This document shows positions 1 to 64,000 of a stretch of 64,000 nucleotides of DNA, piece after piece. The notes under the pieces are model-generated. The model worked only from the letters and a program-made list of their open reading frames with translations. It was not told the origin of the DNA and did no database searches. The position numbers and the translations under genes are program-made. The stretch comes from Leidyana gryllorum EB-2025a (Eukaryota > Protista > Apicomplexa), in assembly GCA_048772705.1 (NCBI GenBank), contig JBLWGC010000104.1, forward strand, positions 868,001 through 932,000. Direction: 5' to 3'. Numbering within the stretch: position 1 is the stretch's first letter; every line of letters begins with the position of its first letter.

Positions 1-3000
1 ACCTTCGTCTCCGTGACCGGTCGATCTATTATCCATTTGCTTCTTTTCCTGCAGCAACTTCTCTTCAAGATTGTAACTATTTCGACCTCGGCTAAGTTTC
101 ATCAGATGACATTTCCCCTGATGACTTACTGTTTCGATTTCATGCGGAGAACCTTCGCATTGACATCGGAGATGCATCGCTTTGAAGCCCGAGAGACTCT
201 GCACTCATCTACACTCCACCCGGTCCGAGTGCCTCCGACACACATCAAGAATTTGTTCCGAAATCTAGCTGTAAGAAATGCCTTAGCGGACAACTGGACT
301 TATCTTGCCACCTCAGAGTTTGTCAAATTGCTGTGATATGTTCCAAGCAATACTCAAGAAGAAACAGAATTGTGATCTTCTGTGGTTCCCGGATCTGCCA
401 CAATCAGCTATATCTCTCAAGTCATACATTAGATACGGCTCGACACATAATGTTGGCTGCGACGGTGTCGTATTCTGCCTGCAAAGGAGGGATCTGCAAG
501 GGGTCTGGAGATTCTACAAAGCGTGGCTCAATTACGTTTACCACCGATGGAGTGACCTCATCCAGTCCAACTCAGCCACCTCTCTTCTCCACGAGCTGAA
601 GAGTGTACTGGAGTGTGCCTCCACACTCAACCAATGGGACCGTATATACGTTTATAGACGTATACTAACCGAATGTATTGAGCGATTCCATCTGAAGCCG
701 AGTTGTTATGCCGCAATCCTCGCGGTCGCAGCCGGCTGTGCAGACGATGTAAGTAGACGATGCTTCCCCCTCAGAGATTTCAACCCTATCTCTTTGATCA
801 CAGATCTGCTTGAAAGGCTTCGCCTTAAGATGTGCATATGGTTTCCTCCATATCCCTCGACAAGACCGCGAAGAGCACAATTGGGTGTACCCATTTTCGG
901 TTGAAGAAATACATTTTCTACAAACCCTCACCCTGAAGCGCAACGCTAACGGTTTCTGCAAGGAGCCTGCGAGTCCATGTGGCTGGTGAGCGTCTTTGCG
1001 GTCCGCCGTAGCCCTCCACTGTCATTCTTTATCTCTCTCTCTCCTTCAGGGGCGTCAATGCCATACTGCAGCACAGCTTCCCAAGTTTGTACCCAAATGC
1101 GCAGTGTCGCGGATGTGAGGTCCGAGCAGAGCACGGGAGTGCAATAGGTTTACAGGTCGTCTTGCTGCTCCACCACGACTGTCTCGCTCACTTTGGGAGT
1201 GTCAAGAAACACTGCGAGTTTCTCGAGGGAGTGCTCCCCGATTTGGACGACTTATTCCAGGACCCCATCTATCCCCTGTCTAATTACGTGCTCAAAACCA
1301 GCGAAGCTTACCGCATGAAAGAAACTATGCTCAAACACAGGGCCCAGAAGTGGGCACGTGAACGGGCAGTGGCCGCAGCCGCAGAGGCGGGAGACGATGA
1401 GAAGGCAGTGGATTATGAAGAAGAGTGTGACTTTTACTACAGTGATGACGAGGAAGGGGAGGCACCCCGTAAGGCAGATGGCACCGTTAGGATGGGCGAG
1501 TGGGAGAACAACTGGTATGATGACAGCTATCCTCCAATCAGAACCTGGGAAGCCAAGCCAGCCACTCAACAATGGAAGGGAGTGTTTGGCACCGGTCAAA
1601 GGAGAGCTCTTCGTGAGGCGCGAGGAGAAGATAAGCTCCTCGCCAAAGCGATACCAGACAAACTGGTCAAGTCAAGTCCAATATTCCATCTGGAAGGACT
1701 CCTATTTCTGCAGTCCCTTGCCTGGGCAACCGTCATTCGGTGTCACGACCACGTGCCCCAACTCCCCTTCATATGGACGCTCTGGGTTCTCGTCGCGTAA
1801 GTTGAAATTGTACCACTCTCATCATCGCGAATCTTCCTGTACAGTGGGCTGTATCCAAAAGAACAAGAGGATCCGGCGGCGGTATTGGATCCTTTGAGTG
1901 CAGAGGAGATGCGAGATGCTCCTGTCAAGGAGCCGACTACCAAACGTCTCGAGCTGTCCCGCGCTGGTCTCAGTAGGCTGGAAGGGATGGTGAATGACGG
2001 GTTTCTGGTTCGTCTGGATCTGGGTTTGAAGGAATCCAGGATTTGCGATTTGGTGTCAGTGGTCTTAGCTCTGGCAACTCGCTTCACTACCGTTTTCAAT
2101 CCTTCTGATTGGGTTCACTGGCAAGTTGAAGAGGCATTTGAAAAGATACTCAGATATACTCCTGCGCACAAGTTTGCCCGCACTGACCGGCTCGATCGCT
2201 TACTGTTGTGCCAATTGGTCGCATCGAGTTGGGCGGCGTCAGCTTTCCAGCTGCTCACACAATCTGTCCGTTCGCTCTTTCTTGCCATGTCGATCGGCGG
2301 CCCAGCTGATCTGGAATGGATCGAAGACACATTCGAGGTCATTCCGGGCAAGTTTGAGCTCTGGGAGAACGAGGGTTTGTCTCATATGCTCACCCACTGT
2401 ACCATTGCTCCAACGTGTATGCGGCACCGCTTCACCGCCGCTCTTCTCGACAGTCGCATGGACAAGCTGCCACCCTACATGAGCGCCAAAGTCAAACAGC
2501 TTCGGATGGTCGATATTATCTGGAAGATCAGCAAAGGCGATATATCCCCGAGATACCTGTCCGAGAAGACCAGACATTTTGAATGTAAGATGCAACACTG
2601 ACAGGTGTGATTATTATTGTTATCGCAGTCATAATCGCTGATGCCAGCCAAGGCGTGTCGATAGACGCATGTCGGATCTTGGGTAATGGTGGACGCGCTT
2701 CCTATATGTTGGAAGAGGGGATGGTGAACGAGCATTTGTCCCTTGAGAACAAACACGACCTGCTCTTCCTATTTGGAATACAGTCGCCCATGGCAAGGGA
2801 GGTCGCCGCAATCCCAACACCACCTCGGATGGTCGGCGATGGAATGGTGGAGGTTGAGCCCAACCAGAAACAAACGCATCGAAAGACTCGACTCCAGGCA
2901 GACTACGTGGATGCCAAACGTCGGTTACGGAACGGCTATATTGAGTTGACGATGCCAGAGAGGAATACTCAAATTGAAAAACGTCATGTTCTGATGGCCG

Positions 3001-6000
3001 AGATGGCTTTGGAGGTGTTGGGGCAGGCGGCCGCCCATCTTCACCAAGGCGAGCAATTGAACAACATCCCAGAGCATGAAGTGGACTGCCACTGCCCCAA
3101 CGGGGATGAAGAATTACTCTTCCAAGCCATTCGTTACATCATCTCACTCATACACTTCTTTGGTCTTCCGGTCGACGAGTTGGATATCGACGCCCGCGAT
3201 CAACGCGATACTTTTTACCGACCGCAGGACCTGTTGACTCCCAATCCCTTTGAGGATTTGGGGAGTAAAAGCCCGCTCGATCTGCGAGAAATGCAGAGTA
3301 TCTTGCTGGATGATTTGTACTGCCCGTCGGTGGTGAAAGGAGATCTCTTTTATCCCGTTGACCCTTACACCAAAAATCGGTCTCCATCAGCTCCCAAGAA
3401 GAAGGAAGGACCCTATTCTGTTGAGGAAGAGCAGATTCTACAGACTGAGGATCACCGGCTGCGCACTGATGTGGATATGGATGGACACTATGAGGAGAGA
3501 CGTTTTCAGTTGGTGCGGGGAGAAAGTCGACTCCAATCCCCGACTGGGATTCGTAGTTCTTTCTGCAAGGTGGGAAACGATAAGGCTTTCCTGCGAAGTG
3601 TCCGGGAGGCCCGCAAAGAGGTTCTCGGCCCCAAACGCAGGGATCACTCACTGGTGGTTCGGATGGGATACGCAATGAAAGCCATTCTGCATCATTTGAG
3701 ACACCTGAACGCCGGCAGTGCCGCCTTCACCATTGCGTAAGCCGATTTCTCCGAGTCTCTCATATGTTTCGCTCCTCTCGCACAGATGTTCCCGCGCCGT
3801 TTTGTCGGTCTTGGAGGATATGACCAGTCGATGGGGAAGATGGAATGAAAGCATACTGGATATGTGGCGCTACATCCTGACTGACGTGTTGCCTTTCATC
3901 CATGATAATGAGTACTTGGCTCTACAGCTCCATCGGTTCGCCCTGGAGCAGTCCTCACTGCCAGTGAAGCTTCTGACATTAAGTTCCATGCGCAGTGTCA
4001 AGATGCACTTCAGCGGTTGTAAAGGGCGCGCGAGCAAATATGGAGAATGGCAGAAAGAGGAGGTGACCGAAGAGCGTCAATGGCTGCCACTGGCCTCGGG
4101 TGCTGTCGACTATGTGTTCCAAGTGTTGACATACGGCCACACATTCTACTGGATGAGTCCTCAAGAAGCGATAGAACTCGTCTCATGGCGACCCAACCGG
4201 CGGAGAGTTGTCAGTGAGATCATTGTTGAAGGTGCCAAATTGGGCTTGATGGATCTCTACTTTGCTGATGATCTCCAACAGCTCTTTTCGAGACAACATT
4301 GGGGCGTGTGGCAGAATTATCAGCACTGGGCTCCTCGAGCAAGCGCTCTCGATGATTACTGGACGCTCAGAGACACCATCCAATTCGCTCTCATCACAAT
4401 GATCCTCGATCCTCCCAAAACCAGAGTCGAAGCCTCACTCGAAGGTGGTGTTCCTCGCAAGACACAACTCCCCGCCTGGCCCTCACGAGAGTACGTTGAT
4501 CATGCTAAAGAGCTCTACGAAGTCCCTCTGCTGTGCACGTATTGGTGTGGGTGTGTGCTGGAGGTCCTCGAGGGTCTCGGAGAATGTCGTTTCCCTTTGG
4601 ATATCGTACCGGATATCTTGTATTGTGAGGCCTGGATTGTACCCGAATTGAATACTGGTGCCGACAAGTGGATCAGACTCCTCGCTCACTGTCTCCGACT
4701 CATCACTGTGGGGACGAAAAAGTATGCGCCGGATCTCTTGGATCCCCGCACTCGCATCTACGCCGAAGGGATTCAGCGATACTCTGATGACAGTGAGAGA
4801 GAGCTTCAGCGTATTTTGAGGATGAGAAAGACACTGACCTTCGTCGAACAAGTTCTCGCCATGGGATCTCTCATGCTCAACACCCATGGACGTTTGATGA
4901 ACAAAGCCCGACCCCCACGCGAAGAGCACACCGAGGTTCTTGATGAGTTCTGGGAGACCGCTTATGAGATGATGGAAATGCCAGACAACCCGGAAGAGGT
5001 TGAGGAAGTAGTAACTCAACGCCAAAAGTTCTACTATGCCTTCAAAGAGCTGGAGACTGCGTATGTCGCCGTCTTGACCAATCAGTTTGTCGATCGTTCC
5101 GAGGATGATCCGTACTTACTGGCGGCCAACGAAGACCCGAAAGCTGCCTATGATGTCCTCTTAAAATGCTTTTGCGACCTCCTGTGGCTCGAGGAGATGG
5201 AGACGGTGCGGCAGGCTGGAAAGTGTACTAAGCCGTCCACTCGTCAGTTCAAGTACACGCCGTCCAACACAGAGCAGCCTCTCGAAATCGAAACCCTCGC
5301 ATTCTACTATGGTTATAGCCCACAGCGAATATTGAGGCCGCGGGGGGAGATCGAGAGGCTTATCCACATCATTGGGGTCAAATTCCGAATTGTGGATGAC
5401 AAGTGTCCTCCAAACTCTACCACCAATACACTCTCCCAGTACAGAACCACAATGCCTGCTGGAACGCCGAATCTGTTCAGAACTCCCGCCAAAGACGCTG
5501 TATCATACCTGAGCTCAAGTCCGTGCCTCACAAAGTATGATAAACGGTGCTTCCGGAATCGTTTCTCGTGTGAAGGCAGTCTGAAGACTACGACGCTGTT
5601 CCAAAGGCATGTTACTGTCGAGATCAATATGTTTCTCCACGCCGAGTTTGCCAACCAGACGCACTTCAGATCCCAATGCTTCACTCTACAACGGCTCATG
5701 GAGCACTCGGCGATGTACGAAGCTCTGCCTAATCCTCAGCAACAGTCATTCAGACCGTTGCTGTATCTGGATGATCGCACTGCTATACTGTGTCAGGGTC
5801 GGGCCACTATCTATCAGGAGACTTGTCGGGAGTGTTTGGCCACTTTCATTGCCCAGTCGTTACCCAAATATGTTATGCCAGATTTGCGGGTGCTCAGGGT
5901 AAGTGTCCTCATGGGGTTGACTCAATCTCCATCTTGTAATGTCCACTTCAGACTCTCGCTCGAGCAGTGGCCTTCTTCCCCTTTTGGCTGAAGATCGAGA

Positions 6001-9000
6001 CAATCTTTGTTCAGCTGACCCGATGTCTCGAGGCGGAGGTTCGGACCTCCAACCAGACGTATCTCAGTGTGATTGATCATCGGATCAGCAAAGTGGACGT
6101 TGTCAATGCACCCAGCGTGGACCAACTCCTCCTGGCGTCTCCAGTCACGGCCAAGCTGCAGACGGTGAGTGTCGAGTGGTGCGCGTGGTCTCAACTCTTA
6201 TTTCTACTTTGCAGCTCCAAAGAGTGAGATCGATATGGACACTTCTGCTATTGGTCGCTCGTACTTCCATTGAGTATCCCATGGGGCATTTGTTGATATA
6301 CATCAATCGGCAGTCCGTCATATTGTTCGACGCCTGTTTCGGCCCTTCAAGTATACATCGACCAATCTTGATGGCAGCTGACATTCATTCTGCCTTGCAG
6401 CCCGAGACGTTACTGCACCAATCACTTCTGCAACTCTTCGCGATCTCGTTACCTGTTCAGGAGGCGATTCCCATTCCAGAATGTGTGGCAGAGATATCTG
6501 ACACAGAGTTCACACCTCCCCACTGTGTACTGGAGGCTTCCAGTGGTTCGAGGAAGATTCGAGCCATTCTCTTGGCTCCTCTATTCCAGCCAAGAGTCAC
6601 AGACATTGCCATGAGTGGTGTTGTCGGGCCGGGCGCAACAGTGTCAGAGGTGAAGAAGCTGACGGGTACAACAGCTAAGATGTTGCCCATTTGGTCCTTC
6701 TCTGCCAGTCTGATGGCCGTCATACGACAGATTATCGTTCGAGAGGGGTGCGAGATGCCTATAGCCCATTGGAATCTGCTGCATGAAGTAGCACAACGTG
6801 ATATGCTGCCGTGGGTATCCAGTCCTCTGGAGCATCGCGCACCACCACCCGTGGACGGGAAGCTTGCGGCCAAACTATTCTGGTCTGCAATGATTCTCGT
6901 CAGTCGGCCGTGGCAAGACGATATTATAGCCGCACCCTTTGGACGGCGACTCTGCCTGATGGATGGTTTGGACATGACCGTCACCAGATATGACTTACCC
7001 CACGAGTTGGTATTCATGTTGACCAATCGATTGAGGTGTCTCGTTCGGAGCAGCAATAGTGTCGACACTAACGCACTCAAAACTATGGCACTGGGAGAAG
7101 ATATGTTCTGCTTCCGAGATCCTTTTCCTTCGAGCTGGTTGGGGAAAGCGGATGTTGGCTTTGTGCTGCACAGTATCTTCACCCACCGCCACGAGCAGAC
7201 CAGAGTAATGATGCACAGTATGCGGTGGCTAGCTGAAAGGAATGTCTCAGCCTGCGTACAAGCCCTGCATTTCCTCGTTCGACGGATGGAACATGTTGGT
7301 CGACAAATCGCTACTATAGCCGCCTCGAAGCCGGGTTGGGGAAAAGAAGATGGAGACATCTTCAACTACGAACAGGCCATGCTGCAGTGGAACGACGTTG
7401 CTCAGTGTATTCGGGACATTGCGGGAGTCAAAGGTTGCAGTGGCCACAGGGATAAAGATGGCCAGGATATTCAACCTCCTCCGCCAGGTCCAATATTGAT
7501 GGAATGGCTGACCGAAGACGTTGTGCGAGGCCTGAATGCTTTCACAGCCGAAGTATTCGCAATCAGTCGAATGGACTTTTGGCCAATTCTGGTCAAACTG
7601 AGTCTTTTCTTGGCGTTCTGTAGTTACCACAATGAGCCGTGGCCAGAGTGGGTGTGGAGACCAATGGTTGGGGTGACCCAAGCCATTTGGCATTCTGATG
7701 TCCCTCCATCGGTACTGTCCTTATCTCGCAAAGTTTGCGGACGTCTCGAAGATCGTGTACGATGGTTCGAAGTCGCCTCGGGCAGTCTGCACACTTTGCT
7801 CTCTGTTTTGGTCGGCGGTGCAATGCACACTCAAGTTCAAAGTCTCACAAAGTCAATGGTGGATGAAGACTTTGATGAGTTGGCCATAACATATTCCGAT
7901 CGACCGAATCCGCTTCCTTGGCTGAGTGGCAAAGTACCGCTGTTGCTGAACGAGGACGCTTTCCCTCTGTTGCGAGTGAGACTCATGTCGGCCAAAGATC
8001 AAGACTTTTGGCCCATCGCTGGGTCCTTGGCTGCACTCCCCAATCCACCATCCCCTCTGATCCCTCTGCTCGCCGGAGCGTTGCACGCCCGATTGATTGG
8101 CGACTCCCAAACTACGCCGGTCCCCGTCTCGGCGAGCAATATGAATCACGCAGAATACGCGGAATTCCTCAAGGCTCACAGCGGCTTCCACCTCCCTCTG
8201 TTCTGGAAATGCCTCAAAGATTGGCTTCTCGCTCAACCCGTTGACACCGGCGGGGCTGACACTTACAAATGGGCTCCACTATTCGTCAAACTCTTCATGG
8301 GCTCGGCTCCGCATAAAGACGCGAATTACTCGCCCGTAAGTTGAATCTCCTTTGACCATTCCACCTCTATTCCTCCGTAGCATCAAGTTGTTGGCATTCT
8401 TTCCTATTTGGACGCTCTGCTGGGGCGTCGCTTCACAGTCGGAGGTGGCAGGAATATCCATGACGCCTCGGTGGTCAACACAGAATGGATCGAATGCTTT
8501 GCTGAGGTGTTGGTGGCTAACATCCCGTTGCCGGACGGCGTTGCCGGCCTGGTGACTGAATTGGCCAATGGCGGAAGCAGTGCCTTACCAACTTTGGAGC
8601 AGATGGTGAATTTCATCGGTCACAAGTTGCGAATGCCAGCGATGGTTTACGTCTCCAAGGGTGCTCGGGACAGTCTGAGAGCCCATCAGTTCCTCTGGGT
8701 GGCTATTATTACCTTCATGGTGGAGACGTTCCGCATCATTCGGAATGATCCTCCGTTGATCGAACAAGGCGTAAGTGTGCAACTTCCTCCCACCCCACCT
8801 CAATTGCTATTGGTTCTCAGATGCCTGACGTATTGCTCCCAGTGATGGGGTATGCCTCGTCGCAGATTACGTACATCAGTCCCTACGAGGAAATGTTCGA
8901 ACCACAGGAAATGGAACGCATCAGAGCCATCACACTCTACTGCAAATCGCTGGCGAGGAACGATGCTGTACAGACTCATCCTTTCATTTGTCGCTTCGTC

Positions 9001-12000
9001 ACCTTCTACAGCCGACTGCTCCAGTCCCTCTGGGACGCCAGTGGTATGGGGGCATACGGCGAGTCAACTGTGTTGGTACCTCTGCGCACAGAACGCGTTA
9101 GCATCAGAGGCGGGAACTCTGACGCTATAGCGGGTCCGGCACAGATCGCTGATATCCTCGCCACATGGGCTCTCGGCACCCACTCGTATCTGGAAGCTGT
9201 ACCCCACTCCCTTTCGCTTGTGAATCTGCTCCAGATCACAGAGACACACATGAATATTCTTCAAGGGCAGGCTGGCCTGGGACACTGGGGGAGTAGCACC
9301 TCCCCGCAGCCACCCGTACTGAATGAGAATGGAGTGAGCTTTGTGAGTTCGAGCTTGGGTGGCGCTCAGGGCACTGGCAACCCATACACTGGAGCTGGTC
9401 AGGGCACAACCACTTTCCCGTTTGGACACACTGTCCGTGACGTCTCAAAGCTCTGTGCGCCTTTCAACACCTTCAGTTTGGCGCCTCCTTTAAATCGAAG
9501 TCTGGTTGCGCAAGTCTTGGGTTATCACACACGATTTTTGGTACCCACTCTGAGGATCTTATACGTCTCCTTGACTTGGGAACTCCATGACACGGTGCGT
9601 CACGCACGTGAAGATGGTCGAAGTAAGCCCGCCGAGATACAAGCCTTGGAGCAGAGTGCTGTATGTGCGCCATCACGAAAGAACCTCGAGACAGTTATTC
9701 GCCACCTGACAATTATGCCTATGATGCTGGGAGCTTCTCGACGCGCTCATCAAGTGGCTTTGGCTGAGTTTATAACTATCGCAATGATGCTGGGATGGCT
9801 CGAAGGTGCTCCCGTTCATGTCAGCATTCATCTGCACAAGTTTGTGATCACTCAATATCGGTACTTTGGTTGGGCGTACGCAAGGCTCAATAGACGGCTA
9901 AAGGGGACACAATGCACTGTGTCTCCATTCTCTTTCCGCCTCTTCTTGGACGGCTTGTTGGAGTTCCGACGGAACTGTAATTTGACCCATCCAGACATTG
10001 ATGTGGAAGCTTCAATGTTGGGGGTAGCCCTACTCCAGCTCAATCGCACTTGGAGTCTGTTGGACGTAACCAGTGGTCCCAAGCGTCAAGGCCCTCTGTC
10101 GACGAGTCAGAGCTCCAATTCTGAAGTGGTCCTCGAGTTTATTCTCGGATACCTTTTGTGTGACGAAGCGCAGCATGTGTGTACTTACAACAATGCTGGT
10201 CTGGGTGATCAAGCGTATCTTGCGTTGCGCGATTTCTGCGCCGAGGAAGTACGGATCAGACTCTACGTGGATGATGTTCATACTGATCTGTCGAGTTTGG
10301 AGACGAGTACGGCACTCTTAGATGCCATCTACAACTTGCGGATACCCGCCTTGTTGCACACAGATCTGAGCAAGATATTCCTGAGAGTGTACTATCTGTT
10401 GACCGCAAACACCGCTATCTCCAAGTTGCGAACGGAAGATTTGACGCATCTCCCAGTCGTGAAAGGAGGCAACCGGATTCCGGAATTTATACAAACAGCA
10501 GAAGCGGCAGCGCGGCTGTACCAACAACATTGTTTTGTCGACGAGACACAGGCTCGCGTGTCTGCTGCTTTGTTGTCCCCACCACCCAAGTTGGCTCACA
10601 TTTATGAAGGTGCGACGGTGACCGCTGAGCAGGTTCACTTGGCCGGGAATCCGGTTGAGTCTCAGCCGGGCCGTGCAGCTCAAGAGATGCTACAGAAGGG
10701 TGCTCCCTTCTCTTGGAGTGTATTCCGCCGAGCAGTGATTGCACGATCCATTAGTAGCAATCTGAGGGAGGGGGTGGGAGTAAATGACCCAGCGGTGGTC
10801 AAGGCTCTGACGGTTCTGACCATACCTGCGAGAGAGCGGCATAGTGCACCCGAAACCTATGTTGAGGATATCGCTCAGTGGATAGATCCATCTGACGATT
10901 ATATGTATCACGGGATGTTGGACCATCAAGGGCAGTCTCCCGTCGCTGAGAAGCCCGTGACGACGACAGAGGCGAGCAGTAAGTATATCGATCCCAGTCG
11001 GTTCGCTTACGGTACCGGTTGGTGTTGGTGGAAGGCTCAAGGGTTGGATGCCGATGGGACGCCTCGGAGTGCTGACCCAACTCAAATGAGAGCTCAAAGC
11101 AATCTGTTCGGCACATTCGAGAACGACGACTTTCTCAGTTTGGTTCATGGAGGCGATGATTTCTGGGATACCTCAATGTCCACCCGGATGGCATTCATTA
11201 AGCTTCTGGAACGTCAGTGGTTTAGTGTAAGAACTCAAGTCCGAGATGACCTGGCGTTGTGGGATAAAGGTTTCACAGACTCGTGGTATGGGGTGAGAGC
11301 TCAGAGAATTTCATCAGAGGAAGAACGCCGTAAACAAGAGTTCATCAATATGTTGCGGTCCTTCATGCAACATCAAGTAGTCGCTGATCCGGTCGAAACT
11401 TATCTAAGAGATCACATATTGGCGGTATATCATACATTCCGCGTGACGGACAGTAATGATGAGACAGGGGGGGCGGCCGGCGGCGGATCTGCGTCGTCAT
11501 CTGGCGAGTCCCTTATCGCCACGTCTCGATTGCTTCGAAAAATTGTCACTACGGGCAAATCCCCCTCAATCACGTACTGCGCAGACTACGGCAAAGTTCA
11601 GGATCCGGTCATGGGTCTTCGCCACACAAGTTACACTGGTCTGATCGATATGCCAGGGGTCTCCAAGCCAAAACTGATGTCGATGCTGAGACTGGGTGTT
11701 GTAGCACCCCGCTTGGCAAGTCGGCCACTCGCGAATAGAGAAACTGCGCGATCTTTGATCCGTCTCCTAAGCCAACTCAGATGGACTATCCGTCTGCGAA
11801 TGGATAGATACCGCAGTGTGTACACTCAATCACTTGCATACTACCGCAGGAGCGCCAACATGCTGGTGGGTGTAATTGAAGGAGACCAAACATTACCACC
11901 GCAACACGACCCATCATCCAACACCCAGACCACGAACTTCCCTAAGGCCTCTGTATCGGCTGGAGATCCGATGGCACCGAGGAAAAATCTTCCGCGGGGA

Positions 12001-15000
12001 CCGGATCCGCTCCAGACTCTGTGGGACATTTCAGAACTCGATATCTCCATGGACGACTCAGAAGAGATACCACAAACCGCTTTCGTCTGGACCTTTGCCG
12101 AGAATATACCATTGCTGTGTTTTGAAACACCTTTGAGAGAATTTGAGGAAGACGATGAGGAAACTATTGTTCTCGGCGTTGGGTGGTTGAGAGCCATTAT
12201 GCCGAAGCATTGGGCCACCCTTCCAGATCGCTTCTCTGCGGCGAAGAGACCGTCGTGGTGGAGCTGGTTCCCCCTGACTGACAACAAAGCTACATTTGAG
12301 GGCCAAACGGCCTACCAAGTGAGAGCTCTCGATCAATTGAAAAGCTTGGCTTCCGTGTCGGTTGTGACGCTCAACAAAGGGGGTGGCCGTGAGAGCGAAG
12401 TCGGATGGGAAGCCGTCCATCACCCAGATGGCCTGCCGATGGGTCGAACAGACGACCCCGATTATGTGCAGTCGTTGAAAGAATACCTAAGAACAGAGTT
12501 CCCCGAGATGTATAGCAACAAGGAAGAGTTCATCAACGTCCTAATTGACTGTTTGAAGGACCGTCGGTCGAGTGAACGGATATTTAGCGAGTATCTACCG
12601 CAATTCCCGCCCTCACTCCTCAGTTACGTTGGATCGAAACTTGGGTTGCGGTCTGAGGCCATTCAGCTCCTCTTGCATCAACTGCAGGACACTTCTGTTA
12701 ACCAGGATCCCGCGCTGATGAATGAGATCCTCCAAGAAATGCTTCAGCTCGCCCGAGGACTGACAGATAATGAGAAGTTGGATGTGGCGATCCGTCGTTG
12801 GTTTGCCTATACCTACGATTGCCGTTTGTTGAATAACTCTGCCGTCGACATCCCGGCGTCAGAAAAAGCTGAGTTGGTTGCAGGTCTCAAGGATCCTAAA
12901 CATCGAAAAAGCCAGCTTCCACAGGTCGAATCATTACGGAACGCCAGTCTCCGACGCAGACAACAATTGTACGCGTTGAGTCTCTGGTCGTCGAGAATGT
13001 ACAACAGCGCTCAGGAATACACTCAGCGATGTCTACGACAAAGTTTGATGCTGATCACCGCAAGTGATGAAGAGCGTTTGGCATACTTCTTGCGCTTGAA
13101 GGATCGAGTTGTCGAAATGAACGCTCATCACTCACAACTTCGCAATAATTCGGAGAACGCTATGGGAAGTTACAGACATGCAACCGGGTCGTTCACGGGT
13201 CTTCGATGGCTCGAGTCGATCTTCAAGAGTTACTTCTTGGACGAAATGAACAGTATTGTGATGGTGGCCACTGAGGGCAGTCGTCGAACGAATCAATGGA
13301 GTTATTTGAGTGACTTGGCGAAGCATCTTTCAGTCAGTCTGAACGCTGATTGCGCCGCTAAACTGCAAAACTGGGGCAGTCTGGAGGATTTGGTGGCTGC
13401 TCACCATCTGGGAAGCAGCTTGGCCAGGGATCTCGACGCCTTGGGAAAGATTCCTCAATTGATGGGAATGATATCTCAGCATCCTGGCTATAATGGGGGA
13501 AGCGTCTCGGGTGACGCTGCCCAAATAGCCAAACTCTCTGTCATAAGCGCGTTGGAGCCGTGTGCAAATGTTGATCTCATCAAGACCATCAGCTACCTTC
13601 TCGCCACCTCGAAATCGGTGGCGGCAATGGCCATGTCTGGCGGTACCACTACCACCACTGGGGGCAGTGGTGAGCACTCTGGACCCACTGCGCTGGTCCT
13701 CGGTGTGATCTCGTTGATCAGTCATATGCTGATTACACTGTGGACAAGTTGCCGCGATGCTCAAACGCGAATCTCGACAATGGACGACTATCCGAATACC
13801 GCCTGTTTGTTGGAGCTGCAGTGTTTGGTTGAAGCAACAGAGGGTATGGTGGGCGCTTTATCGTTCCTCTCCGAGTTTTGTGGTCGGGCTGCCCAGCTCA
13901 GCTTCGCCAGTACTGGAGCCAACAACAAAGATGAAGATTTGGAATTCACACCTGGCAGTGCCTGTATCGATATGGTGTGGCGATGGAGGATCAGAAGTCC
14001 GCCAATCTGGGTTGGATTGGATATGTTGAGCGATCTATTCGTCCGCAGAAACTTCCTCTTCGCTCTGTATACCAATTTGATACTACGGGGGCCTGAAGCT
14101 ATGTCAGCAGTTGGGAAAGTAGCGAGAGTGCCAGGCCACAATGGCACCTCGTCGGCGTCAAGTGGACAAGGCGGTCTGTCAGAAGCCAGCCAAGTCCTAC
14201 AGGACATCAGTCGGACTATGTTGAGCTTCGTTCACAGCGCGAGGAAAGTGTACGGTCTCGCAGATGTTGCTGGTACTCTCCTCACCCGCATGCGGCAACT
14301 CCCACACTTCACATCAATGCCTGCGAACTCACCTGAGGTCTTGGCCAGCACTCTCGAGAAGGTCAAACTGTTGGTCTGTTGTGCACAACCTGTCAAAGGT
14401 CAACCGGGTGCGGACGAGGGAAAGTCGTCTGCAGATGGATCAGCAACTGCCGTCACCTCCGGAAGTGGCAGTGACCACTCGAGCGACCCTAATGCGATGC
14501 TGAGTCACTGGGTTGCAGCGCTCAATCTTCTCAACGCCGTCGACGTCTCCAAGCCAGAGTTGGGACCAACTTGGTATAACGCGTATCGTCATGGGAATCA
14601 ACGTCCCGGCGCCCCCCCAGGACCCTTCATGCCAATGATACTTCAGATACTCGACTTCATCAAGCCGTACTCTGGATGTCTTCAGCAACCTTCGGGCAGC
14701 AAAGGCTCCCCAACAGTCCTCAATCCCAATGCGGCGACATCCCCGCCCACTGCCAGTGGAAACCCACTGAGTATCCGGCCTCACTACGTTGGGGATATCA
14801 CGATCCCCGCTGCTGCTCCCAATACCTCGGCTCCGTCCAATCCCAACCAACCACCCACCCCTCCGAGCCCCACAGCGGCCCAGAGTCAAAATCAGGCTGG
14901 CAATACTGTAATCCCGTTGTCTCCGGAATTGAGCTACATCGAGCCAGACCGGCCCGATGGACGTATGACGAGAAAGCAAGCTGATTCCTTCAAATTCCAA

Positions 15001-18000
15001 GAACGAGTTGCACAGGCTGCTTCGTGCCCCAAAGACACTTGGATGGGGGTGGCGAGAACATTTGCCCTCTACAACACTGATCCGGACAAGAGACGACTGG
15101 ATGCGAAACTGTACCTAATGAGGGCAAAGATAATCTTAGCACTACCGGTGCGGATATCGTCCCAGATGGAGACCCCGACGCGATCTCTCTTGAGTGACAG
15201 CACTGACGAGAAGTCAATTTTCTACGATTTTGAGCTTCGACATCCTGTGGGAGGTCACATCAAGGACCCGGGCGATTGCTCTGACGGCCGATTCTCACAT
15301 CCGGTTCTCAGCACCCATCCATTCGCTCCCCAGAATGCGTACAAATTCGACTTTAAGTGGTGGGCTCAGCACTATGAGTCAATACCAGGGGACGAGGCAA
15401 ATCAAGACCTCCTGAGACGTACACGTGCGAGAGTGGAGGCGATAGACATTGTGCTGCGAGAGACGCATACAGCATTGCAGAGTGAACCGAGGTACATCAA
15501 GGCTTGGATTTTCTTGGCTCAGATGTACGAGGCTTTGTACCTCAGTAATCGGCGCGTGGGAACCTCGGTTAGTCAAGCGGAGGAGGAGAAATTAGATATC
15601 GACAAGGTGGTGTGGTCGGCCACGATTATGGAAGCTCGGAATGCATGGGAGTTTCTGCTGTTGGCTATGGCCGCTTACGCAACGGTGGCGTTCCTCGACG
15701 TCCGATATCCTCGTCGTACCCGGAAATGGGCTCACTTTGCCACCCAACGATTCTACAATCTGTGGTGGCACCATTTGCCCGTGTCGGCGATGACGAGCCC
15801 TGCCATAATCTCTTGGGCAGACATGATCGACTCGGAGTTATGGGCAAAATGCTACGGAAGCGTCTACTGGGACGCAATGCAGAATGTTGTTAATCAGGCG
15901 GCTGGCTTCTCGCGAGAAGTGAGTGCCGAGCCTTTGGTGTATATGACTAAGAGACTCCTTGTGTCTCATCCTCATGTGGTCACCAGCTACTTGGCTAATC
16001 ACATTCATCCCGCGATGACCATTGTAGCAGATGCGGCACGCAAGCAGATGGGATGCTACAAGTTAGAATCCTACACTTCACGTTTCACCGTGGCCAAGCA
16101 ACCATTAATCGAACGAGCTCGCCGAACAGTCATTTTAATGGAAGCGCGCAAAGCTGCCGGACAACCTGTCCTGTGGCAGAGAGCTGAGACTGGTGGTGAC
16201 AATACAGGCCCATCCATGGCAGACCTGAAGGGACTACTTCTTGGATGCATCAGGAACAAGGGTAACTGGGTCAAGTTCCCTCTGCACGATGGCCATCGGG
16301 ATTCGGCGACAGCTAAAGCGGTAGATGCTCACAGATACAGCCGTCCAGCCTTGACAGCCGATCCATTATATGGGCTGTGGCGCCAGCCTGAGACACGAAG
16401 CCGAATGACCCATTATCGTAATCACATGGCGTTGTGTGATGAGTTGATGGCCGGGATGTCACTCAAACAATATCTGAAGACCATACATCGGCAGACCCAT
16501 CCCAAGTGTTTGTCAGATCGACGATTCCACTGGCGCACCACAATCGGACCTCTCATGAAAATTGTGCTGGCTGCCACGACTTTGTGTCAGATTCATCAAG
16601 ACAAGGAGGTCAGCATGGAAGAGAAGATTGAGACCGATGGCCCGGTTTTCCGGACTTTGGAACGGTTCGCGGCCTATCTGGAGGCGACTGTGGTCCCGCT
16701 GTGGGCTGAACGGTGGGAGTTTGAGCTGACGTGTTTCGTGAAGGAGTTATGTCTGAGCATTTCGGCTTCGTCAACAGCCAAAGTGGCCTGGCTCTCCTGC
16801 AGTTTGGCACAGCTTATCATCGATGCAGGAGGACACTACCGAGTTGAGGAATGTCTGTGTCAGTTGCTACGCAGGCCACGCTCAGCAGCTTATGAGCTTT
16901 TAAAAGATGACGGAATTCAAAGCTTCATGGATAGAGTTAATTCCAATGATGTGGCAATCGAGCAGACGTATTTCGACAACAGTACCCTCAAGTTCATCAC
17001 GCACAAGTTTACAAATTATGAGGCTCTGTCGTTGTACGTATTGCCCGAATGGCACAAGAACTGGCTGGCATGTCTCCCCTACTTTACCCGTCGTCTTCCG
17101 GCCTCTGGCCTACAAGCTCGGATCAACAGACCCACCATCAAGTTGGGAGAGGGCTCACAGCTGGTTGAGCGGAATTCCGCCGCCAGCGAGATATATCACG
17201 CCGTCCCTGCCACAATGCCATCACGTGCCGTCATCCGAGGGCGCACCACAAATAATGTGATTGGCTCAGTCACTGTCAATGGGAAAAAGGGTTTGTTGGT
17301 GGATAACTTCACCATGGATCGGTATGCAGCATCGCAGAGGGCCACCGTGGCTCTTCAAAGTCTTCATGTAGTTATGAAGCGGAATCCATTTGTGAGAGAT
17401 CGGCACCTCCCGCGCAACTTAACACTGTTGCCCTTCACGACGTTGCCCATGGACAATGTCCATCCGGGACCAACTGGTTCGATCATGAGTATGGAGGTTG
17501 CTGGAGAGGATATCGGTCGCGGGAGATTAAAACCGTTTGTACGCAAGTTGAATGGCGAGTTCAGGAACACCCACGACTGGAACGAACAACGGCTGACATC
17601 AGGCGTTGGACTCGCGATGTTCAGAGAGGACTCAGATGTGAAGGCCATGGATTGGCCCAGCCGGCCTTTCAGCGTCTACACTGGCTCTCATCATCGTTTG
17701 GAAACCACCGATACCCAAATAGCTCCAATTGGACCTTTCCCATTGCAAGATGGAGTCCGGGCGGAGCTTCCGGTATGTAACTTCGAGGAAGACACCCACG
17801 AGTGTGGGAGATGTGTAGGCAACTACGAGGCAGAGTACGACGCCGGCGCGAACGTCTCACGGAGTTCTCTCCACAATGATATCGGCGCTAATGAATACAT
17901 CAAGCGGAACATTAAGCCTCCAATCAGCGACAAGTCGATCGCCTGGCGTCGCGGCTGTATGGTAGCGGACTCCTTGGCCGCCGATCTGGCTCTCAGATGT

Positions 18001-19281
18001 ATCCTGGGTGTACAAGAGGCTCCATGCTACATTGATTATGCCCATGGATGCGTCTACACTGACTGGAGTCTTGCCATCATAGACCCGACAGTCACCAATT
18101 GGCAGCCATTGCAGATCAGCGAAGAACTGGAAGAGTATCTCGGCGCAATCGGTCTTCTCGGCACTCTTCCGGGCACTCTTCTGGATGTCTTCGACTCCAT
18201 AGCCAATTGGTCGCTGAAAGACGAAGTTAAATCTGCACTGATGATGCTGGCCTCGAGTTGCCTCCTGTCAGACACAGAAAGCTCCACTGCCAACACCGAG
18301 AACACCAAAGTCTTACACGCCATCTCTGCTGAGACAATGTGGAGAAGAGCTGTGCGATACAGCTCGTACCCGTTCCGGGTAAAAGACGAACACGCCATGC
18401 GACGATATGATAGCTGCGACAATCGCACGGATCGGCTGGTGGCTGCCACCCGCGCCACAACAGACCTCCCGCCACATGCGTATGTGATGGGGCTCATCGA
18501 TCGTTGCAGAAAGTCCCAACGAATGCACTGGAAGTCCAGAGGAGGCCCCCTTTCTGCTGTTACCGATCCCACAGACCATTCCGCCTGCGCTAATCCGGAT
18601 ATCGCATCGGTAGACCTGCCTCTAAGAGTTCGTGACCCAAAATCTCGCAATTGGGTGCCAGATCCAAGACGCGGATTACGACGCTATAAGGTCCCGTTCC
18701 ATCCCGATCCCTCGGCTCGGCCGCCGCCAGTGCTGGACTACCCTTTCCATCACGATCACGATAATCTTTACCAAACCTTCTTTATCGCCCTCCGAGATCT
18801 CGCAAACACACATATAGATGTGACAGCCCATGTTCAGAGCAGCCGATTCTCCAACCTTTACTGGATGAGAGAAGGGCTACGTGTCTGGCCACTCATTCTC
18901 AACAACACCATTCTACGGGCAGTATCGGTAGCCACCTATGCTTTGCGATGTGACCCCAACTTCCGAGGAGCAAGCGACCAGCTGCTCGCCCGTCCGCAGG
19001 AGACCGTATCCGACCCTTTGTGGATGCTCCCATCAATTTCCAGTACACTTGACGAGTTCGACTATCTCCATGCCAGCTCTGTCTCAGCCTCAGAAGGGGA
19101 AGCTGCGCGACAAGTCGAAATGCAAGATGTTCCCCCGCCTTCTACACAGCCCGAAACATCCAGAGCTGAGAGCAGACGACGACAAAGAAACGTTGAAGAA
19201 GCTGCCCAAGGACCAAGCACATCCGCGCCCAAGTTACGTAGTCGAGCTAAGGCCAAAGCCAAAGTTCAGACACGCGTCTGA
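1..19281 (+). CDS. TRRAP: TRRAP/Tra1-like PIKK-family pseudokinase, multi-exon, 5' end outside window (>=6,258 aa in window)
   Basis: Ten GT-AG introns join the consecutive ORFs in frame: 271-316, 749-803, 986-1049, 1797-1844, 2585-2628, 3737-3785, 5899-5951, 6165-6214, 8336-8380, 8771-8820. The last exon (8821-19281) has Tra1 FAT-like motifs (WRIRSPPIWVGLDMLSDLFVRRNFLF; FVHSARKVYGLADVAGTLLTRMRQLP; ALQSEPRYIKAW). It also has PIKK-region motifs (LQSLHVVMKRNPFVRDRHL; PLQISEELEEYLGAIGLLG) but no DRH/DFG catalytic motifs. Motifs were recognised from memory, not by search. Confidence 0.75.
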
Positions 19282-19319
19282 AGTCCGCTTCAAACACACA
19301 CAAACATATACATCCGCAA

Positions 19320-20003
19320 ATGGATGCCCTGGATCTTGATGCCTACGAGGCGGAGGTGTTAGATTCTATCAAACGCCTGGCGTCCGAAAGCCGCAAACGC
19401 AAACTCGAACAGTGAGTCCAGCAACAGTAGCCGTTCACATCGTCATCATGTAGACTCAACTCGCGCATTGCAGAAGCGGAGGCCGAGATCGGGAAGTGGC
19501 TGCAGTCTGAAGAGAAGACCCTGACCGAACAAAAGTAAGGATGACCTCTGAAGTCTCTACTAACGACCTTCTGCATAGAGTGAGAGCTTTGTCCGAGGTC
19601 CGAAAGGCCCTTCAAAGCGCAGCCGCAATTCTGAAAGAGGTGAGCAGAAATCCACGATCTCCATTTCACCGAAATCTTAACCAGTCTATACCTCGCACGA
19701 AGAAATTACAAGCATATTGCGTTCCCCTGGCAAGCAAGGGGGATGAACAACTCGCTGAATGGAAAGAACAATTGGCAAAGTTCCAACAGGAGTATGCAGC
19801 CGAGCTGAAAGCCAATGAAACAGGTAACGCGCTGCGTCAACGTCAATGTTCTCTATGCCTTATCAGATATGGCAAAACTTGACCGTGAATTAGTGAAGAA
19901 GCTCAAAGTATTGAATCAAGAGTGCGAAGCGGAAGTAGGAGCCCGCGAAGCACGCCTCCAGACGCTCATGCAAATGTTTGAAGGTCAAGCAATGACTACG
20001 TGA
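19320..20003 (+). CDS. Small coiled-coil protein, 5 exons, ~169 aa, unknown function
   Basis: ATG at 19320. Introns 19412-19453, 19535-19578, 19640-19684 and 19824-19866 give an open, E/K/L/Q-rich heptad-like product (MDALDLDAYEAEVLDSIKRLASESRKRKLEQLNSRIAEAE...EARLQTLMQMFEGQAMTT). Confidence 0.75.
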
Positions 20004-20065
20004 AATGATTGTTTTCGGTTCGCGCACGTGTGTCTGATCAACCTGGTGCCTAAAGCTGTCTTTTC

Positions 20066-21431
20066 ATGTCTTTAACAACCCCAGCTGTCTCCCAGAGGGA
20101 GATGGTGGGTAGTTCTCCAGCCCCTGGCAGCAGATTTTTGAGCTCCGTTCAAAGTCCTGTCGCCCTGACTCCCAGACGCACGGCTTCTCTTCAACGCATC
20201 AATTCCTGGCAGCCCGGCTCATCTTGGCAACCCAGCAATCCGTACATCTTCGGTTCAAACATACTTCCACGTGAGCCCATGTCGCAAGGTGTGCGAGGTC
20301 CGGAACTGATCACCACTACCGGATCTTCATATGAAGGTCATCGGCCGTTGCTTCTGGAGAAAGAGCCCCACAGTGCGGACTGGAATACTGAAGTGCCGCG
20401 GATGCCCGCACGGGTCGAGCAGTATGATTACTCAAACCGAATGATAATGCACCCGACCGCGTGTCAGGACCCCAATGTGAGATCATGGCAGATCGACGAT
20501 GTTCTATGGTCCACTTCAGGTCTTGGTGATCACCATTCAATTTGTGACGGATTTAAAGCCTCTAGAGAGTGGAATGGGGCTCGGTCCGACCCCATATGAT
20601 GCGCATTACAGAGATCTAACATACGAGATAATGCCAAGCGCCACAAGGCAGAACCCGAAGTGAGTTGTGGTTACCGCTCAGTCATATTCGGTCTCAGCGG
20701 GGTTGTAGACGTGTTGAAGGCTGATCCGATTGGCCCGGTTGCTCCTTCCTACAGCCGTGGGCCTAGTTCCGGATTAGTACTGCACGTGAATTCGGAAATG
20801 ATGCGAATCCATTATGATGCCGACTTGAGGTATCACCTTCAAGTCTTCGAGAACACGCCTCGGGGACGGGTGGGATTTGGCTGTGCATTGCTGAGCCTTG
20901 CTCCAGATGACCCAGAGATTGCTATTGTGCCAGGTAGCACTGATGCTGAACGCCTGATCAATCATCCGGAGCATCGTCGATGCTTCAACCTCTACGGCGG
21001 AGGTAAGAAACCCAGTCACCGCCTTGCCATTCTATGTGAATTCAGGAGAAACGTCCGTCAGAGGAGTGATCGTAGTCGGACTGCTTTTGGACTTCTTGAG
21101 ACCTGGCGAGGTTCTGTGGCCGTCCCCTGCTTACTACGCGCGATGCAATGCTCGCATGCAACGCAATATTTCTAGGGTCGGTGAAGAGATCCACCGCCAA
21201 GTGCGAGGGAAGACGATTCCCTCGGAAGTTAACCAATACGCAGTGACTCAACATGACTTAGAGCCCCAAGTATCCACAAGGGCACCCGCTCCTCAAGTCC
21301 AAAATCCACGTAGTTGGATGACGTCAGTTGTCACATATCTCAAGGAGGTGCTGTCATCCTTTGACTTCCTGATGGACGATCAAGATATGTGCTGTCAAGA
21401 CTCATTCTCCCGCAACAGCCAACCACTATGA
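20066..21431 (+). CDS. Hypothetical protein, multi-exon; P/S-rich N-terminus, possible beta-sandwich (C2-like) core, C-terminal CC
   Basis: Introns 20520-20565, 20660-20697 and ~21003-21046 link ORFs 20066, 20660 and 21024 in frame. The domain call is weak. Confidence 0.6.
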
Positions 21432-24400
21432 TGTCTGGCTGGGCGTGGGCATCCCCAATAGCTTGTATACGAGCTACGAAGACATAATTAGTCAGCAAAT
21501 CATATGGCTGATGTACCTACCTGCCTCAAGAACGCTTGTGGAAAATGTCGAGACGATATGAAAATGAGGGTCGGGCTGATCAAGGTCGAGCCTCAGAATG
21601 ACGACGCGGCCGTCAGCACCCAACTGTAGATAGATGGATTCAAAAGCTTACATGCGATTTGTACGTACTGTGTATATATTCGGCCATTGAACATCAACAT
21701 CTCGTATAGCACAATCGTGACACACAATGCTGGCCTTTATTCTCTCAGTCGTGGTGTCGATTAACATGAGTTGTTGATCGTCTCCCACTGTGAGCAAAGC
21801 ATTAAGGTGGGGGGAGACCACTTTGTTGCAACCTCTCGAGTGGGCCGCGATGGAGACAACTGCATCAGAGGAGAGGTCACACTTCAGAACCGAGCCGTGT
21901 GAGGTCCCGAAGAATATATGGCCCGCCATCGACGCGGCGGTGAGGGGAACTGCTGGCAGCGAATGCGTTTTGATGAGTTGTAGATCCCTGGTATCAAGGT
22001 GGATCGCGACTTCAAGGACTTGTGCGGTTGACAATCCGAGAAACAGCGTCAGAAAAGAGGAACCCGGGTCTAGACGATGCGCGATGGAGAGTATCTTTTG
22101 ATCAGCCCAGCCAGAATCCTCATCTTGGCCTGTCTCATTCCGAATCTGGTCTTTGAACCAATCTCCGAATGGGAACCATATTGTTTGGGTTGTGTGATCA
22201 TATATCTGCAAACGTAGAAGGCTTCCGCCTATGACCAGAAGATCCGCCTCGTTGACGTAGTGCAGTGATTTGATAGCATTTCCCATGTGAGTGAGGGTTT
22301 TGATTGTCCATTGGCGGGTTTGAGGATTCCTCGTACACTGACGAACCACACCATCTTCCCCTCCCATGACACAAGTAGATCGTCCGATGGCAAGAAGGGC
22401 TGTGTGCTCTTCGGCGCCCACCAAGACACGGTCCAACGAGCTGACGGGGTTAAGACTCATGTGAGGCACGACGCAGATTATGATATGTTCCGCAGTCACC
22501 ATGGCCAGGTGGGTGAAGTCTTTGGAGTCCCGCATACATAGTGGTCGTCGCGGTCCCCCACAGTGAAAGGCGAATCGTTGCTGTCTCGAGGCCCGATGGT
22601 ACAAATATGCAGTTGAACCCTTCACTCCGCACAGTGTGAGAGGCGTCTGACTGTGTAAAAAGTCAAACGATTTGTACTTGACGACTCGGCTAAGTGTCAG
22701 CGAATCGGGGACGAACCAATTCCGCCTCCCATCGATCCCGATGGAGGTCAGTCTCCTTTGTTTGTCTGGGCTATCCTCCTCAGGATCGACCTCGAGCTGC
22801 AAACAGGTGATCTGCTTGGACGAGTGTGCCGTGGAGTTGATGTCCATCACACTCCATTCGTTTTGGGCGGAAGACTCGGCGATTTTGTATAGCACCCCAA
22901 GCTCACTACCCACATAGACGATCCGTGTTTCCGGATCCATTGCTAAGGCTGTGCAACGCACCGTGCGCATTCCAACTTTAGCCTTCTTGGCGGGGGGGTC
23001 AGTCATGGATTTAAGATTGGGGGAGGATATCTTGGGAGCGCGCCAGGGGGTGCTCTGTACTCGGCGATGAACTTCGACGACTGGCAGAGGAACTCCGGCA
23101 ACGACAGTGTCCTCTCGCGAGTCATACAGTGTGATTGTGCCTGGGTAGCCTCCTGCGATTACGATATGTCCGCAGATATGGATTCGATCAACGCTTCCGG
23201 AACCTTTGGTCGCGACGGAGTTGTAGTGTGACCATAGACCATCGAGTGGTGTTCCAGAGCATCGGAAAAACTCCAGCGTGGCCTTTCCCGTTCCCAGGAC
23301 GACTGTAGGCTCTCCAGCGGGTCCTTCGAACATCTCGGCACAACTTACACTGAGAGCGGTCGGGCACTGCGCCGCCTTACTCCAGGCCCCCTTCCCACCG
23401 TCGTAGACGAATAGAGCAGCATCCTGTGTCACAGCCAAGAGTGAAGAGTTGGCCCCACTATCCTCATCTCTGCAGCCCCCGCCACCACAAACTAAGGGAA
23501 TAGCTTTGATCACCCTAGAAGCGCTAGGAAGCTGAATCTGGACTGCTTTATGCGACCGGTTGAGAAGATGATCTCTCGACAATTTGATTAGGCGCCCATC
23601 ATCGTATCCACACCACCCAGAGGGGGTTATGACGTTACCACACACCCCCATACTATCAAAGAAAGTGTGTGACTCGAGCCCATTGGTCATTGAGAGCAGT
23701 TCACTGCTGAGTGGTGTCGCAGATACGAGACCACACTCTCTGTTGCACGAGAGGTGATGAGGAGAGAGAAACTTGAGGAAGCTTACCCTATGCCCAGAAG
23801 AGTTCGGTCTGCCGTGAAGTTGAGAGACCAGATGCGCCCGCGATGAACATTCTGGATTTTGTGCACCAAGACGTGTTCTGTGGCCGACTTTCTCTCCCAA
23901 ACGTGGATACATCGATCGTCAGAGGCGGTAGCGATGAGTCTGTGGTCGGCAGAGACGGAGACGGCAAAAACCAATCCTTTGTGGGATCTGAGAGTAGTTT
24001 TGGATTCCTGGACGAACTGGCGGTCATCGAAGCGATATATCTCTGTTTCCTGGAAAGGCGAGCCTAAGGCAACGAACATCGAGCCGACATTATCGCTCTG
24101 AGACGGCTCTGTCCAGATGCAGCCGGAGACATAGGTGGTGGTGGTGGCGGCCAAACACTCCACCACTCGAAGAGGTCCTTGGTGGGCCACTGTTGAAGAC
24201 AAGTCGATGCAGGCGATCCATCCTTGGGCATACAACAGATAGAGGAGGTGAGACTCGGGGTCAAAATGGGAGGCGAGGAGGCGATCTCGAGCATCGGCAT
24301 AGTTAATGTGACGTATGACTTTTGGGATCTTTGGCGGCAAATCGGGATTGACATCGTCGGAGGCCCACTGGAGGAGAAATATGTCCGTGTAGGTGGTGGT

Positions 24401-24655
24401 GCCCGCGATCAAAAGATGAACGGGAGTCTCCTGCTTCAAGTGTTGATCTTCATCTGTGCAAAGGGGCTGTAATTGGACAGCCGTCAAGTGACGATAGGTT
24501 TCCGATTGACCGTCATATATGAGGACTGATTGGTCGACAGTGGTGAGATGCAGAGTCGATGATGGTGATTGGTTGTTATAGAAATATAGTTTCCCCTGCG
24601 AGGATACATAACAGCCTCTGTCATCAACCTCAGCGACAGCGTCCAGAGGGCCCAT
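21340..24655 (-). CDS. WDR6: WDR6/Trm734-like multi-propeller WD40 protein (tRNA 2'-O-methylation cofactor family), ~1,058 aa
   Basis: Introns 23740-23786, 21624-21668 and 21474-21520. WD repeats include HKGLVFAVSVSADHRLIATASDDRCIHVW and HRGRIWSL. Family-like motifs occur in the expected order: CGGPRR, GGEDGVVR, AHSRGCN, TVGDDQQL, LGADGRV and terminal IIVVGCCG. Confidence 0.7.
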
Positions 24656-24714
24656 CGAAAAAAACCATTAGACGGGGTTAGTAGTTTTGATATATCGTGC
24701 AAACAAAGGATGTA

Positions 24715-26396
24715 TTAAACACGCGTCTTGGAAGACGATTTGGAGGAGGACTTGTGACGAGAAGATTTAGAACTGGACTTCACCTTGACAACCACCTCCT
24801 CCTCACTCTCCTCCTCATCATCGTCGTCACCCTCCAAATCGTTCAACATTTTAGACTCGAGCAACCGTTTGGCCAATCCAGGATGACCGGTTGGTCTGTT
24901 GGTTTGTTTCATGGGAGGAGAAGAAAGGAACACTTACACTCGAGTCCGGATTCTGTTGAAGCGTGTCTCTTTACGCTCCTCCTCCTCCCAACTCCCATCC
25001 GAATCTTCATCCTGATAGAGAGACGGACGAATGTGGCACGAGAGAGCAGAGAAGGGAGAGGGGGGATTTGTTGTAAGAAGTGGTGCTTACTATGGGTCGA
25101 GCATCTCCAAACTTGATGGCATCTTTGCTCCTCTTTTTCTTGCTGGAACTCTCGTCGTCTCCCCTGCGATCGCGATCCTTCTCTCGACTGCCGCGTTCCT
25201 TATCCCGTTTGCTTGATTTTTCCCGCTTCTCCTTATCGCCACTGCGGCGCTTGGGAGGCGAAGTTTCAGTGTCCTCCTCTGACGACGGCACATGGTGACG
25301 CGAGGCGGCCGCAGGAGGCGCCTGCGCCGAATTCTCATCACTGTCCTCATCACTGTTCATCTCCAGTTTGCGTAGCTGAGGGGCCAACTTTTTGGCTAGT
25401 TGGGGATGACCCGTCGGCCTGTCGTACACTTAGATTCAAACGAGAGACCCCCTCAACCACCCTCCTCACCTTCTATTATTGATTCGAGTAGAGCGGACTT
25501 GAGACCGCTTCTTATCATTCCATTCATCATCGTCATCCTGGGCATAAACAAAGTGAAAAGGTGCCAACTCGAATCAGAAACAGAAAGCAGACAGAGATAG
25601 AGAGAGCAGAGAGAGTGTGTGCCCAAACAGTTAGAGCGCACGTCATTTCTGGCAGGGGCCCAGGGCAGCCGGAGAACGACTCTGGTGCGAGGCGCCCACT
25701 TTTTGAGTTACCCACACATTTGGGAACCGACATTCATTTACGGGTACGATGGTGGAGGCGGAGAGGCGTGGGTGGGTCCCACTTCGCCGAGCTGAGCGCA
25801 ACTTACCTTTCCAATAACGGTGGCCTTTTCAATTCCAACCCGGGCCTTTTCGGGTTTACTCTTCTTCTTCTTGGATGGCACTTTTACCGTCTTGACGAGG
25901 ACTTCGGGTTCAACGGATTCTTCATCAGAAGACTCTACGGGGGGAGCGGGTGGTTTCTCCTTCTTTTTCTTCTCCCGCTCGCGGTCCCTCTGCTTAGAGT
26001 CGGAAGAGTGTTTCTCTTTCTTCTTAGAGGAAGAAGAAGCAGATGGGTCCTTCTTGCTGCTGCTGGAGGACTTCTTGCTATGTTTGGTGGTAACCTCAGC
26101 AGAGACCGAGGAAGCTGTGTCAGAAATATTACCCTCCATCTCGGCTAGTTCCCTGTGCACTTCGTTTACTCTTTGGACCAAACCGGGGTGACCCGTAGGC
26201 CTAGCAGGTTTTGTGAATTAATCAGCAGATCTTACACACGATCACGAATACGAATGTATCGCTGCTCCTGACGGGAGGCCTCGTAGAACTCGTCCTGGTG
26301 AAAGTAGATGAAGCCAAAATTTGATCTGCCTACAGAAGAATCTGTCCTTTGATGTTGCTGGGTTTTCAGCTGCACTACTTGCACCTTTCGCGGCAT
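24715..26396 (-). CDS. Charged low-complexity protein with three tandem 'R-I-x-x-R-x-PTGHP-x-L' modules, 7 exons, ~388 aa
   Basis: ATG at 26396 (MPRKVQVVQ). Introns 26295-26333, 26201-26235, 25538-25806, 25419-25469, 25012-25090 and 24896-24937 give an in-frame product ending at TAA 24715. Confidence 0.7.
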
Positions 26397-26991
26397 TGTC
26401 ACAAATTTTCAGTAACGAGTTGATCCCGAGCTGCTACAATCTGAGAGGCGATGTAGTTTGAACCAGACCGGTCCGGATGATTCCTGATCATCAGCTGTTT
26501 ATAGGCCTGCTCCACTCGACGGGCTCGCGCCAGAAGCCTGTGTGTGTGTACTCCAATGTCAGACCGGATTCCATCAACTCACGGAACGTTGAGAATGCGA
26601 GTAGCAACACGACGACTCAGAGGTTCCGGGAAACCAGAGAAGAACGGCCAGATTCGCGCTCGCCAGGGCACTCGGAAGAGACCTCCCATCTTGCCTCCTC
26701 AAATTTTTATGGTAGATGGCCTTCCGCTCGTCTGCTGCTATCTAGAACTACACACCCGACAAGGCCAGCTCCTCCAATCTTCGTCCGTTCGGACGGCCAG
26801 TACCCACACGGCGTGAACTATGCCAGCTATTCCGAGGATCACACACATCGCCGTCAACACACTCGATGGTATTCCAATGGCCGCTGCCGTGGCGACTATC
26901 AATCGCCCTAACCAAGGCGCCGCGCTCGGTCGAAGCAGATATATCGACAGATTCATTTGAGTCACAACTGAGATATCAGATATATATCAAA

Positions 26992-29900
26992 TCACCTCCT
27001 GGGAATTGACTTACAAGGCAGCACCGTGTCAAAAAGCACTTTGACAACTTGCTTAAACGCGTCCGTATATATGGCGCATCCATTGTCACGTAGCATTGAG
27101 GGGGGGACATTATCAGCAATCAGCTCGTCAATGACATCTCTGTTAGAGGAGGTTTGAGCGCCCACGACAATGTTGGGAAACGTACTCTTTGAGGAACTCG
27201 TGAATGAATCGGGGTCGGGGCATTCGGTGCGAAAATATTTCGCCGCACCCTCTTCACTTGGGTTGAGTGGCCGCAGCCGTCGATGAGAAAGTCTGCTGAC
27301 ACTCTCCAATTCAACCGAATCAACTGGCTTTCCCAGCAGATGTGCGAATCGGGGCACCCATTCTTCCATAAACATCGATACGCGATGAGCCATATCAGCC
27401 AACGAAGGGTCAACTTCGGAACACTGAGGGTGTTGGGGGAATTGACTATACGATGCCATCATTTGACCCAATGGGGCTGCAACACGCAGCAAGTCCTCAA
27501 GACTTCTTGTAAGATTCGAAGCCGTCTGACCAGCGCTTGTATCCTCTACTTTCAAAGATGGGAAATGCCGACTCAGTTTCTCTGAAAAATCACCGCTCGT
27601 CGCGCCCAGAGACGCACCCACAGCCTCCGTGTTTCCAGTCTCCTCAGCAGCTCCGCCATTGGGCGTCGGGAAGACAGCGTTCGGGTCCCGGCCGCCGATG
27701 CTTTGGAAATGCAAACGGACTCGAGCCAAGTTGAGCAACGCTTCGAGTCCGAGTTCCAACAGTTGGAGATTGGCCGCTGCTGCCTCTTGACAAATGCGCA
27801 GCAAAACTTGGCGGAAACGAGCGTACAAACCGCAGCTTCCGTCTCCAAACTGAACCCACACACCTTTTGAATTCCATCCGCGCACAAAGATCTCCATATC
27901 GGCCAACATCGGACATATCTGAACATTGTCTCCCATCAATATAGAGGTCGCCTCTTCGAGTTCCGGCAAGAACATCTTGTCGAACCGATGTATCGCATCC
28001 TTGCGTCTGAAACTTGGATGAAGTCCCGATTCTGACTCTTGTAGAGCCATTCCTGCCACCTGACTGCTGACCAACGCTTCGATCAGTGCCAAGAAGTACT
28101 GACTCGAACGACAGAGAGCGTTCAATCTAACCACAAAGGCAGGGAACAACTGAAACGAGTTTGGATACGAAGAAGAATAGGAGACCCTCACCTGGTCGCC
28201 AAAGACGAGTTCAGCGGCTTCACAGCTGAGCAACAGACTATTCGGATCTGCGAGAGCAGAGAAGAACTTTGATCGGTATCTCCCAGTCAAAATGTCAATC
28301 TGCTCCGATGTAAAGTCACACGGACACATTCCCAGGTAGGTTCTTGGATCGACGGTCCAAGTGTAGAGACGCGGGATAAAGTGTTCCGAGGCCAATTGAG
28401 ACATCACCAGCTGCAGACTCGCAACATGTGATTGCGGGAAGATTTTCAGTATAGGAGCCAACACCCAGCCGCCCACTGTGTACGGGACCCGTCGTAGCCG
28501 CTGTAATATGGCGCGAGGGGGTAACGTCCTTATATAATGGGATGTACGATTCTTCAGCACACTGCGGTTGTTCTCGTAAGCGGGAACCCGCAGTGCGGTG
28601 TCGGTGGGTACAAAGTAACAACTTCGGTTCACTCGAGCGATTATCTGCTGCGAGGCTCTGAGGTCGACATCACTCGCCGTGTACTCCACAGTGGTGGCAG
28701 TGGGCAGAAACGGCGGCATCCCCCGTGAGGCACTGAGGACGTGAGCCATCAGCGCAAACTGATCGGGCCAACTCCGTCCGTTGATGATCAACAGGAGGTC
28801 CCGGCGGTTGACTATAGTTTTCTGCACCGCCAACTTAATGATAGCGAGACAGAACTTTGAGTTTGACTGACTCACCGCTGACACTATCTCGTGCATATAC
28901 TCAATACTTTTCATCGTCCACAACGCTCCCCAAAAGGTGATCAGTGCAGTTAGGAAGAGACGTCCCAGACTCCAGGAACTGTGGGCAGAAGAAAACATTG
29001 GAACAGCAGATTCATCAATACTCACGCTGGCGTCGAAGGGGCATAGACCTCCGAGAAGCCGAGGAGGGGAGACGGCGAGAACAAGAATCCGAGAATCAGA
29101 CGGAAAGCGAGAGCGTCAGAGAAGGGGTAATTAGTCGCAACCGCATAGAATAGAGCATTGAAGGCCAGGAAGATAACACCGGCTTTCAGGCAGACCCTCA
29201 ACGTTGTGTTCTCCGAGGACTTGACAGCTGTGACGAGGCGAACCCATTTTATACTGAAGGTTCCCTCCAGATAGCAAAATATCAGTATCGTTGCCCTGCG
29301 ATAGGAGGAGTGGAGTACACCGGGAGTGACGTGACTGCTTATACTCACCCCAGAACCGCACCGCGTGCCGTGTCCCAGATGGTCGTTTTGCACCCCAACA
29401 TTCGTAAGCAAGCGATGGTCAAAGCCGCGTAGAAACGTCCCTGGACCAACAAGGCCAAATATGGTAGAGGACGGCGCATATGCTGCCACAACAGGGCATG
29501 GTAGGGAGCAAACTCGCTATTGTCTGAGATAAGCAGCGGTGTTGGTGGAGGAGGTCCGCGAATTCTTGCCACTTACGAGTGACGAGAGATACTGTACAGC
29601 ATGGAATGAATGCGTAATGCGCAACTGTAGCTACAGCGGCTTGGAAGTAGTCCTGAGCTGTGGGATTGCGGAAAGCGGCAGTCAATTTCAGCTGTATATT
29701 TCGAACGCTTACGGAAGGCACTTCCCCGAACGAGGTATGATAAGAAGGGGAAGAGGAGCAACATGGTCAGAGAGAAGGTGATGAGACCTCGAAGGGAAGA
29801 ACCAATGAGTCTGAAGAGCATATTGGTTTTCATCTTGAAGGAGGCGACGAGCACCCGCTCGCGGAAGTCGTTGACGCTGGTCCCATGGCGCTGTTTCTCT

Positions 29901-30274
29901 TGTTTGAGATTGGCCAATAAAGATATACGCTCGTTCTGGAGGCGTCCTGCGGTTGGTGACGTTAGTCTCGGGAGTGCTGCCGCTCCTGCTGCCGCCGCGG
30001 CCGCGGCGCTACTACTCGGATACAGAGTAGCATTCTGAAGATTCACAGAATGCCGGGTGGGGGTGTAGGGTAGAGGTGGCGGGGAAGATGGACGAGGCGC
30101 GGCCGTCGTAGAGGCATTGGTTTGCACCAGAGCTTGATGACGCTGGGTACTAAGTTTCCGTCGAACGTGAACCAACGGCTGCTCTTTCTGTGATGTTGGT
30201 TGCCCAGGCTGCAGGTGTTGGAGGGGTGGGTGCTTGTTTAGGAAGTCCACGAAGGCATTAGTCGGGGTGGCCAT
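26992..30274 (-). CDS. Multi-pass membrane protein (~6 N-terminal TM segments plus large soluble C-terminal domain), possible divergent NDC1 nucleoporin, ~1,024 aa
   Basis: Introns 29658-29712, 29524-29576, 29296-29348 and 28979-29025 join the ORFs in frame. Hydrophobic segments occupy the first third. The C-terminal segments QYFLALIEAL...PSFRRKDAI and LGLEALLNL...EDTSAGQTASNLTRSLEDLL loosely resemble NDC1 motifs. The gene model is more certain than the identity. Confidence 0.55.
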
Positions 30275-30289
30275 CGTCACAAAAAGGTC

Positions 30290-33200
30290 CTAGGAGTTTT
30301 TCAGGCCCACTCTGGTATGGAAGAGGTGAAGGAAGAGTATGGCTGCCGCTCGGTACGCCAGCCCTTGCACCAGCATTCTAACTAAGCAGCCTTCGAAGGT
30401 GAAAGCATCTTTCTCGCGGACGCCACCGATAAAGTCAGCCACGAACCACTCGGATGCCACTCCAACACCGCCCTCGCCGACTATGAGCATCAGTGCGGCG
30501 TAGGCCTCGCGAACCATTGAGAATTTGCCCAAAAAGTGGAACCAACCTGAGTCCACAGTCGTCCGTAACACAAATCCGGTAGTCAGTAGGCACAGTGTCA
30601 GCATCAATGTAGCTACAGCCGTCGATGCTGCCTTTGACGAGCATAACGAGGATGCGAACAGTGCCATACCCCCTGCACTGAACGTTTCCAGGATAAGGAC
30701 AATCAGCAACTTGACCACTCCATTATCGTACGAACTTATTCCTGTCATGTACGCCACAATTAGACCGAAAGCGACGATAGGCAGCAACTGGATGACAATG
30801 TCGACCGCCATTCGCGCCAATGCAAATGTCAGTCGGAAGTACGAGCCGTTCAGAATGTCCTTGTTGGCAAGCAAACGAGCTTCCGGGAAACTCAGTGCGG
30901 ACTCTATCCCCCAGCAGGCCGAGATCGCCGTCACCACGAACGCGAGCCCGGCAAGGTTCACCACACTCCAAGTGTGGTTCACAACGTCGCTCAGAATGGT
31001 CATGAAGGCTTCTGGAACATACATCAAGAGCTCGCAGATTGGCAGTATGCAATTCTTCGGATGGGCCTTCTCAAAGACAGCTATCATTGAGTCTGCCAAG
31101 CTGCTCATATTCGACTTGATGCTCGGACGGTGAGCCGAGGGCCAAACCATGTACGCAACCAACTCGCTGAAGTCCAGATCAATGGGCAGAATGTCCATCA
31201 GATCTCTCCAGGTACTCTCCAGTATCTTCGCACCGCTCCATTCGCTCGTGGCTGTTAGACGACGCTTCGCCCCTCGGAGATTCAGGCCCCCGAAGAACTC
31301 AACCGCCCGATCCACTATGCGCTGAACCTCTCCTTTCCGCCGAATGGCACGTTGCTTCTCGTCGAGAGTGTCGTCGAACATTGCATTGACCTCACTTGGG
31401 TTCGGTCGGCCATACTCATAGAGTTTCTCGCTGCTCAGCAGCTCCTCAAACCACGGAGCCAAGACTTCCTTGTGCCCCAAAAGATACTCTTCCAACTCTT
31501 CATCGGACATTGCATCGATATCCATCCCAACTCCCGGTAGTGCGCCCATCTCGTCAACGCTAGCAGCTGACTGCATACTTGTCCGTGGCACCGGTGTGGG
31601 GAGTACATTCGGCGGGGAGTAAGAGAAAGGCGTGATGTTCGGTAACCCAGCGCACCTCACCAAAACATCGTACAGGCCGAGTTGCGCAGAGCGAGTCAGC
31701 ACGCATGTCCATCTCAGCAGAACGGTCCATCTATTGAAACATTTCCCCACCTCGTACCAGTCTTGATTATACAAAAAGTCTAGAGCTTGATACGCCATTA
31801 TTGCCTGCTCCAGTGCTTGTTGAGCATAGCTTTCTTCGCCCTCCCATTCCGGGATCTCAAAATGGGTCGGAGGGTATAGATTGGCTAAACCCAACGATCG
31901 ATGGACGCATGGTATGTATGTGGGAATGAGGTTCGCCAGTGTATCTTCGGACCCTTCAGGAAGCTGAAACACACTCCCATTTCCATCAATTCCGTCAAAA
32001 ATTGGATCGAAGATCACACGACTGCCTTCTCCATCCAACCCCCAGTAAATTACAGACATAACAGTTCTAATTCCCAGCAACATCTCCTCAGTAAGGTAGA
32101 AATCAGACTTCGACATTTCCTCCTCCGACTCTGTGGTCGTAAAGTAATTTTCATCGCCCTCTTCTTCAAATGGACTCAAACCAACTCTTCCTTCTCCATC
32201 TATCGGAGAATCGGCTTCCTCAGTCGATGTGTCTTCCCCATGGTACCAAGGAGGGTATGGGAAACTTCGATCCAGAGCAGGTAAAGTCGGTTCCAGAGGG
32301 ATTGTCGCGAATTCATCAAGGGCGTGCGCGGCTTGCCAGTACACTGTGCCCACCACCAGCCCCAATACAATGAGGATCAAAATTGTCGAGCGCCAGAAGC
32401 CGGCATTGAGCACTCTATTTCGTGTGTGTCGCTGCGAGACACACGAAGTGATAGGTGTGCGGGACGATCTCTTCGATAGCCTACCATTAGCAAGACGCCG
32501 ACAGAAACAAACCAACCCAGGATTGCAGAGTAGAATCCCCCCGTGGGTGGCTTGTAGTCTGGGCTATAAGTCATTCCGGGCTTCCTGGCAGCAAGCTCGG
32601 TGGGCTTCTGTTGCTCCGTCGTGTCCTCAAACGCGGTGGCTTGGTCAAGAGCGTCCTTGAGGTCCCTTGAGGCACGTGACGGAGCGCTATGTATATGTTG
32701 GGCAATGCAAAAGAGTCTCTCCAACGGAGTGGGGTCTTCCATGGGGAGATTCAGGTCGAGAGCTTGGGCGAGTTCACTCGAGAAGTACTTGATGACGAAG
32801 TTGGGTGAACCGGTGCAAATGATTCGCCCCGCCGCCATGATGTAAACTCGGTCGAACATATCGAAAACCTGCGAGGAGCGTGTTAATTGAGTGTGCCAAA
32901 GGAGGGTTTACTCGTTGACTCGGCTGATGAGCGACGCATAACACTGACATTTGGCCATTGGACGACTTGACTCGGTCACGCAGCGATTTGACAATCTTGA
33001 CAGCATTATGTGCGTCGAGACCACTCGTTGGTTCATCGATTAGTAGGACCGATGGGTTGTCTATGGTCTCAAGGGCAAAGGCGAGTCGTCGGCGCTGGCC
33101 TGCGAGATGATGGGTGGGTGGTGTGCAAGATTCCTAGCCATGGGTCGGCGTACCTGTGCTGATGTGGGACTGATAGGTGGATCCAATGCGCTGGTCCTGA

Positions 33201-33601
33201 CAGCTGACGAGGTCGAAGGTGCAGAGGAGATCATCAACAACTGCTCTGAGGTCGACCCCGATTGGCGGGAGCCGTAGTCTCGCTTGCGACATGAGACATC
33301 CTCTGACTGTTTGTTCTGAGACAAGGAAGTCGCCAGTTGGGACGAATTTGATAGCACGTCGTTTCTGGAAGGCCATGAGGCCCATATGAGCGTCATCACG
33401 CCACTCGCAGCGTCCAGCGGCGATCGCGCTTCGGCCGAATACGCCGGCGAAATGTTTCAAGAGAGTTGTTTTACCACAACCACTGGGTCCCATGAGAGCG
33501 ACTAGCTCTCCAGGATTGAGTCGTAATGATACATCTTCGAATATGTCTCTTTGGCGCAAGGAAACACCGCCAGTGAGACCAACAACTCTGAGGTAGACCA
33601 T
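30290..33601 (-). CDS. ABCG-family half transporter (NBD-TMD), ~1,053 aa
   Basis: Walker [10 protein letters not shown], signature-like ISTGQRRR, Walker B/D-loop [12 protein letters not shown] and H-loop HQPS. Introns 33100-33153, 32869-32911 and 32432-32484. A C-terminal ABC2-type TM domain is present. Confidence 0.92.
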
Positions 33602-33631
33602 CAGCGTCCAAAAATATGACACTCTGCAGCA

Positions 33632-33639
33632 TGCATGCA
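33632..33639. promoter_or_regulatory. Palindromic TGCATGCA element in the 40-nt divergent ABCG/secreted-gene spacer
   Basis: The sequence GCATGCATGCA is seen directly. TGCATGCA is a known ApiAP2-binding motif in apicomplexans. Function here is inferred. Confidence 0.3.
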
Positions 33640-33641
33640 CG

Positions 33642-35015
33642 ATGTATTACTGGTTGAGATGGGTGTTCTCAGCATTGGCTGTGCATGGATGGGAGGAGGC
33701 TATCTGCGCGGGATCATATCTACCGCAAACACAACTTGACGTACGGTATTATTTGGTCCCAAAGGTCTCGGCGATTGGATCAAAGGTCAAAGAAAAGTTT
33801 CAAGGCAGGGGTCGGCGGTTCTATGTGGCGAATGAGGGGCAAAAGGCTGTGCTGGGTGCCGAGATAAAGACCTTACGGTCGGACTTTATCAATGCCGTTG
33901 CAGGTCTGGCCAATAATATGCAGACGATGGGTCGCACGTCAAATGTGCAGCCCCTGGTGACACTCCCGCACCTTGTCGGATTAGAGATTCTCGCGTCTAA
34001 TATCGAGATTGCAGCAAAGTATCTGGCTGGTGACGTCTTCGACCCGTCATGGCGGCAAAAGGCGGTCGAACTAGTGGGCATCATCTCCAAGTACCTACAG
34101 CCCGATAGCTCCCAGGCTTCAGGGACTTTTCAGCGTGAGGGGCTGGCCAGCGCGGCAGCTCAGATGTTGATAAAACCGTCCAACACTGGTCGTGAAGACT
34201 TTCGAGCCCAAGCGTCTCAGGTCAACGTGCAAGTTGCTCTGAATCTCACTCACGGTAAGTTCCTGTTTGACTTGGCTGGGAAATCAATCTTTCTCCTCAG
34301 CATGCGGAAAGGACGGATATCCAGTTTACTCGACTTTCCCGTACGGACGTGGTCAGGTTTTGGAGATTGGTGGGGATGGGGAGTGGGATGCTGACATGAT
34401 GGAATCCTTCATCCGTCAATACAACGTTGAGAACTGTGTGGAGTCCTCCCTGGAGCCTATTGTAAAGGAGCAGATTTTCGAAGGTGTCAAGGAGTACCTG
34501 AAGTGGCTGTCGCCTCTCGTCCAATGGGAAGCACACGACGTTGCTCATGAGCTGAAGGGGCAAACTGATTACTTTCTGCTGGCAGCCTGGCTCGTGTATA
34601 CGCCTATGGGGGTCAACTTCAAGAAGAAGCGCTTAGACTTTCTCCGAAGGAAGATCGAGCAACACTTTTGCGACATCCAGCGTTCTTTGCGGTCTAATCA
34701 AGTGGATGACGCCCCGTGTTCTCTTACATACTTCGCAGTCCACGTAAGTCATCTGAGTCTCTCTCCTCGGGCGATATATTCATATCAATTCTTCCACAGG
34801 CTTTACAAAGCAATATATTCAAACATGACGTCGAAGATTGCCCAGCGGATGCGCAAAATCTACCACAACAGGCACGGAGTAATTCTGAATCTTTCACAAT
34901 ATTGGGCAAAGATTACGAAATGGAGGTGCCCATGAGTTTTGTTAATATGAGATCCCCAGCTGACGCCCCCCAACCTTCCGCACCGCCCCCAGTGGGCAAG
35001 GCTGTAACTATGTGA
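33642..35015 (+). CDS. Predicted secreted protein, family A short member, ~423 aa
   Basis: Signal-peptide-like N-terminus [16 protein letters not shown]. Introns 34255-34300 and 34744-34799. Similar to the N-terminal part of 35232..40803. Confidence 0.75.
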
Positions 35016-35231
35016 TGATTTTTGACGATTTTGTTCCAACACACCTTCCCAGTGGCGTGTCATGTCACTTTCTCTTTCTAATCAAAGACTGTTGCAACCA
35101 CTCGTTGGATATATCTTCGAGTGGTTACTGTGATGCTAATCATTGTATCATGCAATGTCAGATGTACTTGATCTCATCGTATCTCGCACATCGGCTTCTG
35201 CGCATGTTGCACGGACTTGCATGCTCACTCG

Positions 35232-38200
35232 ATGAAGCCGATCATCTATCTCCTGATCGCATTCATATGTATACCTGGACAGCCTTCGATAGCTGTTCAC
35301 GCAGCTGACACGGCTCCTAGTCAAGAGGTCGCTGTCGAGGCCGTGAGTGATGGTACAGCGACGGCTGCCACCTCGGCGGATTCGGCCGCTGCTGCGTCAC
35401 CGGCTTCTCCTCCCCTACCTGCCAACGAAGCAAATAGTCCGGCAACTGCGGCTGCGGCGGCAGCACCTGTCGCCGCGACCGCAGCAAAACCACCGACCGC
35501 GGCCAAGTTATTGGAGATGGCCGTCTCCCAGGGTGGCACCACTGGCGTCGACGCAGATATGATCGAAATCTATCAACAAGTCTACGTCAAGAGGCAGCTT
35601 AAGAAGAATCAGGTCGTGGCAGCACTCCGAGATATGGTCAAAGTCGGTGTCTTGACACAGCAGAAAGGGGGCAATCTCAAGTCGTCTCCCAAACTTATCG
35701 GGTTGGCCTACATACCTCCCACCAGCCCGAAACCCATTGTCAAAGAAGCCATGACCAAAATTCCAGCCCTCGGGTCTGCCGTGGAGGCCGAGATGCATGA
35801 TCGAGATCGAGCGGAGATCCACAGCACTCTGTTGGAGCTTCCGTCCAAAGATAGACTGGTTATCCATTTGACCAATATTCATGACGATATGGTCAAAGAG
35901 ATCCAAGCCTCACCTGAATCGAAGATCACTATCAACAATTACATCAAGTTAATGTACATTCTCTACCTCGCCCAGTCGCACAACAATCCGAAAATCAGCC
36001 AAGTCAGTCCTTTCCCCCCCAACGCCCTCGATGGCCTCGACGCCACTGCAGGCGCGGGAGGTGCTGATGCTGGCGGCGGTGACGACGATGATATGGACTT
36101 TGAGTTGGAGTTGGATGAGGATTTGGCTGCAGAACTGGAAGAGCTCGCCGATCAACTCGACGAGTCAGAGCTCATTCCGAATGATCTCACCAGATTCGAC
36201 GCTCCAAACATCACGGAACCCGATGCCAAATCCGCCTATCATTTCAGTACCGCTCTCTTTTACAGTAAGCGTCTCTACGAACTTTTCACTTCTAAAAACG
36301 GTCTCGCCCCTCAGGTTGCAGCAAGCAAAAGACGTATATCCAACCGGTGGACCCCTTCGTGGCTGTCAACGCGCCTGTCCAGTGGAACAGTGTTCTCGTT
36401 CGTACCTATGTATTGAACTACCTGCTTCTGCAGTGTGTCAAGTTTGATAAACAGGAGCTCACTGTCAAATTCTTGGCCGATATGGTGGAGTATCTGCACC
36501 GCAAGTCAAATGAGGTCAAATGGGATATCAGTACGGCATTGACTAACTCCGTTGGACAATTGAGTGATGACACACCGGCATCAAAGGCAATGGTCTTCGC
36601 TCTCTGGGCAGGAATCAGTCCTGATGGGATCAAATGGCGAGCGCAACAAAGTTATGATCTCGATATGCAAAGCTCGGTCCTCGAGTGCCTCATATCGTCA
36701 TACATTCGTATCTCTCAAGATGCCTTGGACCCCACATGGTGCTTCTTTGTCATTCCCTTCGATCTCATACCCGGCTTGGATGTCTCCAAGAATTACGGTG
36801 CATCTCGCTACACCTTCGCCCCCCCTCAAACCAATATGTGCCCTCTCACCTCAAAGTTCGATTGGAGCGACCCGGCTTTCGCTAAATACATCAACTTTGG
36901 ACGTGCTGCTCCTACCGCAGCTCCTGTGGTGGAAGAGACTACAACAAACACCACCCAACCAGCGCAGACCACCGAAGAGAGCACCACCGCTGGTGCTGCC
37001 ACGACCGCCGGTGTCGCCGAAGACCCCTTCATGAGCAGAATAAACCCACTGAACGCAAGGATTGCCACTCTCATCAATGGGTACAAAGACAACATGAACG
37101 CGCAAGATCTGGGTGCCCACGTCATAAACGCCTTGAGTCTACTCCAGAAAGCACGGGAGCTCGCGTCTGAGATTCAGAAAGCTCCCGAGGCGAGTCCCGA
37201 GGCGAAAGAGGCAATTGCAGCCACCCTCAAAACCCTCCAAGATCATCTGAACTCCATCAGTCCTCATGTCGCTGCTTTTGTCACCGACATGAGTCCTGAG
37301 GCATCTGCCATTCTCGGACCCGCTGAGAGTCTTCTTGAATCGAGCGCGCTGGATGCCCCCAGGCGGAAGCTGATCGAAGACGCGCTCAAGGGACGTGCTG
37401 CCGGTGCAGATGTCGTGGACGCGCCAGCAAGTAGATCTGCCGCCGCTGCTGCTGTTCCCGAGCCGCCTGCCAGCACCACAGAGGAAGCCACCACCACCAC
37501 CCCGTCCCCGCTGCTCGCTAAGGCCGACGCGTTGTCGGCAGAAATCCAGTCGTTGATCCAATCGTACGATAAGAAGTGGGAAGCACCAGAGTTGGGTACT
37601 CATATCGGCACTGCATTGCGGTTGAACGGTGAGGCACAAAAGCTCGGACAAGAGATGGATGCGGCCAGTCTGTCCAGTTCTAACCCCAGAATAACACTCA
37701 CTAAACGACAGGAGGCTCTGGCTGACCATTTGAACGGACTTACCAAACCCTTGGTGGATAAGTTGAAGGATAAGACCAACGACGCTAACGACGCTCTCAT
37801 CGAACCCGCTCGACAGCTCCTCGACTCCAAGCTTTTGACTGCGAAGAATGCCGGTGCATTGGAGTTGGCCCTGGCTGAACGCGCTACCGCTAAAGACGTC
37901 AAACGTCACGAACCGGCAGCAGCTCCCCAAGCACCTACCGATGATGCGCTCAAGAAGGCTATCGACGCCTTGAAGAAGACCCCATATAGCAAGCAGTTGT
38001 GGAGAGCGGCTGAGGCTTTCGATAAAGCCGTGGCTGCCGTTCCACCATCACCTGAGGTCGAGAAAGCTCGTGAGGAGGCCAAGACCTTTATCAGTACTGC
38101 GGTATTGGAGGGGGCGCCTAAGGACCGAAAGACGACCAGAGCACTACTCGACCCCTCTGAAGTCCGGCCTCTGGCTCCGGCTGCCAACCCGAAATCGGGA

Positions 38201-40803
38201 AATATGGTGGAAGCCTTGGGAGAGGCCCTGGCGACTTTCGCTCTCGCCCCGACTGATACGTCGTTCCTGGCCACGGGTACCGACCCGGCGAAACTGCTGA
38301 CAAGTTGCGCACAGCAACACCTGCAGCTCAATTCGCCCACCCCGCCAGCCAAAGGATCTCCTAGCGAGCTCAATGAGATTGTGAACTTGATGCCGAATCT
38401 TGTGGCACCTCGCTGGTCTGCTCTGGAGGCTTCCGAGGCCGCGGTGTCAGCGGCCAATGCGCTTCTCAAACCCCTGCAGGGGAAGGAGCCGCGGGTGAAG
38501 CTCTTCGATATGTGCAGTAACATCGTGTTCAAGGTGAACGTGGTGGAAGATCTATTGCGAGAGCTCCGCGAGGTGGATTTGTCCGCACTAAAGTCCAAAA
38601 CGAAGAAGGGAAAGGAGGTGGATTCAGCAGAGCACCTTTTGAGTATTCTGCGGCAGTTGGACACTCAAGTGAAATTGGCGCTCGATGGCACTTCAGACCT
38701 CTCCAATAAAGTGCCGCCAATCCTCAAGAATATCATTACGAAGCAATTAGCCAAGGCGACTGAGGATCATCTGGCCAAGTTGGATCAACAAATACAAAAG
38801 TGGACCAAATCTATGGGAGCCACTGGGGGGAAAGGCACCGGCTTCGTCCAACTTTGGCTCAAGGAATGGGAGGATTTCCGCAAGTCGCAGGGGACCTCGA
38901 ATAGCGCCAAATATCAGCACTACCAACTCTGCTACGACTCGTTGATGCAACTGGTCGAGCCTTTGGGCAATAAGGGCTCCACGGATGCGATTGCAGCTTT
39001 GGCAAAGGGCACTGAGTCTTCTACCCGGAAGAAGTGTACCCACCTGCGACAGGAGGTCACGGAGTCTCTCAAATATCTCCAGACACTTGGTGATGTGGCT
39101 GAACCCAAGAAGGTCAGATCGTATGCCAAGGGACTGGAGGATGGACTCAAGAAGAGTACCTTCGCTGATCCAGAGCTGGTCTCACTCTTCTCTACAGCTG
39201 TCGATCTGCTGGCCCAGCAAGACGGCCAAGTTATCAAGGACCGGATGGCCAAGAAACAAAAGGAGGATATGGACACTCTGGAGAAGGTCAAGACTACAGT
39301 GGGCAAAGTTGCCACCGAGAAGGACCGCCAGTCCGCCACCAAAGAGGTCGACAGGCTCAGAGTTCTATTGGCGGCATGTTCGACCAATGATGAGATCCTC
39401 AGATTATCAGCTCAGTTGTCAGAGTTTGTCGAGAAGACCACTCCCCCTCCAGCAGAGTCGACCACCACCGCCTCCGCTGAGACCGACGGTGCAATGGCAG
39501 CCATCCAAGCCATGTTCAAGAGTCTGAGCGATAAGACCACGACTGTCCAGTTTGCACAACAAGTCACATCGGTCAACCAAGCCGTAGAGAAGACGAAACA
39601 TGTTGCCCTCAAGACGTGGGCACAATCGGCCACACCGTCTGTTACAGAACAAAAGGCCGACAGAGAAGCTGTGCGGATCGCAAGCACTAAACCCAGCAAT
39701 GACGCCACTGTTATAGAAGAACTCAACAAGATCTACCCTCAAGCCACTCTCCGATGCTCTGGAAAACGAACCGTCCCCAAGATTCCTTCGCTGGCAGCCG
39801 ATGCCCCGGCCGATCTCCAAAAGAACGTCAACAGTCTCGTGGATAAGGCGAATAAGGAGTACGATTCTTTGAACAAAGATGCTGATGCCAAGTTCCTCAA
39901 TTGGATTGGAAAGCTCACTGCCGCTAACTACGAAATGATACGCGCCAAATACCCCAAGTACGCCAAGGCCGCAATCGCTGACTGCAGATTCCACACCGGT
40001 CTTGCCGATGGCTTGAATAAGGCGTCAGACAAGACTTCGACCACAACCAAAGCAGCGACCACCACCAAAGTCACCACCACCACCAAAGAAGCCAAGACTA
40101 AACCAACGGTGGCTCCCAAACCCCTGACAGCCTCCGTGCAGGTCAAGGCGACACCCAAGAAGGCCGAGTTGAAACCGTCGACCGCTGGACAAGGCCCACC
40201 TTCTAAGGTGCAAGGGAAAAAGCCTGTTTCACCCAAGATGGCCACTTTCTTAGAGAAGGCCGGTAGCATTTTCTCGGCAATGAAAGCCAATCACGGAGAG
40301 CTGAAGCCGCGCGTCGCATCATCCGTCATAGAGCTCACGCTGAAGGGTGAAGAAGATGATGCCGCCAAGGATATCAAGAAACAGGCCAATGTGGTGATGA
40401 AGAACTTTGCAGATCAGAAAGCTGACGGAAAAGGGGTGAATGACATCGGGCAAACTTGTCTGAGCGTAAGTTGATCAGAATTCCTTACTTCTTATTGTGT
40501 ACTTTCCAGGCCGGCAAAGGACAAACCCGCAAGCTGGGCAATGCCAACGTCGAATACCTACCCAAGCCTGCAGACCTCAGCGATGCATTATTGAAGCTCA
40601 TTCTCGGATATGTCTACTCGGACGAACTGGTTGAGCTTGCCAGTGTGTACTCCGGGCAGGCCCACACCAAGGTCCCGAAGATTGAATGCTTACGAAAATA
40701 TCTCCAGGAGCCAACCACAGAGAAGAAGTTCAAGCTAACTGAGGCCAACATGGCGTATGCTACTCGTGATCAAATCACCAAAGCTTCGGATAAGAAGCCT
40801 TGA
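35232..40803 (+). CDS. Large predicted secreted protein, family A long member, ~1,825 aa; Ala/Thr-rich linkers and helical domains
   Basis: Signal peptide MKPIIYLLIAFICIPGQPSIAVHA. Introns 36265-36314 and 40466-40509 join ORFs 35217, 36347 and 40456 in frame. Confidence 0.8.
37019..37890 (+). repeat. Internal duplication of a ~125-aa helical domain in the large secreted protein
   Basis: Copy 1 reads DPFMSRINPLNARIATLINGY..DLGAHV..LQDHLN..PAESLLES..LIEDALKGRA. Copy 2 reads SPLLAKADALSAEIQSLIQSY..ELGTHI..LADHLN..PARQLLDS..ALELALAERA. Each copy is preceded by a TTEE/Thr-rich linker. Confidence 0.75.
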
Positions 40804-40923
40804 GTTGAGATCGACAACTCATTTTTCGATTGTTCTTATGATACACACTCTATTTGAACAATGCCAGTGGCGTTCGCCACTTGTAGCATGCAATTGGTAA
40901 TCTGGTCATCAAAGCATTCAAGC

Positions 40924-41386
40924 ATGCGATTGACCTTCGTTTGGGCTCTTATTGCCACAGTTGTGGCAATTAAACGGGAAGACTTGAATTCTTGGATTGC
41001 AGCCAATGTCAAGGGCACCGACAACCAGGAGGCTGTCATTGAAGAAGTGCCCGATATTGTCCAGTTCCTGACTTTGCAGCAGGTCGAAGAGTTGACACCT
41101 ATAGCCAAGAATTTGGAGACAGCGTATTCTGAGGCTAAAACTCAGACTTTTGCACAGTTGAATGCAGCTGTAAGTTCTAGGGTGTTGTCAATTACCAGAC
41201 GTTTTCACTGGGCAGGTTGCGAAAATAGATGACGAAATAGCGTCACTCGTCTCGAACACTCAGAATAACTTGCAATCTGATCTGCTTAATACAATTGGCA
41301 AGATTTACGTTAGAGATCTGTGCCAGAAGGCATCCGCCCAGAATGAAGACATTTGCGTCCAGCATGAAATGGATGAACAGCTTTGA
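40924..41386 (+). CDS. Small secreted acidic helical protein, family B member 1, 138 aa
   Basis: Signal peptide MRLTFVWALIATVVA. Phase-0 intron 41170-41215. Exon 2 carries IGKIYVRDLC-X10-C. Confidence 0.8.
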
Positions 41387-41594
41387 TGAGTTGTGATGAA
41401 TATGTTCATATACGTGTGTGTGTTTCTCATAACAAATGGCCACCAGGTGTACCATACTACGAGATTGGTGCTTGCCTAGCGAGTTGCCGAGCTACAATGT
41501 AATTGACTGGAGCGCACGACCACATGCAGTGTTGGTATGCCTGTCTTGCACGTCCAGAGCCAGTGCCACGTGTACGTGCCCCATCTCACACAAC

Positions 41595-42333
41595 ATGAAG
41601 GTCACTTTCTTCCTCCTCAACGCACTCACCACTCTAGGCGTCACCGGTCAAGCAGGTCCTAGGGTGCAGATAGTTCCCCTCAATCAAGCCGTAGACTCTG
41701 AGTCGCCACTCCCAGAGGTTCTCCCTCAGGTCCCCGACTCGGCCGCGGTTGCTGACGAACCGGCCGAGGACATAGATCTGGAAGAGGCTAATGCTCAGCG
41801 GAAATATGCGTTGACAAATAGCGGACAACCTACTCGCTCAGCGATCGAGTATTGGGGAGCTACTGCAGGACCCAGAGACTACAGAATGGCCATTGCTCGA
41901 GCCCTCGGCACAAGAGTCTCATCTCTTCCCGCGCGAGCAACCGACGAAGACCAGGGCTACGTGCCTATGCTCACCCGCCAAGGTCGTGACATTGGTCTCA
42001 CTCGGGAGGAGGTATACAATTCAGTGCCGTACATTCGTGATTTGGATTCGCTGTATATGACCAACATGGGAACTGCGGGTACCATCTTGGAGGAAGACGA
42101 AGGCCAGCGAACTCTCAGCATTAGACTGGTGGTAAGTGGAACAGCGAAGTGCCATATAATATCGCCCGTGTTAGGAACGCGAGATTCAGCGCATATTCGA
42201 GCCATTCCAGGGGGATTACCGTATGCGAAACTTCTTGGCACCATTGGGAAAGCTGATCTACAGTCATATCCAAAGCAAGTTGAATCTGGCCTCCTCACGT
42301 TTCGCCCGACCAATCAGCCTTCACCAAGCATAG
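41595..42333 (+). CDS. Secreted protein, possible divergent family B member with N-terminal extension, ~231 aa
   Basis: Signal peptide MKVTFFLLNALTTLGVTG. Phase-0 intron 42132-42174 (GTAAGT...TTAG) gives exon 2 EREIQRIFEPF...FLAPLGKLIYSHIQSK...TAG. An unspliced reading would end at 42419. Confidence 0.65.
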
Positions 42334-42621
42334 AGAGCACCTTAAGACATGTGAAATCCTCAGATATACTGTACTTTACATTCGTCAGATTTGTGAAACC
42401 CATAGTGTCGAGTTGTTGAAGACGAAACGCCCAAGTCAAGAGTAAAGACAGATCGCAACTTGACCTGAAGATCGGGTGTCAAGTATACACCTCAAGTCGA
42501 GGTCAATCAAACTTTGACCACTCGTCAAATGCGAGCAGCACTACTGAGGGTGCGAACATGCCTCGTCAGAGCACGTAACAGCCACAAGTGCACCTATTGT
42601 TTTCACTCCACTTCATTCACC

Positions 42622-43266
42622 ATGCGTTTCCATACACTTTCCATCGCCTGCCTCGTGGCGTCAGCCGCTTGGGCAGTTCCGAACACCTTCTTGGAGGCGT
42701 GGCTCAAGAAGAACATTGTCGGACTCGAGAACCAAGAAGCTCTCAAAGAGTCCCTCCCCAGCATCACCGAGACCCTGGATGCCCCGGAAATGGCAGCCCT
42801 GACTGATCCCACCGAGATGCTCTCGATGGTGTACGACAATGTATTGGCCATCCCCGAGCAGGCGGATCTCGATGAGGCGGTGAGTTTGAGTTTCCGTGCC
42901 GATCATTGATAAGTCCGATTTCAGCGCACTGTTTACACCGAGTTGTTGGCCAATTACCAGGAAGAGCTGGAAAATCCTCTTCAAATCCAGGCGCTGATGC
43001 AGATTGCCAACGAGTACTGGAGTGACATTTGTGAGAATCTGAAACGCCAGGAGGACGAAGTTTGCGCTCCCCTTCCCACTCCTGAGGCAGCTGTGGAATC
43101 TCCAGAGACTGAGGAAGTTTCTGAGATTGAAGAGACCACGGAAGTGGAGGTTGCCATCGACGAGGAGCCCGGTGCCGCTGCCGCTGGACCCCTGGAAACG
43201 GAGGATCCTGAGGCTTCAGAGGCTTCAGACAGCGCAGAGACGACGGAAGTGGCCGCCGAAGAGTAG
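42622..43266 (+). CDS. Small secreted acidic helical protein, family B member 2, 199 aa, Glu-rich tail
   Basis: Signal peptide MRFHTLSIACLVASAAWA. Phase-0 intron 42880-42924. Motif IANEYWSDIC-X10-C. Confidence 0.85.
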
Positions 43267-43507
43267 ACTTCAGCGATTATGACCAGTTTCGATCTTACTT
43301 TTTCAATTTGACGCTTCAACTTTCGATTGCCTGTTCCTTTGTTTATCATCGAACTTTCAATCAGCAGAGATTTCTCTGCCCCGCATCGACCTCTTCTCTC
43401 TCTCACACCTGTTTGTCCAGCACACTTTCCGTCACAAGACGAGACCGGCTCAAACATGCCTGGCCCCACAGTGATATTTCTGTTGGAGATAATACCAAGT
43501 TATCCAA

Positions 43508-44021
43508 ATGCATCTACATAGACTCGTTGCCATGGGACTGTTGGCCTCCATTGGTGGGGCAGTAGAGGAAGAGCAAATGCGAACATGGGTCCGCAACAAT
43601 GTGGCTGGAGACGCCATTGCGGCTGCTTTGAGCGAAGAGTTAACTTTCTACGGAGACGATCTGTCGCTTCTCGAGCTGGCTGCGGTCACCGGCCGGGCTC
43701 AAAAGCTTGCTGACATCTACAAGGATGTTTTGAGCCAAGGGTCACAAGTCGATCTGGAAGATGCGGTAGGTTCTCACGCTCACTTTATACTCAATTGTTT
43801 CCCATCAGCGCCAACGCTTCGTCACAGAAGTTGACGAAGCTGCCGAGAAGCTCTCTGAACTTTCGCAGACACAAATCTTGGACTCGATTGCCAACGAATA
43901 TTGGGCAGATATATGTGAACGACTTGATAGCAACGACGATCCAGCCTGCCAACCCATAAACCCTGACCAGAGCGACACCACTGAAGACGACGAAGAAGCG
44001 CAGCAGATGGACGAAGAGTAG
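43508..44021 (+). CDS. Small secreted acidic helical protein, family B member 3, 156 aa
   Basis: Signal peptide MHLHRLVAMGLLASIGGA. Phase-0 intron 43766-43808. Motif IANEYWADIC-X10-C. Exon 2 is missing from the ORF track. Confidence 0.85.
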
Positions 44022-44867
44022 GCCATCGAGACGGCAACCATATAGCGGTGCCTTTTAGAAGCCTTATGGCGATGACTTGAGCCTGACTTCAAACCCGTAC
44101 TGTCATTTTCGCAATGGGATTCAGTGTCGTAATCTGGGCCGCAGAGCAAATCTGCTCCACCCCACCCACCTTTCACTTTCGAGACGTTACGAGTTGATTG
44201 GGTATAACCCAAATCTGTCGGCGTCGAGTCTGATCTCGTCCGCCCTCTCAGAAATTCTCAGGTGGTAGAATCTAGCCAAGCTAAGATCCTTCCGGGAGAT
44301 TTACATACACCGGATAAGTGCAGTGGCTGCTCCTCTCCCTGCCGACTGCTTCCTGTTCCTGTCATAGCAACCCGCAGGTAAGTTGCCATTTATAGTTTGG
44401 TATTGCCTCCGTAGCCGTCTTGTCCCGTCTCCGTGCCGTCCCAAAGTCTCTTCGGTCGAAATCAGTTTGCTGGTGATGCGCGGCGGGGCATCCTACCTAT
44501 TCACTTGGAGGCATCTCATCTCAGGGGGCATCTCATCTCACTGCAATCAGCTGTGGCACCAAATCAGGAAGGATCGGTGCGAAGAGCGATGTGACACGCT
44601 GTCGACTCGACCCTCATTGGTAATTAGATTTGGCAGAAATCTCCAAGGGATCCATGTACTCGGAGTGTTTGTTTTGATCTGAAGCGGGAAATGTCGCGCA
44701 GAAATAGGTTGCACACAAGGGAAAACGTCTATGCTTTAGAGGGAATTTGATGTGTGAAGAGGACAAATAATAAGGCTACAAAGGCCGGACGCCTGTTTGG
44801 CTTGGGCTTTGCAGCCGCCAAAAGTTGCATTATCCTGTATAGATGATTTAGACACGAAAATCATTAT

Positions 44868-47800
44868 TTAGGAAAGCGAACTCTTCTTCTGTTTCCTTCC
44901 CCACATACTGAAACTTGACTTTGTCACTGTCGCTACCATTGCCGGGCTGGACTCCATCAGTGCGTCTCGATTAGTTGTTGTGTCGATAGTTGCTGGTGTC
45001 GCTTCGTCGTCAAGAGGGTGCATTCCTTTAGTTGAGCCACCGGCTCGTCGGCTCCCGCCACCAAGCAACCGACCAAACCGAGTAATGAACTTCAATCCTT
45101 GACCCTCAGAGAGCACCGATCCTGAGAGAGACAGCAGAAAGTGCACCAACTTTAATCATTCTCACCTTTGCGCTCGTGTGTTCGAGCCGTATTCATTCCC
45201 CCTGATGGAGAGCTTGAACTGACCACACTCCCCATGTCTTTGGGCGATTCTGGACCTTCTGTGGGTGGTTTTGACGAGGACTCATGACCGCTCATCATCT
45301 CCTCCGGTTTTGCGGTATCAGGAGCCACTGTCGATGTTCGCTCGCTGACCAGCGCAGCAGCAAAGGTCCTCTCGGATGGCTCTCCTCCTTCCAACGGTTC
45401 TTCTCTGCTGCTTGGGGTCCAGGGACTGGAATGACACCGGCTGTGCACCAACTCGGCCGCCGCTGCAAACGGAATGGCTCCACATCCTCAGAAGAGACTT
45501 ACTGTGATGTACAGAATCTGGCACACCGCTCGAAGCAGCGTCTTGATTCGAAGCTGGGGGAGTCAAGGACACTCCACACTCAGCGAGCTCCAACTCCGAC
45601 GCACCACCCTGACTACCAGTGAAACTTGTACTTCGCGGATTCGACTTGTCGCCTGTCGGGGTAATGGTCGCACTCCTCGTCAGCGCCGCAGTTTTGACGG
45701 CCTGCAGTGCTGACATCATACGAGAGGGTTTCTGAACAATGCGTAGCGAGCTCCCATGCTGCAAACGCTTCTGCTGCAAACTGGCCACACTCCCAGTCGG
45801 TGAGCCCATATTAATTCCCTCCTCAACTTTGATCGATGACGTCGATGGAGCCATACTCCCGACAGCCGTGATCAACTCCATTGTGCTTTGACTCGAGTCG
45901 TCCTCTTCACTCTCCCTCCCAAAGTTGAGCAGCTCGGTCCCGCCAATTTCGACGGGTCCATCTCGACTCTCGGAAGGAACCATTTCGCTCTCCGACGTCG
46001 TCTCGCCATCAGCGCGAGCGGCTGGTCGCGGTGATGCCGGCGTGATCGCCACGATGGTTCTCATTGCATCTCGATTCGATTTTGAGCCGTCCGTGGGCGA
46101 AGTTATTGTAGCATCATCAGGCGTGGCTTCACCAGCCGAATTTGCCGCCCAGTTCTCTCCAGAATCCATTGCCCATTTCCGCATTGCCACCGAGTAGTCT
46201 ACTTCAGATGTGGGCTCATCACTTCTCGACTGCAGCTGGGCCCATATCTGTCGATCTCCTCCACCTTCCCCACCCGATTGTGGAGTCTTCGATTTCGGAG
46301 TCACTTCCAACGCCACATCCTCTGGCTCTGACAAATCTGTTTGAGGGTCCCTTCCCGAGCGGAGAGTGTCCGGTTGTCCACTGGACGGACTCAATAAGAG
46401 GTCGTCCGGAGGAGAGCTCAGGGACAAATTGGCCAGGGAAGAGTTGATATCGTCGGATCTTCCAGTCCCCACTTTATCTGGATAGTCTGAAGAATCTTCC
46501 AGCATGACGGAAGAGCCGTCTCTGTATTCGCTTGGTGCGATAGCCTCTCGGGAAGTTTGCAACTCAAAGGTCGTCGTGGTATCCTCTGATTCAGACACCT
46601 CAATACTCTCGTCCTGCTCCCTTCCTTGCTCGAGCTGCGCTCCAAGCTCAGTAAGGGGAGGAACCATCGATCGACCCATTGATTGGCTTCGTGGAGCAAT
46701 ACCCTCCACACGAGATTCCACAGTCTCAGACAAAGGCAGGTCAAGTGACTCAGCGGAACCCTTCTCAGACGAGTCATTCACCGACTCACCTTCGGGCGGC
46801 CCACTGGAATCGTCAGCACCTAACTCTGGTAGTTCCGATTCTGAAGATACAACCTCCGCCTCTCCAATGACACCACTCTCGGCTCCTCGCCGATCGTCGG
46901 TATCAAACACTGCTGTGGCCGGAGTCGTGTCAACTGGAATACTAGACGAAGCTTCGCTGGTCTGCTCCATAGCGGCAGCACTCGAACCGGAAGACTCCTC
47001 CTCCATCTCGTCTCCGAACGCAATAGATCCTCTCAACTCGATATCCGTCCTCTTTCGGGCTACTATCGAAGATTGGTGTGAAGACTGTGATAATTCTGCA
47101 CTACTCGCCTTCGAAGTCTCACTCTCACTCCCTTCGCTCTTCATCATGTCAGACGAAAGCTTCTCGAGTGTTATGCCATTCTCGCCATCCTCAGTTCCGA
47201 CTGGCAAGCCAATCGTCGGCACCTGGGGATCATTGTCCGGAAGTGCAATGGCCATTGGGGTGTTTGGCAACTCGGCGGTCGTCTGTGTGGCCTCAGCCGG
47301 CTCTGTCGAGTGAGGATGTATCTCCTCGTCCCTGACCTCAGCCGACTCTATCGCTTGAGGATCCAACTCCTCTTTCGGGACCTCCACCGACTCTGTCGCT
47401 TGAGGATGCACCTCCTCGTCCCTGACCTCAGCCAACTCCTCCTTCGTGACCTCCATCGACTCTGTCGCGTGAGGAAGTATCTCCTCGTCCCTTACCTCAA
47501 CCGGCTCAATCTCCCCGTCCGTTTGGGGATGTTCTGTTTCCGCAGAGTCACCGATCTGAGGGGCAGAGTGAGTGAGCCTGGGAGAGGCAGCTGTGATCTC
47601 AATCCTGGGCTGCACCAGACTTGCAGTATGATCATCGCAATCCATCTGCCAATCCAGATGAATTTCGGGCTCCGGTTGATCGGCGGGGAAGGCCAGATCT
47701 GAGATGTTCTCCAGAATCATCTCCCCGCTGTCCTCATGAATAGCGAAGCTTTCACGGTCCAGAGTGGTCACGTCATCTTCGCGACTGGTCTCAGTGTCGC

Positions 47801-50800
47801 GCCTCATTGGCGCTTCCTCACTCTCAGCGTCGCCTGTAATCACCCCCGGAGATGCTTCAGACTCATTGCGTCGCGGTCTGAAAGCGATCTCCAGCGGCGC
47901 CTCAGGAGCAGCAACATCCTTCACAGCACGATTTTCGGGTGAATCCTCCTCATGCGTCTTGCTGGCAACGTCAGCAACCACTGTGACCTCGACGACGGGG
48001 GTCGGCACTTCCGGTTGAGGAGAGGCGGGCGGTGTGACCACAGCAGCAATCTCCTGCTCGACTACGGGCGCGGACGCGGCCTCATCTCCAGTAGTTCTTT
48101 CGGGAAAGGCTACAGCTGTTGCCTCGGGGGTGACATCTGCGATGGAGACTCCAGTTTTAGAGGCACTATCTGCTTCAATCAGCGACCCGCCTTCAGTTCC
48201 CTCTGGAATCATTTCTAATTCTTCGGAAAGTGAGTCCTCTTGATCGTCTGCAGCCTGAACGGCTTCAGCGTGGGCGACTGGTTGAGGCAACTCGTTGTCC
48301 TCGGGCGAAGGGAGTGAGTCCGTGACTGACTCGGAACTGTCATCTTGAAGCAGCTGTGAAACTGCCTCGGAACTGGGTGCAGGAGTTTGGCTTCCAGCAT
48401 TCGACACGGAATGGTCCCGATATACATCCAAATGTTGTTCTTCTTTATCAATCTCAGATGGATGAGTTCCAATCACATCGGTAGTTTGGTCAACCGCGCT
48501 GAGTGTGTCGTAAGGAGGCGGCTGTAGCACCGCAAGAGACTCTGCTACAGGGAGCGGCGGATCGACTCCGACAAAAGTCCGTCCGCTGCCCCCATCAGCA
48601 GTGAGGGCAGCTTCGTGGCTCACAGACACATATTGAGTGTGATCACTGGTGGCAGAAGGCGAGAACATCAAGTTCGAGGAAGATCCCCCGGTGCCAGAAC
48701 TTGATCGGCTGCCGATGATGAGTCGTTCACCTGGTCCAACAGACCTCATCTCCGTGGCGTTGCTTGGAGTCGACGTTACTATTTCCATACCACCATTGTC
48801 CTCTCTACCTTCCATTGCCTCCTCGGTCTCGGGCGGCGGTGGTACCAGCGTTGATGATACCTCTCGGTGGGGAGTGCTTTCCAATTGCATATCAGGGTGG
48901 GACGTCTGCATCAGACGCACGTGTATCGGCGGTACCGTAGCACGTGCGGGAGGAGCACTGACTTCGTCCTCCCCTGATGTAGTTTCAGTTAGCACTGACT
49001 GAGTCAGAATCGAATTGGCATATGACAGGGTACTGTCCCCCAAGAGAACTCCGACTCCGACCGCTACCACAGGAGCCGCGTCTCCAATGTGCACCGAGTG
49101 GCTCGACTCGTCCTCCTTCAATTGAACATTCTGATTGTCATTGATAATTAGGTCACCTCCAATGATATCGGATCCGTCAAGATCATCCGGAATCAGTTCG
49201 GATGGGACGTAATTCCGAATGGACCCAATCGTCGACATTCGAGCCCGGTCAGCCACTTCCGCCACTTCAATCTCGGGACCCGAGGACTGTATAGATTGGT
49301 TCCCGAGAGAGTTCACCTTGACATGACGCAGCGATCCTTGTTTGCTTTTCAGCGAAGCAAGATCATTTGGGTTGTTCAGATTCAGGTCCACCACTTGAGG
49401 GTCCGGAGACATCAGTGTCGATGAGCGTCGAGTGTTGGATTTCTGTCGCTGTGCCGTCGAGAAGGTCCTTCGTGGCTGCTCGACGTCGGAGTCGTTGGTT
49501 GATCGAACCTTCATACTCTTCGACTTCATGAAGGCCGATGATCGGGATCCACCAAGATCTCGAGACTGTTTCCTCTTTGACGCTGACACATGTTCCTTTG
49601 GAGAACGTGATCGTTTCGGCGACGGCGATTCATGACTTGAAGCCACCACTTCCATCGGTTTGGTGTTTGACGAGCATCTCCCTGACCGCGACTTCTTGCG
49701 TTGGAACTGATTCTTCTTGGCCTCAGCGTCCTCCAACTCTATCATGGAACTCTTTTTCAAGGAGCTCCGTCTCGAAACAGATTTCGACAGCGATTTCTTT
49801 GATGAGGAAGTGCGATCTCCCGAACTCTTTCCTGATGGTCTCTCACGACCACTCCACTCTTCGCTTCGCGGAGTCTCAAGCTGCTCGTCTCGCGGCGATC
49901 GTGGACTTTCATCGTGAGTGTGATGTCGCCGACGGTGATGGTGATGGCGGTGGTGATGCTCCCGGTCGCGATCCCGGTCTCCAGAATCCCTGCGTACGGG
50001 CTGCGGTCGTTCATCTGCAGAGCTGTCAACGTAGGCCTGATGAAATGAACCGCGACTGTTGGTCATATCGTTTGACGGGCCCCGACTGTCCAGAACTCGA
50101 CCGTACTCAGAGAGCCCATCAGCCTCGTCTTGGCTCAGCTCCAACGCTGGGGCAGGCCGTTCCCTCCCCAGGATGTCGTCAAGATCGGGTGGGACGAGAC
50201 TGACATCAACATCACTCTCGAGGGTTTGGCGGGCGGAGAACGGATGGCCAATACTCTCGGTCTTGGCCATACTGTTCCTTCCCATCGGCTCAAAGTCGGA
50301 GAACGTCGCTGGGGAATTGATTTCTCCGTTCTCAGACTTGTCGTGTGGGGACACGGGACTAGATGGCTTCGACGTTGGGTCGTTAGGCTCGTCCTCCAAC
50401 TCGTCTCGGTCGCTGCTGCTGATACTCACTTGTTCAATGGGATATGAAACGTCGCTTCCAAAGTACATTTGTTCTTCGCTGTTCTTCACGCTGTCCTCAA
50501 CCCAAGTCCGACGTTCCTCTGTATTCGTCGTCTGTTGATCGCCACCAGTTGTCTCTGATACGCTCTCGCGAGGACTATTGTAGGTGGTCGGTGGAGGCTG
50601 CTGACGGTTAGACAAAGGCGCTGGGACATCGATGAGTTCGCGACTGTCGAGATCTTTGCACGGAACTTCAGGAGGTTTACTGTCGTCTTCGGCAGCCGTG
50701 GCTACAGCAATACAATCTATTCCTCCAACGTTGTTCGTCTCATCATCGGAAAAGTCTTCGACTGCGGAAGGAAGCTCAGACTCGTCGGGGCGAAAACGAT

Positions 50801-53800
50801 CGTTATCATCGTCTCCAATGACACCAGCAACATTCACAGACACACTACCAGAAGCGGGTGTGAGATCCCCTCCGATCATAATCTCGCGCTGTTGACGCGA
50901 GAGCAATCGATGGCTGCGATAGCTCGGGGTTCGAATCTCGATCTCCGGGATGTCAGTTTGGGGAATCTGCTGTAATTCAGACAGATTATCAAGCCTTACG
51001 GCATCTGCGATGTCCGGTGACTCCTGCGAAGGGACTTCTTCGCCCCCCTCTGGAGCGACCAGAGGGGTTGCCGCGGATACGGTTGTTTCTCCAGCCTCAG
51101 TGACAGGCCGCTCATCAGTGGGGGGTTCTTCTGTGGCGGCAGGTACTGGAGGAGCGTCAATATCAATTTCTCTAGGAGTCCTCGGATCCACGTCGTCCTC
51201 AGTGAGAGCGTCTACAGAAGACTGGCCCGGGGTCATTGCCGCCGATGTGCGAATTCGAGCTGAAGACGAGTCGTCTCCCTTCGTGCTGCCTCCCATAACT
51301 GCGGCTACGTCTGCAGAACCGGTGCTCACCACCGACTCCGCATCGTCATCGACGTCAACCCCGACTGCGCCCCCGGAGTCTTCCACCCCTGAGCTCGGAG
51401 CAGTCAATATGCAGGGAGTTCCACTGCTCCTCAGCTCGTCCTCGTCATCACCTGTCTGTCTTTGTGGTCGATCTCTCGGGCTGTCCTCAACTCCGCTGTC
51501 GATTGTCACTCTTCGATGAGGTGACCCGATTTTGGCTGCTGAGTCTGTCAGAGTCATATCGCTTTCATCCTTATCTCCCACTATTGCCCCAGTGTCAGCC
51601 AGAAGATCTCCTCGTGGTGTACTCGAGGGAAGAGTCATCATATCTTGCGACACAGTTGCTTGTGATAAGAAGGCACTCCCGAGAGCGACTTCGGCAACAT
51701 CCATACTCTCCAATGTGGTGTTACCTTTGAGAGATTCGTAAGAAGCGGTCGGTCCATTCGGTATGTAGCTCTCCTTTCCCGAACCCTGGTGGGGACTTGG
51801 TACCATCTTGATGGATTCCATAGAGGGCATGTCAACAGCCAATGGGATCCCAGCCGACTCCATTGACCCCGAACCGGGGATGATGTCTAACACAGGTTCG
51901 TCCTCGGAATTTTGTGCAGATGTGGGATACTTATCGACTTTGAATTCCTTGACCCCTGCCTCGTTAGGCTCCAACTCATCTCCGTCGCGTTCCAACTCTT
52001 CCCTGTCGCTTTCCGGTGATGGTGGTATGTTTGTAGTCGATTCGCCCAGAAGACCCGCCAACAAGTGATCTGTCCGCGATCTCACGATGGCCAGATCGAC
52101 CTCTACAGTGTCATGATGCGAGGGACTGTCCTCTGTGGGGGTGTGTTTCGCAGACCATCCATCTATCAATTCTGGCAGAACAGCGTCCGGGTCTCCATCA
52201 CTCCTGTATGTATCGCGACGCTGAGACGAGTGAAGGGGTCCCGACTGTTTGGACTGCAGAGAATCCGAGGGTCGTACTTCCTTCCCGGAAGGCGTGCGCA
52301 CCATCACTCCGTTGCATACGTCTCCGATAACAGGTTCTAACTTGCCAGGAGAGGGGCTGAAAGTGTCGTCAGACTTCTCACAGGAAACTCGTGGCGACGC
52401 AGGAACCGTGATGTCAACACGGGGTGTATTGCCTGAAGTTGTTACCGACGCCCCCAAGGAGCTTGGCCCATCTTCGAGGTCAATAGTGTCCCCCTGCTGC
52501 GACGACGCTTGCGCAAAGGAGGTGGGACATTCAACAAGGCCTTGTCTCACATCCTCCACAGCCGAACCCGATACCGCTTTCCTGTTCTCGACTTCGACTG
52601 GCTCGTCTGGCGGTATGGAAGTGGCTGACTCGGAGGGCTCATGGCCACTCATCGCTACACCACTCGCAGGCTGAGTGAAGAGCTCTGGGTGCACCAAGAG
52701 ACTTGAAGACTTGTCGGCAGTGAAGAGGAATGTTGAGGAGGCGGTCACAGGCATAGACATCTCTCGGACATTGGGTTCCGAGCCGTCTTCGGCCTCGAAG
52801 ACTTTGATCACGTCTTGCCGGGAGTCATTGGCACATAATACCAGCGGTTGAACCACAATCTCGTGTTGAAGGTTAGCGAGTAGGGGGGACGGCGGGGGGG
52901 AGATGAGGGAAGGTGGAGGCGCTGGAGGGAGATCGATCTCTTCTGTGACAATGAGTGGGACTGAGGCCGACACAGATACAGAGTTTGTGGTAGCCGTTGT
53001 TAACAGAGGGGGCAGCGAAATAGTGTCTGTAGCCCCGTCCGCCGTGGTGACCGATTTGGCGAGAGTGGACTGAGGCACGATATTGTCGTCGTCCTCCTCC
53101 TCCACAATTACTTTGATCTCAGCACTTGGGCCCGGAGACGTGTGTGTTGGAACTTCGTCCTGTGTCTCCGTGGGTTGTTCACGTATTGGCGGTGGAGCAA
53201 CTTTGGCCGTTTCCTGGGATTGGTGTTGTTGTTCCCCATTGTCAGTATTCTCTTGTTTCTTATTCCTGTGCTGCTTGAGCTTCTTATGTATGGGACACCG
53301 CTCCAGTTCAACGCTATTTGGTGGGAGTACATCGACATCGTGGTCAAAGATGCTTGGATTCCCCAGACGTTGTGAAGTTTTTGCCTTCACATGAGACGGA
53401 GCCGGAGCGAAGACGCTGTCGTTTGTCGGTCTTCTTTCGTCGGTTGGTACGTCGTAAACCTCGCTCACTGAGGCGCTTGTATTGCTGATCCCGTCGTCAC
53501 TATGAACTTCAATTAAGGGTTGCGGTTCGGGGCTCAGTGGGATGACTGATTGTGCCAATTCAGGTGTAGTTAATTTTATGTTGGGCTCGCTCGGAGATCG
53601 CGAATTTGAGCCCGTTCGGGGTCCCCGGGGATCTCGACTCCGGTGTGGGGTGGACTTTATGGAAAGAGACTCGGGAGTGTCTTTGCGATAGAATGCCTCT
53701 TCGTTGTCACGATCTTTGGGCAGATTGAAACGGACTGAATCGCCAACACTCATCTTCTCACGACGACTGCGTCGAGAGGCCGTGAAGCAGATCGACGGAT

Positions 53801-56800
53801 TACCTGTGGAGTAATGTTTGTATATCGAACCCATTATCAATAGAACCTGACCGTACGGCTCCCAACGCCACCTGGACCTTTTGGATCCATGGTGTGATCT
53901 GCCACCGGAATACACTTACCTTCGTCTGTGATGGACGAAGAGAGTCCGCCTCCGAGCGGCTTCGACAATCCGTCGTTCCATCGTTCATCAGGACTCAATC
54001 CGAATACTCTGTCAGATGAGGGCTTGAACTCCTCAGTACGTGTCCGGGGTCGATTGTAAGACATGTAATTGCTCGCGGGCGACCCCCGAGCCGACAGGGA
54101 GGAACCGAAGCGAGCCATCCGAGGCTCCAATAAGGAAACCACACTATATCGTTTGCGGCGTGGCTGAGCACCCAAACCTGCGTTTTCCACAAACTCTTCA
54201 GCCCCCAACGCACGCAACTGATTGACCATCTCTTTGATGCTCAGGTTATTGTTAACGTCCTCTCCAGAGCCGGGATTATACACTGACATCGAGCAACGTT
54301 CCTCCCAGTCATCGACACAGAAAGATCTAAACCGATACTGTGATTTGGCAGCCGACCATTGACTCGGTAGACTGCTCATTCGGCGCAAGTCTGGGTACCG
54401 AGATCGGTGCTCGCTGCCACCCCATTCACTCCCTTCTCCCCCTTGTGCCATAAAGTTGGCGAATACGTCCATCCCCAGAGCAGCGAATCGATCACGCCAT
54501 GCAAAGGGCGACGGGGCCATCAGATTCTCATCTGAGCCACTTCCGTACTCTGAACTGCGGAGAAACGGCGCTTGCATCCGCGTTTGTGACATATTGCATT
54601 GATCTTCTTCGCTTCGGAGCGCTGGAGGGGAGGAGGCCCTCTCTGGCTCGCTCATAGGGCTTGCCATCAACGAGCCTGCCGACTCCACATCAACAGCTCC
54701 CTCTGCAACTGGGAGAAGCACTGACTCTCCCTGTGCGGCCTCATGGACTTCGAGCACCATTTGATCATCAAAGTAGCCCGTTTCGCTCGTCGTTTCCGTA
54801 CGAGGAGAGTATCCGGTGCCATCAACAGCATCCAGACGTGCCTCCGTCGTCCCGGGGGGCGTTTCCGCCTCTCGTTCTGTGGAGGCCGGGAACACTTGGA
54901 TATCCACATTCGGAGTGCCCGCGGCAACACTGCTGGATTTCTCAATTTGGTCCTCTTCGCTAATCGTCGGTAAGTCAGCGACTAGTGACATGTCACCTGG
55001 ACTGGGCTTCGGAGTCATCATTCCATCACTGGAGCCTCCGCCGCCGAGTGAATCCAAGTCGCTCGAGGCAGCCACGCCGATAATCTCAACACTATTGCTA
55101 TCTCCACGTATCGTACTGCTGTTGGTCTGCGACCTCTGAGACGCCGTTGTCAATATGCAGGCGTCTTCACCACCTGTGGAAGGCGTCATCAGTGTTCCGA
55201 CAAACGCTGCGCCAGCAGTGTTGGTGTAGGAGGGCGAGTGCTCGCTCTCCGACGTTATGTATCGCGAAGATGAATGGTGTTGGCGGGACGAAGTACCTTC
55301 AACTGGGCTGCTGCTGGTACAATAGATTGCTATTTCCGCAGACTGAAGGTTCGTCTCGCACGAACTTTCTTGCGATGTAATTGTCTGGTCAACAATGACC
55401 TCGACGACATCGTGATATGTTTGTGGCGATCTGTACCCACTACCTTCTCGGAAACCACTCCCCTCCCGTGGAGTTTTCTCGGCCGACGACATTGCGCTCC
55501 TCTCTCCCTGTGACGACTGGTGTTCCCGGGAAGGATGGGGGGAAGAAGGAGGCGGAGGTTCGTCGCGATCTTCGCCCTCGGCCGCGCCATCAGAGTCTTT
55601 CTCCTTATCCTCCGACGAGGGGGGTTCGGACTCTTCTTTTTCTTCTTGCTCAGGTTCAGCCGACGGAGGGGAAGATGACGATGATGACTCTGAGCTCGAC
55701 ACACGACCTCCGGCATTCGAGCTGCTTTGCGAAACGTGGGCACTGGAGTCAATGGATTCCCGTGGGCTATGGACCGTCTGACCACGCCCTTGAGACGGCG
55801 TCGGAGGTCCTGCAGGCGCTTCCATTGTCACTTCGGATTGCGATGCAATGTTTCGTATCAAAGTACGAACTCCAACCGAATCTGTGGGACAGGGCACTAA
55901 CGTCTTCTCGGAGGTCTCAGACGATTCTGCAGAGGAACACACATCAAAAATCTAATGTCGCATTGATGTATCACACACACTTCAAGGGGACAGACCACAC
56001 CGGCGAGCGTCATTGCAGTGGAGGGGAAGCTTACCATAGGTGACAGAGGGGTCGAGGGATGCGATGTTATAGATAACAGGTTTGGACTGGGGAGCGGAGG
56101 TGGAACCGTTCTCACCGAGTGGTGGTTCAGATTCAATGCCGCCAGAAGCGAAGACAGTATGGTCTATCGAAGTCAGGGGTGTGCGATCTTGGCCCCGACT
56201 TCGATCTGTGCCTAAGCCGATCGAGCTTAGAACCTGTGTATCAGACACAATTGGTACCGTATCGCTGTTTTCCGCAATTGGTCTCGACGACATCACCCCT
56301 ACAGTTGGTGTGATTGGTTGACCAATAGGTGTCAGAACAATCGCTGTCTCCAGTCCAAGGGAGGGCGATGAATCTTCCAGGGTCTCTAGAGGAGGACATA
56401 CAATCTGTGGCTGACCCTGCAAACTCAGTGACATCGGGACATAGTGATCAGCTGGTCCGCCGAAACTTCCGGAACCTCCAGTCACAATCGCCATCTCAGC
56501 TCCGTTCGGACTGACATCTTCCTCTTTCTCTGAGGCGGGGCGAGCTTCGACACCTTCTGATGCTGGACCACTCGCCGCCAACTCGGTAGACTCCAAAGGA
56601 GACAAGATCTCCGTGATGATTGTATCGACTGTCGGTATAGAGCGTTGTCCCACATGCGGGATACTGAGGACGCCTTCGGGGGAATCGAGTAATTCATAGT
56701 CGCTATGTTCGATTAAGGCTCCCGCCGGCAGCGACTGTTCTATAGTCACCACCTCCTCTTCAAACCTATCGTCATCGCGATGCGAGAGCTCGGGAGGACT

Positions 56801-58367
56801 CTCTTCGGGCGTTGTGAACCTCTCATCGGCCGGAATAGAGGGCATAACAATACTTTCCGATGGACTGTGCAGTGCCCCAGTCAAAACAGATGAGGCAAAG
56901 AGTCCAGGGAGTTCCATTGAGCAATCAGAAACTTGAAAGGTTGACATTTCAGAAGTCTCCTGCGAGGGAGGTAATCGGTTGGCGACCGATGCTAAATGAA
57001 CATTAGTAGAGTTAGTCGCAAAAGCACCCTTGGGCCATGTGGGCCTCTGTGCCGGAGTCGCAGGACTATTGTCCGATGGCCTCGTGCCAGCGTCTCGGCT
57101 TCCGTGGGGTGAGGTCGAGCGACCAATTCGCTTGTGCTCTTCAGCACTGACTCCCGTGCAACTGACAAACGCGGTGGCTACCCTCTCCAACATGAACTCC
57201 AAAGTTAACTTCAACATGCCAACACACCGTCCTTCCATATCCAACATCTGAAGACAGCAAGTTGTTGAGCGTCTCGTGGGAGACGGGAGTTGGAGAGAAG
57301 GAGTTCATGCGAGGTGCACTGGCTTTGTTCGACAGGAGACATACCTGAAGATGACCACCAAAGAGAGATCGATTTGCACCCAGTAACATCTCGAGATCCA
57401 CCCGACAGGTACCAATGGTTCTTCGCAACGACGGATCCTCAGCGTCACTTTCCACTACGGCAAGTCTGAGGGACGAACGACATTCCGACTTGACTTTGTT
57501 TCTCGGAAAGAGTCGCGCTTACTTTATAGACTTTTCTTGATCATAGGGAAAGTTCATTACTGTTCGCCATCTGTATGACGGCTGCTCTGGAAGCATCGGT
57601 CGCGTGCGCAGTGCCACAGTCTGTCCTATAGTAATTTTGCAATGTAACCGTCGGTCGAGAGGTCCATCGGGTTCGAAGTAATGCACAATGGCCAAAAGAG
57701 AGCGGTATTGTGGCCTTTTATAAGTTCGTGGTGCCACGTAGGACGATATGGGTGGCGGTATCTCGGCAGTACGGGTGGTGACGGCGATTGGCCCAACAGT
57801 TGGACAAGGAGCCCCAGAATACCGGGATATGTAGTTGATTGTGGGTGAGACTGAGCGGACTGGCTGAGCAGGCATTGTGGAGATCACACGCCGTGGGCTC
57901 AGCGGACTGCGAGCCATCGGCCTCGAAGACAGTGGGGGTCCGGTCATCCGAACCGGGTTGGGAGACAGCGGGCGGTGAATAGTAGTGTGCACGGTGGTCA
58001 TAGTGGCTGTAGAGGGGAGCGTAGAGGAGTAGACGCGATGGTGAGAGATCACGGAGGGCAAGGAAGGCACTTCGGCATGGAAAAATCGCCGGTTGACAGT
58101 GCCTGATGCACCCTGAGCCAGAGGAGACGGAGCCAAGGGTACGCCTCGCATCGGCAAAGGGGCTCCAGCTGTTGACAGAGGGGTAGCTGTGATCGGAGCA
58201 CCACCGGGTCGCACAGTGAAGAGTCGAGGTTGATCGACAGGAACGTTAGATGTAGTTGTAGTAGTAGTCGTTGTGACCGGAGAGAGGGACCGCGTTCCGG
58301 GCCCTCTTTGGACACGGCGCTGTAGATCAGACCACATGTACTGCTTGCCACCAGTCATCAACGACAT
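44868..58367 (-). CDS. Giant protein (~4,345 aa): P/T-rich N-terminus, C2-like domain, then ~3,900 aa of acidic/Ser-rich predicted disorder
   Basis: Introns 57466-57522, 57248-57344, 55927-56034, 53804-53919, 45463-45502 and 45122-45165 join all ORFs in frame (13,038 nt CDS). C2-like strand pattern: HCKITIGQ..RTRP..YRWRTVMNFPYDQEKSIKLAVVESD..TIGTCRVDL..GMLKLTLEF. Confidence 0.75.
47300..47505 (-). repeat. Degenerate coding tandem repeat (EVRDEExxPxATES units)
   Basis: The plus-strand element ctcctcgtccct recurs at ~47321, ~47411 and ~47480, interleaved with gacctcca(c/t)cgactctgtcgc units. Confidence 0.75.
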
Positions 58368-58415
58368 CTCTGCTCAGTTCATAGAAGACCCAAAAAATGA
58401 TTCAAGTTTGCAAAG

Positions 58416-61400
58416 ATGGGAGACGATCGGAGAGGCATTTACCCATGTAGTCTTCCATATCTCTCGACACAAGAAGGGGCGCCGAATGCGTATCTGCAGG
58501 AGGCTGTCATGGGGCAGCAGCGGGCCTTCGGAGCGTTTATGAACGGGTTGGAGAATCTGAACAGAGCCGAGAGAACAACGTTGGGGGAGGAAGTTGGGCT
58601 TCCGGCCGGTCCTCGCCAGGATCTTCCAGATCCGTGCGTTATCGACGAAGGCTTCGACGTGCCCATTGGACGGGACCTGCCGTGCCGAATTGGGAAGGAC
58701 TCTGACTATGCGTTTGGGCCGAGTCGAAGTGGGTGGGAGTGGCTGATAAGCCCTTTGTTGCTGAAAGGTTACCAGAATCCCATCAAAGCCAAAGGTCCCC
58801 CATTGCTCGAAAATGGCAACCCGCTCGCCGCAACGGCCCTCGATGGCAATGAAGCCAATACATTTGAAAGCTTTTGGTTCGACTCTGCTCCTGAAAACCC
58901 TCCCCGAAGTCATCTCTCCATCTCTGCTACCCGTCAAATGCGGACCGAAACTGCTAAAGGGGACTACAATTCTGAAGCTACCCTCGTAAGCATTGGTTTG
59001 TAGAGTCCGATAACATCCCCCTTTCTTCAAGTCCTACTCTCTTGGCGGCCAGACTCTTGATAAACAAGGGTACTTAGCTCTGCATCCTGCTGTGCTATCG
59101 GACTTCCGCTCCAGTCGGAAACAGTATCTGCAGGAACACCTGGATCGGGTAAGCTCTCACTCGACAATTGACAACAACTACACAAATAGTACCTCTTTTG
59201 ACCACTTTCTCAGTCTCGCGCCTACATGCGCCGTCGCCCGGGCTACGACATTGCGGCGAACGAAGCCTGTCGAGCCCGTGATTGGTTGATCCAACGACAC
59301 AACGGAGAGCCACAGCCGGGTCGCCGAGAGTATCATCTTGTCAATAGCCACACTCAGTGTCAACCACACTTTGATCACTTTCAACTCAAGAATTTGGTTA
59401 ACTCTTCACCAGGGTCACAGTACATATATTTTACAGAGTGTGTGGATGATCAAGATGATCGATCGACCTTACCGCAACGGAAATATAGCCGGTTGATGCG
59501 TTTTGATCGGGTCACTGGCAAGTAAGCACAAGAAAAAGTTGAATTCGATCTGACATCTCAATGCCAGGAAATCATGCGTATTCGGACCCTGGAACTTTCC
59601 CGTTACCCAAAAGGCGCCCGGCCTCTACGTCAGCGGCGAGAGCGCTCGTCTGCACTCCATGCACGTGACAGACAGGTTCATGGTGGTGGCTGACGGGGCA
59701 TCGTCGATTGTGCTCGGACGTCTCCGCAAGGAACCTATGGAGCAAGAACTGGCGACTGGTGTTGGAAATGATGAACTGGAATGGGTAAGGAGCGCCCTCT
59801 CGTGGCCATTGCGCTCCTCCACCAATGTCTTTCAGATGACTATTCAACGTCTTAGTCCAGAGGGAACGACTATTACTAATTGCTGTATTTTGTTAGAGGA
59901 CAATGCGACGCTGTGTGATTACTATATGGCACAAGCCTTGATAAGACGTAACCAAGCGCGCGCAGCAAGAATAATGCGACCCCGCCTCCAGTATTTTGTG
60001 CGAGTTTTAGGGCGACTGACATCTCCGGTGGCGTTCGCCTTTTATTTACTCCGCGGGACTGCGGCATTGCGAAGATATCAGGACCATCTTCGCCGTCAGG
60101 CCATTCCTCCTTCTCCGCCTCGTAGGGGACAAATCGGAGAGGATGGACTGTACTGTGTGCGCTCGCGTCGACGACCTCCTTTTTGTGATTCGCTTTTCTT
60201 GCCGCAACACGGCCTACGGGAACCGGACCCCCCAGCTGACGATTTTCAGCCCCTCCGTCGCGACCAGACTGCTGAACCGGGTCAACGATCCCAGGTTGGA
60301 CGCACCAACCCACCAGTCACTGCTAACGGAACCAGTGCTCTGGGAGTCGATATGGCGTCTCCCACACAGATCGGGGATGTTGTGCTGAACAGCTCTGCCA
60401 CTGGTACAGCCATCGGAGGGGCAATGGCAGCCGGGATCGAACTGCAAGCCCTCTTAATGGGTTTGGCAGTCCAATCCGAGACTGCACCGGCTAATGGATG
60501 GAGTCACGCTCTGGAGGCAGCCGATAGAGACTTCCTGATGCCAGGGAGAGAAAGGGCTGCGCCAGAGAGTGATCACCTAAGTTTACTCCGGTCTGCCGAC
60601 GATGAGTATATTCATCCCTCGTACATGGTGCGCGCCTTCCATATGGAGGATCGCCCCGAACTGGTGACCGCCCCCAACCATTTTGATAAGATAACGTACA
60701 AAGATACGGCGGCACTTTACTATCAATTACCCAAAACTCAGATTATTTCTGTTAATGAATTCAACGCATATAATCGATTCCTCCACCATCTATGCTCCCC
60801 TAGAAATATCTTGCTGGCACTGCCCCCCGAGCAAGAGGAACACCGAACAATCTTCGACCACTTCCTCGAAGTATTGCCCAGCTACCCCCCTCTTCATGTT
60901 CGCCGGCACGCTGTGCGAGTCAATGAGTTATCCACACCATCAGCCACTGCCGAGCGACGACTCAACATTCACCTATTTGAAGACCTCCCTCGTGGAGCCC
61001 TGATTGCCCTCGAAACCAGCCGAGCAGCGTCTCTCGGGTTCCCGATGCCCCAAGACGCTCCTCAGATCATCGCTCCACAAATTCATTGGAGGCCGCAGAC
61101 GCGCTCCCGTACCATACCCAACAACGCGCTACCCCGTCTCGTACCTCGCCCCACATCTGTGGGAGGGACCGGTCTCACTCCTCCTCCGGCACCAGCTGTT
61201 CGCAGTATGGCTTCAGGTGCTCGCCCGTCGCGGATGGTGAATCGTGGGGAGAACAGCGCTGCACCCCAACATCCGTCCCGAGTTGCCAGCATCTACGATA
61301 GCATCAGTCGCAGCTTGACTTTCCCAATTCCGCCCGATGAACCGGGAACGCCCCCTTCTGCCCTCGAACGGCGACTCGGCCACCAGCGGATGATGGAGGA

Positions 61401-63240
61401 GATTGAGAACACACCTGCCCGCCCAGATATGGACTTACTGACCGACAAAATCGACTCTGGGCCGATGTCGGGCTCTGTAGCGGCTTCCGCAGAGCCCAGC
61501 GGAACAGATCCCGAGAGAGATAGACTAAGGGTACCGAACGCTGCGCCCCCGGTACGGCCGCAGAGACGGCGGCAGCTAACTCCTGCAGTTGAAGAGTTCT
61601 ATTCGCCGAATGGTGGCACGCCACCCATACCACAGCATCGTGATATCGAGCACACCCGGCATTCCCCAGAGCATTTTAGCTTCGCTCAGGATCCCGTCCA
61701 CCAGGCCACTTCTGCAGTGGCAATGGTGCGGTCGCCCGCTCTACTGAGCGGGGTGGACGATCACCATAGCTCAAATTTGGATCTAAATCCAACTTTTGGC
61801 AGAAGCTCTGTGATAATGCAAATCCAACAGCTACGGCTGGCACAGAGGGCCGATGCACGTCGCGAGAGCGAGAACCAGAACGACTACGAGTTCAGCTTGG
61901 AAGCGACGGGGGATTCATGGGCATCTCCCTTTCCTGATGACTATACCGCTCGTTTCCAACGGTCCTACGGCATACGACGGCGACGCCAATCTGGGCAGGT
62001 GGCGGTCTTCACCCCCTCATTCGAACAGCCCATTACACAGACTGGGTATGAGCAGAATGACTACGTCCGAGAGTGGTCGGGAGCAGACGTTCGTTGGCGA
62101 GCTGCAGCTCTACCGTTTGGGGCTCGTCGGCCTGTGCCGAGTTCTGTAGGAGCCGAATTGAGAGACATGAATGCACAAGAGGCTGCATTGTCTGAAACGT
62201 TCAAAATCAAAGAAGATAGATGGGCGTTGGACCCATTTGCGAACGGGATACGGAAGGCTGATTACTACAGAATGATGGGAGCGGCGAACCTGGGCTGCCA
62301 GTTTCGTGTGCTCGAGCGTCTTGGATTATTAACAGCCTCGAATGACGCCAGTGTCACCGAGTGGTATGTACACGCGACCCCCGTAAAAGCAGTCGTTCGT
62401 GACGGAGCTCGCGAAGAACGGTTCCACTGTAGGAGACCGAAAAGTTACACTTGGGGCGTGTTGAAGCGTGAGGCTATATACACTGAGTTCTCCGCCACGG
62501 GGCCAAGCGAGGGAGCCCTCTTTGCCCCGCTGACTCGCTGGTACATGTTTGCCGCTGTAAACCATTTGGCTGTGCACCCTGAGGGCGACTTATTTGCCTG
62601 CGCGGCAGACGCACCCACGATTGGACTTTACAGTCGCAGAATCGGCCATGCGCCCTGCCTAAGGGGCTATAGTAGTCCGTTACTCCTATTCGATGGCCAC
62701 GCGGATTGTTGTTTCGCTGCCGCGTGGCATCCAGACGGATATCTCCTGGCGACAGGCGGAGATGACGAGGCCATCGCCATCTGGGATATACGGTGAGCGA
62801 GAAGAGACTCGGCGAGAATCGGCTTGTTTCCAAATGAGACTTCAGGTTTCCGGCCGGTCCTGTGAAATATATGCCGACATACGCTACCGCTTGTCGATCT
62901 CTGACGTTCACTGGTCAGGGAGATTTATTGATCAGTGGAGAGTCGGAAGACGCGGTTACCATGTAAGCTCACCCGCTCTGGACATTCGCAGTAATGCGTC
63001 GCTGACAGTTATGATGCGACAGAGGACTTCCGGCCTATTCAAACAATCCCTTTCCTCGGTCCTTGTACAGGTGTGGCGTTGGGAGACCAGGATTTAAGCC
63101 TCTTCATCGGTAGGTGGCTGAGGCCTGGTGCAGGCACGTGCACACAACACCTATGAATAGGCGTGTCGGGGAAAAACGGCCATGGCAGCCTGCTGGAGTA
63201 CCGCCGTCGCCTCAACAATATCAGGGATATACTCCAATGA
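58416..63240 (+). CDS. DUF2415 / S. pombe C2A9.03-like WD40 protein with a large internal insertion, ~1,505 aa
   Basis: Introns 58986-59031, 59149-59213, 59522-59567, 62793-62845, 62963-63008 and 63110-63160. Family motifs recognised from memory: DKQG, HFQLKNLV, VNHLAVHPEG, GHADCCFAAAWHPDGYLLATG, QTIPFLGPCTG...SLFIG, GSLLEYRRR. The exact start codon is uncertain. Confidence 0.78.
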
Positions 63241-63710
63241 CACAGGCCGCGTGAGTTTCTCTTTCTCAATTCTCTCTGCCCCAAAAACGTCACTCGCTCA
63301 GTTACAGCCGCAGCGGCTTGGCAGGGCCACAGGGGCAGGTTCCAGGGTGGGCACCCAACCTGGGCGCCAACCTCTCAGCTCAGCAATACGCCCAGCGTCT
63401 TCGCGGCCACCAGCGGCAGGAAACGACCTTTGCTGGCATTCTCCCGAACCTCGTGGTGCTTGTCAGTATATCATTCGTTGCTGTGCTGGTGGGACTGCTC
63501 ATATGGATGCGACGGGTGCAAAGCCAACGGCACCGAGGTCGACGACGACGCAGTCGGTCTCGGCAACGGCCTTTTGACGAAGACCACCCGCGAGAGGTGT
63601 ATCGTCAACCACCTGACGATGCCCCATATGCTATTACCGGGTTCGTATACACCGACCCATCGCAACTTGGAGGAAGCGGAGGTGTTTTTAACGATCCTTT
63701 CCATCGATAG
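63237..63710 (+). CDS. Small single-pass membrane protein with Arg-rich juxtamembrane tail
   Basis: TM segment [23 protein letters not shown] is followed by [18 protein letters not shown]. The only upstream in-frame ATG is at 63237, via an intron starting 63251 (GTGAGT) with in-frame acceptors at 63301/63307/63313. Confidence 0.55.
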
Positions 63711-64000
63711 TGGCGATTGATACCATCAACGACGGATCTGTTGGATACCAACGTTGACAGAGAGTCAAAAGTCTCTTTATCATCTGAACAGTAGAACAGG
63801 ATTTCAGAGGCAAAAAGGAAATGAAATGGGCTCACCTGAATATATTTACGAGTGGTCTCGTCATTCAGGATATGAGCGATCTCGGACGAGAAGATTTTTG
63901 ATCGTCCCACTCTCTCGTGAATTCCAACCATAGTGACTCCCATGGGCCAGGCTGCATTACCGATAGCCAACTCAATGTATTTGTCGTGAGCTTTCAGATA
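63688..64000 (-). CDS. PRP18: Pre-mRNA splicing factor Prp18, 3' part
   Basis: Hallmark [23 protein letters not shown]...[14 protein letters not shown], then intron 63784-63835, then [18 protein letters not shown] and stop at 63688. Confidence 0.93.

Follow-up and report, generated by a model that had tools for sequence, protein, structure and literature searches.

Six predicted secreted-protein genes with a common promoter motif lie beside a long-loop ABCG half-transporter in a gregarine-like genome

Paralogous genes encoding signal-peptide proteins form homologous and heterologous clusters in Cryptosporidium parvum, the MEDLE genes being one example (PMC8687662). The AP2_1-like motifs of the same species are BGCATGCAH and ACATGY, and in Plasmodium the AP2_1 motif marks sporozoite-specific genes (PMC3734150). 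Among ABCG transporters, Toxoplasma ABCG107 has been linked to lipid uptake (PMC8707601). Here we describe a block of six consecutive plus-strand genes (g1 to g6) and a divergent ABCG gene within a 64,000-nt stretch of a gregarine-like genome (the window). The features are listed below in window coordinates, with protein lengths after splicing.

30290-33601, minus strand: ABCG half-transporter, 1,053 aa (exons 33601-33154, 33099-32912, 32868-32485, 32431-30290)
30965-32332, minus strand: first extracellular loop (TM1-TM2) of the ABCG, about 456 aa, with a G-x-D-G..D-G-[IV]-D-G motif and C-x4-C
33602-33641, no strand: 40-nt divergent spacer, with the palindrome TGCATGCA, an ApiAP2 AP2_1 site, at 33632-33639
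33642-35015, plus strand: g1, family A, 423 aa, 3 exons (introns 34255-34300, 34744-34799)
35219-35224, plus strand: GCATGC at -13 of g2, an offset equal to that of g1 (motif scan)
35232-40803, plus strand: g2, family A, 1,825 aa, 3 exons (introns 36265-36314, 40466-40509)
37025-37882, plus strand: internal tandem duplication of g2 (aa 582-705 versus 743-867, 31% identity over 124 aa, z about 18)
40886-40891, plus strand: GCATGC at -38 of g3 (motif scan)
40924-41386, plus strand: g3, family B, 138 aa (intron 41170-41215; Cys118/Cys129)
41522-41527, plus strand: ACATGC at -73 of g4 (motif scan)
41595-42333, plus strand: g4, putatively secreted singleton, 231 aa, no Cys (intron 42132-42174)
42556-42561, plus strand: ACATGC at -66 of g5 (motif scan)
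42622-43266, plus strand: g5, family B, 199 aa, very acidic tail (intron 42880-42924; Cys122/Cys133)
43454-43459, plus strand: ACATGC at -54 of g6 (motif scan)
43508-44021, plus strand: g6, family B, 156 aa (intron 43766-43808; Cys122/Cys133)

Removal of GT-AG introns of 43-56 nt leaves a single open frame to the stop codon in each of g1-g6, none of them broken. Every N-terminus consists of a short basic stretch followed by a hydrophobic core, with best 9-residue Kyte-Doolittle means of 1.6, 3.2, 2.9, 2.1, 2.4 and 2.3 for g1 to g6 (g1 being the weakest of the six), and the proteins are called signal-peptide-like with hydrophobicity as the sole criterion. The intact spliced frames and hydrophobic cores thus bear out the claim of the sequence-only reading that six co-oriented genes begin with signal-peptide-like N-termini. 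A hydrophobicity scan of g1-g5 found no TM-like window beyond the N-terminus in these five proteins, and the C-terminus of g6 is acidic. On its 1.27-Mb contig the block sits at about 0.90-0.91 Mb, some 900 kb in, and is therefore not subtelomeric. The genes directly flanking the locus have no Pfam match, and their earlier description as housekeeping genes is not substantiated.

The division of the six genes into two paralogue families stands for five of them and is not confirmed for the sixth. Sequence comparison makes the grouping of g3, g5 and g6 as family B solid (z 8-26, 23-34% identity), the members having in common a phase-0 intron and a C-X10-C spacing formed by their two conserved Cys residues. 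Their hydrophobic content is 36-47% and their net charge -8 to -18, and a single family B exon is predicted to be helical, at low confidence (AlphaFold, pLDDT 54). The relationship of g1 and g2 as family A appears weak but real: the two are 22% identical over 128 aa with a local z of 3.9, an intron-anchored comparison gives z 7.5, and both have a phase-1 intron at the aligned site. By the same kinds of comparison g4 is assignable to neither family. Its placement as a fourth family B member is not supported, as shuffled sequences score equally against the exon profiles (165 of 364 and 300 of 417 scored shuffles equalled it), the sole hint of kinship being p 0.016 against g3, one among three tests. 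Neighbouring paralogues have diverged to 22-34% identity, and a genome search found both families restricted to this one locus. The family A profile failed to find a weak hit of g1 at C104:1037565 (E 0.06), which is attributed to chance. The g2 protein runs from its signal peptide through an Ala/Pro linker and the family A domain to later regions set between Thr/Pro/Ala linkers, which are probable helical domains; its N-terminal half is acidic, its C-terminal half basic, and it has no TM segment. Its internal repeats were compared with family B and rejected as family B-like units.

Domain, homologue and fold searches were carried out exon by exon, and the joined models were translated for the frame check and the neighbour comparison. 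Across the g1-g6 exons no Pfam or NCBIfam score came near the cut-off, nor did these collections yield a toxin or enzyme domain, and PDB sequence searches with exon profiles gave matches at chance level only. A word-index search found no homologues of family A or B; it also missed the true 25-36% relatives of the ABCG, and its other blanks therefore carry little weight. The JGI metagenome scan contained neither family B nor ABCG orthologues, while ESM Atlas features gave no usable match for family B exon 1 and only weak ABC2 fragments for the ABCG loop. AlphaFold on single exons reached pLDDT 54 for family B and 41 for family A; the structure comparison covered the family B exon model, which at this low confidence had no Foldseek or Atlas match. 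Within the reach of these insensitive searches, the families remain as unrecognised as first described, with no homologue, Pfam family or fold matched.

An RCATGC site lies no more than 75 nt 5' of the ATG in 6/6 block genes versus 1/40 control starts, where the controls are rough and the six counts, not independent among paralogues, amount to three independent units. The probability of any 5-mer being common to six random windows is 0.003. The block's sites match the C. parvum AP2_1-like motifs, and this genome encodes AP2 domains. CATGC is not rarer in non-coding DNA (1.4/kb, against 1.1/kb in coding DNA), TGCATGCA occurs 146 times in the genome, and RCATGC is also present in an actin divergent spacer. 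Given RCATGC in all six promoters and an ApiAP2 site in the spacer, co-regulation of the six genes is likely; the AP2_1 site also suggests that gregarines, too, use this regulatory word. Of the co-regulated secreted module proposed earlier, the co-regulation thus gains an AP2_1-type promoter motif common to the six genes, and the partnership with the ABCG is not supported, as follows.

The ABCG coding sequence joins four exons into one open 1,053-aa frame in which the NBD precedes the TMD (PF00005, E 6e-14; PF01061, E 2e-14; both past the cut-off). Walker A, Walker B with its catalytic Glu and the H-loop are intact, and the signature ISTGQ deviates, as it does in gregarine relatives (ISKGQ, LSHGQ). 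The spliced models place its ATG at 33601, divergent from the g1 ATG at 33642 with a gap of exactly 40 nt, and about 456 aa separate TM1 from TM2, confirming both the reported 40-nt spacing and the giant extracellular loop. Homologous loops are present in the paralogues located on contigs C42 and C208 and in other gregarine ABCGs, with loop-only matches down to E 6e-10. Three other ABCGs of the genome have the large loop too, as do about 30 protein clusters, most of whose named members come from gregarines. The TM1-TM2 loop measures 280-460 aa in the gregarine long-loop clade, and most other ABCG matches have a short TM1-TM2 link, as does, by a rough TM scan, the Neospora match. In a quick tree, a 44-row group that includes named gregarine proteins has support 94 and the orthologue group support 100, the window's ABCG falling in a long-branch subclade with three orthologues. 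On these alignments and this tree, the ABCG is a member of a gregarine-wide long-loop subfamily. A literature search found no published description of this clade of gregarine ABCGs, whose first loop carries an ectodomain of 280-460 aa, and the clade is the more durable by-product of the analysis.

Elsewhere the genes 5' of such ABCGs look different. At two ABCG orthologue loci (L030 and L032) the upstream genes are co-oriented and non-secreted, so that linkage of ABCG and secreted block is not kept at either; this synteny rests on two informative loci, both distant at 25-36% identity, a third (L031) being too short. A 1,652-aa gene upstream of the L030 orthologue was compared with g2 and with the 2,865-aa flanking gene as possible homologues and matched neither. 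No secreted 5' neighbour accompanies the genome's three other long-loop ABCGs either, nor six in other gregarine assemblies, and other head-to-head gaps in this genome are 80-94 nt. Because short head-to-head gaps occur elsewhere, the loop is clade-wide and the other members' 5' neighbours are non-secreted, the proposal of lipid carriers partnered with the ABCG is not supported. From these comparisons, the ABCG most likely just lies next to the block and is no dedicated partner of its secreted proteins.

Taken together, we favor, with a probability of roughly 0.6, a lineage-specific, stage-regulated gregarine secretory island, co-regulated by ApiAP2, with surface or extracellular products and a non-dedicated ABCG. 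Local duplication gave rise to the family A pair and the family B trio, with one singleton among them, as similarity and common introns show. One ApiAP2 factor, putatively of the cgd2_3490 / AP2-SP type, would bind the observed RCATGC sites and switch the six genes on in a single life stage. The products would enter the ER by their predicted signal peptides and be released as soluble proteins, because they are without a TM segment or evident GPI tail. Surface or matrix material is probably the block's product, and its most likely place may be the parasite-host or cyst interface, with g2 perhaps as a long stalk whose linkers are probably glycosylated, and family B perhaps as small, acidic, disulfide-closed helical subunits. 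The ABCG, having its spacer in common with g1, may be switched on together with it, and it belongs to an older clade of gregarine ABCGs. The data of the block favor neither a coat role nor a host-cell role by direct tie.

The strongest rival, which we nonetheless consider unlikely, is a host-directed effector island modelled on Cryptosporidium MEDLE proteins or dense-granule proteins, in which sporozoites or young trophozoites would discharge the co-regulated proteins from their apical organelles, either onto or into host gut cells. The sporozoite-specific use of the AP2_1 motif in Plasmodium (PMC3734150), the fast divergence of neighbours (22-34%) and the existence of clustered exported families in C. 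parvum (PMC8687662) agree with this, but the signal peptides are not followed by a common RxL/KxL processing motif: no MEDLE/PEXEL-type basic-x-Leu motif is common to the first 130 aa of the secreted proteins, and g5 and g6 have none. Moreover, no toxin or enzyme domain was found, and family B has the look of folded, disulfide-bonded proteins, whereas folded domains fused to MEDLE2 are reported to hinder its export (PMC8687662).

Less probable again is the absence of any module: local duplication and chance would have brought three unrelated secreted families together, and the motif would be a common promoter word. The CATGC densities, the actin spacer and the count of only three independent units fit such a reading, but the motif was known beforehand, is found in 1/40 controls and has been kept in six promoters despite protein divergence to 22-34%.

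We judge a lipid export or import module, in which family B proteins would be soluble, amphipathic, apolipoprotein-like acceptors docking on the ABCG loop under one bidirectional promoter, to be very unlikely. The 40-nt spacer with its perfect TGCATGCA, the small, 36-47% hydrophobic and (at low confidence) helical family B proteins, the lipid uptake linked to Toxoplasma ABCG107 (PMC8707601) and a large ectodomain suggestive of some extracellular partner all speak for it, but the gene facing the ABCG belongs to family A and family B lies 7-10 kb away, the three further long-loop ABCGs here and the six in other gregarine assemblies have no secreted 5' neighbour, the loop, net acidic by inspection, and the acidic family B would repel each other, and exon-wise searches matched no lipid-binding family or fold. 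Its most elaborate form, operon-like lipid export from one bidirectional ApiAP2 promoter with the long loop as a dock for secreted lipid acceptors (family B, scaffolded by family A), fares slightly worse still. If true, docking of a secreted lipid acceptor on the long loop would be a new way of handing over ABCG cargo.

Nematode FAR and NPA units, saposin-like proteins and apolipophorin-III are small helical lipid-binding proteins, and family B resembles them in being small, putatively secreted and predicted all-helical. In contrast to these proteins, family B exons have no Pfam, PDB or fold match and lipid binding is hypothetical, and the six Cys residues of saposins compare with two conserved ones in family B. 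Gregarina niphandrodes EZG43790.1 and EZG55557.1 are, like the window's ABCG, NBD-first half-transporters with a long first extracellular loop, and Toxoplasma ABCG107 has the same NBD-first half-transporter topology and intact catalytic motifs. As in the AP2_1 regulon (cgd2_3490, PF14_0633 and the P. berghei orthologue; PMC3734150), TGCATGCA, GCATGC and ACATGY stand just 5' of start codons, although in this block the candidate sites are just 3-73 nt away from the ATG. Relative to the C. parvum clusters, the block has no detected sequence relation, amino-acid repeat motif or export motif in common, is not subtelomeric where those are often near telomeres, and consists of genes with conserved short introns. 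Like them, it sets apparently lineage-specific, fast-evolving, predicted secreted proteins, as adjacent paralogues with hydrophobicity-judged signal peptides, in a compact apicomplexan genome. The architecture of the block is thus ordinary for apicomplexans, and as a compact, motif-marked set of six orphan secreted genes it provides a usable entry point to the almost unstudied secretomes of gregarines.

The block comprises six consecutive plus-strand genes, whose starts, as called in the sequence-only reading, were borne out and whose frames are intact after splicing (introns of 43-56 nt), with an ABCG transporter gene head-to-head with the first.

30290..33601, minus strand, ABCG gene, 1,053 aa in four exons
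33642 (start), plus strand, g1, 423 aa, family A
35232 (start), plus strand, g2, 1825 aa, family A
40924 (start), plus strand, g3, 138 aa, family B
41595 (start), plus strand, g4, 231 aa, singleton
42622 (start), plus strand, g5, 199 aa, family B
43508 (start), plus strand, g6, 156 aa, family B

The signal-peptide-like N-termini claimed for all six genes are seen on sequence inspection, least clearly in g1, and no later TM-like window was found in g1-g5, the genes covered by the scan. The same reading had divided all six between two paralogue families; families A and B stand, but g4 scores no better than its own shuffles against family B profiles, and the locus is therefore two families plus a singleton. 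Judged by sequence, the relationship within family B is solid, with z of 8-26, a common phase-0 intron and two conserved cysteines. Family A links g1 to the N-terminal third of g2; the sequence likeness is weak, at 22% over 128 aa, and is backed by a phase-1 intron at the same aligned position (intron-anchored z 7.5); both genes carry GCATGC at -13. The first half of the g2 product is acidic and the second basic, and the protein contains two 31% identical units of 125 aa, probably helical (37025-37882), each preceded by a Thr/Pro/Ala linker. No further copy of either family was detectable elsewhere in the genome.

CATGC is the sole 5-mer common to all six upstream regions (p 0.003 for any 5-mer common to six random windows). 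RCATGC lies within 75 nt upstream in 6/6 genes, which count as three units of evidence, not six, because paralogues are not independent, versus one of 40 other putative starts, a rough control in which CATGC occurred at three. The sites fit two AP2_1-like motifs of C. parvum, BGCATGCAH and ACATGY; cgd2_3490 binds their core, and so does its Plasmodium orthologue, which regulates sporozoite genes (PMC3734150). AP2 domains are encoded in this genome. We propose, at a probability of roughly 60%, that a single ApiAP2 factor would activate the whole block in one stage, and that the products would be secreted as soluble proteins, most likely building surface or extracellular material. That they are host-directed effectors is unlikely, and adjacency by chance is more doubtful still.

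The ABCG gene does lie 40 nt from g1 (ATG to ATG), a gap smaller than, yet comparable in size with, other head-to-head gaps in this genome, 94 nt at actin and 80 nt at another ABCG. The 40-nt spacer contains a perfect TGCATGCA, present in 146 copies genome-wide. ACATGC also occurs in the actin spacer (L007:2647-2740). The genome's actin scores highest against apicomplexan-type PDB entries (8trm, then Actin-1/Actin-2), which are Toxoplasma and Plasmodium proteins. The claimed giant extracellular loop, the first (TM1 to TM2), is about 456 aa long. The transporter belongs to a gregarine-wide clade (P0001-P0060) whose members carry an ectodomain of 280-460 aa in that loop, with an Asp/Gly-rich motif that resembles a calcium-binding loop and, close to TM2, a C-x4-C. 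Examples are:

Window 30965-32332, ectodomain of the ABCG
L017:5410-7461, long-loop ectodomain
L020:2933-5296, long-loop ectodomain
L021:6398-8053, long-loop ectodomain

A literature search found no description of this ectodomain. Among about six ABC2-type loci in the genome, those on contigs C42 and C208 have loops homologous to the window's, and that on C75 a long loop without detectable similarity; a rough scan found no signal-peptide gene at the 5' end of these three. A profile search placed the same loop in roughly 30 protein clusters, the named ones being gregarine except two transcriptome entries and one bee-assembly entry. P0042 (XP_053991091.1), annotated Hylaeus volcanicus (bee), sits within the gregarine clade and is probably a gregarine contaminant of that assembly. 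In a quick tree the window's ABCG groups with three other proteins (support 100); its closest named relatives belong to Gregarina niphandrodes, Gregarina sp. Pseudo9 and Blabericola migrator. Together with the actin match, these relatives mark the genome as that of a gregarine or a close relation.

The supposed linkage of ABCG and secreted block is not kept in two distant relatives, at the informative orthologue loci L030 and L032 (L031 being too short). Upstream of the orthologue lies, in L030, a co-oriented 1,652-aa gene without a signal peptide and, in L032, a second long-loop ABCG in tandem, 60 nt away (L032:680-6850), a possible heterodimer pair; neighbours at four further long-loop loci are housekeeping-type or non-secreted. 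Partnership of the ABCG with secreted lipid carriers is thus best regarded as very improbable. The downstream genes share weak colinear similarity (z 3.7 and 2.9) and a similar N-terminal DFLxxHP, a hint that the 3' neighbour, possibly syntenic, was kept and the secreted block was not:

Window 26992-30274, 15 nt from the ABCG, downstream neighbour
L030:13838-16255, downstream neighbour of the orthologue

The 15.5-Mb genome (237 contigs, GC ~52%, short GT-AG introns) also shows two very long ORFs in the window, which spans C104:868001-932000; they lie at 45318-53915 (2,865 aa, acidic, low-complexity) and 8821-19281 (3,486 aa), neither with a Pfam match.

Families A and B, as claimed, matched nothing in Pfam, NCBIfam, PDB, Atlas, protein databases or metagenomes, and low-confidence single-exon models gave no fold match; these blanks carry little weight, since queries were made exon by exon, not as joined proteins, and the word-index search missed relatives of the ABCG that a full HMMER search recovered. 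The locus is real and of fairly ordinary apicomplexan architecture, its proteins unrecognised. In C. parvum, paralogous signal-peptide genes stand in clusters of both homologous and heterologous kinds (PMC8687662), and the present locus would work in the same way. Unlike these, it is not subtelomeric, and its proteins share no sequence or export motif with theirs.
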